Assembly: GCA_019058365.1 (NCBI GenBank)
Contig: JAHPZE010000013.1
Coordinates: 49,231 to 113,230, forward strand
Direction of reading: 5' to 3'
Length of the DNA: 64,000 nucleotides
Origin: Promethearchaeota archaeon
GTDB taxonomy: Archaea > Asgardarchaeota > Lokiarchaeia > Sigyniarchaeales > SOKP01
Shown here: positions 1-64,000 of the stretch, one piece after another
Layout: each line of letters begins with the position of its first letter
Position numbering within the stretch: position 1 is the first letter of the stretch
Program-made: the position numbers and the translations under genes
Notes under the pieces: model-generated
What the model saw: only the letters and a program-made list of their open reading frames with translations
Databases searched by the model: none
Told to the model about the DNA's origin: nothing

Positions 1-421
1 TGGGTTGATATCTAAAAATAAAGTGATATTTCTCTTTTAGTTTGGCAAGAAGATCATCGCTTAATTTATTTGAAATTTTAGCTCTTGTATAAAAACATAA
101 TATTCTTTTTCTGGGATTTAAAACTATTTTTATTAAAATTGGATATTGCTTTGTTTCACTTAAATTAGGCGTTTCAGTATATTTAAAGTAAGATAATTCA
201 GTCTTAATAGTGGGTATATACTTTACATCGATTTCAAAATAATCAGATATATAATAATTTTCATTTACGGGTTCAAATATTTTCTTATACAATCCTGCTT
301 GAAGAATATTGGAATTATTGTCGAAACTAGCTGAATAATTATTATCCTGTAGTATCAGTTGCCTAATTATATCTACTTCATCCTTTATCGCAATATCAAA
401 ATAGATTCTTAACGATGGCAT
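1..421 (-). CDS. Hypothetical protein, partial (runs off left edge); not in ORF track
   Basis: Manual translation: ATG at 421 (MPSLRIYFDIAIKDEVDIIRQLILQ...) stays open to position 1; starts 3 nt after the stop of 425..1549, suggesting an operon. Confidence 0.7.
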   Translation of the reverse strand, partial: MPSLRIYFDIAIKDEVDIIRQLILQDNNYSASFDNNSNILQAGLYKKIFEPVNENYYISDYFEIDVKYIPTIKTELSYFKYTETPNLSETKQYPILIKIVLNPRKRILCFYTRAKISNKLSDDLLAKLKEKYHFIFRYQP

Positions 422-424
422 ATA

Positions 425-1549
425 TTATCTCTTTTCCTTAAATATAAATTCCTTTTGTAAAATATCTTCATAAAAACTTAAAAATAATTCATTCATTTGA
501 TAACGCGATGGATTTCCATATTTTATCTTTTTAAACACATATTTCTTGGTTAAATTTTCTAAATATTTCCACGCAATAGTTCTATCATAGTCCAAGTCGT
601 CTTTTAAGTCTGGCGTGGTAATATAAATTCTATTTTCTAATTTCAAGTAATAATCAATTATTTCTTGTTCTTTGGCTGTGATTTTTTGTTTTTTTACGTT
701 TAAATATTTTGTTATAATATTTTCTATAAGTTGCTGTGGGATTGTTTTTAAATTCATGATTCGTGCCTGCTGGTGAATCTCTTTAAAAAAAAGAAAGCAT
801 AAATTTAAATTTCCTTGAAAAGATTTCGCAATTTTCGGTAATAGCTCATTAATTATTTTATCATAATAATGTTTTGATTCTTCAGTCTGGATTAAAAACT
901 CATCCGTCCGTCTTTTAAAGATCTCGATTATATCATTACGGGAGAAATTGTTGAAGTATATTTCTCTATTAACAAGTATATCGTTCTCTAAAGGAAAGTC
1001 TCTTGTATGCCAAACTGAAAAAGTTAATTTTGTGTTTTCCTTGTAATCTTTAATTCTTTTCAAAAAAAGATATTTATTTTTTCCTGCACATGAGATAATC
1101 CGGACATCAAGTTCTTGATTATCTAAACTATCTACTTCTTTTTGAGACATTGATTCGTTAGTCTTGTAATTGAAAGAAAACTCTAAATTGTAAAACTCAA
1201 ATGTAATTTCTGGAAAAGATTCAATTATATAATTTGTAATTATTTTAAGTGTAGTATGTTTCCCAGAACCTTTAGATCCGATAATGGCAATGTGAATATT
1301 ATAAGGAAGTTTTTTTGCTTTTCCAAAATATCCAGAGATAACCTTAACTTCTGATTCACGGTTCACAAATAATTTAATTAGATGAGGTGTAAATGACTTT
1401 TCAGGATTGAAACCATCAAGAGGATTTTCAGAATAAAAAAACCTTCGATACCAGAAAGGGGAATCTTCTACAATGGACTCTTTGTGTTTAATACCACCCT
1501 TTACAGATTTAACTACTAAATCTTTAAGATGATTGTTTTCTTTTGACAT
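425..1549 (-). CDS. P-loop ATPase with C-terminal winged-helix (Orc1/Cdc6- or archaeal-ATPase-like architecture)
   Basis: LFVNRESE pre-P-loop motif, Walker A GSKGSGKH, GNL AAA+ lid-like motif, C-terminal HTH-wing (ITTPDLKDDLDYDRTIAWKYLENL...RYQM). Confidence 0.7.
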   Translation of the reverse strand: MSKENNHLKDLVVKSVKGGIKHKESIVEDSPFWYRRFFYSENPLDGFNPEKSFTPHLIKLFVNRESEVKVISGYFGKAKKLPYNIHIAIIGSKGSGKHTTLKIITNYIIESFPEITFEFYNLEFSFNYKTNESMSQKEVDSLDNQELDVRIISCAGKNKYLFLKRIKDYKENTKLTFSVWHTRDFPLENDILVNREIYFNNFSRNDIIEIFKRRTDEFLIQTEESKHYYDKIINELLPKIAKSFQGNLNLCFLFFKEIHQQARIMNLKTIPQQLIENIITKYLNVKKQKITAKEQEIIDYYLKLENRIYITTPDLKDDLDYDRTIAWKYLENLTKKYVFKKIKYGNPSRYQMNELFLSFYEDILQKEFIFKEKR

Positions 1550-1712
1550 AAAAAATATTATTTTTTAATAAATTAATCTACATTATTAACATTGGTTATT
1601 TAAAAATATAAACTTTTTGAAATTAGTAATTTATAAAGAAAAGATCTATGATAGAAATCTTTATATATCAAAAATGAAACATTAGTAATATAGAACAAAA
1701 TTTTAAAATATT

Positions 1713-3986
1713 ATGAATTCGAATTTATTTATATCAAATGAAGTAGTTTTTAATATGATAAAATTACCGTATTACACTATAGATCCAAATATTAGCCCAG
1801 ATGATTATTATAGAATAGTAAAGGGTGCTGAATGGCAATTATTCAACAAACGCTTTTATCCTGCTACGTTTGGAAATAAAATACTATTTATTGGTAATAA
1901 AATAGAACCTCCTAAGAATTTAACAGTGGATAAATATAGATTTTCTTTATCAGAAGACAAAATTACATTAAATTCGATGGATCATAATTATATTCTTTCA
2001 AACATAATTCGTAATGTATTAAGACGACAAGCCTTTTCAAAAGGATACACTGGACCTGAAGGACAAAAATTTTATAAAAGAAATCCATATAAAACAAAAT
2101 TTTTTGCATTTCATGACGCTTTTTATTTAGAAACAGAAGTATTTCCCGATGGTAATATCGGTGTTTGGTTAGATCCTTCTACTAAATGGAAATGGCATTT
2201 GAAAGATTTAATAAATAGTTTAACCCCAGAAGAACAAGAGGATATCTATAAACAACTTGTTGGAAAAAAAATTAAATATCCTAGTGTAAAAAGAAACCAA
2301 CTTTATAAAGGAACTATTACCGAGGTTATTACTAGAACTTATAAAGAATATGAAATCAGTATAAACGGGGAAAACTATACCATTTTTGATTTTTGGATGA
2401 AATCAAGCGAAGATCATAGAAAGTGGTTGGCTAGGAATAAAATCTCACTGAAACCAGAAGGTTTTCCAATAGTTATGGTTCAAATTCCAAACTTAAAATT
2501 CTCCATTCCTTATCCAGTTGAAGTTCTTGAGCTTGTTATTGACATCACTGATCCTTTAATTCCTTTAGATACATTTGACGAAAAAAAAATTCAGGCTCCC
2601 CTTAAAAGAATTAATGAGACATTTAATTTATTTGATCAGATCCTAAATCATGGCTTAGATTTAGGGGATTTTAAAATTACTTTTTCTCGACAATTATATA
2701 ATTGGGAAAAGTCTCCTTACGGGACTATAATTTCTTTAGAAGCACCCAAACTTCAATTTGGGAATGATAACACTATTGATCCATTAAAACCATGGCAAGA
2801 TCCAGATATAAAGAGTGGAATGTTTCAATTTGGACCAGTAGATAAAAAAAAAGAAATAAAGGTATCTTATATAGGTCCATCAAGTGAAAAAGATAATTTT
2901 ATGACATTTAATAAGTACTTGAATCTTCATGCTAAAAAACTGCATTTAGGAACTTTTGAGCTCACGAATATTTTTCCTATTGATAGAATTCATCCAGATA
3001 GGTATTTGCGTATATGTCAAAGTGTTGGTCAACAAATAGAGAATCAAATATCATTTGTCATTTTACCTAAATTTAAAACAACTAAAACCTATTACGCAGC
3101 AAAAAGAGGACTTGGAAAAAATTTTATAAAAAGTGCAATGATACAATGGAACACTTTTAAGAAACTTTTAAGTGCCAGTTCTCAAGGACGACTTTCATTT
3201 GAAAACTATAATATTGCTCTAAAAGCATATGGAAGATTTTTAGAAAGTGGAGAGGCGATCTGGCATCTTAAAGAACCTGCAGGAGGATTAAATGCTGCTA
3301 CTAATAATTATTTTTTGGGATTTGATGTTTCACGTAATCCCGAAAGTAGAAAAGAAGCAGCTGCATATGCTGCAGTTTGTGATAATTATGGAAAAGTTCT
3401 CTATAAAAGCTCTATTGACTCGCATAGAGGAGAAAATATTATTTCTGAAATATTAAGTGATTGGTTCTTCGAAATTGCGACTTCTACGTATGATGAAATT
3501 GGAAATGAGAAAAAAATAGATTGTATGTACCTTTTTAAAGATGGACCTATTTCCCATCCACAGGTTAAGGAGTATGAAAAAGGATCACTTTTGGCAAAGG
3601 AGCGTTTGATGGAGGAGCATTTAATGACAAATGACTCTGATATTAAGACTATTGCGGTTATTAAGCGAGGTTTGCATAGATTCTATGGAGATGAAAAATT
3701 AGGATATAAGATTAACTATTCAGGATTAATTCGTAGCCCTAAAGAAGCGATTCTAATTACTTCTCGCCCAAGGTTTGGAACAGCGGCAACTACTCGAATT
3801 GAGCTTACTCATCAGATGAATAACAACATAGATATTTCTCAAATTGCTAAAATGTTTAATGATTTACGGTATTTGGATTGGAATTCGTTATTTTCTCAAC
3901 CAAAAACTATTTTACCACTTCATATTGTTCAGAATTTAGCTAAATTAAGTAAAGAAGATGTGATTGTACCTTATGATCCAAGGTAA
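1713..3986 (+). CDS. ago: Long prokaryotic Argonaute (N-L1-PAZ-L2-MID-PIWI)
   Basis: PIWI motifs GFDVS, RGE, LFKDG, VIKR, LRYLDW, LPLHIVQNLAK; MID YYAAK...NIALK; PAZ-like segment TIFDFW...PIVMV...YPVEVL; L2 APKLQFG; 757 aa. True start may be the ATG at 1755. Confidence 0.9.
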   Translation: MNSNLFISNEVVFNMIKLPYYTIDPNISPDDYYRIVKGAEWQLFNKRFYPATFGNKILFIGNKIEPPKNLTVDKYRFSLSEDKITLNSMDHNYILSNIIRNVLRRQAFSKGYTGPEGQKFYKRNPYKTKFFAFHDAFYLETEVFPDGNIGVWLDPSTKWKWHLKDLINSLTPEEQEDIYKQLVGKKIKYPSVKRNQLYKGTITEVITRTYKEYEISINGENYTIFDFWMKSSEDHRKWLARNKISLKPEGFPIVMVQIPNLKFSIPYPVEVLELVIDITDPLIPLDTFDEKKIQAPLKRINETFNLFDQILNHGLDLGDFKITFSRQLYNWEKSPYGTIISLEAPKLQFGNDNTIDPLKPWQDPDIKSGMFQFGPVDKKKEIKVSYIGPSSEKDNFMTFNKYLNLHAKKLHLGTFELTNIFPIDRIHPDRYLRICQSVGQQIENQISFVILPKFKTTKTYYAAKRGLGKNFIKSAMIQWNTFKKLLSASSQGRLSFENYNIALKAYGRFLESGEAIWHLKEPAGGLNAATNNYFLGFDVSRNPESRKEAAAYAAVCDNYGKVLYKSSIDSHRGENIISEILSDWFFEIATSTYDEIGNEKKIDCMYLFKDGPISHPQVKEYEKGSLLAKERLMEEHLMTNDSDIKTIAVIKRGLHRFYGDEKLGYKINYSGLIRSPKEAILITSRPRFGTAATTRIELTHQMNNNIDISQIAKMFNDLRYLDWNSLFSQPKTILPLHIVQNLAKLSKEDVIVPYDPR

Positions 3987-4028
3987 AAATTCATATAGAT
4001 GAATATCAAAAATTATATTATAGCAAAC

Positions 4029-4158
4029 AAGACAAAAATAAAAACTAAATTAAAACGATTGGAAAAGAAGAAAATTTATTTGAATAATTTGTGATTATAA
4101 AGGGAGGATAAATTATGCCAGAATTCTTGATTGAATTTATTAATAATCAAAATGAGAA
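4029..4158 (+). repeat. Direct repeat copy 1: nurA upstream region, GGGAGG RBS and first ~15 codons (MPEFLIEFINNQNEK), a truncated nurA start
   Basis: Matches 8530..8659 at offset 4501 with 4 mismatches in 130 bp (manual comparison). Confidence 0.95.
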
Positions 4159-4285
4159 GATCATTTTTAATTTGATATATTTATGCAGGATGATAATTAA
4201 TCATTTTCATTCTTTAAAGAAAAAATTCTATAATGCAAAAAATTTTAAATTAAAACATTAAGGTTAGAATCTTAAGGTGCCATAG

Positions 4286-7200
4286 ATGGGATCAATCCAA
4301 GAAGAAAAGAAGAAAAGAAAGAGAAATGAAAAAGAAGAAGAGAAACTCGAGAAGGTAGAGAAGAAATCAATGAAGAAAGAAGATATAAAAAAAGAATCCA
4401 AAATTATACAAACAGTCATCGATAGAAAGGAAATTGTAGAAGATAGCATTAAAGCAAAAGAAGAAGAAAAATCAGAGGGTAAAGAAAAGAAAATATCCCT
4501 CACGGAAGATGAAAGACTAATTCTAATGACACTAAATTTCGTGGATAGGCATAAAGGCGGGTTGAGCATAACGGGATTTCAGATAAAAGATTTCTTGCAG
4601 TTAATCTTTTTAGGTAAAGATGTTGATAAGCTTTACTTTCAGTTAAAAGAAAAGGAATTTATCGTTAGGAGGAGAGATTCAGAGGATTTCTCTGTTTCAT
4701 TTGAGGGACGACAAGTAGCGGAAAAGCAAGATGATTTATTAAAACACATTTTTATTGAAATCGGAAGGAAATTAGAAGATTTCTTGAGTGAGAGTGGAAT
4801 ATTAAAGAGAGTGCTTTATTTTGCCCAAGAAAATAAATGGAGTTTCAGACAATACCTTCCGAGAATTATACTTAGCTTAGATGAATTGGAACAAGTATTA
4901 ACTATTTTTTTCTTAGACGATTTGTTCTTGGACATTCCAGCTGTTAGTAAAGTGATTAGGAAATTAAGGAAGGAGCAACAATCCAAAATACAAGAAGTAT
5001 TGGCAAATTACTGCAAAGATTTAGATTTCCTGAAAACTCTTGCTATATTGAAAATGGACGAGATTAAGGATAAATTAGGTGTAGAAACCGTTAGTATAGT
5101 CCATTACAAGCCATTTAAAGACATCCTTTCGGAAGTCGTGGAAAAGTCAAAAATAGAAGAAATCTTGGAAAAATTGCTCCTATTGGGAATCACCGAATCA
5201 TATAACTTCTTCGGAATCGATACCCTATCGATTCTAATGAGTGAGGAAAATATCTCCAAGCTAAAGAATTGGATGGCATTTGATGAGGATGCGTTCAAAA
5301 GGCAATTAGAAACCAACTGGAACATATTTATAAATGCAAAAAATGCGGTAGAAAACGCAGTGCTCTTTGATTTTAAGGGATTAATAAAATCCAAAGCTGT
5401 TTTATTTTATAAAAATAATGTCTTGGTCAGAAAGGAAGTGAAAGGTGCTTTTGTAGAAGTGTATGAAAAAGTTAAGGAGAAATTGAAAAATAAGATTAAA
5501 GAAATAGAAAATGTCCTTATATCTCCATTTTATGAGGTTAATAGGGATGAATTAAAACAATTTAGGGGAAAGATCATAATTGTATTGCACGCAGTTGATT
5601 GGTGGACGAAAAAATATTACTTTCCCGTAATTAGAGAAGAAGAATTGGTAAATAATGTGATTCTTCTCATTTCTCCAAAAGAAATCGGTTTTCGTTTAGA
5701 TAAAGCACTGAATTATTCTAATAGTCAAAGAGTATTGGAAATACCAGATAAAAATGTGGAATTTAATGCGGTGGGCGAAATTGATAATATTGAGTTAGTT
5801 AAATCAATTTTAAATGTTTGCGAATGGGTTTTGGAAGAAGAATATTATTCTGTAAAAAGAGCTAAAGAGATTATATATGAAAAACAATACCCTCCAATAT
5901 CTATAGAACAAGCAATAAATCAATTAAAAGAAGGAATGAGAGAGATCGATGGTAAAGTCTTAATAGATGCATTATTAATCTCTATAAATAAACCAACTAA
6001 TTATAGTGGAACTTTTATCTATAGAGATAATGGGCAGTTTACTAAAAATCATTTATGGTATCATTTGGAAAATATACTTAAACTGAAATATAATTTAAAA
6101 GGAGATCATTTCATTAAAATTAAAGAAAGTCTTGAAGAATTAATTGAAGGAAAGGCAAGGATGGATCTATTTACTTTAGGATTAGGTTCTAGACCTGGTT
6201 CTGACATATATTACTCTAAGGAAAAAAAACTTTTATCCATAATATTTAATAATTATAATGTAAAATCTATTATCTTATCTTCAATAGAAAGGTTAGATCA
6301 AATATCAATAGAAATTGTTTGGATTTATCTTAAACTTTTTATTAAAATTGAAGTGAATATCGATGTTAATAGATTTAAAACTATTTATGAGATTATATTT
6401 AATAAAAAAATAGAGAATGATAATGATATTATAAATGCTATTAATAAAACGGGAATCTCTATTGCAGTGAAAAGAGGTACTCATTTTAGTCATTACAGAT
6501 TTCCATATATTTTAGATAATGAATTAGATATCGAATTACTCTCTTTTCTAGAAAAACGAATACAAATTACTCAACCTAATTATGATACTTTTATTAAATT
6601 ATATAAAAAGAAGATTATTGAATTAGTTGGTTTGGATTATCTCTTGAATAATGATGGATATTGTAGAAGAAATAATTTAAGAGAGTTCTTGTGGAAGGTC
6701 TCTCTGGAAGCGTGGGATAAATTTGATTCATATGAGGGATTGATATCATCAAAAGAAAGTGAGATAATAGCTTTAAATCCACTTTTACTAGATGAGTTGA
6801 GGGTATTTCTAAGTGTTCGTAAAAGAAAAATAATTGAAAGCCAAGAAAGATTGAAAGAGGTAGTATTATCATCGAAAATAATTGATTCGTTAATAGAACT
6901 TGACGAAGATCTGGTTATTCTAAAGGGATTTATAACATTACAGAATAAAGAAGATATAACAGTGATAATAGTCCCTTGGTATCTACCAATGTACGAGAAA
7001 TATCTTGGAGAGAAGGCATTAATTGTAATAACTGACCAACCCGACTACAAAACTTTTATAGACACCATTAAAGCTATTAATAAAGAAATAACATTAATAT
7101 TCTTAAAAGATAACCTATTTTACCTATTTTCTACCTTTAGAAATGTTAATTTTATAAATTCCTTACTATCAAAACTGGAAGAGCACGGTTTTGCATTAAT

Positions 7201-8452
7201 CTCAAAAGAAATTTTGTCTTTAGAAACTTCGGAAGAATCGAGGGTGAAGGAAGAGTTAATTACACTACAGGCAGAAAAAGAAGAAACAGGTGAAATATTC
7301 GAAGTGAAAGAATTAGATCTATTTGGAGAATTATTCGATACAGACTTGAAGGGCTTTCCTATTGGGTTGGGAACGGAAGATCCAGTAGTATTGATACTTT
7401 CTAAGACGGAAGACGACAATTACAGTGCCACTCTCCAGATATTATGTAGAGAAATATATAGAGAACTAATTAAAGGCTTGCCCCTCCCGAAAAGAATAAC
7501 AGAAGAAAGAATAGAGGAAGAAACGGATGTGAGTGATAGAATCATATTCGTTGACGATGATAAAGCAAAGAAACTTGGTTTTGGAAAAATATCACGCAAT
7601 GAGAATATTAACTGGGTTAATCTTGGCAAGAAGCTACAAGAATTCTATTCTCAATACTTTGGTTTCTATATTTTTGAAATTCCGATGGATAAAAAGGAAG
7701 AATTTAAAGAAAAACTCATAACTCATACTAAAGATCTTAGACCCAGAATAATCCAAGTAAAGCCCTTATATTTAGGAAGAAGAATTATTTTAGATATTAC
7801 CGAAGAAGGAATTAAGGAGATTTCTGACTTGGTTAAGTTCAAGAAGAAGATATGTAGCCTAATATGGGGATTTGTAACACCGAAGGGCGACGATAGATGG
7901 GAGCGGGGAGATAACTTCGATAACTTCTTTAGTAGTTGCGAAAGTGAATATAATAAAAGATTAAGAAATATGGAGATTGAGAAGATTAATGTTGAGGGTA
8001 AAGAAATGAGTGTTCCAATTCTAGTTAATAGAGGTGTAAACGAGAGTGATCTGCATTTTCGAATCAAGGTCTTTATTGTAAAATACTTGTATGAAACAAA
8101 GAAATATTCAAGGGGTTCTGTAAAAACAGAACAAAAAATAGATGGAAAAGAAATTTACCCTGATATCCAAGCAGGTAAAATCATCTTCGAAGTAGAAACA
8201 CTGTATAACTCTGAAAGACCATTGAGTAAGCTTGTAGAAAAGGTCAAAGATTATAAGAACGATGGAAAAAAGCTCATTATCGTGTTAAAAAATGTTGATG
8301 TTTTTCTATATTACACACAACTAATAGATTTGGAAGAAGAATTAAGGGATGAGGGTATGGATGTGGAGTTCAAATCTCTTAATTTAGGGGATAATATAAT
8401 TTTTCACATAAAAGAAATTGGTAAGTCTTACCATTCTTTCTTTAAAAAATAG
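4286..8452 (+). CDS. Large hypothetical protein with charged N-terminus, N-terminal winged-helix-like segment and C-terminal PD-(D/E)XK-like nuclease domain
   Basis: 1388-aa ORF; C-terminal ESDLH...KTE...YPDI...FEVET resembles a restriction-endonuclease-fold active site. Confidence 0.6.
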   Translation: MGSIQEEKKKRKRNEKEEEKLEKVEKKSMKKEDIKKESKIIQTVIDRKEIVEDSIKAKEEEKSEGKEKKISLTEDERLILMTLNFVDRHKGGLSITGFQIKDFLQLIFLGKDVDKLYFQLKEKEFIVRRRDSEDFSVSFEGRQVAEKQDDLLKHIFIEIGRKLEDFLSESGILKRVLYFAQENKWSFRQYLPRIILSLDELEQVLTIFFLDDLFLDIPAVSKVIRKLRKEQQSKIQEVLANYCKDLDFLKTLAILKMDEIKDKLGVETVSIVHYKPFKDILSEVVEKSKIEEILEKLLLLGITESYNFFGIDTLSILMSEENISKLKNWMAFDEDAFKRQLETNWNIFINAKNAVENAVLFDFKGLIKSKAVLFYKNNVLVRKEVKGAFVEVYEKVKEKLKNKIKEIENVLISPFYEVNRDELKQFRGKIIIVLHAVDWWTKKYYFPVIREEELVNNVILLISPKEIGFRLDKALNYSNSQRVLEIPDKNVEFNAVGEIDNIELVKSILNVCEWVLEEEYYSVKRAKEIIYEKQYPPISIEQAINQLKEGMREIDGKVLIDALLISINKPTNYSGTFIYRDNGQFTKNHLWYHLENILKLKYNLKGDHFIKIKESLEELIEGKARMDLFTLGLGSRPGSDIYYSKEKKLLSIIFNNYNVKSIILSSIERLDQISIEIVWIYLKLFIKIEVNIDVNRFKTIYEIIFNKKIENDNDIINAINKTGISIAVKRGTHFSHYRFPYILDNELDIELLSFLEKRIQITQPNYDTFIKLYKKKIIELVGLDYLLNNDGYCRRNNLREFLWKVSLEAWDKFDSYEGLISSKESEIIALNPLLLDELRVFLSVRKRKIIESQERLKEVVLSSKIIDSLIELDEDLVILKGFITLQNKEDITVIIVPWYLPMYEKYLGEKALIVITDQPDYKTFIDTIKAINKEITLIFLKDNLFYLFSTFRNVNFINSLLSKLEEHGFALISKEILSLETSEESRVKEELITLQAEKEETGEIFEVKELDLFGELFDTDLKGFPIGLGTEDPVVLILSKTEDDNYSATLQILCREIYRELIKGLPLPKRITEERIEEETDVSDRIIFVDDDKAKKLGFGKISRNENINWVNLGKKLQEFYSQYFGFYIFEIPMDKKEEFKEKLITHTKDLRPRIIQVKPLYLGRRIILDITEEGIKEISDLVKFKKKICSLIWGFVTPKGDDRWERGDNFDNFFSSCESEYNKRLRNMEIEKINVEGKEMSVPILVNRGVNESDLHFRIKVFIVKYLYETKKYSRGSVKTEQKIDGKEIYPDIQAGKIIFEVETLYNSERPLSKLVEKVKDYKNDGKKLIIVLKNVDVFLYYTQLIDLEEELRDEGMDVEFKSLNLGDNIIFHIKEIGKSYHSFFKK

Positions 8453-8529
8453 TATAAATAGAGCTTTAAATATAATTGTAATTGGAATCTATTTCAGATT
8501 TTATTAAATTTGAAAATATTAGAGCATTT

Positions 8530-8659
8530 AAGACAAAAATGAAAACTAAATTAAAACAATTGGAAAAGAAGAAAATTTATTTGAATAATTTGTGATTATA
8601 AAGGGAGGATAAATTATGCCAGAATTCTTGATTGAATTTATTAATAATCTAAATGAAAA
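8530..8659 (+). repeat. Direct repeat copy 2 (functional nurA RBS and 5' end)
   Basis: Near-identical to 4029..4158. Confidence 0.95.
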
Positions 8660-9878
8660 AACCAAGCGAATTTTAGAGAATTTTGAAAATAAGGAAATTA
8701 ATAAGCTATACGAGAAGTTATTTCCTTTTTATTGGATTGATCATGACATAGAAAATCATGATCCCACTCAAGAGGTAATAGCTATTGATAGTAGTAGGGG
8801 GCATTGTCCGACTAATAATGGTGGATTTTTTTTTGTTTCTAGAGCTATGGCTTATGGAAATCAAAAAAAATATAAAGAAGTTTATACAGATTTTGACTTT
8901 TCAAATGTTAAAACACAATCTGATTATATTGGAAGAGTAATGGAATGGACGGAGCATTCAGTCGCAATACAAGCTATTAAAAAGGGATTTACAAAGTATG
9001 TTTTAATTGATGGTTCTATTTATGGGAGATTATCTCATTTACCAATGGAGTTGAACTTAGATAACAACAAGGGTTTTATGATTCAATATTTTGAGACTTA
9101 CTTAAATCTATTGGATATATGTAAAAAGAAAAAAATACCTCTAATTGGTATTAGTAAAGAAAGTCGAACTTCCTTTTTCCGGGAGTTTTTAATAAAACAA
9201 ATATTAAAAAGTAAAATTTCAAACTCCCAATTACTAAATAAATTACTTTCAGAAGCTTTAGATTTTCCAAAAAATGCAATTAAACTTGCAAAAAGTACAA
9301 AAGATGACGATATCATTTTACTTACAGAAGAACTTATTGCCCGAAAACCAGACTCTTTATTGATTTTAAATAATGCTCATCACGCAGGATATACAAAACC
9401 ACTTATATTAGGGGGAAGTGCGAGATGGCGACGGGCTGAAAAGAAAATTAAGGTGGATTCAAAGGGTTATATTGAGTCTAGCTTTCCAATATTATCAGAA
9501 GATATTAAATTTTTAAATCAAGCTAAAAAAATTATTACTAAGATGCTGGATTTTCCGAGCATCGTGTCTTTTCATATTCTACCCATCCTCGCAGATACAC
9601 CTTTAAGAATAGATATTCCATCATGGTATTTTGGTATAGATAGAAGGCTTTTAGATGTTGGGTGGCCTGAAGTAGTAAATTTGGACTTAAGTGAAATCCT
9701 TAAATTAATCTCAGCAGGTTATTGTGGATTGGGAAATTATAATATTTGGCTTACAGCCGTGGATAATGAAGTTAGATTATCCAGAAAAGATTTTGAAGAA
9801 TTATATTTAAAAAAGTTTGAAGAAATTATAGGTAAAAAAGCAACACCAAGAGGTTATAGACGTGTTAGATACCCGTAA
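8616..9878 (+). CDS. nurA: NurA 5'-3' nuclease
   Basis: AIDSS and LIDGS acidic motifs, MEWTE, GISKES, C-terminal GNYNIWLTAVDNEVR; overlaps herA. Confidence 0.85.
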   Translation: MPEFLIEFINNLNEKTKRILENFENKEINKLYEKLFPFYWIDHDIENHDPTQEVIAIDSSRGHCPTNNGGFFFVSRAMAYGNQKKYKEVYTDFDFSNVKTQSDYIGRVMEWTEHSVAIQAIKKGFTKYVLIDGSIYGRLSHLPMELNLDNNKGFMIQYFETYLNLLDICKKKKIPLIGISKESRTSFFREFLIKQILKSKISNSQLLNKLLSEALDFPKNAIKLAKSTKDDDIILLTEELIARKPDSLLILNNAHHAGYTKPLILGGSARWRRAEKKIKVDSKGYIESSFPILSEDIKFLNQAKKIITKMLDFPSIVSFHILPILADTPLRIDIPSWYFGIDRRLLDVGWPEVVNLDLSEILKLISAGYCGLGNYNIWLTAVDNEVRLSRKDFEELYLKKFEEIIGKKATPRGYRRVRYP

Positions 9879-11475
9879 AATTGGAATTATAATAGGACAA
9901 GTAAAAACATCTGAATTTATTTTTGCAACTAACTATGATGTAAACCGGTTAGAATATGTAGCTATAGAATCACAAGAATTAATAGAAACTGAGGAAGGGA
10001 ACTTAGAAGAAATACCAATTGTAATAATAAGTCAGATATTTGAAGTATGGGCGGATTCAAGAGCGCTTCCTGAAGGTCTGAAAATTGAAGATGCAGAAAA
10101 AATTATGGCTGCAGGATTAGCAGATTCAAAATTTTTTGCTAAAACTCGTATCCTTGGATATTTACATGAAGAAAATGTCTTTCAGCCTAGAAGAGCGATA
10201 AATCCAGGTAATTTTGTACACATAGCTCCTAATGAACTTTTAGAACAATTTTATTCTTACCCAGAAGAAGAAGGATTGCATATAGGTCATTTAATTACTC
10301 GATCTGATGTTCCAGTATATATTACTGTAAATGGATTTAGAAGACACCTCTCTATATTGGCTCAAACAGGAGGGGGAAAAAGTTATTGTGCTGGGGTGCT
10401 CACAGAAGAATTACATAGAAAAGGAGCAACTATCGTGATCATAGACCCACACGCTGATTATGTGTTTTTGGGTTCAAGAATTGACGGAACAAGAATAGAT
10501 CGCGTTAATGTTTTTAGAACGCCTCAAAGTACAGGGAGATATTCAGAAGTAGATATAGGAAGGATGATACAACAATATGAAGTAAGGTTTTCTGATTTAA
10601 CAATTGATGAAATTTTTATGATTAGCGGCATTCGTGAGTCATTTACTCGAATTAGAAATGCAGTACAAGACGCATTAACTAATTTAAGAGAAAATTCGAG
10701 AGCAAATGCTGATAGACCCCTAGTAGGACCAGACGGTTATGATTTGAATGATTTATTACAAGAATTACAAGATTTAAATACTAATGATTCCAGGAATGCT
10801 GTAAGATATATAAGAAGGATTCATAGATTAGGAGTTTTTAGTAATGCTACTACTGATATCTCAAGAATCATTCTTCCTCAACAAATTTCCGTAATTGATT
10901 TGTCAGGATTATCAGACAATGTAGCAGATTATATAACTAACCGAATTCTTTCTGAAATATATGAACAAAGGAGAAATGAAACTTACCCTTATCCTGTATT
11001 TATATTTATGGAAGAGGCACATAGATTCTTGCCAAATAAAGGAAGAACTTATTCCATTGAAACTGTCAAAGAAATTTCTGCTGAAGGACGGAAATTTGGA
11101 GTTTTTTTAACTTTAATTACGCAAAGACCATATAAAATTGATCAAGACGCTTTAAGCCAGTGTAATAGTCAAATAATATTACGAATCACAAACTCGGAAG
11201 ATCAAAATGCAATAAGAACTAGTTCCGAAAAGTTGAGTGAAAGTTTACTTAATGATCTACCCGGCTTAAATCCTGGAGAAGCTGTTATTGTTGGTAATTT
11301 GACAAGGGCACCAGTAATGGTAAAAATTCGAAGGCGAGTAACAAGAGAGGGTGGCGCGGATATTGATGTTGTTAGTAGCTTAAGAGCTGCCAGAGAAGTC
11401 GTTGAACAAGGAGAAGAAGAACAAGCAGAGCAGGCTCATGAGGAACTAGAAGAATTAAGAGAGATGTTGGAGTGA
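9862..11475 (+). CDS. herA: HerA/FtsK-family helicase/translocase
   Basis: N-terminal HAS-barrel-like region, RHLSILAQTGGGKS (Walker A), IIDPHADY, EEAHRF (Walker B), EGRKFGV, TQRP. Confidence 0.95.
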   Translation: MLDTRKIGIIIGQVKTSEFIFATNYDVNRLEYVAIESQELIETEEGNLEEIPIVIISQIFEVWADSRALPEGLKIEDAEKIMAAGLADSKFFAKTRILGYLHEENVFQPRRAINPGNFVHIAPNELLEQFYSYPEEEGLHIGHLITRSDVPVYITVNGFRRHLSILAQTGGGKSYCAGVLTEELHRKGATIVIIDPHADYVFLGSRIDGTRIDRVNVFRTPQSTGRYSEVDIGRMIQQYEVRFSDLTIDEIFMISGIRESFTRIRNAVQDALTNLRENSRANADRPLVGPDGYDLNDLLQELQDLNTNDSRNAVRYIRRIHRLGVFSNATTDISRIILPQQISVIDLSGLSDNVADYITNRILSEIYEQRRNETYPYPVFIFMEEAHRFLPNKGRTYSIETVKEISAEGRKFGVFLTLITQRPYKIDQDALSQCNSQIILRITNSEDQNAIRTSSEKLSESLLNDLPGLNPGEAVIVGNLTRAPVMVKIRRRVTREGGADIDVVSSLRAAREVVEQGEEEQAEQAHEELEELREMLE

Positions 11476-11482
11476 ATAACAT

Positions 11483-12580
11483 ATGAGAATTGCTCATTTA
11501 GCTGATACACATTTAGGATATAAACAATATAATCTTGATGAAAGAGAACAAGATATCTATGATGCATTTAATCAAGCTATTGATAAAGCAATTGAAGAAC
11601 GTGCAGATGTAATTATTCATTCAGGAGACCTTTTCGAAAGAAGCCATCCTCCAATAAAAGCATTATTGACCTTAAAGGATGCTCTAAAAAAGATTAGGGG
11701 CAAAATTAAATTTCTATCTGTATTAGGAGAACATGATATTCCTAAGAGAAAAGCAATAATACCACATAAATTGTTTGATATTCACCTTCTTGGAGCAAAT
11801 TATAAGCTAGAAACGACAAAAATAGATAATGTATTATTTGCTGGAATATCAAATCTTAAAGGTAGATATGTTGGAACGTTAAAAGAAGAGATAAAAAGAT
11901 TTGATAAAATTGCTGAAGACTATAAACACTCAGTATTAATTTTACATCAAGCGATAAAAAAATATTTGCCATTCGAAGGTGCTTACCAATTAACATTAGA
12001 TGAGCTCCCAAGAAAAGCTAGTTATTATGCATTAGGTCATATACATGCTAAAAATGAATTAAAGTTTGGAAATGGGCTATTAGTTTATTCTGGTTCTACA
12101 GAGATTATGAGTAAAGATGAGATCTCTTCTTGGAAGAACAAGGGGAAAGGTTTTTATCTTGTTGATTTAGAAAGTGATGATATCAATTATGAATTTATTC
12201 CTCTCGATATTAGACCTCAAGTCTCTATTGAATTAAATGTTGCTAATATCGAAAAAATCCTTGATTCTCTAATTTTTGATAAAAAACCCTTGTTACATTT
12301 AAAAATATTTGGAGAAAAAATAGAAAAAAGTTATGTTCAAGAACAAATAGAGAGAATTGTAAGAGATAAAGTAATTTTTCATCGTATTCTATTTCGAGAA
12401 GCAGGAATAAAGGAGGTTAAAATACCTCAAGATGCAATAAATCTCTTATCAATATTTAAAGAATATTTTGAAAAAGAAGAAATTGGTGAATTTACTAAAA
12501 ATCTTTATGATATTTTATCCGAACGTGATATAAATTCTGCGATAAGTCTCGCTAAAAATTTTATGGAGGAGTATGACTAA
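11483..12580 (+). CDS. mre11: Mre11 nuclease
   Basis: Phosphoesterase motifs ADTHLG, SGDLFE, GEHD, LHQ, LGHIH, YSGS. Confidence 0.93.
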   Translation: MRIAHLADTHLGYKQYNLDEREQDIYDAFNQAIDKAIEERADVIIHSGDLFERSHPPIKALLTLKDALKKIRGKIKFLSVLGEHDIPKRKAIIPHKLFDIHLLGANYKLETTKIDNVLFAGISNLKGRYVGTLKEEIKRFDKIAEDYKHSVLILHQAIKKYLPFEGAYQLTLDELPRKASYYALGHIHAKNELKFGNGLLVYSGSTEIMSKDEISSWKNKGKGFYLVDLESDDINYEFIPLDIRPQVSIELNVANIEKILDSLIFDKKPLLHLKIFGEKIEKSYVQEQIERIVRDKVIFHRILFREAGIKEVKIPQDAINLLSIFKEYFEKEEIGEFTKNLYDILSERDINSAISLAKNFMEEYD

Positions 12581-15275
12581 AAAGATGATAATTAAATCAA
12601 TTAAAATGGAAAACTTTATCTCACACCAAAAAACTGAATTCCCTTTCCCTGTGGGGGTATTAGTAATAGTCGGAGAAAATGGTTCAGGAAAATCTTCTAT
12701 TATTGATGCTATCTTCTATTCTTTGTGCGGCGTACAAGTTAGGGGTGATAATGTTGATGATTTAATAAGGGAAGGAACGAAGAAGGCAAAAGTCAATTTG
12801 CTATTTGAGCATAATGGTATTGCATATGAAATTGAGAGAGTACGTGAAAAAGATGTCAATCCATATGCTTTATTGAAAAAGGATGGAAGTATAACAGCAA
12901 GAAAGCAAACTCCTGTAAGTGAAGAAATTGCAAGGATTTTAGGCATGGATAAAGAAGCAATAATTAATTCAGTTTTTATTCGACAGGGAGAAATAACAAA
13001 ATTAATTGATGGTACGCCTAGTGAAAGAAAAAAAACTATTGCTAAATTAATTGGCATTGAAAAATTAGAGAAATGTTATGATAAAATGAGAAATGTCATA
13101 GATTACTTCGATAATCAATTGAATGATTTTGATATAATTAATACAAAATTACAAGGAGAGCAAGAATCTAAAACCGAGTTAGATTCAGAAATTGAGGAAC
13201 TTACAGGAGATATTAATAAAATAAAAAAAGATGTCATAATTGCTGAAGACATTTTTAAAAAAACAGAGGATAAAAAGAAACTTTGGGAAAACAAGCGAAA
13301 AGAACATCAGGAACTGAAAAGTAAGAAAACAAAGAAAGGGGAACAGATCTCGTCTACTAATGAGAAAGTTAATAATCTAACTACTCAAGTCAATGATGCT
13401 AAAAAAGCTCGGGAAAGAGTTACTGAATTAGAACCTCAAATAAGGAATATTGAAATATTAGAGAAATATATAGAAAACTTTAGGAATAAAAAAATTACTA
13501 CCGAAACTCTTGAACGATTGAATAAAGAATTTGAAAAGGTAAATCAATGGATAACAATTTTAAGTATTAATAAAGACAAATTTAAAGAATTTAATGAAAT
13601 TAGTGAGAGTTTAAGCCAAAAAGAAGATGAAATAGAGAACTTGAGAAAAATTGAAAAGGAGTATATTGAACTGAAAAAAGATATTGAAAACACTCAAAAA
13701 AAATTAACTGAATACAAGGATGAGATTGAAAATATTAATGAAAAAGCATTGAAAGTTTTACCCAGAGCAGAGAAAAAAGAAAAAGACAAAAAAATGAAAG
13801 AACTAAATAGTAAATTAAAAGAATTAGAAGGAAATATATCAAATATAATAAGTTCTAATGGAGCTATTAAAGGTAGAATTAAAGAAATTGACAATTATTT
13901 ATTAAAATTTCAAGATAGCGATGAGTGCCCTGTATGCTCAAGTGAACTATCACCTAACCATAAACAGAAAGTTATAACGGATTTTAAAAGAGAGAAAAGT
14001 GGTAAAACAAAAGAAATCGAAGAGAATAGGGAAAATATCTCCTCTTTAGGAAAGGAGCAAAATCAATTCAGAGATCAACTTGATAACATAAAAAGTTTAG
14101 ATTTAGATAAATATAAAGAGTTAAAAGAAAAATTTGAAAATCTGGAAACTCAGTTAAAAGAGTTTGAGATAAATAGACAAGAGAAGGGAAGAGCAACAGA
14201 AAAATTGAGACTATTGGAAGATCAAAGCAAAATTGAAAAAAAAAGCGTTGAAGAATTAAAACCAAGATATAATGATTATATTGCAGCAGAAAAAGCATTG
14301 GAAAATGAGAGAGAGATAAAGGAAATACAAAATGAGATCAATGAATTTAATACTAAATTAACTAAGATTATGGAAGTTGATTCAAAATTAGCTAATCAAT
14401 TAAAGAAAATTCCTGAGAAACCTGAAGAAGAACTTAATCAACTTAGAAAATTAAAAGAGGAATATATTGTTGCTAAAGGTGAAAGTCAGAAATTAGAGAA
14501 ATTTCAAAAAGATTTAATCAATACAGAAAAAATTTTGAATGATTTTATCTCTGAATCAAAAAAAATTGATTCTGAAATTAATTCTTTAGGATATAACGAA
14601 GAACTATATGAACAAGTTCTAAAAAAGAACAATGAAGCAAGTAGTACCTTAGAAAAGCTAAAAAATAGTGTGAATCTAAAAATCATTGAATTAGATAAAA
14701 AAAACCAAAAATTAAATGAACTTAAACAAAAAATTAACGATCTACTTAAACAAATGAAATCTTTTGAAAAAATTAGAAATTTTAAATTAGTCTTAGGAAA
14801 AATAAGAGATGCGTTTTCTAAAGAAGGATTACAAAAAACTATAAGAAAAAAATTTGCCCCAAAGATAACAAATTTTGCAAAAGACTACTTAGAATCATTC
14901 AACATTAATATTTCAGACATTTCCATTAATGAAGATTTGGATATTTCAATCTTAGGGCGAAGCGGTGTACTTTCTATTAATTCGATAAGCGGTGGTGAAA
15001 AAGTTGCTGTTGCTATTATCTTAAGACTTGCTATAGCTAGAATTTTATCGAGCCAGATATCTACAATAATCATGGATGAACCAACGACTCATCTTGATTC
15101 GCTAAGAAGAAAAGAGTTAGTTGAAGCAATGAAAAGTTTCAAAAAAGAAAGTCATACAATTCCTCAGTTAATAATTGTTACACACCATCAAGAACTTGAA
15201 GAATTAGCTGATACTCTATTTAAAGTAGATATAAAAGAAGGTGTCTCAAAGGTGGAAGAACTTACATATATATAA
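12573..15275 (+). CDS. rad50: Rad50 SMC-like ATPase
   Basis: Walker A GENGSGKS, Q-loop RQGE, coiled coils with CPVC zinc hook, SGGE signature, MDEPT Walker B, VTHH. Confidence 0.95.
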   Translation: MTKKMIIKSIKMENFISHQKTEFPFPVGVLVIVGENGSGKSSIIDAIFYSLCGVQVRGDNVDDLIREGTKKAKVNLLFEHNGIAYEIERVREKDVNPYALLKKDGSITARKQTPVSEEIARILGMDKEAIINSVFIRQGEITKLIDGTPSERKKTIAKLIGIEKLEKCYDKMRNVIDYFDNQLNDFDIINTKLQGEQESKTELDSEIEELTGDINKIKKDVIIAEDIFKKTEDKKKLWENKRKEHQELKSKKTKKGEQISSTNEKVNNLTTQVNDAKKARERVTELEPQIRNIEILEKYIENFRNKKITTETLERLNKEFEKVNQWITILSINKDKFKEFNEISESLSQKEDEIENLRKIEKEYIELKKDIENTQKKLTEYKDEIENINEKALKVLPRAEKKEKDKKMKELNSKLKELEGNISNIISSNGAIKGRIKEIDNYLLKFQDSDECPVCSSELSPNHKQKVITDFKREKSGKTKEIEENRENISSLGKEQNQFRDQLDNIKSLDLDKYKELKEKFENLETQLKEFEINRQEKGRATEKLRLLEDQSKIEKKSVEELKPRYNDYIAAEKALENEREIKEIQNEINEFNTKLTKIMEVDSKLANQLKKIPEKPEEELNQLRKLKEEYIVAKGESQKLEKFQKDLINTEKILNDFISESKKIDSEINSLGYNEELYEQVLKKNNEASSTLEKLKNSVNLKIIELDKKNQKLNELKQKINDLLKQMKSFEKIRNFKLVLGKIRDAFSKEGLQKTIRKKFAPKITNFAKDYLESFNINISDISINEDLDISILGRSGVLSINSISGGEKVAVAIILRLAIARILSSQISTIIMDEPTTHLDSLRRKELVEAMKSFKKESHTIPQLIIVTHHQELEELADTLFKVDIKEGVSKVEELTYI

Positions 15276-15533
15276 AATTTGAGGGGAAGGGCAAAAATTA
15301 AAAATTCAAGTTTGAATAAAATTAATAGGAACTTATCAAAATAACGATAAAAAAAGAAATTAGGAAAAAAGATTTTGGGAGAAATGTAGTTTTAACCTTG
15401 AATTTAAAATTAAAAATTAATAAATTTCATTTTTATTATATACTGAGTTCAAAGTATGTTATATGTTTAATAAAAAAGATATAAATTAACCAAGAATTAG
15501 AATAATTAATTAATTTAGACAAAAACTGATAAA

Positions 15534-16313
15534 ATGAAGCAATTTGATACTCAAATCACCAGAGCACTATCATTGATACCTGAAACAAAGAAAGTATTAA
15601 TTAGACTGGCTAATGGTAAATCCATTCAAGAAATAAAGGACTTGATACTTAAAGACAATCTATTAGCAAAAAATACAGATAGTACACGTAAGAAAATATG
15701 GTATGCATTAAAATCAAGATTCCTAGAAAATTCAGAGGTTGATTTAAAATCTTTAAAAAAGATTGTAAACTCAAAACTCCTTCCCTCTATCAAAGATTTG
15801 ATAATTTATTATTATTTTTGTAAATATGAATATATAGTATATGAATTAGTTACTGAACCTATATTTAATCAATATAAAATGGGTTTTAAGGAAGTGGATA
15901 AAGAAAAAATAATCGAGTATTTTGAATCAGTATCAAATACATCTCATCCAGAAATAAACAATTGGACAGAGGAGACAAGAGCACGTTTAATTAGACATAC
16001 TTTAGCAATCCTAAAAGATTTTAAAATCTTAAAGGGAAGTAGAAAGAAAGAGTTTTATGAATTTTTTGTTCCCTTAGAAGTTGTGTTATATATTTTGTTT
16101 TATTTGAAGATAAAGGGTAATCCTTTAAATAGAATAATAAATCATAAAGATTTCAACTTATTACTTCTTGAAAAAGAAGAGATCATAGAATATTTGCACG
16201 AAGCTTCAAAAAAGGGTTATCTTATCTTCAATCAATCTGGTAATATTTATGAATTAAAAACAGAAATTAACTCTCTGGAGGATTTAGTAAATGAGTTTAA
16301 GAGAAAAATTTAA
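15534..16313 (+). CDS. brxA: BREX protein BrxA (DUF1819-like)
   Basis: Size, first position in BREX order, NLL.KNT..TRKK and WTEETR...L.DF.IL motifs. Confidence 0.8.
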   Translation: MKQFDTQITRALSLIPETKKVLIRLANGKSIQEIKDLILKDNLLAKNTDSTRKKIWYALKSRFLENSEVDLKSLKKIVNSKLLPSIKDLIIYYYFCKYEYIVYELVTEPIFNQYKMGFKEVDKEKIIEYFESVSNTSHPEINNWTEETRARLIRHTLAILKDFKILKGSRKKEFYEFFVPLEVVLYILFYLKIKGNPLNRIINHKDFNLLLLEKEEIIEYLHEASKKGYLIFNQSGNIYELKTEINSLEDLVNEFKRKI

Positions 16314-16830
16314 AAATTTAGAGAATATGATTACTCAACGAATCCATCTAATTAATCAATTTTCAGGAATTCCTTTTGTAATTCTAATATATGATCCTCA
16401 AGATCAAAAGGAATGTTACGAATATATCGAGGATTTAGAGAAAAATTTAAAAAAGAATGGAAAAAAGATCTTAAAAATTCCAATTGGAGATTTTGTTTTT
16501 AATTATTTCGAAGAAAAAAATCAAATAGGGGAAATGATTGAATTTGATAAAAAAGAACCAGAATTAGTCCGCCAAGAACTCTCTAATGTGTGTGAAAGAT
16601 ATTTTAATGATCATATTCATTCAAAATTAGAAAAAAATAATCCAGATATAATTTTTTTTACTAATGTTGGAGGACTATACCCATATAGTAGACTTTCAAA
16701 TATTTTAAAGAATCTTGAAAAAATTAAAATTCCCATTATTGCATTTTACCCTGGTACAATAATTAATGATGAATTATACTTTCTTAATAAGTTTAAAAGT
16801 GATGATTATTATAGAGCTTTTAGGATATAA
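16291..16830 (+). CDS. brxB: BREX protein BrxB (DUF1788-like)
   Basis: YDP, GGLYPYSR, FYPG and terminal YYRAF motifs; overlaps brxA. Confidence 0.88.
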   Translation: MSLREKFKNLENMITQRIHLINQFSGIPFVILIYDPQDQKECYEYIEDLEKNLKKNGKKILKIPIGDFVFNYFEEKNQIGEMIEFDKKEPELVRQELSNVCERYFNDHIHSKLEKNNPDIIFFTNVGGLYPYSRLSNILKNLEKIKIPIIAFYPGTIINDELYFLNKFKSDDYYRAFRI

Positions 16831-16853
16831 AAATCAAAGGGTGTTTAGAAGAA

Positions 16854-19800
16854 ATGAAAATTAAAGATATTTTTATCAATGAAATAACGCGTGAAATAAC
16901 AAGTGTTGTAAATGTAGATGATATTGAATTTTTTGGTCAAGAAATTGAGGAATATGTAGTCACTGAACAATTAGACAAATATTTTCTAAAGGTTTTTGAG
17001 GATTATGCTAATTCCGCTAGGATAAAAACTGAAAAAATAGGTGTTTGGATTTCAGGATTTTTCGGAAGCGGAAAATCTCACTTTGCTAAAATGTTAGGAC
17101 ATTTATTAAAAAATGATAATATAAAAACAACTACCGGTGTTATGAAGAATTCTCATGAACTTTTTAGAGATAGGTTAATAGGCTGCGCTTATGAAAATGA
17201 TATAAACAGAAGTCTATTTGAAATTGACAAAAATATTGATTCTCATGTGATTATGTTTCAGATACAATCCGAATCTGACCAATTAAGTAAAAAGAGCATA
17301 ACAAAAACAATGTATCAAATGTTTTTAAAATATCAAAATCTCTGTGAACACTTACAGATAGCAGAATTAGAACTTGAACTCATTTTAAATGATAAATTTA
17401 ATGAATTTAAAGAAATAATTAGACAAGATGAGAAAAAAGAATGGGAAGAAGTAAGGCAATCATTATTATTTTCAAAGAGACCAATTAAAAAAGCATTATA
17501 CAAACTAACAGATTACGATTTCTCTTCTGAAGAAAATGCTGAAATGTGGTATAACAAATTAATAGATAGTTTTGAACTAAGTCCTACAAAATTTACAGAG
17601 AGATTATTGAATTTTCTTAATGCTAGCAAATCAGAAAAAATATCTGATCACTTTATCTTCATTATAGATGAGATAGGTCAATTTATAGGAGATTCGAATG
17701 ATTTACTTTTAGAGTTACAATCAATAGCAGAACAATTTGCAATTCAAGGAAAAGGAAGGTTATGGCTAGTAGTCACTGCTCAAGAAAAATTAGATGAAAT
17801 TATTGAAGGTGTGAAGGGTCAAGAGAATCAATTTGCTAAAATTAAAGATCGATTTTATCTACCAACTAATCTAACTTCAGAAAATATTAAAAAAGTGTTA
17901 GAAGAAAGAATTTTAAAGAAAAAAAGTAGTGCTGAAAAAGAATTAAGAAAATTATTTATAAATTTCCAAGGAATTATATCATTCATTTCAAGTTTTCAAT
18001 CTAATAGAGCAATACCAGAAATAACAGAAAGTAATTTTATTAAAGATTATCCATTTTTATCATACCAGATAGAAATCATTCAAAGTATTTTTGCTAATAT
18101 ACGAAAAGAAGCAGGTCATACTAGAAAAATCACAGGGACAGAGAGAAGCATGATAAATGTTTCACAGAGTATATTTAGAGATGAGAATATTAGAATGGGT
18201 GATTCTGAATTAAACCGATTAATTACTTTCAATAACATTTATGATCAAATAATTTCAGAAATAAATTCTGAAACTGTAAGAGATATCTCTCAAGCATCAG
18301 ATTTAAAAATTCATGATCAAGATGACGATAAAATATGTTTAAAAGCTTTAAAATGTATTTATCTACTACAACAATTAGATTATGTCCCTAATACATTCGA
18401 GAATATTATAAGAGTTCTTATTAATGATTTAACTATTAAAAAAACTAATTTTGAAAATAAAGTAAAAAATGCTTTAGATGAGCTCATTAGAGCAACATTT
18501 ATTGTTGAGGATAATGGAGTTTATCGTTATTTATCAAGGGTTGAAAAAAATATTGAAGAAGATATTTCTAGTACGCAGGTAAAATCCAGAGAAATAACTT
18601 TATTAGCTAGAGAACTTCTTAAAGAGATTTTTAAAAATAAAAATAAAATAAACTATAAGAAAATAACATATTTCGATTTAAAAATAGATCTAGATGAGGA
18701 AAATTTTACATCTAAAGGTGATATTCTGTTAAAAATTCACTCTCCAATCTATTTAGAATTTGGGCTTATTAAAAAAGATGATATCGTCACTGAAAGCCTT
18801 AATCCCAAAAATAAAAATATATTATTCTGGCTTCCGAATGAAACTAATAAATATAAAAATGATTTAGAGAAAATAATAAAAACAAATAAAGTAATTGAGC
18901 AAAGAAAAAGAAATCCACAAAAAAGTAAAGAAGAGAATGAAATTTTAAGAGAAAAAGAAGTTTCAATAAAAACTTTTCAACAACGAGTCATTAAAAACTT
19001 TGAGGATAGTTTGAAGACAGGTTTTTTAATTTATGATTCAAATGTTGAAGATTTGATTGAAAAAAGTATTTCAATAGATAAAGTTCTTGAAGAACAAATA
19101 TGTGAAAATATACCATATATTTATTCTAAATTTGAAAAGTACAGTGTGACTGAATCCAATATCAATAAATTATTAAAGGAAAATAATACTAAATTAAAAG
19201 ATATTGAACCTGATTTAAAAATCTTTGATGGGGATGGACGTTTATTGGTAGATAATAAATTAGTAAAAGAAGTTTTTGATAGAATTAAAGAAGAAAACCA
19301 AATTGGGAATCCAATCAGTGGAAAAGACATCTTAAACTATTTTACCGGAATTCCATATGGATGGGAAAAAAACCTAATAAGATTTTTAGTTCTTGCTTTA
19401 TTTCGAAATGTTAATATCTTCATTAACTATAATTCCAAAAACATCTATGACTTTAAAAAATCAATTGAAGGGAATGTTTTTACTAATTCAAGAAATTTTA
19501 ATAAATCTCTATTGAAATATGAAAAAGGAGAAGATATAACTCTTAATGATAGAAGAAATATCAAAAAATCATTGAAAGATATTTTTGACTATTCCACTGA
19601 AGATAATATACTTAAGCTTAGTGATGGCATTGATACTTGTTTAAATAATCTAATTAATGAAAATAATAATCAAAAAATAATCTTTACTCAAAATGATTTA
19701 GCTTTAAAAGATTTTTTTTATATTATTGAGGAACTATATGAACCAATAATAAAGGCAGATAAATTTAATAAAAAATTTCAATTATATTTGGAAAAAGTTG

Positions 19801-20468
19801 AGGATTTGGATAAAATAGTAGATTATCATCAAAAAATTCAAAATTTCATTGATGCTAAAAGGATTTCTAATTTCAAAATCTTTAAAAATATGCCTGAAAC
19901 AATTAAAATTGAAGATGATGAAATTTCAACTAGAGAGAAATCAAATTTAGATCAATATAAAAAATTCTATGATGAGCTTTTAAATATCATTAAAAATAAG
20001 GATATAATCGAAAAATTTCAGGATTTTAATGATATTCTCAAAAAAAGTATAGATATATTTGAAATTGTATTTACTAAACTACATGAAAAACAATTTAACA
20101 AATATTCTGAAATTTTAGAAGATTTAAAACAATATGGAATACCAGATAAATATTTCAAGGAAATAGATAGAAATTATATTTGTAAAAACTTACAATTTCA
20201 TCAAGAAAGTTTTATTTGTAAGAATTGTAAGAAAAAGTTAGAAAATATTGATGTAGCTATATTATCGGCAGAAAAGAAAAAAGAGAGCATAATAAAACAG
20301 TATAATGAAGATCAGGTCAAAGAACCAGAACGCGTCCCAATTCACCGACTGAAAATTAGTTCTAGAAACTTAAAAATACAGTCTATTGAGGAACTTAACA
20401 AAATCTTAGAAGAATTAAAGAAAGAGATTGAAGAACTAATAAATGAAGGGAAGAATGTAATATTATAA
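16854..20468 (+). CDS. brxC: BREX ATPase BrxC
   Basis: EYVVT, WISGFFGSGKSH Walker A, IIDEIGQFI Walker B, VTAQE, YPF, PYGW; 1204 aa. Confidence 0.95.
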   Translation: MKIKDIFINEITREITSVVNVDDIEFFGQEIEEYVVTEQLDKYFLKVFEDYANSARIKTEKIGVWISGFFGSGKSHFAKMLGHLLKNDNIKTTTGVMKNSHELFRDRLIGCAYENDINRSLFEIDKNIDSHVIMFQIQSESDQLSKKSITKTMYQMFLKYQNLCEHLQIAELELELILNDKFNEFKEIIRQDEKKEWEEVRQSLLFSKRPIKKALYKLTDYDFSSEENAEMWYNKLIDSFELSPTKFTERLLNFLNASKSEKISDHFIFIIDEIGQFIGDSNDLLLELQSIAEQFAIQGKGRLWLVVTAQEKLDEIIEGVKGQENQFAKIKDRFYLPTNLTSENIKKVLEERILKKKSSAEKELRKLFINFQGIISFISSFQSNRAIPEITESNFIKDYPFLSYQIEIIQSIFANIRKEAGHTRKITGTERSMINVSQSIFRDENIRMGDSELNRLITFNNIYDQIISEINSETVRDISQASDLKIHDQDDDKICLKALKCIYLLQQLDYVPNTFENIIRVLINDLTIKKTNFENKVKNALDELIRATFIVEDNGVYRYLSRVEKNIEEDISSTQVKSREITLLARELLKEIFKNKNKINYKKITYFDLKIDLDEENFTSKGDILLKIHSPIYLEFGLIKKDDIVTESLNPKNKNILFWLPNETNKYKNDLEKIIKTNKVIEQRKRNPQKSKEENEILREKEVSIKTFQQRVIKNFEDSLKTGFLIYDSNVEDLIEKSISIDKVLEEQICENIPYIYSKFEKYSVTESNINKLLKENNTKLKDIEPDLKIFDGDGRLLVDNKLVKEVFDRIKEENQIGNPISGKDILNYFTGIPYGWEKNLIRFLVLALFRNVNIFINYNSKNIYDFKKSIEGNVFTNSRNFNKSLLKYEKGEDITLNDRRNIKKSLKDIFDYSTEDNILKLSDGIDTCLNNLINENNNQKIIFTQNDLALKDFFYIIEELYEPIIKADKFNKKFQLYLEKVEDLDKIVDYHQKIQNFIDAKRISNFKIFKNMPETIKIEDDEISTREKSNLDQYKKFYDELLNIIKNKDIIEKFQDFNDILKKSIDIFEIVFTKLHEKQFNKYSEILEDLKQYGIPDKYFKEIDRNYICKNLQFHQESFICKNCKKKLENIDVAILSAEKKKESIIKQYNEDQVKEPERVPIHRLKISSRNLKIQSIEELNKILEELKKEIEELINEGKNVIL

Positions 20469-20478
20469 GAGGGGTTAA

Positions 20479-23400
20479 ATGGATTCTGAACAAAAAAGAT
20501 TAATAAACAGTCTAATTTTAGAATTGAGAACATTAATGGAAGAAGAATTAGAACTCGTTCTAAGACATTATGGAATCTTTTTAAATCGAAAATGGCTTGG
20601 TATAGAACAATTAGACTTTCTATCTGATGAAGAAAAGGAAATTAAAAAGAAGTTAGAAATTTATATTAAAAGAAAGGAAAAAATTGGATTAAAGATCGAA
20701 GAATCTACTAAAGAATTTATTACTGAAGCAACTTATCATTGGTTAAACCGTATTTTTGGGTTAAAATGCTTAGAATCAAGAGATCTAATTGAAGAAATAA
20801 TAATGACCAATTCTGATTATGGTGGTAAAAGTTATGTCCATAGAAATTTTTTAGAAAATCATCCTGAATTTAAAAAAAGTGAAGATGAAGGTTTCTTTCA
20901 ATGTCTTTTTGAAATTCTTAATGAATTAACTGAAGAGATCCAAATTATTTTTGACCCAAAAGATATCCATATGTTAATCAAACCCAGAATTACAATTTTA
21001 AAAGAAATAATTAAAAAAATTAATAGTTTAGATAATAAAATTTATCAAAATGATGAATTTTTAGGATGGATGTATCAGTATTTTAACGATAATGAAAGAG
21101 AAAGAATTTATAGTGGATTAAAAAAAAATAAAAATAAAATTCAAGAATCAGATATTATTCCCCTAACACAATTATATACAGAAGATTATATGATTAGATT
21201 TCTTGCACAGAATTCTCTTGGTTCAATGTGGGTAGAAATGCATCCAAAAACTCAATTACATAGAAATTGGGATTATTATGTTGAATCGCTAATAAAAGAG
21301 AGAAGAGAAGTTAAAAATTTAAATAAGATTCAAATTCTAGATCCTGCATGTGGATCAGGACATTTTCTTATTTACTTATTTGATATGTTGTATGAAATGT
21401 ATTTGGAGGAAGGTAAGACTGCTGTTAAAGACATTGCTAAAGAGATTATAGAAAAGAATTTACATGGTATTGATATCGATACACGCGCAATACAAATTAC
21501 AGCTTTAATTCTCTATATTAAATTTAAAGAAAAATCCGTAGATGATAAATCTAAAATACCTCGTTTTAACTTATTTACTACAGATATAATCTCATATAAA
21601 ACAGAAATTTTAAATGAATTTATAAATGAATTTGAGCAAAGCAAAACATTAAAAAAAATTATTGTAACTATTTGGTCAAACTTACAAGATATAAGAAAAA
21701 CGGGGAGTTTGTCTAAAATTGATCAAATTATAAAGAAGTTAATAAACGAAGAGGTAGAACAAAATCGAGAAGGAATACTACGATTTGCAGAAGATAATTC
21801 AACAAATTGGGAATTATTAAAAAAAGAGATCTTAACCCAATTATCAATTTTTTTACAAAATGCTACAAAAACTTTTAATGTAAATAAAGAACTATTTGCT
21901 CAAGAGGAAGAAAAAGGTATATGGTTAATTGATGCATTTCAAAAAAAATATGATATTGTTATTACAAATCCGCCCTATTTAAATACACGTAATCTAAAAG
22001 TGGATTTAAAATCTTTATTTAAAAAAGCCTACCCGTCAAGCCACTTAGATTATTGTATGATGTTTTTGGAAAAGGCATTATCTTTCTTGAAGAAAAATGG
22101 TTATGCTGCTTTAGTCGCAATGCAAAGCTTTATGTTTCTAAGTTCCTATACAAAATTACGAGCTAAATTTCTTGATGAAGCTAATATTAAAAAAGTAATT
22201 CATCTAGGTAAACGAGCTTTTTCTGATAATACAGGTGCAGTATTACAAACAATTCTAATAATTTTTAAAAAAATAGATTTAAAAAAGGATAATATTTATG
22301 ATAGCATTTTTTTTGATTTAACACAATTTGATAAAACATATGAAAAGATTGAGAATTTAGTAAATCTCAATTATAGGTATCTAATTAATCAAGAGGTCTT
22401 TAAAAATATTCAAAACTTTCCTTTTGTTTATAATGTATCACGTTCAATCTTAGATATTTTTAATCGTAGTGATATATTTGGTAACATAGCTCCTCCGAAA
22501 ACAGGAATATCAACCTCGGATAATGATCAGTTTTTAAGATATTGGTGGGAGGTTAATAAAGCAAAAATTGCTAAGTATGGAACGATAGAAAAAAAAAAGT
22601 GGCATTTTTATGCAAAAGGTGGTGTTTATAATAAATGGTATGGAAATTTATACTATGTGATCAATTGGGAAAATGATGGAAAAGAACTTAAAGAATTTGC
22701 ATCTCATTATCCAAGAAATGAAGATTACTATTTTTTAGAAGGCATTACTTATACATTAGTCGGAGGAAAATTTAATGCAAGACTTTTACCAAAGAATTGT
22801 CTTTTTGATTTAAATGGACCTTCTTCATTTCCAATGGAAAGTTATGATCTTTATTATCTTTTAGGTTATCTAAATTCCAGTTTGATTGGATATTTTTTAA
22901 ATTTTTTAAATCCAACAATTGCTACTCCCATTGGTGATTTAAAAAGATTACCATATATTTCTCCGAATAAAAATTTTGAGAATAAAATATCAAATTTTGT
23001 TTCCGAAATCATAAGAATTAAAAAAGAATTGATTTCCTTCGACATAACTGAATGGGAGCATAAAAGAACAGCCATTGAATATGCAATAGATATAGTAAGC
23101 AAAGAAGTGAATCTTATAAAACTTTATAAGGTCTTCAAAAGATATAAGGAAAGTTTAATACTTAAAATTCTGATATTTGAGGCAGAGATTGAAAGAAATA
23201 TTTTCAGTCTTTATGATATTAATAATAATGATCGGGAAAAAATTTTTATCGAAAATGGATTTATTCCTGGATTATTGCCAATTTTACCAAATTTTGATAA
23301 GTTCCCTGAGAACTTAGAATTAGAAGAGCTTTTCTCAGAAATAATAAAAGAAGAAGTTGACTCTGATAGACTTGATATTTTAGGCAATAAAATAAAAGAG

Positions 23401-24141
23401 TTGTATGAAAAAGAAAATCCTTCTCAAATTCTTGATCATTTATCCTATATTTCTTTACAATTAAATATTAATCCAATTTGTGTTTACAATATTATTAATG
23501 AATTAGAACTCGTTAATGAATTTGATTTTAAATCAGAATTAGAGAACTTCATAACAAAAATAATTATTGATATACTAATGAGAGAAGAAACCGGTATAGT
23601 ATTAATAGATGAAGAAATTTTATTTAAACGAATTTTGGAAGAATTTGATAAATATTTTGGTGAAGATTTTACAGATAATATTGTTAAGCAAATTAGTAAT
23701 CTTTTTGGTAAATCTATAAGTGATTGGATTGAAAAAGATTTCTTCAAAAATCACATATCTCAATTTAAAAAGAGACCAATGATTTGGCATTTATCCAGTG
23801 AAGAGAGATCCTTTCAATGCTTTATCGATTATCATAAACTCAACCAAAACCTTCTATTAATCCTAAGAAATCGACATGTTGAGAAAAGATTGACGTTTTT
23901 TAGAGAAGAATCTAAAACTATTACAGAATCATTAAAAAGTGAATCAAACGATTTAACAATCAAAGAATTAAATAAAAACTATATTGAAATTGAAAATTCA
24001 ATTGAAGATCTTCAAAAATTTTCTGAAAATTTAAAAAAAATTATTGATATGAACATTGAATTTGATGAGGATAATGGAGTCAAACAACAAATTTTACCTT
24101 TTCAGAAAAATAAACTTTTATCTATAAATAGGGTAGTTTAA
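20479..24141 (+). CDS. pglX: BREX adenine DNA methyltransferase PglX
   Basis: GWMYQYF, TQLYTEDY, LDPACGSGHF (SAM binding), NPPY (catalytic), KRPMIWH, C-terminal DNGV. Confidence 0.95.
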   Translation: MDSEQKRLINSLILELRTLMEEELELVLRHYGIFLNRKWLGIEQLDFLSDEEKEIKKKLEIYIKRKEKIGLKIEESTKEFITEATYHWLNRIFGLKCLESRDLIEEIIMTNSDYGGKSYVHRNFLENHPEFKKSEDEGFFQCLFEILNELTEEIQIIFDPKDIHMLIKPRITILKEIIKKINSLDNKIYQNDEFLGWMYQYFNDNERERIYSGLKKNKNKIQESDIIPLTQLYTEDYMIRFLAQNSLGSMWVEMHPKTQLHRNWDYYVESLIKERREVKNLNKIQILDPACGSGHFLIYLFDMLYEMYLEEGKTAVKDIAKEIIEKNLHGIDIDTRAIQITALILYIKFKEKSVDDKSKIPRFNLFTTDIISYKTEILNEFINEFEQSKTLKKIIVTIWSNLQDIRKTGSLSKIDQIIKKLINEEVEQNREGILRFAEDNSTNWELLKKEILTQLSIFLQNATKTFNVNKELFAQEEEKGIWLIDAFQKKYDIVITNPPYLNTRNLKVDLKSLFKKAYPSSHLDYCMMFLEKALSFLKKNGYAALVAMQSFMFLSSYTKLRAKFLDEANIKKVIHLGKRAFSDNTGAVLQTILIIFKKIDLKKDNIYDSIFFDLTQFDKTYEKIENLVNLNYRYLINQEVFKNIQNFPFVYNVSRSILDIFNRSDIFGNIAPPKTGISTSDNDQFLRYWWEVNKAKIAKYGTIEKKKWHFYAKGGVYNKWYGNLYYVINWENDGKELKEFASHYPRNEDYYFLEGITYTLVGGKFNARLLPKNCLFDLNGPSSFPMESYDLYYLLGYLNSSLIGYFLNFLNPTIATPIGDLKRLPYISPNKNFENKISNFVSEIIRIKKELISFDITEWEHKRTAIEYAIDIVSKEVNLIKLYKVFKRYKESLILKILIFEAEIERNIFSLYDINNNDREKIFIENGFIPGLLPILPNFDKFPENLELEELFSEIIKEEVDSDRLDILGNKIKELYEKENPSQILDHLSYISLQLNINPICVYNIINELELVNEFDFKSELENFITKIIIDILMREETGIVLIDEEILFKRILEEFDKYFGEDFTDNIVKQISNLFGKSISDWIEKDFFKNHISQFKKRPMIWHLSSEERSFQCFIDYHKLNQNLLLILRNRHVEKRLTFFREESKTITESLKSESNDLTIKELNKNYIEIENSIEDLQKFSENLKKIIDMNIEFDEDNGVKQQILPFQKNKLLSINRVV

Positions 24142-24144
24142 TTT

Positions 24145-26526
24145 ATGTTAGTAAATAAATTGGATGAAGATTTAATAGAAAGGTTAAATTTATCTAAAAA
24201 TAATCTCCCTTTCATCTTTTTTTTTGACAAAAAACAAGATTTCCGTTTTTTAATTGAAAATTCAAAAAGATTTAAAGTTATAGTGTACAATAATAGTCTT
24301 TTAGAGGTTAAATATGAATTATTGAGATATGATAAAGAGAATCCAGTAGTCATATATCTTCCTTTAGATGAAAACGAGGATTTAATGTATTTAATGGATC
24401 TTTTAGTATGTTCTACTAAATATCATAATACTCTTTATCGATTTATGGAAAGTCTTGGAATAATATTTCCTAGTAATACAAAAAAAAGAAAGCAAATCAT
24501 AAAGTTATTACCCTCTATGGTAAAGGAACACTTCGATAAACCATTAAGCTTTTGGAATGAAGAATTTGGGACACCCGTGATAAAAGACTTTCATAAAAAA
24601 TTTAAAGAACTTTTAATAAATCCTAAAAATTTAATAGATTTTGATTTTGAGAAGAGAAATTTATTTATTAATGAAATCAAAAAGAAATATGGGTTTGATT
24701 TTTCAGATCAACTCGAAAGTTGGGAAAATAAATTTATCAAGTTCTTATGTATTGTCGAGATGTATGTTGATACGCAAGATAGTGATTATCCTCTACTTCA
24801 AAAATTACCCCCAAGTGAAATTAAAATTACGCAATGTACTGATCTCCTGATAGAAATAAAAAATGATATTGAATTAAAAGAGATATATAAGCAAGCTTGT
24901 TTTGATATTCAGCGAGAATATGATTTAGGTACTTTTATCGAAAAAAATTTTGAACGAGTTAATACTCTCTTACAAAGTGAGGAAATTGTAATTAGTTTGA
25001 TAAATAAAAAAATACAATCATGCAATAATAAAGATGAATTTAATTCTATCCTTTTAGGGTATAAAGGTTTGATAAAAAGGAAGACTTCAAATTTTTGGGT
25101 AAGAGAGGGTGAAATTGCTGCTTGGAATTATTTATCGATCCTTATAGATTTTATTGAATTATTAGAAGAATTTAACTCGATTTCTGAATTGTCAATTAAT
25201 GAGTATATACAGAAATTTTATAAAATTGATCAAATCTACAGGCATCAAAAAGAGTTTGAATGGTATGAGCAGGGATTGGAATATATATCTACTTGGATTG
25301 AAAAATTGTATTTAGATTTTTTAGACATAATTAATACCAAATTTAATAAAATTTTTGAAACCAAACCACATTTTAGAGAACTAAAAATCCAGAAAAATTA
25401 TCTCCCCAATTTAATGAGTAAGAATAATGCTTTCTTACTGATTGATGCCTTAAGGTATGAATTAGGGGAAGAACTTTATAAGAAATTAAAAAGTGAATTT
25501 ACAGAGAGTGAAATTAAAACGTTATTGGCTTCAAGACCACCCATTACAAATATAGGATTTAGTAACTTAATTACAGATGACTTAAGCTACGAGATTAAAG
25601 ATAATAAAAATCTGATTGTTAAAAAAACTAGTGGGAACGATCTAAATACAAAAAGAAAGAGAATTGACTTCTTAAAAGAAAAATATAAAAAATGTGGTTT
25701 TATCAATCTTGATAAGTTCCTAAATTTAAAAACTAAAAATGAAATTGAAAAATTGAAGAACTATGAAAATGTGATTTTATTCTCTAATGATATTGATGAA
25801 ATGGGAGAAAGTAAAGGTGAAAGATGGATTAAATTCTTCAGCCAATTATTGAATGATATTATTAAAGCAATACGCAAATTAATAAAAGTTGGATTCACAT
25901 CAATTCATATTTTAACTGATCATGGCTTTTTAGCTTTTGATGATAAGGAGGATTATTTTAAATTAGAAGATCTTCAAGAAGATTGCATAATAAAGAAAAG
26001 GAGATTTTTTATAAGTAAAAAATCAGATATTCCAGATTTTATTGGAGAGGAAATTGAAGATGATATAGGTTTCTATGTCTATTATCCAAGGAGTATATAC
26101 TATTTAAAAAAGGATTCTTTCTTCCATGGAGGTATATCTCTACAAGAATTATTAATACCTCATATTATAATTAAAATTAAAGATAAAAAAATAAAACAGA
26201 GACCATTAATAGAAATCCAAGAACTTGAAGGAATATATAATAAATTATTTCAAGTGATCATTAATTCTACAATTAAAAGTACTGGTTTAGATCCTTTAGT
26301 TAGAACCAGAAAAATAAAAATCTGGGGAGAATTGCAGAATGAGAGTATTACAAATATACCTATAATTGATATTAACCCAGGAGTTAATAAAGTGATGTTA
26401 AGATTAGTTAAACCTAGCATAATTAAAGGGACTAAAATTTCAATTATAGTTCAAGATAATGACACAGAAGAAATATTAGATAAAACACGTGTAGAAATTA
26501 AGAAAGAGTTTAAAGATGATTTTTAA
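24145..26526 (+). CDS. pglZ: BREX alkaline-phosphatase-fold protein PglZ
   Basis: IDALRYE, TDHGF, HGGISLQE motifs. Confidence 0.93.
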   Translation: MLVNKLDEDLIERLNLSKNNLPFIFFFDKKQDFRFLIENSKRFKVIVYNNSLLEVKYELLRYDKENPVVIYLPLDENEDLMYLMDLLVCSTKYHNTLYRFMESLGIIFPSNTKKRKQIIKLLPSMVKEHFDKPLSFWNEEFGTPVIKDFHKKFKELLINPKNLIDFDFEKRNLFINEIKKKYGFDFSDQLESWENKFIKFLCIVEMYVDTQDSDYPLLQKLPPSEIKITQCTDLLIEIKNDIELKEIYKQACFDIQREYDLGTFIEKNFERVNTLLQSEEIVISLINKKIQSCNNKDEFNSILLGYKGLIKRKTSNFWVREGEIAAWNYLSILIDFIELLEEFNSISELSINEYIQKFYKIDQIYRHQKEFEWYEQGLEYISTWIEKLYLDFLDIINTKFNKIFETKPHFRELKIQKNYLPNLMSKNNAFLLIDALRYELGEELYKKLKSEFTESEIKTLLASRPPITNIGFSNLITDDLSYEIKDNKNLIVKKTSGNDLNTKRKRIDFLKEKYKKCGFINLDKFLNLKTKNEIEKLKNYENVILFSNDIDEMGESKGERWIKFFSQLLNDIIKAIRKLIKVGFTSIHILTDHGFLAFDDKEDYFKLEDLQEDCIIKKRRFFISKKSDIPDFIGEEIEDDIGFYVYYPRSIYYLKKDSFFHGGISLQELLIPHIIIKIKDKKIKQRPLIEIQELEGIYNKLFQVIINSTIKSTGLDPLVRTRKIKIWGELQNESITNIPIIDINPGVNKVMLRLVKPSIIKGTKISIIVQDNDTEEILDKTRVEIKKEFKDDF

Positions 26527-26540
26527 TATATATTAATGAT

Positions 26541-28592
26541 GTGTTTATGGTAGAATTAGACGATTTAGATATAAAAATAAGCGAGACTTTTCCAGGAAAA
26601 ATCGTTAGAAAGGATCTTGTGAGTATATTAAAAAGTGGAGCTAATGTTCCAACATACGTTTTGGAGTATTTACTAGGAAAATATTGTTCCTCAACTAATC
26701 AAGATGTTATCAATGAAGGATTAGACTATGTGAGAGAGTTTTTAGCAACGCATTATGCTAGACCGGACGAAGCTGAAAAAATAAAATCTTTTATAAAAGA
26801 AAGAGGTTCATACAAGGTAATTGATAAGGTTAAAGTGAAATTGGTAGAAACTGAGAATAAATATTGGGCGGAATTATCAAATTTAAATTTAAAATACATT
26901 AATATAAATGAAAAAAACGTTATAGAATTTGAAAAACTTCTTGAAGGAGGTATTTGGGCATCAATAGATATGGAATATGACGAGGAAATTTTTTATAAGA
27001 AAAATCACCGTCCATTTGTTATCGACAAGATTAACCCTATTCAGTCTGCTACAATTGATATCAATGAGTTTAGAGAAAAACGAAAACATTTTTCTAATGA
27101 AGAATGGCTCCAGATTCTAATGCGTAGTATGGGATTTGAACCAAAAAATCCAGAATTTAGTAAAAGATTATTGATGCTTTTTTTATCAAGATTAATTCCT
27201 TTAGTAGAAAATAATTATAATTTAATTGAACTTGGGCCAAGATCTACTGGAAAAAGTTATACATTTAGAGAATTGTCTCCTTTTTCTATATTAATTTCAG
27301 GAGGAAAAACGACAGTAGCAAATTTATTTATGCATTTGGGAACTGGTAAGATTGGATTGGTCGGATTATGGGACACTGTCGCTTTTGACGAGGTTGCAGG
27401 CATTAAATTTAGTAATCCTGACACATTGATGATTTTAAAAGATTATATGGAATCTGGGAGTTTTTCAAGAGGAAAAGAAGAAATTAATGCTAATGCCTCT
27501 ATGGTTTTTAATGGAAACATTGATGGAGATATTGATATTATTTTAAAAACTTCTCATTTATTCACACCTTTACCACCTGAAATGCAAAATTTAGCTCTTA
27601 TTGATCGATTCCATTTTTACTTACCCGGTTGGGAAGTATTAAAATTAATACCAAAATTTTTCAGTAAACATTATGGTTTTGTTGTTGATTATTTTGCTGA
27701 AGTTTTAAGAGAATTAAGGAAATTTAATTTTACAGCCTCTTTAAATAAATTTTTCAGATTAGGGGATCATTTAAACCAAAGAGACGTGAAAGCTGTTCGA
27801 AAAACAGTTTCGGGATATTTAAAGTTAATGCATCCAGATGGGATTTTTAATAAAGAAGAATTAGAAGAGTATTTGATATTAGCTATGGAAATGCGAAGAA
27901 GGATTAAAGAGCAGCTAAAGAAAATGGGTGGTATTGAGTATTGGAAAGTTAACTTTTCTTACATAGATATTGAAACAGGTGAAGAAAAATTTGTAAATGT
28001 TCCTGAAAAAGGTGTTTCTGATTTAATACCTCCTAAAATGTTAGAACCAGGAACAGTATTTACTATTGGCTTAGACGTTGCTGAAAGAAAAAATTGTTTA
28101 TTTAGAATTGAAGTTAAAGTAATGGAAGGAACAGGTCAGAAACGAATAACTGGGGCACCCTCATCAACTATGAAAGAAACAATTCAAACAGCTTTTGATT
28201 TTATTAAAGCAAATCTAAGTGATTTAACAATCGATAAACATATTAAAGATTATGATTTTCATATTCAAATAGTCAATCTGATGCAGAGTAAAGAAGGAAC
28301 TGAAACGGGAGTTGCTTTCTATATTGCAATGATTTCTGCATTACTAGGTACTGCAGTAAAGTCTCAATTGGTTGTTTTAGGTGAGATGACTATTCATGGG
28401 GGTTTGAGAAAAATTCGTGGTCTAACAGAAAAATTGCAAATTGCTCTTGATTCTGGGGCTAAAATAGTTCTTATCCCTTCTGAAAATAAGGTTGATTTTG
28501 CAGATATTCCAAGCTATATACTTGATAAATTAGAAATTTCATTTTATTCTGATCCTATAAATGCTGGATTAAAAGCGATGGAGTTAGATTAA
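26541..28592 (+). CDS. brxL: BREX Lon-like AAA+ protein BrxL
   Basis: NVPTYVLEYLLGKYC, ELGPRSTGKS, FDEV, KDYMESGSFSRG, C-terminal Lon-like domain. Confidence 0.95.
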   Translation: MFMVELDDLDIKISETFPGKIVRKDLVSILKSGANVPTYVLEYLLGKYCSSTNQDVINEGLDYVREFLATHYARPDEAEKIKSFIKERGSYKVIDKVKVKLVETENKYWAELSNLNLKYININEKNVIEFEKLLEGGIWASIDMEYDEEIFYKKNHRPFVIDKINPIQSATIDINEFREKRKHFSNEEWLQILMRSMGFEPKNPEFSKRLLMLFLSRLIPLVENNYNLIELGPRSTGKSYTFRELSPFSILISGGKTTVANLFMHLGTGKIGLVGLWDTVAFDEVAGIKFSNPDTLMILKDYMESGSFSRGKEEINANASMVFNGNIDGDIDIILKTSHLFTPLPPEMQNLALIDRFHFYLPGWEVLKLIPKFFSKHYGFVVDYFAEVLRELRKFNFTASLNKFFRLGDHLNQRDVKAVRKTVSGYLKLMHPDGIFNKEELEEYLILAMEMRRRIKEQLKKMGGIEYWKVNFSYIDIETGEEKFVNVPEKGVSDLIPPKMLEPGTVFTIGLDVAERKNCLFRIEVKVMEGTGQKRITGAPSSTMKETIQTAFDFIKANLSDLTIDKHIKDYDFHIQIVNLMQSKEGTETGVAFYIAMISALLGTAVKSQLVVLGEMTIHGGLRKIRGLTEKLQIALDSGAKIVLIPSENKVDFADIPSYILDKLEISFYSDPINAGLKAMELD

Positions 28593-28661
28593 AAAGAAAT
28601 TAAAAAGGAATTTTCACTCATTTGTATGTATTTTTAATTTTGTAAAGAAGAGGGTTTTGAA

Positions 28662-31600
28662 ATGATTAATAATATGAATGTAAAACAAAAGACAATTTTT
28701 GAGGAATTAACAAAATTAAATGCTAAAGCAGGTAAAGCTTATATGGGAGCATTAAAAGTAATTGGAGACCTTGAAAATCCTGACAGATTTTCTCAATCTG
28801 CAAATTCATTTCGTCATTTAAGTGGTATAATTGCGAGAGAAATTAGTATTGAATTCAATGAAACTGAAAAAATCGAATTAGAAGAAGAAATAAATAATAA
28901 TATTAAAAAAAAGGACTTAGATCAGCTGTATTATGCCAAAATTTATGTTAAAGAAAAATCTTTGAAAGAAAGATTAAAGTTAGTGATTATTGAAGAACCT
29001 GATAAACTTCCGACTCCAGTTGAGAAAAGAATTAATCTTTTATTTAAAAATTGGTTAGAATTGCATGATTTTTTTCACGCAATCGCTCATTATAGTGATA
29101 TTATGGTTGATCAAAATAAATTCGAAGAGAAATTATATGAGTTTGAAAATATACTATTAGAAATTTTAAAACCTAATGAACAGGTATTAATTGAATTAGA
29201 TAACTTATTACTAATAGACGAGCCCACTCAAGCAGATATCGATAAATTAATTACATTCTTAATTAATCCTTCCCATTCTCATTACTTTTTTACACAATTG
29301 GAATCTCCAAAATGGTTAGAATTGTTAATAAAAAATGGGTTCTTTTCAGAACCAAAAGAAAAAATAGAGAAAAAATTTATGATATCTTCTTGGGCACAGG
29401 GAAATTACTTAATAAAGGTATCTCATGCAAAACCTGAAAAAGTACTTGAAATAATAAATCAATTCAAAAACACAAAAAGTTACATCGCAATCCGTTTTCT
29501 ATTGAATTCTATATTGAATATGCCTTCAGAATATGTTGTAAAATCTTTACCAACAATTAAAAACTGGATGAATTTCTCTTATGGGACATATGAAATTATT
29601 ACCATAAAAAAATTGACAAAGAAACTAATTTCCGATAAACAATCAGATGGTCTATATAAAATTCTTAATATACTTTTCCAAATTAGTAAACCTGAACTAC
29701 CGCATGCAAATTTAGATATTGAAGAGAAAATTTACCTTATATTTAATGATTATGAAGATTTTTTTGATTTATTAATAGATCATGAAATTCAAGAGAAATC
29801 TTGTGATTTTATAAAGATAATGTGTCAAGCTTTATTTGAAAAAATTAAACAGGAACATATTGATTTCATTAAATTAAATGAAAGAATATTCAAAAAAAAA
29901 ATAAAAATTCCGAAATTAAAAGAAATAGAAAAGGATGGTTCCGAAATTTGGAAGCCCTCAATTGAAGCAATATCTGGTGAATATGAACCACATGATGTAA
30001 AATCTTTATTAGTTTCCAAGATTAGAGACACTTTTCGAATTTTTGAAAAGGTTGACAATGAATTGATAAGAAGTTGCTTTAATGAATTATCAGGTTTTAA
30101 ATCTCCAATATTCAGACGACTGGAAATATATTTTATTAGTAAATATCCTGAGATATTTAAGGATCTTATTTCTCAGTACCTAACAGAAGAATCATTTTCT
30201 GAAAGAAAAGAGTATTGGCATGAGTACTATTACCTTATTAAAAGCCAATTTAAAAATCTTGATGAAAAATCTAAAATTAAAATCCTATGTTGGATTGATA
30301 ATGGTCCCAATCTTAGCAAAATTTCAAAGGAATCTTTTAAAACTTCCGAAGAATGTGAACAATGGAAAAAGAGATATACAAGAAAATGGAAAATTAGAAA
30401 ATTAAATCCAATTAAAGATTTCGTTGAGGGAGATTTTAAACAAAAATTTGAATTTTTACTAAAGGAAAGCGAAAATCTTGAAAACCCAGAATATTTAAGA
30501 AAACTATATAAACCCATTGTGTTCCATGATTCATCAGAATTAAAAAAAAAAATGGAAACCAAAAACGATGAAGACCTAAAGAAATTTCTAAAATCTTGGG
30601 AACCAGATAATGAAAAATTTCCTCCAGAATCTAAAGAAAATCTTAGTTCATCTTTAAGCGACCTTATTAAGGAATATCCTGAAAAATTTGAGAAACTGCT
30701 AAAAGAATTTAACGATATCCCGTGTTTATATATAATTAGCATTATAAGGGGTTATAGAGAATTTTTAACTAAAGATCAGAGTATTGATTATTTCTCAGTT
30801 TTTTCTCTATTTGATGAAATTTTAAATAATTTGGATAAATTAAAGATAGAAAGAGGTATCGAAGAATTAAAGAATTCTATATTAGAGATCAAGAAACAAA
30901 TAGCGAAGTTTATATCAAAGTTTCTTGCTACAACATCAATTGAATTGAATGAAAAAGATGCAAATCTAATTTTAGAGATTATTAAGAAATTAAGTTATGA
31001 TATAAAGGAAGAACACTTACAATATAAGGAAGTTAAGGAGTTTAATAGTTATGTATTATTCTATTATAAGGACACTGTAACAGGCTCTATATTTGAATTA
31101 TTTATTAATTTTTTAATTTTTTTCTCTAAAAAAACTGAATTAGCTAAAAAACTTAATTTAGGTATTATTAAAGATCAAATTAAAGAATTTCTTAATCCTG
31201 ATTACGAACATTCTGAAGGAATTAGATCTATTATCAGTTCTCATTTGTATCATTTATTTGAGACTGATGAGATGTGGTGCAAAAGTTTAATTCCATTACT
31301 TTTTCTTGAAGAAAAGCAATACAGAGACTTGTGGAATATATCTTGGGAGAGTTTTATTATAGGCTATCCCAATCATGTTTATTATAAAGTTTTTAAACAC
31401 CTAATAAAAGTATATGATAAAGCGATTGATAAATTAACTAGTCCGAATATATCTTATGATGTAAAAACATTTCTTACTCATCATATTATTTTGGTTTATT
31501 TGAATGAAAAAGTTGATTTATCTGATGATTCATTAGTGGCAAAATTTTTTAATGTTGCTTTTCCAGAATTAACAGCAGAGATTATGAGATATTGCACAGT

Positions 31601-32105
31601 AAACTTTTATGATACAATAATATCAAACTCAAAAAATGATGAAAAAAGGAGATATATTAAACTTATAATTAATCTATGGAAATATCGGATTGAACATTTA
31701 GAAAATTTTCCCAAAAAACGACAACAGGAATATTTTAAAGAATTACAATGGTTTCTTGTTCTATTTAAAAAATTAGAAGAAATTGAATTGGAATTTCTCC
31801 AAATATTAAATGCTATACTAGAACTATCCAATGGAAAAACTTACATTTATACGAGTGATGTTATTGAAAGGTTAAAGTCATATTTAGAGTTAGATTTCGA
31901 AAATGTAGTCAAGGCGATATTAGAAATATTAAAAGGTACTAATCTAGATTGGTTTAATAATAGAACTGAACAATTTTTAAATGAAATATTTAAAGAAATT
32001 TATGAAAAATATGATTATATTCAAATTAAAGAAGAAATCAATAAAATCATAGACATCTTAACAAAAAATGGATACTATGACTTTAAGAATTTCTATATTC
32101 CCTAA
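28662..32105 (+). CDS. Large helical hypothetical protein, possible N-terminal HEPN-like domain; BREX-adjacent accessory gene
   Basis: 1147 aa; N-terminal YMGAL...PDRFSQSANSFR...FHAIAH followed by long alpha-solenoid-like region; domain call is inference. Confidence 0.45.
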   Translation: MINNMNVKQKTIFEELTKLNAKAGKAYMGALKVIGDLENPDRFSQSANSFRHLSGIIAREISIEFNETEKIELEEEINNNIKKKDLDQLYYAKIYVKEKSLKERLKLVIIEEPDKLPTPVEKRINLLFKNWLELHDFFHAIAHYSDIMVDQNKFEEKLYEFENILLEILKPNEQVLIELDNLLLIDEPTQADIDKLITFLINPSHSHYFFTQLESPKWLELLIKNGFFSEPKEKIEKKFMISSWAQGNYLIKVSHAKPEKVLEIINQFKNTKSYIAIRFLLNSILNMPSEYVVKSLPTIKNWMNFSYGTYEIITIKKLTKKLISDKQSDGLYKILNILFQISKPELPHANLDIEEKIYLIFNDYEDFFDLLIDHEIQEKSCDFIKIMCQALFEKIKQEHIDFIKLNERIFKKKIKIPKLKEIEKDGSEIWKPSIEAISGEYEPHDVKSLLVSKIRDTFRIFEKVDNELIRSCFNELSGFKSPIFRRLEIYFISKYPEIFKDLISQYLTEESFSERKEYWHEYYYLIKSQFKNLDEKSKIKILCWIDNGPNLSKISKESFKTSEECEQWKKRYTRKWKIRKLNPIKDFVEGDFKQKFEFLLKESENLENPEYLRKLYKPIVFHDSSELKKKMETKNDEDLKKFLKSWEPDNEKFPPESKENLSSSLSDLIKEYPEKFEKLLKEFNDIPCLYIISIIRGYREFLTKDQSIDYFSVFSLFDEILNNLDKLKIERGIEELKNSILEIKKQIAKFISKFLATTSIELNEKDANLILEIIKKLSYDIKEEHLQYKEVKEFNSYVLFYYKDTVTGSIFELFINFLIFFSKKTELAKKLNLGIIKDQIKEFLNPDYEHSEGIRSIISSHLYHLFETDEMWCKSLIPLLFLEEKQYRDLWNISWESFIIGYPNHVYYKVFKHLIKVYDKAIDKLTSPNISYDVKTFLTHHIILVYLNEKVDLSDDSLVAKFFNVAFPELTAEIMRYCTVNFYDTIISNSKNDEKRRYIKLIINLWKYRIEHLENFPKKRQQEYFKELQWFLVLFKKLEEIELEFLQILNAILELSNGKTYIYTSDVIERLKSYLELDFENVVKAILEILKGTNLDWFNNRTEQFLNEIFKEIYEKYDYIQIKEEINKIIDILTKNGYYDFKNFYIP

Positions 32106-32128
32106 GTAAATTTTTTTTTGAACTACTA

Positions 32129-32251
32129 CTATTTTTTATTCTTCGCAGCTGCACTTTGAGCTCTTGCTTTGAACTCTTGGTTTTTCCTGGTTTTATCAGC
32201 ATGAGATTGTATTCTTCGAGCCGATTTTGCTGTCATCTTATTTTTACCCAT
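32129..32251 (-). CDS. 40-aa basic Ala-rich peptide resembling SMP (seed-maturation/LEA-like) small proteins; below ORF-track cutoff
   Basis: GGAGGTGA SD upstream of ATG 32251; MGKNKMTAKSARRIQSHADKTRKNQEFKARAQSAAAKNKK*. Confidence 0.75.
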   Translation of the reverse strand: MGKNKMTAKSARRIQSHADKTRKNQEFKARAQSAAAKNKK

Positions 32252-32313
32252 CCTTTTCACCTCCTTAGTTTTATTTTCAATATATTTTACAATAGCTATT
32301 CAACATGATTGGA

Positions 32314-32585
32314 TTAGATTAACTTAAATATTGATGCTCCTGGATTAGGACAGTTCAGTTCTTTCAATATATATCCTTCATGTGCCATATCCTCTATAAA
32401 ATTCCTTGAGCGAAAATAATTCCTTAATACTTGACCATTTCTGTAGCCATGAATAATAAATAGATTTTTATCTCCCGAAGAGAGACAATCTTCTAAAAGA
32501 TTAAGTATTTCTTCAATTGCATCGAATAGTCTGAATCCATGAAGATCAGCTCTAATTTCTTTTTCAACTCCTCAAATTTTACCAT
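32314..32585 (-). pseudogene. Stand-alone Smr-domain protein, frameshifted or non-canonical start
   Basis: Frame 32571->32314 reads ...IRADLHGFRLFDAIEEI...FIIHGYRNGQVLR...NPGASIFKLI* (DLHG, IIHG, NPG Smr motifs); nearest ATG (32585) is one base out of frame. Confidence 0.7.
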
Positions 32586-32746
32586 TTTTTTTCTATTTCT
32601 TAGGTTAAGATTCTAAAAAAAAAACCTTATCCATTAATTAAATCGAAAAATTAAAAATAAAAAAATTCGTATCGAAAATCACTACCTGATCTGGTAGGGA
32701 TAAATATGAAAACTTCCTTAAATTAAATAGAGTAATAATATTCAAT

Positions 32747-35700
32747 GTGAGAGAATTGAAAAATTTTGAAACTTCGGATTATTTAGAAATAATCAAGGTT
32801 TTAGGGTATAATATTAAACCTATGAGTTATTCAGAAATAATGGAGAACACGAGATTACCAAATTCTACATTATCTCGGGCTCTAAAATGGCTTCAAAATA
32901 TTGAGAATGAAGAATTAAGCCTAAAAGAGTTAAAAGAGGCGTATTTTTTAAAAAAGGGTAATTATCTCGAGCATATAGGAATAAATAAGTCAAAGAATAG
33001 TTCATTTAAATTAACTGAAAAAGGTTTAGAAGTATTTAATTCCGAATTCTTGAAACAATCTGAGACAGAATATATGGAAGAAATCATTAAAGATTTTCAA
33101 ATAAACCAAATAATCTGGGATTTTATTTCAAGAAATAAGAAGTTATTTTTAAAAAATTATTTAAAAGCATCCAGTAACACTTTAGAACCTTGGACATTAC
33201 AGATCTTTGAATTTTTTGATGGATTACATGAATCTCAATTAGTTCAAATTCAAGAATTTATTTCTGGGCCAGAAAATATGAAATTAATTAATTTATTGGA
33301 AATAATTTCCGAAATTCTAAAACATCATCCCGTTTGGAAAAATGATATAAGCGCAAAGGGTTTTAAAACATCTCCATATAAGTCTGGGATTATAAATACA
33401 ATAAAAAACAATACCTACTTGAGAGAAAAGCTTTTTATAATTAAAAGACGGAACGAAGTAGTTTATCTGTTGAAATCAGATAAATTAATTAAAGCAATTT
33501 ACCCATTAATCCAGAGATATCTTAAAATATTTTATTGGCAAGAACAGTTCTTTTATCTCTCTAAAGAAAAATTAATTCAAAATATGACAAATAATGTGAT
33601 TAATGAACTTTTTCAAGGTCATAGTGAATACAGCGATTTCATTAATGATTTTAAACTAGAAATCTCATATTTTATCAAAAAAATTTTGATAGAGGACTTT
33701 GTTTCAACAAGAAAACCACTTAAAATGCCTTTTAATCTGATGAATAAGGATCTTAGAGAACTCATTAATTTTCAATTGAAAAGAAGGCTTTTATCCTCAG
33801 ACTCTGAAGGTATTCCACCTGTTTTACTAAACCAAGGGGCTTCTAAAGATCTAATAAAAGAAAAAATCGATCTGCTAGTTGATCAATACTTTAAAGATAA
33901 AAATAAAATGAAAAATAACTTACAACTCTTAGAAATTCTTGTTTATAACTATTCTTTGGAACTAAGAGCTGATTTTTGGTTTTATGAGAAATGGAAGTTA
34001 AGCTTAGAACCATTTATTCAGCAACTTATTTCTGAAGGCACCTCTTTGAAAAGTAAATATACTGAGCAGTTCCTTATTCTTGGTTTTATTTTTTTCAATC
34101 AAAAATTTCCTAATAGAAAGAAAGCAATTGAAATTAATGAGAGACTATTACAATTGTATCCAACTGACGAATTTTTGTCAGAAAATCTGATATTTTTGTT
34201 ATTTTCCATTCAACAATGGAATATAGACAAAATAGATTTAATTATAAACGAAGCTCTCAAAATCTACCCAGATAACCTATTATTTGCATATTCAAATATA
34301 ATTATAGAGTTATTGAATAACAAGTTTAAAGATAATAAGGATTTAGTAAAGATTTTAAATATTTTATTTAATTCAACAGAAGATTTAACTAAATTTATTA
34401 AAATCATCAGATTTTTCATTAATAAGTTAGATTCCCATGGATTTAATGAAATTAATCTACGTATTTTAGAAATTCTTGATTCAATTATTTCTGATGTGGA
34501 TTTTAAATATGATTATGCAAAAGCCTTGGAAAGAAATGGTAAGATTGCTAAAGCCCTTAAAATATATATAAAAATTATGGATTTCTTTCCCAATATGTTT
34601 TTAGAATCTTATGCTCTACGAATTTTCCTAAATAATCATAAACGATTTAGTACGGAGGAAAGAAAATCTAAGGAGCTTATTTTCCTTTCAAAGGTTCAAG
34701 ATTTCTCGAAAATTCTTATGTCAAATATTGAATTTGATGTAAATGAAGGTAATGTTAGCGAATTTGAAGAGAAAAGAAACTTATTTTTAAAAGAATTAAG
34801 ATCTCGTTTAAAAGCAATTAATTTACTTATTAAAAATTCAGAATGTCAAATTTTACCTCTGAAAATTAAAGCTTTAATGTTAAAAGCACTTAATAGAGAA
34901 AAAAACCTTGAGAGTACTCTGTTAAAGATTCTCGATATCACACCTAAGAATATTTGGGCAATAAATGAATTAGGTTTCTTATATTTTCAACAAAATAGAT
35001 TTGGGGAAGGACTTAAGTTATTTGAATTAGCTGAACTAATTAAAAGGGAGATTAATTACAATATACCTTATTTACATATAATAGGTCATTCATATCTTTA
35101 TGAAATTCATGAATTTAATTTTGCAGAGTTATATAAAAAAGCAGGAAAGTATAACCAAGCGATTTTAATCTATATAGATTATCTAACTGATTTAAATAAA
35201 AGATTACCATTCAATACTACGGCGAATATACTAACAGACGACCTAATCTTTTGTTATCAAAAAATTGGGGTAAATACTGATGAAATTGTTGAGGAAATAT
35301 TAATCTTATTGGATAAGATCGAACATGCCATTTATATTAAAGATCAAGAAAATAAGGGAATATTTGTAGATCGAAGCATAAATATACAGCATGACCCAGT
35401 TTCAATAAAGAATTCCCTAATAAAATACCTCTATAATGAGAAAAAGTATAAATTATGTTTAGAATTTATTCAAAGGTTTAATGAAGAAACTCCTAGAGTC
35501 TTGGAAAATATTCATAATAGTATTTTATCACCCTTTAATATTAATACAATTTATTTAGCAGAGTGTTACTTTAATTTAAATGATTTAGATAAAGCTAATA
35601 TGTTTTATGAACAAGCTTATCAAAATTTTAATGAAGATATTAGATATAAATCTAAAATTACTACTAATTTATGGTTTATCCGTCCTTTTCCAGAATATCT

Positions 35701-37498
35701 AAAAATCAAGGAAAAGAAATATCATATCAATAAGATAGAAAATGGTCTAAAAAAAATCAATATATTATTAGAAAAAGAAAATATTCTGGAGGAATTAATT
35801 TTTAAAACCGATATTGAAAGATCTATCGGTAATATTAGTTTATTAATACGGAAACGACTAAAAATACAAAAAAACTTATTTGATATCCTCCAAGATCAAT
35901 TAAATTCTATTTCAGAAGAAGATATAGATTATTATGAAATAATTCTCGCTAGTTCCTATGCTATAATAGGATATATTGATGAAATGTTTAAATTAATAGA
36001 AAAGAAGAATGTCGAAAAGTCATATCCTATTGTTTCTAGTCTATTACAAGTGCTATATTTCTATTATGAAAATGATTTCGACAAATATAATGAATTGAAC
36101 ATAAAATTACATCGATTAATTCCAAATTCTTTGCTTCCAATTTTGTTAAATCTTCATTTTTTGAGATTCAAGAGGGGAATATCCAAGATTTATAATATAA
36201 CTAATCTATTTAAAACTATTTGGAGGATAAATCATAAAAAAATCAAGATTTATGGAATAGAAAAACAGGTTTTTAAATATTTTAAGAATAATTTAACCTG
36301 GTATCCATTTAAGTGGGCTTTAGAGATTGAGAGATATGTTAGAATATCTGAAAATGCTGAAGTAAAGCAATTGTTTGAAGTCTTAAATTTCATTGAAGAT
36401 AAGAGCTTTAATCAAGGACGTGAATTATTAGATTTTATTACGAGATCATTAAATACTGATAGGAAAATATCGGAGTTTCTAAGTTTATTGTTAATTTTAA
36501 ATAGTTATAATTATCTAGAGACAAAATATCAAATCTATAAGATATTAAATCCTGAAATTCAACAATATGAATTGAAATCATTTGGAGAAATTGCGTATAA
36601 AGCGAATAAGTTGGATGAATTTCTACCGGTGCTTGATGATTATCGGAATAAGGAAATTAGGAAGTATAAAGAAGCAAGCATGTCAGATTGGAATATTAAA
36701 TGGTTAGAAGAGCGATATGTATCCTTTCTTTTAACTTGTTTCAAATATCCTGAGCTTGATGATAGGATCTCAAAAAGATTGAAGTATCTTGAGAGTTTAG
36801 ATGATTATCCAAAAGAAAAAATCCGATATTTTAAAATTTTACGCGATATTAGAGAAAAACACTATGAAGCAGCTGAAATTAAAGCATACCAATTATTAAC
36901 CTTGTTTAATAATGATGCAGATTTGAAATGGGATAATGAATATTTTAAGATATGGATATTAAGTAAGGTATTATTTGATCTAACTGAGGGAAAAGAGATA
37001 AGCCCTAATGAAATCTTTAAAGAAATCGATCAACTCATAGATTTCAATAAATTGAATAAGCAGCCCATATATTTTAGAGTTTTAATATTGGATGTTTTAA
37101 AACACGAGTTATTGGACGAATTTAAAAGAGAAATCCTAAATTTTGCGTTGAAGTTATTTATTGAAATTGTCCAATCAATTAATTGGAGTGATAAAACATC
37201 CCATAATATAATTCTGGAAAAGATCTTTTTCAATAGGGATATTATTTGTCAATTTTCTACTGAAATTGCTAAATATTTAGATCAATTATTAGAACATTTA
37301 ATTCTCGACCAATTTAACGATACGAGGAAGAATTACTTGCATTATATTAAAGCAAAGATTTATCTTAAAAATAATGAAAAACTTAAAGCTAAGAAAGTAT
37401 TGGAATTGCTTTTTGATAATATTAACGAGAATGAAATCTATACTATCTACTATGATATTAATGATTTATATTTAGAAAAATTAAAAAAAATAATTTGA
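32747..37498 (+). CDS. N-terminal winged-HTH plus multiple TPR-like repeats, large protein
   Basis: MSYSEIMENTRLPNSTLSRALKWL...FKLTEKG wHTH; TPR-like AINELGFLYFQQNRFGEGLKLFE, YLAECYFNLNDLDKANMFYEQA. Confidence 0.7.
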   Translation: MRELKNFETSDYLEIIKVLGYNIKPMSYSEIMENTRLPNSTLSRALKWLQNIENEELSLKELKEAYFLKKGNYLEHIGINKSKNSSFKLTEKGLEVFNSEFLKQSETEYMEEIIKDFQINQIIWDFISRNKKLFLKNYLKASSNTLEPWTLQIFEFFDGLHESQLVQIQEFISGPENMKLINLLEIISEILKHHPVWKNDISAKGFKTSPYKSGIINTIKNNTYLREKLFIIKRRNEVVYLLKSDKLIKAIYPLIQRYLKIFYWQEQFFYLSKEKLIQNMTNNVINELFQGHSEYSDFINDFKLEISYFIKKILIEDFVSTRKPLKMPFNLMNKDLRELINFQLKRRLLSSDSEGIPPVLLNQGASKDLIKEKIDLLVDQYFKDKNKMKNNLQLLEILVYNYSLELRADFWFYEKWKLSLEPFIQQLISEGTSLKSKYTEQFLILGFIFFNQKFPNRKKAIEINERLLQLYPTDEFLSENLIFLLFSIQQWNIDKIDLIINEALKIYPDNLLFAYSNIIIELLNNKFKDNKDLVKILNILFNSTEDLTKFIKIIRFFINKLDSHGFNEINLRILEILDSIISDVDFKYDYAKALERNGKIAKALKIYIKIMDFFPNMFLESYALRIFLNNHKRFSTEERKSKELIFLSKVQDFSKILMSNIEFDVNEGNVSEFEEKRNLFLKELRSRLKAINLLIKNSECQILPLKIKALMLKALNREKNLESTLLKILDITPKNIWAINELGFLYFQQNRFGEGLKLFELAELIKREINYNIPYLHIIGHSYLYEIHEFNFAELYKKAGKYNQAILIYIDYLTDLNKRLPFNTTANILTDDLIFCYQKIGVNTDEIVEEILILLDKIEHAIYIKDQENKGIFVDRSINIQHDPVSIKNSLIKYLYNEKKYKLCLEFIQRFNEETPRVLENIHNSILSPFNINTIYLAECYFNLNDLDKANMFYEQAYQNFNEDIRYKSKITTNLWFIRPFPEYLKIKEKKYHINKIENGLKKINILLEKENILEELIFKTDIERSIGNISLLIRKRLKIQKNLFDILQDQLNSISEEDIDYYEIILASSYAIIGYIDEMFKLIEKKNVEKSYPIVSSLLQVLYFYYENDFDKYNELNIKLHRLIPNSLLPILLNLHFLRFKRGISKIYNITNLFKTIWRINHKKIKIYGIEKQVFKYFKNNLTWYPFKWALEIERYVRISENAEVKQLFEVLNFIEDKSFNQGRELLDFITRSLNTDRKISEFLSLLLILNSYNYLETKYQIYKILNPEIQQYELKSFGEIAYKANKLDEFLPVLDDYRNKEIRKYKEASMSDWNIKWLEERYVSFLLTCFKYPELDDRISKRLKYLESLDDYPKEKIRYFKILRDIREKHYEAAEIKAYQLLTLFNNDADLKWDNEYFKIWILSKVLFDLTEGKEISPNEIFKEIDQLIDFNKLNKQPIYFRVLILDVLKHELLDEFKREILNFALKLFIEIVQSINWSDKTSHNIILEKIFFNRDIICQFSTEIAKYLDQLLEHLILDQFNDTRKNYLHYIKAKIYLKNNEKLKAKKVLELLFDNINENEIYTIYYDINDLYLEKLKKII

Positions 37499-37501
37499 TA
37501 A

Positions 37502-37690
37502 AATGAAGCCCATAATTCAAAAAACTTATATGAAAATTTTTTAAAACCTGAGATTGAAAAAGTTCCAGTTCTTGAAGCTAATCGTTCAGATGAATTACGG
37601 ACAGATATTTTAAAACAACTTATATTAAATCTTTATAATTCATTTATCGTCATTGCTGATCTCACTGATCGCAATACTTGTAATATATAG
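37502..37690 (+). pseudogene. Fragment of nucleoside 2-deoxyribosyltransferase/TIR-like domain protein
   Basis: No in-frame start; reads YENFLKPEIEK...NRSDELRTDILKQLILNLYNSFIVIADLTDRN then stops before the expected PNV.(Y/W)ELG. Confidence 0.6.
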
Positions 37691-37729
37691 AGAAAGAAGG
37701 AAAAAACTAATGGGAATAATTTATAATTT

Positions 37730-37881
37730 CGTTTCAAACCCGTATGTAAGGATATGATGAAATTATCTTCATCAAGAACGTTAATTCTAAGTGATTCATC
37801 CCCACGTGTGTGGGGATAATTTACAGTATTTAGGTTTAATTGATCTCCAATTCGATTCAACCCCACATGTGTGGGAGTAAT
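37730..37881 (-). CRISPR. Orphan, degenerate type I-E-like mini CRISPR array (3 repeats, 2 spacers)
   Basis: 29-nt repeats at 37792-37820 (tgattcatccccacgtgtgtggggataat) and 37853-37881 (cgattcaaccccacatgtgtgggagtaat), period 61; degenerate copy at 37730-37758; CCCAC-N4-GTGGG hairpin; AT-rich leader-like region to the right. Confidence 0.75.
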
Positions 37882-38231
37882 ATGAGATTTATATTTCTTT
37901 TTTTAATTTTTTTTTATTATTTATTGAAAAATAATAAGATTATATAAATATAACCTTTTTTTATTTGAAAAAAGGAGTAATATAAGTAAAATTTTAAAAC
38001 AGTTATAAGATTAATTATGTAACTTGAAATTAACTTGTTTTTCCAACTGTAATCATTACCACAACGTAAACCTTCAAATTCAAACATCTAAACTTGAGAT
38101 TCATCAAATCCACTGTCCTCCCCCATAATAAAAAAATAAAAAATAAAAATATTTATATTAAAAAATGATAAATATATATAATATAAAGTAATATTATATT
38201 AAATAAAATTAAAAAAATTCCACTTAAAAAA

Positions 38232-39803
38232 ATGAAAAACTTTATACTAAATGAGTTTTTAGAACTGAAATTAGAGAACCAAAAAACCAATATTTACGTG
38301 GATGGTGAACTGTTTATGCAATGTAAAAAATTAATTTTAAATATTTATCCTTGGAATGAGGAATTTGACAAAATAAAATCAATTGATGCTGCTGCTCTGG
38401 TAAATGATAAATTTTCGCAAGAGAATGGAAGTACAACAAATCATTTGCTTTCGCCAGAAGAGGAATTTAAAGGTCACTGCTCCAATTTACAGGTTTGGGT
38501 TGAAAATGATTATAACACTAATCTGCTTCATAGTAATTTAGCATTTCCACTATTAAAACGGCTTACTGAGGTTGGGGATCAACAAGCACGACGTGTGTTT
38601 AAGGACGAGGTATTTAAACGATTTTCTACAGGTGAAGAAACAGCTATAGTATCTCTTATTGAATCAGATTACTTGAGCAGGGATGAAAATGAATATTTAC
38701 TTGAGGATCCTAAAATAACTCAAAATCTTTTAACGGTATTTAAAAGTGAAAATTTTCACTATAGAAATACAATATTAAATTTTGTTAAAAAACTTGGAAA
38801 TAGCCATAATTTCATTATTCGTAATTTTTCTGAAATTGCAGTTAATTTTAGTACGAGAGAGTTGTCGACTTTGCTAAATTATTTGCGGGTAGACCTTAAT
38901 TTTCAAGAATATAATACATTTTTAGAGAATAATTTAATTTCATTTTTAATAAAAAAATACAAAGATTTATCGTCTGCTAACCTTGATGGTATAAACTTAT
39001 TATTAGATGTAATTGGAGAAAAAAATTTTCCTAATATTAAATTTGAGGAGAGACGTATTGATTACGGACTATTTAATTATGAAGTTAAAGAATTTTATAA
39101 ACGGAAAAACATTAATTTTGGATTAAAGGAAGATCCCAATGGGAATTTAGCGTTCAGAATCAGGCCATTCAATAAATTATATTCGTATGAATTGCACTTT
39201 ATGTTGGGTAGATGGATAACTTCTAAAGAAGAACTTCAACTACTCTACAACATAAAAAATGCGCTTTTTGGAAATGAGGAAATTATTATCAAAAAAATTA
39301 AATTGAATGTTTTTATACATCAGGAGTATGATGAAGATGATGATTTTTATGATGAAGAATTTAAAAATAAAAATGAAATTCAGATTTTTGTTTTAAAATT
39401 AAATCATGACTTAAATGTAGAAAAATTTGAAAAAAATATTGAATTATTATTACAAACTAGCATGGAAATGAGCGAGAAAATCATAATTTTATATAAAATC
39501 GTCAGAAACTATTATTTATCAAAAATACGTGATACAGAGACGAGAATTATTGAAAAAGATTTGTTTTTTTACAAACTTGTCGATTATTATAAGAAACACG
39601 GTTATGACGTTATTTTAGAATTTAATTACCTAAGAATTTTTAAAATACGGGAAAAAAATAAAAATTTTTATATATATTTTAATAATTCAGAAATGCTGAT
39701 AGAAATAAAAAAAATTTTTTTTTCTAGTGAGACTGATTTGTTAATCCAGCGTATTCACCATAATAATAATAACATTTTCATTACAGTAAACTTTGACTCC
39801 TGA
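38232..39803 (+). CDS. Lokiarchaeal-type hypothetical protein (N-terminal domain of the family often fused to LRRs)
   Basis: LKLEN.KTNIYV...FMQCK...SID...PEEEF.GHCSNLQVW.EN.Y.T.LLHSNLAFPLLKRL; family assignment from memory. Confidence 0.6.
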   Translation: MKNFILNEFLELKLENQKTNIYVDGELFMQCKKLILNIYPWNEEFDKIKSIDAAALVNDKFSQENGSTTNHLLSPEEEFKGHCSNLQVWVENDYNTNLLHSNLAFPLLKRLTEVGDQQARRVFKDEVFKRFSTGEETAIVSLIESDYLSRDENEYLLEDPKITQNLLTVFKSENFHYRNTILNFVKKLGNSHNFIIRNFSEIAVNFSTRELSTLLNYLRVDLNFQEYNTFLENNLISFLIKKYKDLSSANLDGINLLLDVIGEKNFPNIKFEERRIDYGLFNYEVKEFYKRKNINFGLKEDPNGNLAFRIRPFNKLYSYELHFMLGRWITSKEELQLLYNIKNALFGNEEIIIKKIKLNVFIHQEYDEDDDFYDEEFKNKNEIQIFVLKLNHDLNVEKFEKNIELLLQTSMEMSEKIIILYKIVRNYYLSKIRDTETRIIEKDLFFYKLVDYYKKHGYDVILEFNYLRIFKIREKNKNFYIYFNNSEMLIEIKKIFFSSETDLLIQRIHHNNNNIFITVNFDS

Positions 39804-39981
39804 TAAGAAATTTTCTCTTTATATTTAATTTAGCAAAAAACTTTATAAATCAACTTACGATAAAAACAAAAAACAACATAAAAATAAAAAATATCCCCAT
39901 AGATTAGCAATTTAAACTTATATACTTTTTGCATTTTATATATAATTATAAATTATGATAAATAAATTAGAACAATTTTAA

Positions 39982-41739
39982 AAAAAAAATATACTTCCTT
40001 TAGGTATTGAACCATCTGAGTATAGAGATAAATTTCTCTCTTCATATCCATTTCTTCCAGATGTTATCGATTGTCTTTATCACAAATGGGGAAGTTTTCC
40101 GAATTTTCAAAGAACTAGAGGTGTCTTAAGATTTTTATCTTTAGCAGTATACTGTTTAAGAGAAAAAAACATAGAATACATAACTTTAGCCGATTTTGAC
40201 CTAAAATTTCAGGATCTCAGAAGAGAACTAATAAAAAATATTGGAAATGAATATGATAGTATTATTTCTGCTGATATTACTGATAACAATTCTGGATCCA
40301 AAAAAGTAGATATTTCATTAGGGGAAAGTTATAAAGGACTTCAACTTGGGACTAGATGCTCAACTGCTATATTCTTGTTTTCATTTTCAACTGGAAAAGA
40401 AAATGGGGCAAATTTTAAAGAAATGAAGAGATCCTCTACTATTTCTTCAATTCCTTCGAGTATTGTTTCAGAAGCTGTAGATATGTTAAAAAATGAAAAA
40501 CTCTTTTATATAGAAGAGCAAGCAGGTAGAATTTTCTTCAAAAATACACCAAATCTCAATAAAATTATTATAAATAAGACAGAAAATGTCGAGGATAACG
40601 AAATATTAAACGAAGAAAAGCAACACCTTATATCTTCAATCAAGAAAGGGAATTTTAACAAAATCTATATTTGGCCTACTGAATCTAAAGATATTGATGA
40701 TAATCAAAATTTAAAATTGATTATTCTTGAAAAGAAAGATAGTGAATTTATGAATTCCATTATTGAAAACAAGGGAACAATACCTCGAGTATATAGAAAT
40801 ACACTATTTTTTCTCTCACCATTAGAAACAAAAAGATTAGAATTATTTTTTACCATAAAAAGAAAAATTGCGCTAGAACAAGTACAAAAAGATACTTCAT
40901 TAAAATTAAATCAGCAGGAAAAGAAAAATATTTCTGATTCTATAAAAGTACAAAAGGAAACCATAATGACAAAAATCAACGAAACTTATAGGATTTTAAA
41001 TATCCCTTCGAAAAATATAATTGAAGATGTTGATCTTGGAATACCTACATATGGAGAAACTATGAACCTAACAAGAGATGTTTATGATAAATTGAAATCA
41101 GAAGGAACAATCATTGAAAAAATGGTTCCATTAGGCGTTAAAGAGAAATATCTTAAGGGAAAAGAATTTGTTTCCACTAAAAATATTCATGATAATTTCT
41201 TAAAAACATTAGGAGAAAACAGATTGGTGGATCAGAGTGTTTTGGAAAACTCAATAAAAGAAGGTGTTAAACAAGGATTATTTGGCTTAGGTATAGTTGA
41301 AGAGGATAAAACCAAACCTATTTATTGGAAACAAAAATGTGATGTCGGATTCAGTGAAAATGAAATATTAATTATTCCAGAATTTTGCGAAAAATATTTT
41401 AAGGAATTAGAAGAAATTGAAAAAGTTGAAAAAGAAAAGGAAATAACTATTGAGAGTAAAATAACTGAAAGTATTCCAGAACAAACAATATCTGAATCTG
41501 AAGTAAAGGAGGAGGATAAAAAAATTCTAACTGAAAAATCAATTTTAAAAATGAATATTCCAAAATTCATTATTCCTAAGGGAAGAGTCTCAGCTTTAAT
41601 GGGATTATTGAATTATATCCAAACAAAATTTGATAAAATAGAAATTGAAATAGATGCTTCTGATGGGACAATTGAAGAAGGAGAGTACGAAGATAATGTA
41701 AAAGAAGCCTTAAAACAATTAGGAATAAATATTAAATAA
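39982..41739 (+). pseudogene. N-terminally truncated DUF499-family (BrxC-related) ATPase
   Basis: Frame is open from 39982 (TAA at 39979), upstream of the track start 40375; contains SYPFLPDVID...WGSFPNFQRTRGVLR; no Walker A region present. Confidence 0.75.
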
Positions 41740-41956
41740 AATTTTCTTTTATTTAAAGTTTTAATTTATGATAAAGTAATCAATAAACTAAATTTCAATT
41801 CTTTTTTTGATTTATTTTACCATATGATAAATCCAAATAATCGGATCAAAAGTTTAAAAAAGGAGAGAAACAATTCAATACTATAAAAAGAATGAAAAGA
41901 ATCCAAATTAATAAAAGTATCTTTTTAATTATCCGAGCATTAAATCACAAAATTAA

Positions 41957-42856
41957 TTAGAATAAAATTAAGGATTTTTCTCTATTTTTACATAGCAATA
42001 ATAACATAAAATGAGCTTTATTCCTCGTTAAAATATTACGATTTTGTTTGATAACTGAAGAAATATAGAGATCACCTAATTTTTTACAATCTCTAATTCC
42101 TATTTTATAATTTTTATCATGTACAATATTCTGTAAAGCCGTAATTAATTTTTTATCATAATTAGTTATATTTTTTGTTTTACTTAATTCAAGATATTTT
42201 TCCAATATTTGAACAATAAATTCTTGGTTTATATGTACAAAACTTAAGATTTTTTTTCCAATATCCGAACAGATCTGTGAACAAGTACTTTTCTCATTGA
42301 TAGCAAACTCATCATTTTCAGCATCATAAAAGTATTCCCAATTACATAATAAACACTCAAAATCATTTAAAATATTATAATTTGTTAAATCATCATAGAC
42401 ATTTTTAAGCTTTATTTTAAAATCCCAAATTAATGTTTTCAGTCTATCGATTAAAATTTCCTTTATATTTTCACTATTATTAAGACCTTTAACCATAATT
42501 TCCATAGTTTTTTTTTGATACTCTTCTAACATTCTTTCATAAATTATCCTCATCCTCCCAAATTGTTGTTCTCTTCGATGATATTTCCGAGAAATCTCTT
42601 CTAATAATTCTGGAAAGATTTTAACTATGAATAATTCCTTTTCTTGAATTTTAATTATTAATAATTTATAGATTTCAATAAAGCGGAAGAAATCCAAAAA
42701 AATATTCCTGAATTCATATCGAATAATACTTGTAATATGTATTTTTTCATATGATATGATTTGTTTTCTGATCTTTCTTGAAGTATTAGAATTCCCAAAA
42801 TAGAGATGAATTAAAGCAGAAGTATCTAATATTAAATCCAAATTGTCATTCTCCAT
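41957..42856 (-). CDS. PIN-domain protein (putative RNase toxin)
   Basis: LILDTSALI, E in IRYEF, GDLYI, ILTRNKAHF. Confidence 0.7.
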   Translation of the reverse strand: MENDNLDLILDTSALIHLYFGNSNTSRKIRKQIISYEKIHITSIIRYEFRNIFLDFFRFIEIYKLLIIKIQEKELFIVKIFPELLEEISRKYHRREQQFGRMRIIYERMLEEYQKKTMEIMVKGLNNSENIKEILIDRLKTLIWDFKIKLKNVYDDLTNYNILNDFECLLCNWEYFYDAENDEFAINEKSTCSQICSDIGKKILSFVHINQEFIVQILEKYLELSKTKNITNYDKKLITALQNIVHDKNYKIGIRDCKKLGDLYISSVIKQNRNILTRNKAHFMLLLLCKNREKSLILF

Positions 42857-42866
42857 TGTATAATGC

Positions 42867-44024
42867 TTATAAATTTACTTTTTGACTGATCTCATCTTCT
42901 TTTTCATCGTCTTCTGTAAAATCTTTACCATATTCAAGATAGTCTTTATTTTTTCCCCTCTTCAGAGTTAAATCTTTTTCATATTCTAAAATAAATCTTA
43001 AAATTTCTTCTTCTGTTGCGCTAGTTTTCTGTAGTATCGTGAATGTATCCTCAGGCGTATAGAAAGAGTTATAATTTTGAAATAATTGAGACGTTAATGA
43101 AACAAAAATATTACGATCTGAAGGACTTTCTAAAGGCCAATCTAGACTTAGAGATTTTAAAAGATATATTAAAACTGAAATTATAATCTCATTATCCCAT
43201 TTATTATTCAAGTTCTTTAATAATAAGTCTAATAATGATAACTTCAATTTATGAAATTTTTTATCTTTTAGGCTGATCTGATCTATATTATGGATGATAT
43301 TTTTTGTAATTATAAATTTATTATTTTTTATACCTAACTGTAAATTGGAGAATAATTCCTTGAATATGGAGTTATCAGCAGTAGTCTCAGTTATATTAAA
43401 GACTTTCAAGATTGCTTCCACATAATCAAGAAAAACATTTAAATAGCGAACTCGAAGTTCTTTAAAAATATTTATAATCTTAATTTGTAATTGTTTTTTA
43501 GATAAATTGAAAATCTTATCCTTTATTCTACTATTTTCTGTAAAATCTTCTCTAATATAATAAACAAATTGATTCAATACATTGTTATCGTGATTAGGGA
43601 AGAGTTTGCATATTCTTTCTATTAACTCGATTTTATATTCTGGCTTTTCTGGAATAAGTTTTTCTTCAATCATTTGAATTATTCCTTTTTCATCTTCTTC
43701 TAGAATCTTAATCTTAAATATGGGACTTGAATATTCTTCAATCCATTTTTCTTCCACTTCAATAAACTTGTAATTTTTTAACGTACTAATTAATAATTCA
43801 TATTCATCATAATCAATTGTAGGCCCATAATTATAAGGAAAAAAATCTAAATTCAGATCAGATTCTTCATTAATCGGAATAATTTTTTCAAAAACAAATA
43901 ATAATTTTATTAATCGAGTTTTTAAAGTATAGTAATTTTCAGAATAATATAGAATAAGAAGGATTAATTCCTCATTTTCAATTATCTCCTTAGATCTAAA
44001 ATCATTATCTTCCATTTCTTTCAC
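42867..44024 (-). CDS. DUF4065 (SocA/Panacea-like) N-terminal domain protein, putative antitoxin
   Basis: KTRLIKLLF...FFPYNYGP motif; directly upstream of the PIN gene. Confidence 0.6.
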   Translation of the reverse strand: MKEMEDNDFRSKEIIENEELILLILYYSENYYTLKTRLIKLLFVFEKIIPINEESDLNLDFFPYNYGPTIDYDEYELLISTLKNYKFIEVEEKWIEEYSSPIFKIKILEEDEKGIIQMIEEKLIPEKPEYKIELIERICKLFPNHDNNVLNQFVYYIREDFTENSRIKDKIFNLSKKQLQIKIINIFKELRVRYLNVFLDYVEAILKVFNITETTADNSIFKELFSNLQLGIKNNKFIITKNIIHNIDQISLKDKKFHKLKLSLLDLLLKNLNNKWDNEIIISVLIYLLKSLSLDWPLESPSDRNIFVSLTSQLFQNYNSFYTPEDTFTILQKTSATEEEILRFILEYEKDLTLKRGKNKDYLEYGKDFTEDDEKEDEISQKVNL

Positions 44025-44026
44025 CT

Positions 44027-45367
44027 TTAGCTAATTTCTTTAGAAATTTTAGGATATTTTTTTATGAAATCATCTAGATCCATAAAAATTAAGTTATTAG
44101 CTGTCTCAAAATTATGAATTTTTCTATATTTTGCTTGAAGTCTTTTTGACATTTTGCGTCTATACTTTTCTTCATCTTTTACTTCTCTTTTTGGGGAAAT
44201 TTCCTCGGAAAATTCATCATCTTCTTCGATTCTTTTTAAATGATATAAGTCTAGAGCTTTTTTATAAGTATGAATCCCATAATTAGTACAGATACTGCAA
44301 TTGCATTGAAATTCGGCATTTAAATCACCTTTTGAGAGATCTATATCATTTTTATGCTTTATATCTTTCGGATCTAAAATATTTCTTGTTCTTTTTGGTT
44401 TAGCGTATCTCCGAATATTAATATTATACCCTGAATATGCATCTTCGCGAAAAATAATCGAGACACTACTTAATTCTTTTTTATATTTCTGAAGTTGTTT
44501 TAATCCAACATATTTAATGAGAACATGATACTTTTTGCTCAATTCACCTATAATATTAAAATATAATTGTTCATTTTCCCTTGTACTATAAAGTTCATTA
44601 GAATCAATTACCCATATCAATATTTTTTTAAAATTCGTTAAATAATTTAATTGGGTTCTATAAAACTGATTCATTTCCCTTACATCTTTAGTCATTACAG
44701 TTAAAGGATATATGAGTTCTTCTCTTCTACTATTTCTACAAAAATTAACAAGGTGATTATTTATTTTGGTTATTGAATCTTGAATAGGTTTAAAATAAGG
44801 ATCTTTTAATTCTTCAATTTTGTAATTCGCAATTAAAGGTACTTCAAGTCCAAGAATATTTGTTTTACTTCGATTAGATTGAGTCATAAATCGCTCTATC
44901 CCTTCAAATTCTAAATACTTTTTGGCTTTAGAATAATATTCTAGAATTTCTCTAAAGTAAGTCAAACAGTATTTCTTATTTTCCAGCTTTTTTATTTCTT
45001 TTATTTTTTCTTCGTTATTCTTCAAAATTGAATTAAAAAATTCTTTTTCTTCTTCAAATTTCTTTTCAGATATAAGATTTTTTCTCAGTTTTTCTTCAAG
45101 TCCTCTTAAAGTTAATTTATTTAAACTAGGTGAGTGATAATCAGGTCTATTAAATCTTTTATTAAAATCGTAAGTTAAGATTATATTTTTCTTCAGAGAC
45201 TTTACAGTATTGAGATAATTTGTAGATTTTTTACTAAAAGCTGTTTTTTTTTTATTTAATTGAATATTATCTAAAAATAAGTAAAATCCCTTACAATTAC
45301 TATGAGAAAAGCTATCATTTAAATCTGCTAGATCTGTTGGTGAGTTTAATCTATAAAAAATATCCAT
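44027..45367 (-). CDS. Hypothetical protein with C-terminal TGT-like zinc site (CxCxxC...H)
   Basis: QCNCSIC...IHNF resembles the zinc ligands of tRNA-guanine transglycosylase/DpdA-fold proteins; rest of the sequence highly diverged. Confidence 0.45.
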   Translation of the reverse strand: MDIFYRLNSPTDLADLNDSFSHSNCKGFYLFLDNIQLNKKKTAFSKKSTNYLNTVKSLKKNIILTYDFNKRFNRPDYHSPSLNKLTLRGLEEKLRKNLISEKKFEEEKEFFNSILKNNEEKIKEIKKLENKKYCLTYFREILEYYSKAKKYLEFEGIERFMTQSNRSKTNILGLEVPLIANYKIEELKDPYFKPIQDSITKINNHLVNFCRNSRREELIYPLTVMTKDVREMNQFYRTQLNYLTNFKKILIWVIDSNELYSTRENEQLYFNIIGELSKKYHVLIKYVGLKQLQKYKKELSSVSIIFREDAYSGYNINIRRYAKPKRTRNILDPKDIKHKNDIDLSKGDLNAEFQCNCSICTNYGIHTYKKALDLYHLKRIEEDDEFSEEISPKREVKDEEKYRRKMSKRLQAKYRKIHNFETANNLIFMDLDDFIKKYPKISKEIS

Positions 45368-45410
45368 TTTTGTATTTATTTTTTTTTAATATTAATGTAT
45401 TTTTGTTAAT

Positions 45411-45851
45411 TTAAGAATAAGGTGTTAAACAATATTTTAGTGTTTTTGGATACATATTTCGTATTTTTTCATAGATACATTGATATTTGCTATAGTTTAA
45501 CAAATTATTTTTTTTCGGTAGAATTTTTTGTGCATAATCATCATCATAAATTATTATTAAACCAATACCATATTTAGCAAACTCCTCGATATTTACATTT
45601 TTCTCAAACTTATAATATAACGCTAATGAATTATAAGGAACTAATATTCTATTTCCTAAACATTGCTTCAAACCTAGTTTCCAATTACTAATCTTAAATT
45701 CTATTCCATGGAAAGGGTATTTTGATTCAAAATTAATTTCAATGATGTCTATTTTTTTCTGTCGGTATCCTTTTTCTCTTACGATGATATAATTTGATTC
45801 TTCCTTATTTCTTATTTCGAAGTAGTTGTTAACTAAATCTGTTTCTTTCAT
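45411..45851 (-). CDS. Small PD-(D/E)XK nuclease-like protein
   Basis: E...KIDII...GIEFKISNWKLGLKQ...GIGLI. Confidence 0.6.
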   Translation of the reverse strand: MKETDLVNNYFEIRNKEESNYIIVREKGYRQKKIDIIEINFESKYPFHGIEFKISNWKLGLKQCLGNRILVPYNSLALYYKFEKNVNIEEFAKYGIGLIIIYDDDYAQKILPKKNNLLNYSKYQCIYEKIRNMYPKTLKYCLTPYS

Positions 45852-46784
45852 TAAATATATATATAATTTTATTTTATTTAATATTCTGTTGAATTTTTTA
45901 TGAATATTTTTTCCTTAGATGTATATCAATCTTTAAAAGCAAGTTTGAGGATATCACTCCAATTGTTAATTCTAAAAAGCTTCCATCTTCCAAGTCTATT
46001 ATTAATGTAGATCCCTTTTATTATTGAAACCGGAGATTAAGCATTATGAATTGAAGAATATATTCCTTAAAAAAAAAAAATTCAAGACCTTGGTAAAATT
46101 AGTGAAAAAACGATTGCCACAAACAATTCAATTGGTGATTTTGAATTGGAAATTCGGGAATTTATCGAAAAAAAACAACTTAGAGAGAGATCAATTTTTT
46201 CTTGAATCATCTTATAATAAAAATCTAATGAACAACAGATGTTTATCATTCCTAGTTTAACATGATAATCATAAGAGCAACTGATAAGATAATTCCCTTT
46301 TGGCGAAAATTTAACATTATTTACATAACCCCATCCTTCCCCATTTTTCCAGAATAGAGTTTGTAAGAGCTTAGATGACTTTTACATATCTAAATGTTCT
46401 TTACAAATCGTCTACAGAAGACTTATTTTAAATGTCAAGCTTCCATCAGCTTCATAACAGGTATCAAATCTCTCTGTTTGGTCACCCATTAAATATTCAT
46501 AATATTCTGTTTCATATCATCCACATGGGACTTTATTTGAAGTTCAAAATCCATCATAAAATCCATCATAAATCTTTAGATAAATTTATTGAAATAATAC
46601 AAAATGATAATTTAAACAATATCTAAACCGTTTCTATTATAATTAATAAGATATTTCTAAAAATTATATTATTAAATTTTATAAATGCTTTTTAATATAT
46701 ATTTAAAATTTATGTATATTTTTATAAATTTATTTTTTTATAATATAGATTTATATTAATAATATAATACTATATTATTATATT

Positions 46785-48368
46785 ATGGATGATAAAAATA
46801 TACAAAAACACGACGAAGACCTACGTTGTAAAAAGCGAGAAGGTGGAGGGAGAAATGAGAATCCATGCTTTCCAGATTTAAATTCTGAGAGCGTTTTTAC
46901 CGTCAATCAATCCACAGAAGAATTTGAACCCTTTCAAGACGAATTAACATTGACCGATAAAATTAAAGAATATCTCAAGCAAGTTAACTGGAGTGATATA
47001 TCTAAGGATTGGAAGATTCAAGCTTATGTCGGTAGTGGATATAAGGCAATCACGTTAAATCCTTATCAAGATTGCTCAAAATTAAATCCTCTATACAAAC
47101 ACGAAAAGTGGTTAAAATGGGTTTATACCAATAAAGAGTTAAATCTGAATGATATTTCTATTGCCAAAATTTGTGGAAACTTAAATAATAAAACAATCGG
47201 TAATTGGCGTGAAAAGTTTGATATTCCTAGAAAAGAAATCGGAAATTATATCAAAAACGATTATAGATTTCTATATATGCCAAAAGAGTATAAACATCCT
47301 GAATTTAACCCAATAGGGGATAGAAGAATTTATCGACCAGAACATATTATTGTGATGGAAAATCATCTCAATAAAGTGCTTACATCAGAAGAGTTATCCC
47401 GGCACCCTTGTTTAATTAAAAATATTGGTAATTATTATATTAAAGATGGTAGTATCGTGCACCATATCAATCATAATAGGATAGACAATAGAATCGAAAA
47501 TCTTTGGTTATATAAAAATAAAAGGGAACATAATAACTCAAACATAAATAGATGTTTAAGTGGTTTAATTAAGTTAAGTCAAGTATCATTTTTTGAGGGT
47601 AATTATTATTTAAATTATGATTATGATTATCGAAATTTAAATCGTGAGAAAAAAAACGAAGTATTAAAACAAAAAACTCTCAATAATTATGAAGATTTGG
47701 ATAAAGTAAGAAAAGCAATTAAAAATATGGACTGGTCGGGTATGGACTGGAATATTGAATATAAGATAAGGAATAATGCTCCAATTGAAAAAATACAACT
47801 AAATCCAAAAGAAGATTGTTCAGAAAAGAATCCACTATATCGACACAAAGGATGGGTCGAGCGTATTGTTCGAGATAAAAGATTTAATCTTACAGATAGT
47901 AGATTAAGTGAATTATGTGGGATTTCAGAAAGAACAGCGCGTAGATATCGTAAGGGAAAACATAGTATTCCTGCAAAATATAGAGGTTTTGATAGATACA
48001 TAGGAAAAAATACCAGTGGTAAAAAAATAATTTATATAAAATTAGATAAAAGCTATGGAAATCCTTTTGCCATAGAAAAAGTAAATTCTATTCAAATGAG
48101 GGAACATCGTTACATCATGGAAAAGCATCTGGTGCAAGAACCCGAATTAAATAAAGATTATCTTATTAATGGCAAGTATTTAAAGCCAGATTGTCATGTT
48201 CATCATATTAACCTTGATAAGTTGGATAATAGGTTAGAAAATCTTTATCATTGTAAAAATTCTTCTGAACATAACACAGTCCACTTATCATTAATTAAAC
48301 TCATCGATGAAATGATGAAATCAAGTTTAATAATCTTCGAGAATGGAAAATACTTTTTAGATAATTGA
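46785..48368 (+). CDS. Protein with two tandem HTH + HNH endonuclease modules
   Basis: Duplicated unit NPLY(K/R)H..W...EH..(V/I)ME.HL...VHHIN....DNR(I/L)ENL....N..EHN. Confidence 0.85.
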   Translation: MDDKNIQKHDEDLRCKKREGGGRNENPCFPDLNSESVFTVNQSTEEFEPFQDELTLTDKIKEYLKQVNWSDISKDWKIQAYVGSGYKAITLNPYQDCSKLNPLYKHEKWLKWVYTNKELNLNDISIAKICGNLNNKTIGNWREKFDIPRKEIGNYIKNDYRFLYMPKEYKHPEFNPIGDRRIYRPEHIIVMENHLNKVLTSEELSRHPCLIKNIGNYYIKDGSIVHHINHNRIDNRIENLWLYKNKREHNNSNINRCLSGLIKLSQVSFFEGNYYLNYDYDYRNLNREKKNEVLKQKTLNNYEDLDKVRKAIKNMDWSGMDWNIEYKIRNNAPIEKIQLNPKEDCSEKNPLYRHKGWVERIVRDKRFNLTDSRLSELCGISERTARRYRKGKHSIPAKYRGFDRYIGKNTSGKKIIYIKLDKSYGNPFAIEKVNSIQMREHRYIMEKHLVQEPELNKDYLINGKYLKPDCHVHHINLDKLDNRLENLYHCKNSSEHNTVHLSLIKLIDEMMKSSLIIFENGKYFLDN

Positions 48369-48402
48369 ATGAGGGATCGTATTTCCACGAGATCTATTAC
48401 TC

Positions 48403-49434
48403 CTACTTCGCATATCGTTCTTTTAAATAACTGGAAATTTTATCCAAATTTTCTCCTGTTAAAGCATTAGTCAAAAAATAATCATCCCCTTGTAAATTCA
48501 ACCTTTCTTCCAAATATTCAATTTCAGATGAACTCATTAAGTCCATTTTGTTAAATACAATTACAATTTCTATTTTACCATCTTTGGCAAAATTTTGCTT
48601 AACCTCTTTATATAATTCAATTTGAGAATCAACAGTGTATCCACAAGCGGGTGTGGGATCAAATATATATAAGATCAAGTCAGAGATTAACCGTAAAGCC
48701 AATATTGCTTGACGTTCAATGTAATTCCTCTTAGCTCTTAAAGCTAAGATACCCGGACAATCCATTATTTGAATTCTAATCTTATCAAATCGTCTTTCAA
48801 TTTCTAAATGGCCCATATTCAACTTTTTAGTTGTAAATGGATATTCTTTAATTTCAATCTTTTTATTAGTAGAGATATTTTTTACAATACTACTTTTTCC
48901 TACATTTGGATAACCAGCAACAACTATGCAAGGCAATGTGTAATCAATTGAAGGTATTTCTTTTAGACTCCCTCTAATCTCATTTAAATATTCAAGATTT
49001 TTGTTTTGCTTATTTATGATGGAAGAGATCCTCCCAAAAGCAGATCTTCTTAATTGATCACCCTCTTTTGGAGCTTCAATTCTATTTAACCTACTAAGGT
49101 GTTCCCTTTCAATTTTATTAAGAATTGGTAAAATACCATTTAATTTGCCTAATGTCAATTTCAATTCATCAATATCAACTAAAATACTTGCTAATTCTCT
49201 ATAAAAATCTGGAAGATCATCAATAATCGGTACCATTTTTATTATTTTTAGAATTCTATCTATTAGTTCTTCTATAGCTACCTGTATACGCTTAGATTCT
49301 TTCTTCTTTGCCTTAATAAGAATTGGAGCATTTTTAGAGACTTGAGCGGAGCTCTTCATACTCTTTTTAAACGCAATATCTAATAATTCTTTTGAATTTG
49401 GTACGTGATAAAATTCACTAAAAGGGTTTTTCAT
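48403..49434 (-). CDS. NOG1-family GTP-binding protein
   Basis: GYPNVGKSS, YPFTTK, DCPG, NKMD; N-terminal helical NOG1 domain. Confidence 0.92.
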   Translation of the reverse strand: MKNPFSEFYHVPNSKELLDIAFKKSMKSSAQVSKNAPILIKAKKKESKRIQVAIEELIDRILKIIKMVPIIDDLPDFYRELASILVDIDELKLTLGKLNGILPILNKIEREHLSRLNRIEAPKEGDQLRRSAFGRISSIINKQNKNLEYLNEIRGSLKEIPSIDYTLPCIVVAGYPNVGKSSIVKNISTNKKIEIKEYPFTTKKLNMGHLEIERRFDKIRIQIMDCPGILALRAKRNYIERQAILALRLISDLILYIFDPTPACGYTVDSQIELYKEVKQNFAKDGKIEIVIVFNKMDLMSSSEIEYLEERLNLQGDDYFLTNALTGENLDKISSYLKERYAK

Positions 49435-49479
49435 AGAAATTTAGTTAATATTTTAATAAATAAAAAGAAAGATTACCAT

Positions 49480-50019
49480 CTATATTTTTGTTCTAATAAA
49501 AGATATTTTTTTTTCTAATTCATAAATATCGTTTCTAGTATCCATTATCTCCCTTGGAATTGATTTATATAATTCTAAAATATATTCATATCTTCCTAGA
49601 ACTCTTGAATATTTGTTTAGGCTCTCTTCTTTTTCAGCTTTTTCTCTTAATAATTTTATTTTTTCAAGTTTTTCTTTCATTTCTGGAGTTAGTGCTTTTT
49701 GAATTTCTACTTGTTTTTCTTCATATCTTTGCTTTTCGCTTATAACTTTTTGAACACGTTCTTGGAAATCTTGTTCACCTTTAGTTTGTACTACTGTATC
49801 CTGTTTTTCAAATTTGACTAAATTTTTCAATCTCGCAATACGTTGGTTAATCATTTCAATTTTTCCTTGAAATCCTAGTTTCAAGTAAATTCCTTTAGCT
49901 TCTTCTAAAAGTGAAATTGCTACCATAAAATTTTTTCTATTAAATTCTTCTTTAGATTGATATTCTAGACGTTCAGCTTCTTTCTCCAGTTCATCAAAAG
50001 GTCCCGGCATGAATATCAC
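49480..50019 (-). CDS. Hypothetical helical/coiled-coil protein
   Basis: 179-aa ORF, helical and charged. Confidence 0.6.
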   Translation of the reverse strand: MIFMPGPFDELEKEAERLEYQSKEEFNRKNFMVAISLLEEAKGIYLKLGFQGKIEMINQRIARLKNLVKFEKQDTVVQTKGEQDFQERVQKVISEKQRYEEKQVEIQKALTPEMKEKLEKIKLLREKAEKEESLNKYSRVLGRYEYILELYKSIPREIMDTRNDIYELEKKISFIRTKI

Positions 50020-50261
50020 ATTTGGGTTAATTCAATTAACCAATTCTTATTTTTGGTTCCATAATATTGATGGAGTAGTTATTCTTTATTTAGAATTCAT
50101 TTTTATTTTTTCAAATAATTTATCAATATTAATAATTATTACTGTATAATTTTTTTTTTTATTTAAATTGGTAAAATTATAATTGTTAAGAACAAAAACT
50201 TTTAAATTGACATTGATTATTATCTAAAAATTAATCAATATTTTCAAAACTAAAACTAAAA

Positions 50262-51371
50262 TTGATAAATGAAGGATTTCGAATGAAGAAATTAAATATT
50301 GGGATATTAGGTGCAACTGGTATTGTAGGACAGAATTATATTAGGTTATTACAAAACCATCCTTGGTTTCAAATTATTGATGTTGCAGCATCTCCTAGAT
50401 CAGCAAATAAAACGTACAAAGAGGCGGTTGAACAAAAATGGCAAATGGCAATTCCAATTCCTCATAATTTACAAAATCTCATTGTTAGAGATGTCCAAGA
50501 TTTTGATTCAATGAGTAATAAGGTAGATTTTGTGTTTTCAGCAATAAGTCTTCCTAATAAAGAAGATATAAAAAATATAGAGTTTAAATATGCTGAAAAA
50601 GGCATCCCAGTTATCTCGAATAACTCAGCACATAGATGGACTCCTGATGTTCCTATGATAATTGGAGAAATTAACTATGAACATGTAAATGTAATTCCAA
50701 TCCAACAAAAAAGAAGGGGATTTAAAAAAGGTTTCGTGGTTGTTAAACCCAATTGTTCACTGCAGAGCTATCTTACTCCAATTTATGCATTAGAAAAAGC
50801 AGGATATAAATTAGATAAGTTAATAATTACAACACTTCAAGCAGTTTCAGGAGCAGGATACCCTGGTGTGTCATCTATGGATATGGTTGATAACATTATT
50901 CCTTATATTGATGGAGAAGAAGAAAAAACTGAAAGAGAGCCTTTAAAAATTCTTGGAACTGTTGGAGAAGATGGTATAATAAATAATAATTCAATAGAAA
51001 TCAGTACTACTTGCACTAGAGTTCCTGTTATTGATGGTCATACAGCCTCGGTTAATATACATTTCACAGATAAAATACCTAAAAAAGATGAAATAATTAC
51101 AATATGGAGGAATTTTAAATCAATACCTCAAGAGTTAGATTTACCCTTTGCCCCCACCCAACCAATTATTTATTTAGAAAATATTGATAGACCACAACCG
51201 AAGAAGGATAGAGATAATGATAAAGGAATGGCTGTCACAGTGGGTAGACTTAGAGAAGATAATGTCTTTGATTATAAATTTGTATCTTTAAGTCATAATA
51301 CTATAAGAGGTGCAGCGGGTGGTGCTATTTTGAATGCAGAATTATTAGTCACTAAAGGTTTTATCAAATAA
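50262..51371 (+). CDS. asd: Aspartate-semialdehyde dehydrogenase
   Basis: GATGIVG, KPNC (catalytic Cys), QAVSGAG, RVPVIDGH, HNTIRGAAG. Confidence 0.95.
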   Translation: MINEGFRMKKLNIGILGATGIVGQNYIRLLQNHPWFQIIDVAASPRSANKTYKEAVEQKWQMAIPIPHNLQNLIVRDVQDFDSMSNKVDFVFSAISLPNKEDIKNIEFKYAEKGIPVISNNSAHRWTPDVPMIIGEINYEHVNVIPIQQKRRGFKKGFVVVKPNCSLQSYLTPIYALEKAGYKLDKLIITTLQAVSGAGYPGVSSMDMVDNIIPYIDGEEEKTEREPLKILGTVGEDGIINNNSIEISTTCTRVPVIDGHTASVNIHFTDKIPKKDEIITIWRNFKSIPQELDLPFAPTQPIIYLENIDRPQPKKDRDNDKGMAVTVGRLREDNVFDYKFVSLSHNTIRGAAGGAILNAELLVTKGFIK

Positions 51372-51414
51372 GATAAAAACTTATTTAAAGGTGTTAATGA
51401 GCCTCTTAAATCTT

Positions 51415-52998
51415 TTAAAATTCAAATTTGTCAATTATGATTGGAAGTGAGAGTTTCAATAAGGATATCGATCTCTTCTTTTTTATTAATCGATAAACAG
51501 GAAATTCTGGATACATTCTAAAATATTTCTCATTTTTCAATAACTTTAACGTCTTAAATCTAGGGATAAAAGAAAATTTGGAGTGATTAAATATAAAATT
51601 CTTGACTATACTCTGAAGTAATACTTTATCGAGAATAATAATAACTGAGGGAGAACCAAATTTTTCTATTGAGGCTCTTCTAATTGAAGATAATGAATTA
51701 GAATTAATATCTGAAAAGAGTTTTTCTTTATTAATTACTCTTATATTTTCCAACCTACTATCTTCAAATTCTAACAAGATTGTGTATACACAGGAATTCT
51801 TTAAAATATTATCTTGAGAACCCTTAATTTTTTTAGTTCTGTTGAGATCTGAAATAATAAGTAGGATTTTAGAATTCAATCCAAAATAGAAATCAATATA
51901 ATTGAAAATCACTTCTGGAATTGCCCAATGAGAAATTTTTTTAAGATTTAAATTGAATCCAATAAGTCTAATTAAAAATCTTACTAGATTATTGTAGATA
52001 GTAGGTCTGGGTACCATATCCCAGTGCGTTTCAAAACTACGGTATCCAAATAGAGCTTTTTGAAATAAGAATTTTAGATTTTCTTTTGTTATAGGAAATA
52101 AAAGTTCGAAAAGATCTGAAATGAAGGATAAAATATCATTCTGATTTAGACAATATACCTTCTCAGTTTTTAATTTTTCTTGTATGATGCTTAAATTGTT
52201 TTTTATATCTGAATCATTCAGATTAATTCCTAATTCTTCTGGAGTAAAGAATTTTAATGTTAAATCTGACTTTTCAGACTTTAAAATTGTTTTTTGTAAA
52301 AGAACTATTAATTTTTTTCTATTTCCGTTTATTAGTAGAGATGTATTGAACTCTGGTAGAAGTTCTTCCATAAATTTAAAGAAGTTACTGAGTTGTATTT
52401 TATTTAATAATTTTATACCACTTTTAAGAAAATGAAAGATAATTGGCTCAGGGTAGATTAAAAATAAATCATTTTCTAAGATTTTTTGAATTAAATCCAT
52501 AATTCGATTTAAAAACTCAAAAAGGGATACTTCCTCAATTTTTTCAGAGTGGTTATTTATCAAGTCAATAGCTTCTTTCTTGAATATACGAATTGATGAG
52601 ATTTGAATATTTTTTTCCTTCAATAGAACGCTTTGTACTTTGCTAAATATATCATCTAACCTTTCAATTTCTAGACTTTTAATCTTAAATAGCTTATCCG
52701 GTAATGATTCTACAGTTTCGTGGATTCCAGCCTTTTTAGTTTTATATAAAAATAAACCTAATATTTTATTTTTTTTATCAACCTCATGTATAATTATATC
52801 AAGAATGTTCTGTTGGTCATTAATAAATTTTGGATATAAAATTTCAAAAAAATAGTATAAGATATTTGGATTTATAGTTATGGGGCTTAACGGTATTCTT
52901 ACAACTTCCTTTACTTTTTCGGGATCTTCCAATATATTTCTATTCTTATTGAAACTTAGTATTTTTGACCAGTTATCCCTAAATTTTTTGTTAATCAA
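51415..52998 (-). CDS. Hypothetical protein
   Basis: 527-aa ORF immediately downstream of the DUF362 gene; no motif recognised. Confidence 0.65.
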   Translation of the reverse strand: MINKKFRDNWSKILSFNKNRNILEDPEKVKEVVRIPLSPITINPNILYYFFEILYPKFINDQQNILDIIIHEVDKKNKILGLFLYKTKKAGIHETVESLPDKLFKIKSLEIERLDDIFSKVQSVLLKEKNIQISSIRIFKKEAIDLINNHSEKIEEVSLFEFLNRIMDLIQKILENDLFLIYPEPIIFHFLKSGIKLLNKIQLSNFFKFMEELLPEFNTSLLINGNRKKLIVLLQKTILKSEKSDLTLKFFTPEELGINLNDSDIKNNLSIIQEKLKTEKVYCLNQNDILSFISDLFELLFPITKENLKFLFQKALFGYRSFETHWDMVPRPTIYNNLVRFLIRLIGFNLNLKKISHWAIPEVIFNYIDFYFGLNSKILLIISDLNRTKKIKGSQDNILKNSCVYTILLEFEDSRLENIRVINKEKLFSDINSNSLSSIRRASIEKFGSPSVIIILDKVLLQSIVKNFIFNHSKFSFIPRFKTLKLLKNEKYFRMYPEFPVYRLIKKKRSISLLKLSLPIIIDKFEF

Positions 52999-53002
52999 TT
53001 AA

Positions 53003-54475
53003 CTAAAGCACCTCCCAGTTCTTTAATTCATCAAGTAATTTCCCATTTACCCAAAACTCGTTCATTTTTGTAAGTAAGTTTAAGTTAGGAACATTTTTCT
53101 TTCCATAATATTTCATTATTAATTCTAAACACTTGAAAATATCAGGAGGACACCCAGGTAATTCCAAAATATTTTTATTTGGTTTTTCCTTGATTTTAGG
53201 TCTCTTCTTCGACTTAGATTCTTTAAAAAGCTTAGCTTTTGCTTCCGCTATAAGATTTTTTCTGGACTCAACTATTAATTTTCTAAATTTATAGTTTTTT
53301 GTGCTATTTATTGCACAATCTCCAAATAGAATAACATTTCCCATTTTTTCTGGCTCTATTGGACTTTCACCAATTAAAAAAGAATTGGTAGAATTATATG
53401 TTAAATCTTTTACCATATATGTCTTCATGAAATTTATTAAATGATAAGCCTGTTTGAAGCATCCAGAACAGTATTTACCCGGATATGTGAAAATGTTTTT
53501 CAGCTTAATATCTTCAATTTTTGAAAAGCATAATTTAACATTCATACTATTTTCTTCAATTTTTTCTCCAAGAACTTTAATATCTGAAATTTTTGGTACA
53601 CTGAAATTTTTGCTTTGTGCTTGTTGTAGTAATTCACAATCATCTATTTCAAAGTTGAGTATCTTTAAAGTAATAAGATCGACCGAAATCGCATCTTCTC
53701 CTAAAATCATTAAATTAGTCTTTTTTATTTTAGAATCTTTATAGATAAAAGGACCAGCACCTTCTAATAAATAAAATAAATCATTAATTACTAAATTAGG
53801 GCGTTTAACTGTAAATATATTTAAAATGTTTGAAATAATATCTTTTTTATATTGATCAGCAGAATTATATTCAATAGTACTATGCTGGGTTTTTCCAATT
53901 TTACGATATTTTGCTGGAATAATAGAATATGAATTTAATAAGGATAAATTGAATTTGAATAAGGGATTTACGTTTATCTGATTAACAGATATAAATTTAT
54001 TTGAATTAAGAATTATATTTGGGATAGGATAATCATTTTCATTTATTTTAACATTTGTAAAGGAATCTCTTTTTATTTTTTTCAATTGTTCTATGCTTAA
54101 ATCTTTATTATCATAATAGTTGCTATTGTCTAAAAATGCCAACTCTGCACCAATAGTTTTAAAATAATCTTTCAAGTTTAATATATCTGAAAGGACTTTA
54201 ATTGGAATGCCGTTGACAGGAAAACTACCCAAAGAGATTTTACTAGCTCCTCCTTCCTTGCAAGATTTGATAAGTTCTTCTAAAACATCAAAATTAGTAT
54301 TTGTAGGAAAGCCTCCCGGTAAATTTAAATTAAATTTTATAAAAACTTGGTCACCTTCATCAATAAATTTAGAAATGCCTCCAAGTATTTCAATTCCTTT
54401 TAGCAAAGTTTCTTTTGGCGTATTAGCCTTACTGATAGCAACTTCAAGTTTCTTCGATTTTGATTGGACTAGCAT
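53003..54475 (-). CDS. DUF362-domain Fe-S protein
   Basis: LGGISKFI..GDQVFIKFN, EGAGP, CSGC, FGDCA, PGCPP. Confidence 0.8.
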   Translation of the reverse strand: MLVQSKSKKLEVAISKANTPKETLLKGIEILGGISKFIDEGDQVFIKFNLNLPGGFPTNTNFDVLEELIKSCKEGGASKISLGSFPVNGIPIKVLSDILNLKDYFKTIGAELAFLDNSNYYDNKDLSIEQLKKIKRDSFTNVKINENDYPIPNIILNSNKFISVNQINVNPLFKFNLSLLNSYSIIPAKYRKIGKTQHSTIEYNSADQYKKDIISNILNIFTVKRPNLVINDLFYLLEGAGPFIYKDSKIKKTNLMILGEDAISVDLITLKILNFEIDDCELLQQAQSKNFSVPKISDIKVLGEKIEENSMNVKLCFSKIEDIKLKNIFTYPGKYCSGCFKQAYHLINFMKTYMVKDLTYNSTNSFLIGESPIEPEKMGNVILFGDCAINSTKNYKFRKLIVESRKNLIAEAKAKLFKESKSKKRPKIKEKPNKNILELPGCPPDIFKCLELIMKYYGKKNVPNLNLLTKMNEFWVNGKLLDELKNWEVL

Positions 54476-54546
54476 GAAAAAATTTTACAAAATTCATATA
54501 TTAAATTAATAATATAAAATAATGAAAGTATTGAATTTTAAGTTAA

Positions 54547-55428
54547 GTGATAACTAGGATGTCAAAAATTATTATAAACGAGAATGCTATTCAAATTCCA
54601 TCAGATAGCATTGGAATCGATATGGGACAAAGTCTTTCGAAAATTGCTTATTTAGAATGTACGGAATTAACTTTTTTTTCCTTTCCAACTCAAACTAGTA
54701 TTCTAAGGATTAAAGAATTTTTAAATTCGAAAAAAGGTCATGAAAATATTCTTAACTTTACGGGTGGAAAGAGCTTTAATTTGTATAAAGAATATTCAAA
54801 AATTTTCAAAACAAAGATAATAAATGAATTCGAAGCAAATGTTAAGGGGGTTGAATTCCTCTATAAAATAGAAAAAAAGAAAGAACTCCCGCGAGCATTA
54901 ATAGTAACTATAGGTACTGGAACATCATTGGTTTTAAAAGATGATAACTATGAACATGTAGGTGGTTCTGCGCTCGGTGGCGGTTTTTTTATGGGTTTAA
55001 TTAAAGCTCAATTTAATCTGAATGACTATGAAGAAGCTTTAAACCTTGCAAAAAAAGGAAACAGATATAATGTAGATTTGAAGGTTTCTGATATATACTC
55101 ATTGGATGACGAGAGAGTTGATTTATTGTTCAGAGAATTCACTGCTGCATCATTAGGTAAGATTGATGATAAATTTAATGTTGAATCTTTAAATAAAGGC
55201 GATTTTATTAATTCTACAATCTGTCTAATTGGCGAAAATTTAGGTACAATTGCTACAATTATAGCGGAGAATAATGATGTAACAGATATTGTCTTTTGTG
55301 GAGGATTTCTAAAAGGAAATAAGATTTTAAAGAAAATCTTATCTTTAATTTGTAAAGTCAATAAAAAGAAAGCGATATTTGTAAGAAATTCAGAATTTTG
55401 TGCTGCAATTGGAGCATTGCTTATGTAA
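54547..55428 (+). CDS. coaW: Type II (fumble/CoaW-like) pantothenate kinase
   Basis: GIDMGQSLSK, FTGG, EFEA, IGTGTS, GGSALGGG, GN...VDLKVSDIY, AAIGA. Confidence 0.85.
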   Translation: MITRMSKIIINENAIQIPSDSIGIDMGQSLSKIAYLECTELTFFSFPTQTSILRIKEFLNSKKGHENILNFTGGKSFNLYKEYSKIFKTKIINEFEANVKGVEFLYKIEKKKELPRALIVTIGTGTSLVLKDDNYEHVGGSALGGGFFMGLIKAQFNLNDYEEALNLAKKGNRYNVDLKVSDIYSLDDERVDLLFREFTAASLGKIDDKFNVESLNKGDFINSTICLIGENLGTIATIIAENNDVTDIVFCGGFLKGNKILKKILSLICKVNKKKAIFVRNSEFCAAIGALLM

Positions 55429-55430
55429 AG

Positions 55431-55500
55431 TGTGCGCCGATTTGGAGATTTTTATTCATCGAAGTAAAATTCTCGTAAAAACACTATAAATCGGCGCATA
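55431..55500. terminator. Imperfect inverted repeat between convergent genes
   Basis: tgcgccgattt (55433-55443) pairs with aaatcggcgca (55488-55498), with further imperfect inner pairing. Confidence 0.5.
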
Positions 55501-55543
55501 ATTATTAAAAAAATATAACTAGAAAATAAAGTTATAAATTGAT

Positions 55544-56173
55544 TTAAGTATTTTGCGAATGTTTTTCAAGTAAATCTTTATTTGTTTTACCCATTTTTAT
55601 TGCTAATTCTGCTATTATAGCATCTAGATAACAGAATGCAGCAATTTCAAACATCGTGCCTTCCGGTGCAAGAACTGCTGTATCTCCAACTGCCTTATCT
55701 CTTTTACTTCTTCCTTTCAATTTAATAGTTATATCACCTATTCTCCCGATTACCGTTTCGGGATGACTCGTTATAGTAACTATTCCATAAGGTTTAACCG
55801 TATTTACATAATTGTTTAATAAGCTAACAACAATTCCCGTAGTCCCAGATCCAGAAAGTACAATCAAAATATCCTTTTTTCGTAATGCAGGCATGCTTGC
55901 TAAGTTTGTGACTATATATACTTCAGCTCCCAGATGCACTAACCTCGTCGCAAAACACTCTAAAATAAAAGCACTTCTACCAGAAGCTAACAAGAAAAAT
56001 CTACGCTTATTTGTTAACCCATCAAGGACTAAATCAATAAATTTACTGGTATATTTGAAATTCTTGTCTAAATGATCAATATTAGCTTTAATATTGTTCA
56101 TTATTAATTCCATAGATTGAAACAAAATTCTTTTTATTTCTCCATTAACAGCTAATTCATTAGTCTCAGTCAT
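55544..56173 (-). CDS. SIS-domain 6-phospho-3-hexuloisomerase-like protein
   Basis: SGRSA, RLVHLG, SGSGTT, ITS, APEGTMFE, terminal H. Confidence 0.85.
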   Translation of the reverse strand: MTETNELAVNGEIKRILFQSMELIMNNIKANIDHLDKNFKYTSKFIDLVLDGLTNKRRFFLLASGRSAFILECFATRLVHLGAEVYIVTNLASMPALRKKDILIVLSGSGTTGIVVSLLNNYVNTVKPYGIVTITSHPETVIGRIGDITIKLKGRSKRDKAVGDTAVLAPEGTMFEIAAFCYLDAIIAELAIKMGKTNKDLLEKHSQNT

Positions 56174-56243
56174 GTGATGTTGTTACCCACTAATTGATAT
56201 TTTATCAATTTCCAATAGTTATAATCTTAGACTTAAAATAATA

Positions 56244-56402
56244 TTTTTGGTTAATACTTATTTTCTATTAAAGTTTTTAAACTCCATTATCAAACCATTA
56301 TTTCTGCTGAAAATCGATGAGATCATGTATAGTGTTGAAAAAATACAATAAAAAATTGAACTTCAGTTTAAACTTCATTTTAAATTCTTCAATCACATCT
56401 AT
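56244..56402 (+). repeat. Intergenic direct repeat copy 1 (~160 bp)
   Basis: tttttggttaatacttattttcta...tatcaaaccattatttctgctgaaaat recurs at 58999. Confidence 0.85.
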
Positions 56403-56602
56403 AAATGTTATATTTTTTATTAAAAAAAAAGAAAAACACAGTTAAATTAGAGGAGTTCAGGGAAAAATTATTCAAAATTTCTTTCCTTCTTCTCTGTATA
56501 AATTCCTTAGATTTACTAATTCAGTTCTATAGAAAAAGCAACCTTAGATTGTATAGCTGGTAGTCCGAAATAATTACGATTTAGTTGGCATTATTCATAT
56601 TT

Positions 56603-58387
56603 TTATTTCGGTATAGTACAAGTAAAAGTGCTACCCTTTCCTAATTCACTGGAAAAGGATATTTGCCCTCCGTGAAGATTAACTAAATGATGGGTTATAG
56701 CTAATCCTAATCCCACGCCTTGTGAATCTTGTATCTCTGGATTCTTGATTTTCTTGAATTCTTCAAAAATATTGATAAACTCCTCTTCAGCGATACCAAT
56801 ACCTGTATCGATTATATTAAATTCAAAACAATCATTCAATTCTTTCACTCTTAAGGTCACTCTTCCCTTTTGGGTAAACTTAACCGCATTGTGAAGTAAG
56901 TTGAATAAAATTTCTTTTAACCTAATAAAATCAGCACTAATGAATTCTGAAGTAGTATATTTTTCAATGTGAAATTCTAAATTCTTTTTTCTACATAAAG
57001 GTTTGAGAATAGTTTGAATGTGCTTTAGCAAGGTATCTATATTAATTCCTTTAATTTCGAGTGCTAATTCTCCCGCTTCGATTTTTGAAAGGCTCAGAAG
57101 GTGATTGATTAATTCCAGTAAGTCATTCGAAGAGAGCTTTACATCAGAAAGAAAATCGTTCTGACATTTATTCAAGGGACCACAATGATCTTCCAAGAGT
57201 AGATCGACGAACCCCATTATTGCATTAAGTGGTGTCCTCAACTCATGAGACATTGACATCATAAATTTCGATTTAAACTGAGATTTTTGAACGGCTTCTT
57301 TAAGTTGTTGTTCTATTTTTCTTGTGTTAGTGATATTTCTACCGATATATATTATTCCTCGTAAATTTCCGATTTTATCACTAATCTTAGAGGCTGTTAA
57401 GGATATTTTTATTTTTTCATTAGCCTTTGTTTTAAAATCCACTTCAATATCCTTAAGAAATTCACCATTTTGATCGCCTATGAGTAATTGAAATTGATAC
57501 TGGTATAACTTGCGATCTTGCTCTGTTGCTAATAAAAACACGAATAATTTTCCCTTTAACTCTTTTTCTTGATACTGAAGCAAATCCCATAATCCTTGAT
57601 TTGATGATAAGATTTTGCCCTCTAAATTAGTTAGAATCAGGTAATCTGATATGGTAGAAAAGATTTTATCCGAAGCAATTGTTAAATCTAGAGAAAACAA
57701 CTCATATTTCCATATTGCATAAAAAATAAAAAGACACGAAAAAGAATAACCAAAAACCGAGAAGGAAGGAAATTTCAATTGAAGAATGGTCGAAATAAAA
57801 AAATCAGTTAATAAAAATAATAATACAGGAATTATACAACCAATTGATATAAACTTTGCTTGTTGTTTTTTATTACTACTAGAACTATTGAAATATACCC
57901 ATATACTTAAATAGAGTCCAAAAACAAAACAAAACAGTATATATGTAAATGAAAGATATAAAAAAAAGCTCAGTAATGGATTTGTAAGATCACCATAATC
58001 CCAACCCCAATAATCTAACTCTATTTCCATTCTATATACATATAAGTAGAAATTTATAAACACTAATCCCATAGTAAAAAGATAAATAGAAAATATTATC
58101 CATTTTTTATCTCTAATATTATATTTCTCTGAAAATAATAACATAAAATGAATCCATAAGGTCGCAATTAAAACATATATAGGAGTAAAGAAAAACCAAA
58201 ATAAAGCTTCTTCTAAATTATCAGCTTGTCTCAATCCAAATTCTATGAAACCGTAAAATGATACGGAAAGACACAAAATGGCAAAAATTCTATTTAATGA
58301 GCCTTTAGGATTTTTTGAATAAGAAAAAATTGCGATAGCGAAAGAAATAATAGCTCCGAGAAATGAAAAAAATGCATATATATTCAT
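56603..58387 (-). CDS. Sensor histidine kinase (7TM N-terminus, PAS, HisKA, HATPase)
   Basis: Hydrophobic N-terminal helices, SHELRTPL, NLLHNAVKFT, DTGIG, GVGLGL, GKGSTF. Confidence 0.93.
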   Translation of the reverse strand: MNIYAFFSFLGAIISFAIAIFSYSKNPKGSLNRIFAILCLSVSFYGFIEFGLRQADNLEEALFWFFFTPIYVLIATLWIHFMLLFSEKYNIRDKKWIIFSIYLFTMGLVFINFYLYVYRMEIELDYWGWDYGDLTNPLLSFFLYLSFTYILFCFVFGLYLSIWVYFNSSSSNKKQQAKFISIGCIIPVLLFLLTDFFISTILQLKFPSFSVFGYSFSCLFIFYAIWKYELFSLDLTIASDKIFSTISDYLILTNLEGKILSSNQGLWDLLQYQEKELKGKLFVFLLATEQDRKLYQYQFQLLIGDQNGEFLKDIEVDFKTKANEKIKISLTASKISDKIGNLRGIIYIGRNITNTRKIEQQLKEAVQKSQFKSKFMMSMSHELRTPLNAIMGFVDLLLEDHCGPLNKCQNDFLSDVKLSSNDLLELINHLLSLSKIEAGELALEIKGINIDTLLKHIQTILKPLCRKKNLEFHIEKYTTSEFISADFIRLKEILFNLLHNAVKFTQKGRVTLRVKELNDCFEFNIIDTGIGIAEEEFINIFEEFKKIKNPEIQDSQGVGLGLAITHHLVNLHGGQISFSSELGKGSTFTCTIPK

Positions 58388-58752
58388 ACACTCTTACCTT
58401 CCTTTTGCAAATATTCTTGATCAAAGTTTCTAAATTTTGTTATCTTTTTTGGTTTTGAAATGTATTCATTAAAGTCCATCATCAATATTTGTTCCATATC
58501 TCCTTTCAAAGCAAATGTAGTAACAGCATTGATTGGTGTGGTTTTAAATTTATCTAACTTTCTTAACTCTTGGCATATTTTTATCCCGCTCATTTCTGGC
58601 AGTTGGATATCCAAAATTATTAAATCGGGAGAAAGTGATTTTATTTTTTTAAGAGCAATCCACCCTCTCTCTTCTGTATTAATCTCGCAATCAGGTAAGA
58701 TTTCTAAGAGTGCTCTAAATAACTTTAAATTCTTTTGATCATCCTCAACCAC
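58384..58752 (-). CDS. Single-domain response regulator (DivK/CheY-like)
   Basis: VEDD, LDIQLPEMSG, SKP; overlaps kinase start. Confidence 0.85.
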   Translation of the reverse strand: MVEDDQKNLKLFRALLEILPDCEINTEERGWIALKKIKSLSPDLIILDIQLPEMSGIKICQELRKLDKFKTTPINAVTTFALKGDMEQILMMDFNEYISKPKKITKFRNFDQEYLQKEGKSV

Positions 58753-58864
58753 GAAAAGGATGGTTTTTTTAATAAAAATTAACTCATTTTTATGGAGTAT
58801 ATATTGAAAGAATTGTAAAAAAATTCTATTATATATTTTTGCTTTTTTTTAAAAATTAATATTA

Positions 58865-58996
58865 ATGAATATAATTAAATATTAAAATAAAAAAATTATT
58901 GAAGGGAATCTTTTAAATCCTTTGCCTGTAATTTTAGTTGGAGCAAGCATTCCTTCGGAGGATCTCGTGGAAAAAGCAGACATCTGTGGTAATAAA
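58865..58996 (+). pseudogene. Internally deleted remnant of a flavin-reductase paralogue of 59812..60369
   Basis: Encodes IIEGNLLNPLPVILVGA fused directly to SIPSEDLVEKADICGNK, two segments ~45 aa apart in the intact gene. Confidence 0.8.
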
Positions 58997-58998
58997 GC

Positions 58999-59157
58999 TT
59001 TTTGGTTAATACTTATTTTCTAATACAGTTTTTAAAGTCCACTATCAAACCATTATTTCTGCTGAAAATTGATGAGATTATAGATGATGTTGATAAATAC
59101 ATTTAAAAAGTTAAATATCGGTTTAAAGTTCATTCTAAGTTCAATAATTTCACCTAT
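58999..59157 (+). repeat. Intergenic direct repeat copy 2
   Basis: Diverged copy of 56244..56402 (offset 2755). Confidence 0.85.
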
Positions 59158-59206
59158 TTATATTATCAAATCCTATAATATTCATAGATCTTAAAAGAGT
59201 GAAATA

Positions 59207-59785
59207 ATGAATAAAAATAAAATTTCTCCTAAAGCCTATTTATTTCCTATGCCAGTCGCTCTTATCGGGGCAAATGTGAAGGGAAGACCAAATTTTGAGA
59301 CACTTGCATATGTCGGTATTGTCGAAAGTCAGCCACCATTAATTTCAATAGCTTCTTATGAGACTCATTATACAAATATTGGAATTAAGGAAAATGGAAC
59401 ATTTAGCGTTAACACCCCCTCGGAAGATTTAGCAGAATTAATTGATTTTTGTGGTATCGTTTCAGGTAAAGAAATAGATAAATCAGAAGTATTTGATGTA
59501 TTTTACGGGGATCTTAAAACAGCACCAATGGTAAGCCAATCACCATTAAATCTTGAATGTGAGGTTATTAAAACCATTAAGATAAAGGAATTAGTGGAGA
59601 TCGATAAAGGCCATGAAGTTTTTATCGGAAAAGTAGTAAATGTTTACGCTGATGAGAAAATTTTAACAGAAGGAATACCTGATATTGTTAAATTTAGAAC
59701 ATATACGTATTCTCTAAATAATTATTGGAAAGTCGGAGAAAAGCTTGCACCGGCATTTGAGATAGGAAAAAATTATAAAAAATAA
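59207..59785 (+). CDS. Flavin reductase/flavoredoxin family protein
   Basis: FPMPVALIGA, FSVNTP, CGIVSG..DKS, APM...PLNLEC, H. Confidence 0.9.
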   Translation: MNKNKISPKAYLFPMPVALIGANVKGRPNFETLAYVGIVESQPPLISIASYETHYTNIGIKENGTFSVNTPSEDLAELIDFCGIVSGKEIDKSEVFDVFYGDLKTAPMVSQSPLNLECEVIKTIKIKELVEIDKGHEVFIGKVVNVYADEKILTEGIPDIVKFRTYTYSLNNYWKVGEKLAPAFEIGKNYKK

Positions 59786-59811
59786 TAAAGTTCAAACTTT
59801 TTTTTGATTTA

Positions 59812-60369
59812 ATGAATAAAGAAAACTTAAATAGACAAATTATTGAAGGAAATCTTTTAAGTCCTTTACCTGTAATTTTGGTGGGAGCTAATGTACATAA
59901 TAAGCCCAACTATCTGGTAATTGGTTATAGTTGTCCATTTGATTTTGGCAAATATATTTTCTTTAGTCTATATCCAAAGCGCTATACTGCAATCGGAATT
60001 CATGAGAATATGACCTTTAGTGTAAATATCCCTTCAGAGGATTTAGTGGAAAAAACAAAAATTTGTGGAAATAAATCTGGACGAGATATTGATAAAAGTT
60101 CCCTCTTTGATAATTTTTACGGAGAATTAAAAACAGCCCCAATGATTCGTGAATGTCCAGTAAATATAGAATGTAAAGTACATGAAATCCTTGACTATGG
60201 CGATGGTGAAGGAATTATTGGCAAGGTAATTAAATCTTATGTAAATCAACAATACACATTTGAAGAAGAAGGTGATATTAAACTCGATTGGAGGAAGATT
60301 CACCCTATAATTTGGGCTACAGGGGGAGATTTCAATTATTATAAACTTGGTGAAAGAATTAAATCTTAA
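59812..60369 (+). CDS. Flavin reductase/flavoredoxin family protein (paralogue)
   Basis: PLPVILVGA, FSVNIP, CGNKSG.DIDKS, APMI.ECPVNIEC. Confidence 0.88.
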   Translation: MNKENLNRQIIEGNLLSPLPVILVGANVHNKPNYLVIGYSCPFDFGKYIFFSLYPKRYTAIGIHENMTFSVNIPSEDLVEKTKICGNKSGRDIDKSSLFDNFYGELKTAPMIRECPVNIECKVHEILDYGDGEGIIGKVIKSYVNQQYTFEEEGDIKLDWRKIHPIIWATGGDFNYYKLGERIKS

Positions 60370-60447
60370 GAATTAGAATGATGGAACTTAGTCTCAGCTT
60401 GATAAGATTCTAACTAATTTTTTAAAGGATGTAATTGATTTAAATAC

Positions 60448-61239
60448 ATGAAACTTGATCTAGCTCAAATGGTTACCCTTACTTCTTACGGTAATGTGTA
60501 TTTAACTAACCAATCCATCAGTTTAGATCTTAATCATTCTACTACTGATTCATGTAAAAAAATTAGTTTTATAGAATTGATTTCTAATGGAGAGACATCA
60601 GAAGAGATTCTTTTAACAAATACTCCTAATGAATGGTTTGAATACTTAAGAAAAAGTGGTGTTAAACATCTAAAGATCCATTTTCCTCCTACTGGGGGTG
60701 ACAGAATGTCTGCTTCCCTTATAGGAGACGGAGATAGATGGATAATTGAAGCATTCAAGGAACCACTTTCTGATATTTGGGATGTTAGGTGGAATTTTAA
60801 CCCTTTTGAAGATAAAAAGAGAATTTGGTCCGTTACTTATGGCCTAACCTCGAAGAATTATAATCACCCCAAAATAGATTATCCACCATTAGAATACTGG
60901 CATAAAGAATTAATCGTACAAATTAAAAAGATTAAGAAATTTGCTGAAAAACAATCTTTAGTTCAATATGTTGATATTTTCCAGGATGCTCTTGATTGTA
61001 TAGCATCTGATGAGCCCCTTAGTTTAATTACCCATAATGATATAGTCCCTCCAGAGAAGTATGATCTTAAGGCAAAGCAAATTTTTGCGGCTTGTAATAA
61101 CGCTTGGATTGTCGCAATGGTAGATTGGAATGAGCTACAATTTAAAGGTAAAATACAAAAAGAATATAATAAATTGTCTGATGATTTATATCTTAAAATA
61201 TGTAGAGCTATAATGGTGGCTACAAATTCATCTCATTGA
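60448..61239 (+). CDS. Hypothetical protein
   Basis: 263-aa ORF, co-directional; no motif recognised. Confidence 0.6.
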   Translation: MKLDLAQMVTLTSYGNVYLTNQSISLDLNHSTTDSCKKISFIELISNGETSEEILLTNTPNEWFEYLRKSGVKHLKIHFPPTGGDRMSASLIGDGDRWIIEAFKEPLSDIWDVRWNFNPFEDKKRIWSVTYGLTSKNYNHPKIDYPPLEYWHKELIVQIKKIKKFAEKQSLVQYVDIFQDALDCIASDEPLSLITHNDIVPPEKYDLKAKQIFAACNNAWIVAMVDWNELQFKGKIQKEYNKLSDDLYLKICRAIMVATNSSH

Positions 61240-61287
61240 ACATTAAATATAATAACCTTCTTTAATTGATCTCAAGAGGAATCTATA

Positions 61288-62910
61288 ATGAGTGATTTAT
61301 TTCTTGGATTGGATTGCTCAACACAGAGTTTAACCTCACTTATTATTGACTTTGGTTCAGGTAGGGTACTATATCGAGAGCGTATCAATTATGATGAAGA
61401 TTTACCACAATATAATACCCGAAATGGCGTTATTATTTTGGATAATGAAAAAATCATCCATTCATATCCTCTTATGTGGATAGAAGCTTTAGAATTATTA
61501 TTTGAAAAAATGAAAACTACTAAAATTCCCATTCATAATGTTAAAGCAGTTTCAGGATCCGGACAACAACACGGAACGGTTTATTTAAACAACAAGTTTG
61601 AAAGTAATCTTAAAAAATTAAACCGACATAAATCTTTATTTTCTCAATTAAAAAACTCGTTTTCTCGTCCGACAAGTCCAGTTTGGATGGATTCAAGTAC
61701 AACTAATCAATGTGAAGAAATCCGTGAGAAATTAGGGGGATTAGTATCTACTATTGAATTATTAGGTTCAAATACATTTGAACGCTTTTCTGGACCACAA
61801 ATAAGAAAATTTTTCCAAGAAGAACCAGAATTATATAAACAAACATCAACAATTCATCTAGTTAGCTCATTTCTCGCCTCAATATTATTAGGAATAAATG
61901 CTCCTATTGATCATGGCGATGGAGCGGGCATGAATTTAATGAATATAAAAACTAAGCAATGGGACATTAGAGCTTTAGAAGCGACTGCTCCCAATCTAAG
62001 AGATAAATTACCCTCACTTACGAAACCTTATAACATTATTGGAACACTATCTTCATATTTTGTAAGAAAATTTGGTTTTAGTCCTGATACTCGTTTGATT
62101 GCATGGTCTGGGGACAATCCAAATAGTCTTATTGGAGTGGGATTAATAGAAAAAGGGAAAGTTGCGATTAGTTTAGGGACAAGTGATACTTATTTAGGTT
62201 ATTTACAAGATTTACATCTTGACTTTAAAGGAGAAGGACATGTTTTTGGTGCACCAACGGGCGATTATATGAGCTTAATATGTTATAAAAATGGTTCTTT
62301 AGCCAGAGAGAGAATAAAAAATAACTTTAACCTAAATTGGGAAGAATTCTCAGAAATTTTAAATAACACTCCACCGGGAAATAATGGAAAACTAATGTTA
62401 CCCTACTTTTTTCCTGAGATTGTTCCTCAAGTATTAGAACCTCATGTATATCGATTCGGTTTCAATGAAAATGATATAGAGGGAAATGTCAGAGGTATAA
62501 TTGAAGCTCAATTTTTATCTATGAAATTACATTCAAAATGGATCGGAGAAAAACCAACTGAAATTTATGCTACAGGAGGAGCATCTGCAAATAAGGATAT
62601 TCTTCAAGTAATGGCAAACATATTTAACACGAAGGTTCGTATGTTTGAATTAACTAATTCAGCAGCTTTAGGTGCGGCATTCAGATCAGCAAAATCATAT
62701 TATGATTTGACTAATAAGATAAAAAGTTGGGATGAAATTATAAATAAATTTATAGATTTTCAAAAAAGTGTTATTATAGAACCAAATGAGAAATACATCG
62801 GTTTGTATGATGACATGCTTAAACTTTATAAGAACTATGAAGATTTTATTTTGAAGAATGGAGAAGATCCTGAATTAGCTCGCTTAGAATTTATTAAAAA
62901 ATATTTTTGA
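61288..62910 (+). CDS. xylB: FGGY-family carbohydrate kinase, xylulokinase (XYLB-like)
   Basis: GLDCSTQS, SGSGQQHG, WMDSST, ERFSGPQIRK, GDNP, SLGTSDT, TGGAS. Confidence 0.88.
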   Translation: MSDLFLGLDCSTQSLTSLIIDFGSGRVLYRERINYDEDLPQYNTRNGVIILDNEKIIHSYPLMWIEALELLFEKMKTTKIPIHNVKAVSGSGQQHGTVYLNNKFESNLKKLNRHKSLFSQLKNSFSRPTSPVWMDSSTTNQCEEIREKLGGLVSTIELLGSNTFERFSGPQIRKFFQEEPELYKQTSTIHLVSSFLASILLGINAPIDHGDGAGMNLMNIKTKQWDIRALEATAPNLRDKLPSLTKPYNIIGTLSSYFVRKFGFSPDTRLIAWSGDNPNSLIGVGLIEKGKVAISLGTSDTYLGYLQDLHLDFKGEGHVFGAPTGDYMSLICYKNGSLARERIKNNFNLNWEEFSEILNNTPPGNNGKLMLPYFFPEIVPQVLEPHVYRFGFNENDIEGNVRGIIEAQFLSMKLHSKWIGEKPTEIYATGGASANKDILQVMANIFNTKVRMFELTNSAALGAAFRSAKSYYDLTNKIKSWDEIINKFIDFQKSVIIEPNEKYIGLYDDMLKLYKNYEDFILKNGEDPELARLEFIKKYF

Positions 62911-62952
62911 CATTATAAATATTTCATGTTGTGAATAGATTAATGTAATCCT

Positions 62953-63357
62953 CTATTGCCAAGATTTCAGTTGTAATTTAAATATTTCCTTGAAGTTTTT
63001 ATCTGTAGAGTAAATAATGTCCGTAGTATGTTTTTTACATGTCATAGCAATGATTTCATCGTGTAATTCGTGGCTTTTAGCATTATTTAACATCAATTTA
63101 ATGATTTCCAGATCAAAATCATCGATAATAATATTTTCTGAGCTTTCCCATCGATTTAGAGCCTCTTTAAATGCATTTATTTTCCCCGCTTTTCTCATTT
63201 TCCAAAACAATTCTGCAATTGCAATTGTAGGTACTATTACAATTACTTCTCCATTTATCACTTCTTTTTTTAGTTGTTGGAGTATTGATGGAATTTTCTG
63301 ATAGTCATAATGGAAATAAAATAGAACCTGAGCATCAATAACAACTTTTTCTGTCAT
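62953..63357 (-). CDS. vapC: VapC PIN-domain toxin
   Basis: VIDA, AIAE, HDEII, STD. Confidence 0.85.
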   Translation of the reverse strand: MTEKVVIDAQVLFYFHYDYQKIPSILQQLKKEVINGEVIVIVPTIAIAELFWKMRKAGKINAFKEALNRWESSENIIIDDFDLEIIKLMLNNAKSHELHDEIIAMTCKKHTTDIIYSTDKNFKEIFKLQLKSWQ

Positions 63358-63382
63358 TTTTTATCAAGAAATACTTTTGTGA

Positions 63383-63631
63383 TTAATCCTTATTAGGAAA
63401 TAACGATTTTTTCGCTTCTTTTAACTCTTCCTCTGTAAACGGAGCAACTCCTTCAAATAAATTATCTTCAATCTCAAGAGGATGTGTCTTTTTTTTGATT
63501 AAAATGGTTTTATCATCCTTCAATTCCAACTCAATCTCATTTGTATCTTCAATCGCTAACTTATCTCTCCATTCTTTCGGTATTATAATCCTTCCATTTG
63601 ATGAGACTTTTTGAGTTTTTTTTTCAGTCAT
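63383..63631 (-). CDS. AbrB/MazE-type antitoxin
   Basis: KVSSNGRIIIPKEWRDKL; upstream of the PIN toxin. Confidence 0.88.
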   Translation of the reverse strand: MTEKKTQKVSSNGRIIIPKEWRDKLAIEDTNEIELELKDDKTILIKKKTHPLEIEDNLFEGVAPFTEEELKEAKKSLFPNKD

Positions 63632-63767
63632 TTGTATTTTTCATTTTTTCAATTGTCATTATAATATAGTAAATGACAATTATTATATCTTTTTAAAAAT
63701 AATAACAGTAGAGTAGAAAAAAAAAGAAAAAAAATATTTAAAGTTATTTTTAGCCCAAAAAACTTCT

Positions 63768-63986
63768 TTATTTGTATTTAATCGACAAAAGTAAGTCGTT
63801 TTTAGTTATTTTCTTTCTGTTCGCATGCATTGTAAAAGTTCTTGCTTGTTCAGTTAAAGCAGAAGCAGTTTTTTCTAAATGATCAATTAATAAATCAACT
63901 GCATTTCGAGCTACGATGCTAGCACCCTGTTGCTTCATCAATCGACGAATTGGGCTCCATGCGAAAGAATGTTTCTTTTTAGCCAT
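63768..63986 (-). CDS. Archaeal histone
   Basis: SPIRRLMK..GA..VA..AV...HANRKKIT..D histone fold; GGAGG SD upstream. Confidence 0.93.
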   Translation of the reverse strand: MAKKKHSFAWSPIRRLMKQQGASIVARNAVDLLIDHLEKTASALTEQARTFTMHANRKKITKNDLLLSIKYK

Positions 63987-64000
63987 TTTTTATTCCTCCA

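Follow-up and report, generated by a model that had tools for sequence, protein, structure and literature searches.

The question raised by this locus is whether a prokaryotic Argonaute (pAgo) can be served by a DNA end-resection machine encoded beside it. It is well established that in archaea Mre11–Rad50 binds free DNA ends and HerA–NurA resects them. Bacterial long pAgos obtain DNA guides from the processing of breaks by RecBCD or AddAB (10.1101/2020.03.01.971358), and the source of pAgo DNA guides where these enzymes are absent has been stated to be open (PMC12094033). The window, that is, the whole 64,000-nt stretch of DNA analysed here (C30:49231-113230), comes from a Promethearchaeota genome of 4.74 Mb with 29% GC. 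In it the initial annotation had described a long pAgo gene co-directional with a tight nurA-herA-mre11-rad50 cluster followed by BREX, and all of these ORFs are found at the positions claimed (Table 1). The genes of the cluster overlap by 17 nt (nurA/herA) and 8 nt (mre11/rad50) or are separated by 7 nt (herA-mre11).

Table 1 Features of the window relevant to the Argonaute-resection locus (nucleotide positions within the window)
Feature	Position	Strand	Evidence and remarks
5' part of 265-aa gene, no assigned function	1..421	-	extends left beyond the window; partner of the Orc1/Cdc6-like gene
Orc1/Cdc6-like AAA+ ATPase, C-terminal winged helix, 374 aa	425..1549	-	Foldseek; divergent from ago
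Divergent intergenic (promoter) region	1550..1712	.	DNA-level conservation across long- and short-Ago loci (blastn)
Long prokaryotic Argonaute, 757 aa	1713..3986	+	tetrad D538-E574-D610-Q740; MID Y460/K464
Repeat copy 1, relic of nurA leader and start (ATG 4115)	4015..4163	+	
Inserted 1388-aa gene	4286..8452	+	C-terminal PD-(D/E)XK-like motif (by eye); outside the module
Repeat copy 2, functional nurA leader and start	8516..8664	+	
NurA nuclease, 420 aa	8616..9878	+	D58, E113, D132, K181
HerA helicase/translocase, 537 aa	9862..11475	+	Walker A 170-174, Walker B 384-385, arginine motif 410, QRP 421
Mre11 nuclease, 365 aa	11483..12580	+	D8, H10, D49, H84, H155, H186, H188
Rad50, 900 aa	12573..15275	+	Walker A, Q-loop, CxxC zinc hook 452-455, signature 806, Walker B 835
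Type I BREX (brxA, B, C, pglX, pglZ, brxL)	15534..28592	+	PADLOC; island neighbour, outside the module

The product of ago has a Piwi match (E = 1e-8), and sequence searches of the PDB gave weak matches. Its structural model (pLDDT 85.6; best Foldseek E = 1e-32) has the full-length long-pAgo fold of about 750 residues, N-L1-PAZ-L2-MID-PIWI, and aligns end to end with eukaryotic and prokaryotic long Argonautes with TM scores of 0.60–0.68. The nearest homologues are supplied by Promethearchaeota (Lokiarchaeia) assemblies. In trees built solely from the fetched homologues, the protein belongs to a well-supported clade of 19 Argonautes found by a search of the whole library, from Lokiarchaeia, Heimdallarchaeia, Bathyarchaeota, Micrarchaeota and unnamed sources. 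According to the sequence alignment, all 19 carry the tetrad D-E-D-Q, D538, E574 and D610 being invariant, and several outgroups have Asp or His in the fourth column. In canonical slicers this position is D, H, K or N, so the Gln departs from the DEDX pattern of active long-A pAgos. The long-B type, with a PIWI domain devoid of catalytic residues, does not fit either, three of the four residues being invariant. Slicing by this Argonaute is therefore uncertain given the non-canonical Gln, although the invariance of the three acidic residues speaks against an inactive site. Our literature searches for DEDQ Argonautes returned no paper on them. Gln at the fourth position also reaches many more distant long Argonautes (P0021–P0080), and D-E-D-Q thus marks a large uncharacterised group.

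The cassette looks functional as judged from its sequence. All four genes are present with their catalytic motifs intact, and the four NurA residues listed in Table 1 are invariant across 32 homologues. Motif III of Mre11 reads GEH instead of GNH, a Glu-for-Asn change shared by the sister copies, and the metal ligands are intact. Repair-type models give HerA its highest scores, and its partner is NurA; the anti-phage pairs Sir2-HerA and DUF4297-HerA do not describe it.

The proposal that this set is an accessory copy is supported by the rest of the genome. A second, unrelated herA-nurA-mre11-rad50 set lies beside uvrD on contig C13, and its Mre11 has orthologues of 67–97% identity in 18 of 36 congeners. 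The Mre11 type of the window occurs in 3 of the 135 genomes of the family and is resident in distant Asgard families, and no close match to the window NurA is present among the 36 congeners sampled. The window set is thus not a single, vertically inherited housekeeping copy; from the C13 set and the rarity of the window type in the family we conclude that it is an accessory, horizontally acquired one. The gene order, which had been offered as a hint of the same, fails as evidence: nurA-herA-mre11-rad50 is the usual order in nearly all the Asgard loci fetched, so that the order is silent on accessory status and we have rejected this argument. Among six genomes with the ago-resection layout, five have another mre11, of resident type, elsewhere. 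In G203 the Ago-linked set adjoins uvrD and may be the housekeeping copy, its only complete one. The locus beside uvrD (G000:C13:17890-24316, compared with L094) holds one of two unrelated resection sets depending on the congener, indicating that replacement within the genus has reached even the housekeeping copy.

The 4.5 kb between ago and nurA are flanked by a direct repeat of 149 nt (the two copies 93% identical, at a spacing of 4501 nt), which spans the start of nurA with its ribosome-binding region and initial codons. In the first copy the ATG lies 128 nt past the ago stop codon and the frame is lost after 11 matching codons, bearing out both the second nurA start noted in the initial annotation at ~130 nt and the adjacency of ago and nurA before the insertion. 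The simplest history suggested by the sequence is that the two genes were once adjacent and that the orphan gene was inserted later. Read depth, determined on contigs only from a run that is the likely, though not certain, source of the assembly, is even at ~85x across the region and 177x in the repeat core, consistent with two real copies. An assembly artefact at the repeat is unsupported by the depth; a same-copy circular form is compatible with the contigs alone. The inserted 1388-aa gene has zero matches in Pfam, PADLOC and NCBIfam. It has four homologues (40–63% identity) in which the columns of the PD-(D/E)XK-like motif are invariant, and the only one with context sits in a defence island lacking ago and nurA, for which reason we have rejected the gene as a component of the module. 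Its insertion may have loosened the co-transcription of ago and cassette in this genome.

The pairing of ago with nurA recurs within the D-E-D-Q clade, nurA directly following ago in six of the seven intact lokiarchaeial members. The window is one of the six. In three others (L012, L013 and L050) ago is followed by a divergent NurA, by HerA and, where the contig reaches, by an Mre11-Rad50 fusion; in L043 it is followed by a resident-type set of four genes and in L014 by nurA, OLD, WYL and herA genes. The Argonautes of the window and L012 are sisters with 82% identity and their cassettes are ~25% identical. In trees of NurA, HerA and Mre11 the linked cassettes fall into three clades, each of which also contains copies without an Argonaute, and the hypothesis that the linked NurAs arose once is rejected (p-AU 2e-60). 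L014 retains, just after ago, a relic of a window-type nurA start matching in 8 of 9 residues, a score reached by none of 20000 shuffles. The link of ago to a window-type cassette therefore predates the window genome, and another nurA replaced that cassette's nurA in L014. Outside Lokiarchaeia, members of the clade lie beside mre11-rad50 (L033 and L039; the 768-aa and 457-aa genes next to it in L033 are not demonstrable as HerA and NurA), beside mre11-rad50 together with an AddAB-like pair (L036), or beside UvrD-PD-(D/E)XK fusions (L040, L046 and L047). Two members, L034 and L061, have a Cas4-like neighbour, further non-Loki members adjoin other nucleases, and L045 has no co-directional partner. 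An outgroup Argonaute is located between nurA-herA and mre11-rad50.

The same association is found with Argonautes of other kinds. The closest relative of the window cassette (47–70% identity), in the congener G219, follows a short pAgo and REase-APAZ pair, and its divergent upstream genes are the same as those of the window. A third, unrelated long Argonaute with canonical-looking aspartates (D..D..D) heads a fusion-type cassette in G231 which is 81–84% identical to that of L012, yet the Argonautes of the two are unrelated; in G223 the same D..D..D Argonaute heads a resident-type cassette by way of a NERD-helicase. The linked Argonautes thus comprise three lineages (D-E-D-Q long, D..D..D long, and short pAgo with REase-APAZ), for which a single origin is rejected (p-AU 2e-5). 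Each stands directly upstream of resection cassettes, which are themselves of three unrelated lineages. We conclude from these sequence relationships that Argonaute and cassette are exchanged independently and that unrelated types have been paired several times. The self-contained Ago-resection module suggested initially thus stands in part: the pairing is repeated and the cassette accessory, but it is not one fixed, co-evolving system, as the partners are swapped independently.

In 161 genomes of the class, a resection operon is found within one intervening gene in 6 of the 18 Argonaute loci, a number that includes G018, added from a separate search. None of nine large restriction or BREX methylase loci has a resection operon so placed (20 loci were found, of which eleven represent one orthologous conserved locus, leaving nine counted). 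The difference has a Fisher p of 0.07, from a small control and with relatives that are non-independent. For comparison, ~0.6% of positions in the window genome lie within 5 kb of a resident nurA. Most resection operons have no Argonaute, including window-type ones in G056 and G279. The recurrence that the initial annotation set as a check is observed in three unrelated Argonaute lineages and, as a second set also exists, the window does not hold the genome's only repair genes beside an ago confined to one genome.

The genes upstream of ago are not confined to ago loci. The 374-aa protein has Foldseek matches to ORC/Cdc6 (E = 3e-10) and is a candidate regulator or element initiator. Its gene is divergent from ago in all seven intact lokiarchaeial members of the clade and occurs also without ago. 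The 265-aa gene, of a family absent from Pfam and the Atlas, is 76% identical to its homologue in L013 and adjoins the AAA-wH gene in nearly all loci. A blastn match runs through the promoter region in L012, L013, L014, L050 and L091, with similar blocks in L116. A scan for sigma-70 promoters and terminators gave hits at chance level, this model being the wrong one for archaea. At other loci a CARF-HTH (Csa3-like) gene takes the place of the divergent regulator. The same slot is occupied in G204 and G205 by a NERD-helicase with a resection set and no Argonaute, and in G255 and G226 by a short pAgo with no resection genes; the pair of Orc1/Cdc6-like and 265-aa genes is also found beside unrelated cargo.

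We propose that Argonaute receives both its guides and its single-stranded targets from free DNA ends processed by the cassette, and give this reading a probability of roughly 0.55. The locus would then be a modular archaeal DNA-interference locus comprising a divergently transcribed regulator and an Argonaute with its own NurA-HerA-Mre11-Rad50 set, Argonaute and set being expressed together. From linear or cut invader DNA the cassette would release short single-stranded fragments to be loaded as guides, and it would expose single-stranded tails, which would be the sole DNA accessible to pairing by a mesophilic Argonaute. Its role would match that of RecBCD and AddAB for CbAgo, with the difference that the cassette is carried with the Argonaute. 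Argonaute and cassette would be linked through the DNA product and not through a fixed protein contact, and such coupling at the level of the product would explain the interchangeable partners. If the Gln at the fourth position makes slicing weak or absent, as is possible, the cassette would then destroy the marked DNA. Short pAgo/REase-APAZ systems are usually RNA-guided, so the supply of guides is unable to explain that pairing and the exposure of targets alone can. In favour of end processing we have counted the accessory status of the set, its repeated independent pairing with Argonautes, the comparison of 6/18 with 0/9, the relic in L014, the non-Loki Argonautes beside AddAB-like, UvrD-nuclease, Cas4-like or Mre11-Rad50 genes, and the precedents of RecBCD/AddAB-dependent guides and ACE1. 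Against it we have counted the small size of that control and its non-independent relatives, the Ago-free operons, the slots that hold a NERD-helicase without Argonaute or a short pAgo without resection genes, the possible housekeeping role of the linked set in G203 and the insert in the window genome. The pairing of ago with resection genes probably shows how archaeal Argonautes obtain single-stranded DNA against invaders. A broader proposal, of a plug-and-play Argonaute immunity widespread in archaea with the resectosome as guide and target engine and D-E-D-Q as a new catalytic class dependent on it, is more tentative and falls somewhat short of even odds.

The varied cargo of the slot is the main support for the principal alternative, a shared regulon or insertion hot spot: defence genes would enter a place between the regulator and nurA that is induced by DNA damage or invasion, and Argonaute would gain expression there while leaving the resection products unused. 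Its tenants are long Argonautes of two kinds, a short Argonaute, a NERD-helicase and unrelated genes. A 165-aa chimeric ORF (L057:639-1136), which joins the start of a DEDD-type Argonaute to the last 119 residues of a DEDQ-type one, implies that the two types replaced each other in one slot. CARF-HTH regulators flank ago loci and Ago-free nurA operons alike, and in Sulfolobus Csa3a co-activates cas and herA/nurA genes (PMC5587795). A slot tied to nurA nevertheless leaves the AddAB-like, UvrD-nuclease and Cas4-like partners outside Asgard archaea without explanation, and the pairing has arisen anew with cassettes of three lineages and with two kinds of regulator; we regard the hot spot as unlikely on balance, with an appreciable chance of being correct. 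The Argonaute might instead be a non-slicing marker of targets, with guides from elsewhere, that recruits or loads HerA-NurA or Mre11-Rad50 much as DdmE is reported to recruit the helicase-nuclease DdmD (10.1101/2024.05.10.593530). The invariant Gln in a column where outgroups have Asp or His, and the three loci in which a UvrD-nuclease fusion follows ago, would suit such an effector. It would require a specific interface, yet near-identical Argonautes pair with unrelated cassettes, one linked lineage has canonical-looking aspartates, and the tetrad shows no variation at its first three positions, as would be expected of an active site in use; we consider this effector quite improbable.

OLD genes flank many of these loci (C30:46514-48490 in the genome itself, L012, L014, L043, L173 and L174), and RecBCD restrains OLD in E. 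coli (PMC13648713), so that the extra resection set could be imagined to clear self DNA ends and thereby keep an OLD nuclease or the Argonaute from firing on the host. L013 and L116 have no OLD, and a resident set is already present in the hosts; we consider such a safeguard very unlikely. A housekeeping repair operon with a chance neighbour would agree with the nurA-first order being the Asgard norm and with the window type being resident in other Asgard families. The second set in the genome, the rarity of the type in the family and the recurrence of the pairing leave this scarcely any probability, and for the window genome it is already largely refuted.

End processing for Argonaute, the reading that we prefer, has parallels in several described systems. 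The window resembles CbAgo and TtAgo in having a long pAgo, and the DNA guides of those two come from the processing of double-strand-break ends (10.1101/2020.03.01.971358); there, however, the processing is done by a housekeeping helicase-nuclease encoded elsewhere and the Argonaute is a canonical slicer, whereas here an extra set is co-encoded and the tetrad ends in Gln. In APACE1, a long-A pAgo with the Cas4-family ACE1 (PMC12094033), a co-encoded repair-related nuclease processes guides, which recalls the two D-E-D-Q clade members with a Cas4-like neighbour. ACE1 is one small nuclease in a heterodimer, while the partner here is a four-protein machine that is swapped freely, and no adjacent Cas4-family ACE gene is present in the window. 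DdmDE (10.1101/2024.05.10.593530) is a DNA-guided pAgo with a helicase-nuclease against invading DNA, as is proposed here, but DdmD is a fixed, fused partner to which HerA-NurA and Mre11-Rad50 are unrelated enzymes; no DdmD/E gene, profile or PADLOC match was found in the window. The archaeal herA-mre11-rad50-nurA operon (PMC13748450) has, like the window, all four genes coupled and their motifs intact; the window set differs in being an additional copy, acquired horizontally, that lies in a defence island and is headed by an Argonaute, and Asgard NurA is uncharacterised. HrAgo1 and HrAgo2 (PMC11217426) provide the likeness of a lokiarchaeial Argonaute in an operon with putative guide-making enzymes. 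HrAgo1 is eukaryote-like, RNA-guided and DEDH with RNase III and helicase neighbours, whereas the window Argonaute groups elsewhere and has DNA-end-processing neighbours. In Sulfolobus, Csa3a co-regulates an immune system with resection genes through a CARF-HTH factor (PMC5587795), and similar regulators flank many ago-resection loci, but that case concerns CRISPR adaptation and a regulatory link to resident genes, and the window an Argonaute and a dedicated copy.

Accessory nucleases and helicases of pAgos are already known, and the pairing with nurA-herA-mre11-rad50 is the new part. Searches for Argonaute with these genes and for MjAgo with Rad50, conducted outside subscription journals, returned no description of the linkage, in agreement for that literature with the initial remark that it was not known to have been described. 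The ago-resection loci name a candidate guide-making machine for organisms without RecBCD or AddAB and define a large D-E-D-Q Argonaute group. All the parts needed to reconstitute the system are available from low-GC sediment organisms, and the natural swaps provide controls. Mre11-Rad50, ancestor of the eukaryotic break sensor, has been drawn into defence loci in the archaea most closely related to eukaryotes and, if the broader proposal is true, Asgard archaea would offer a precedent among prokaryotes for a link between end sensing by Mre11-Rad50 and innate immunity.

The BREX genes after rad50 are a chance neighbour; they are missing from other ago-resection loci, for which reason we rejected them as a component of the system. 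With pglZ as a control, the class yielded a single further locus, and resection genes are absent from its neighbourhood. The island contains further genes at 28662-41739 and 46785-48368 of the window (a 1147-aa orphan, a 1583-aa HTH/TPR protein, 523-aa and 454-aa orphans and an HNH protein), a PIN-domain gene at 41957-42856 and, immediately left of the window, an OLD-family ATPase-nuclease (G000:C30:46514-48490), which is 54–61% identical to the OLDs after the resection cassettes in L012, L133 and L173.

The genome has a second Argonaute (G000:C39:134438-137881, L005), a 471-aa short Piwi protein between genes of 233 aa and 431 aa in a neighbourhood without resection genes. Window-type ago is also present as several broken or partial copies in congeners and metagenomes (L009/L049, L010, L008, L091:10264-10713 and L058), consistent with frequent gain and decay, and the micrarchaeal clade members L040/L041 and L047 adjoin type IV secretion genes, which places them on conjugative elements. 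A stand-alone NurA-domain gene (G000:C2:16013-17347, L001) has counterparts in other Lokiarchaeia. After rad50 of two window-related cassettes (L116:1-2859 and L031:3565-8529) there are three genes of ~455, 220 and 970 aa, the last SMC-like, which look like a MksBEF/Wadjet-type set. Directly upstream of nurA in three Ago-free operons (L124:5105-6784, L127:2669-4366 and L129:5137-6660) lies a gene of 507–565 aa whose product, by eye, looks like a nuclease of the metallo-beta-lactamase fold.
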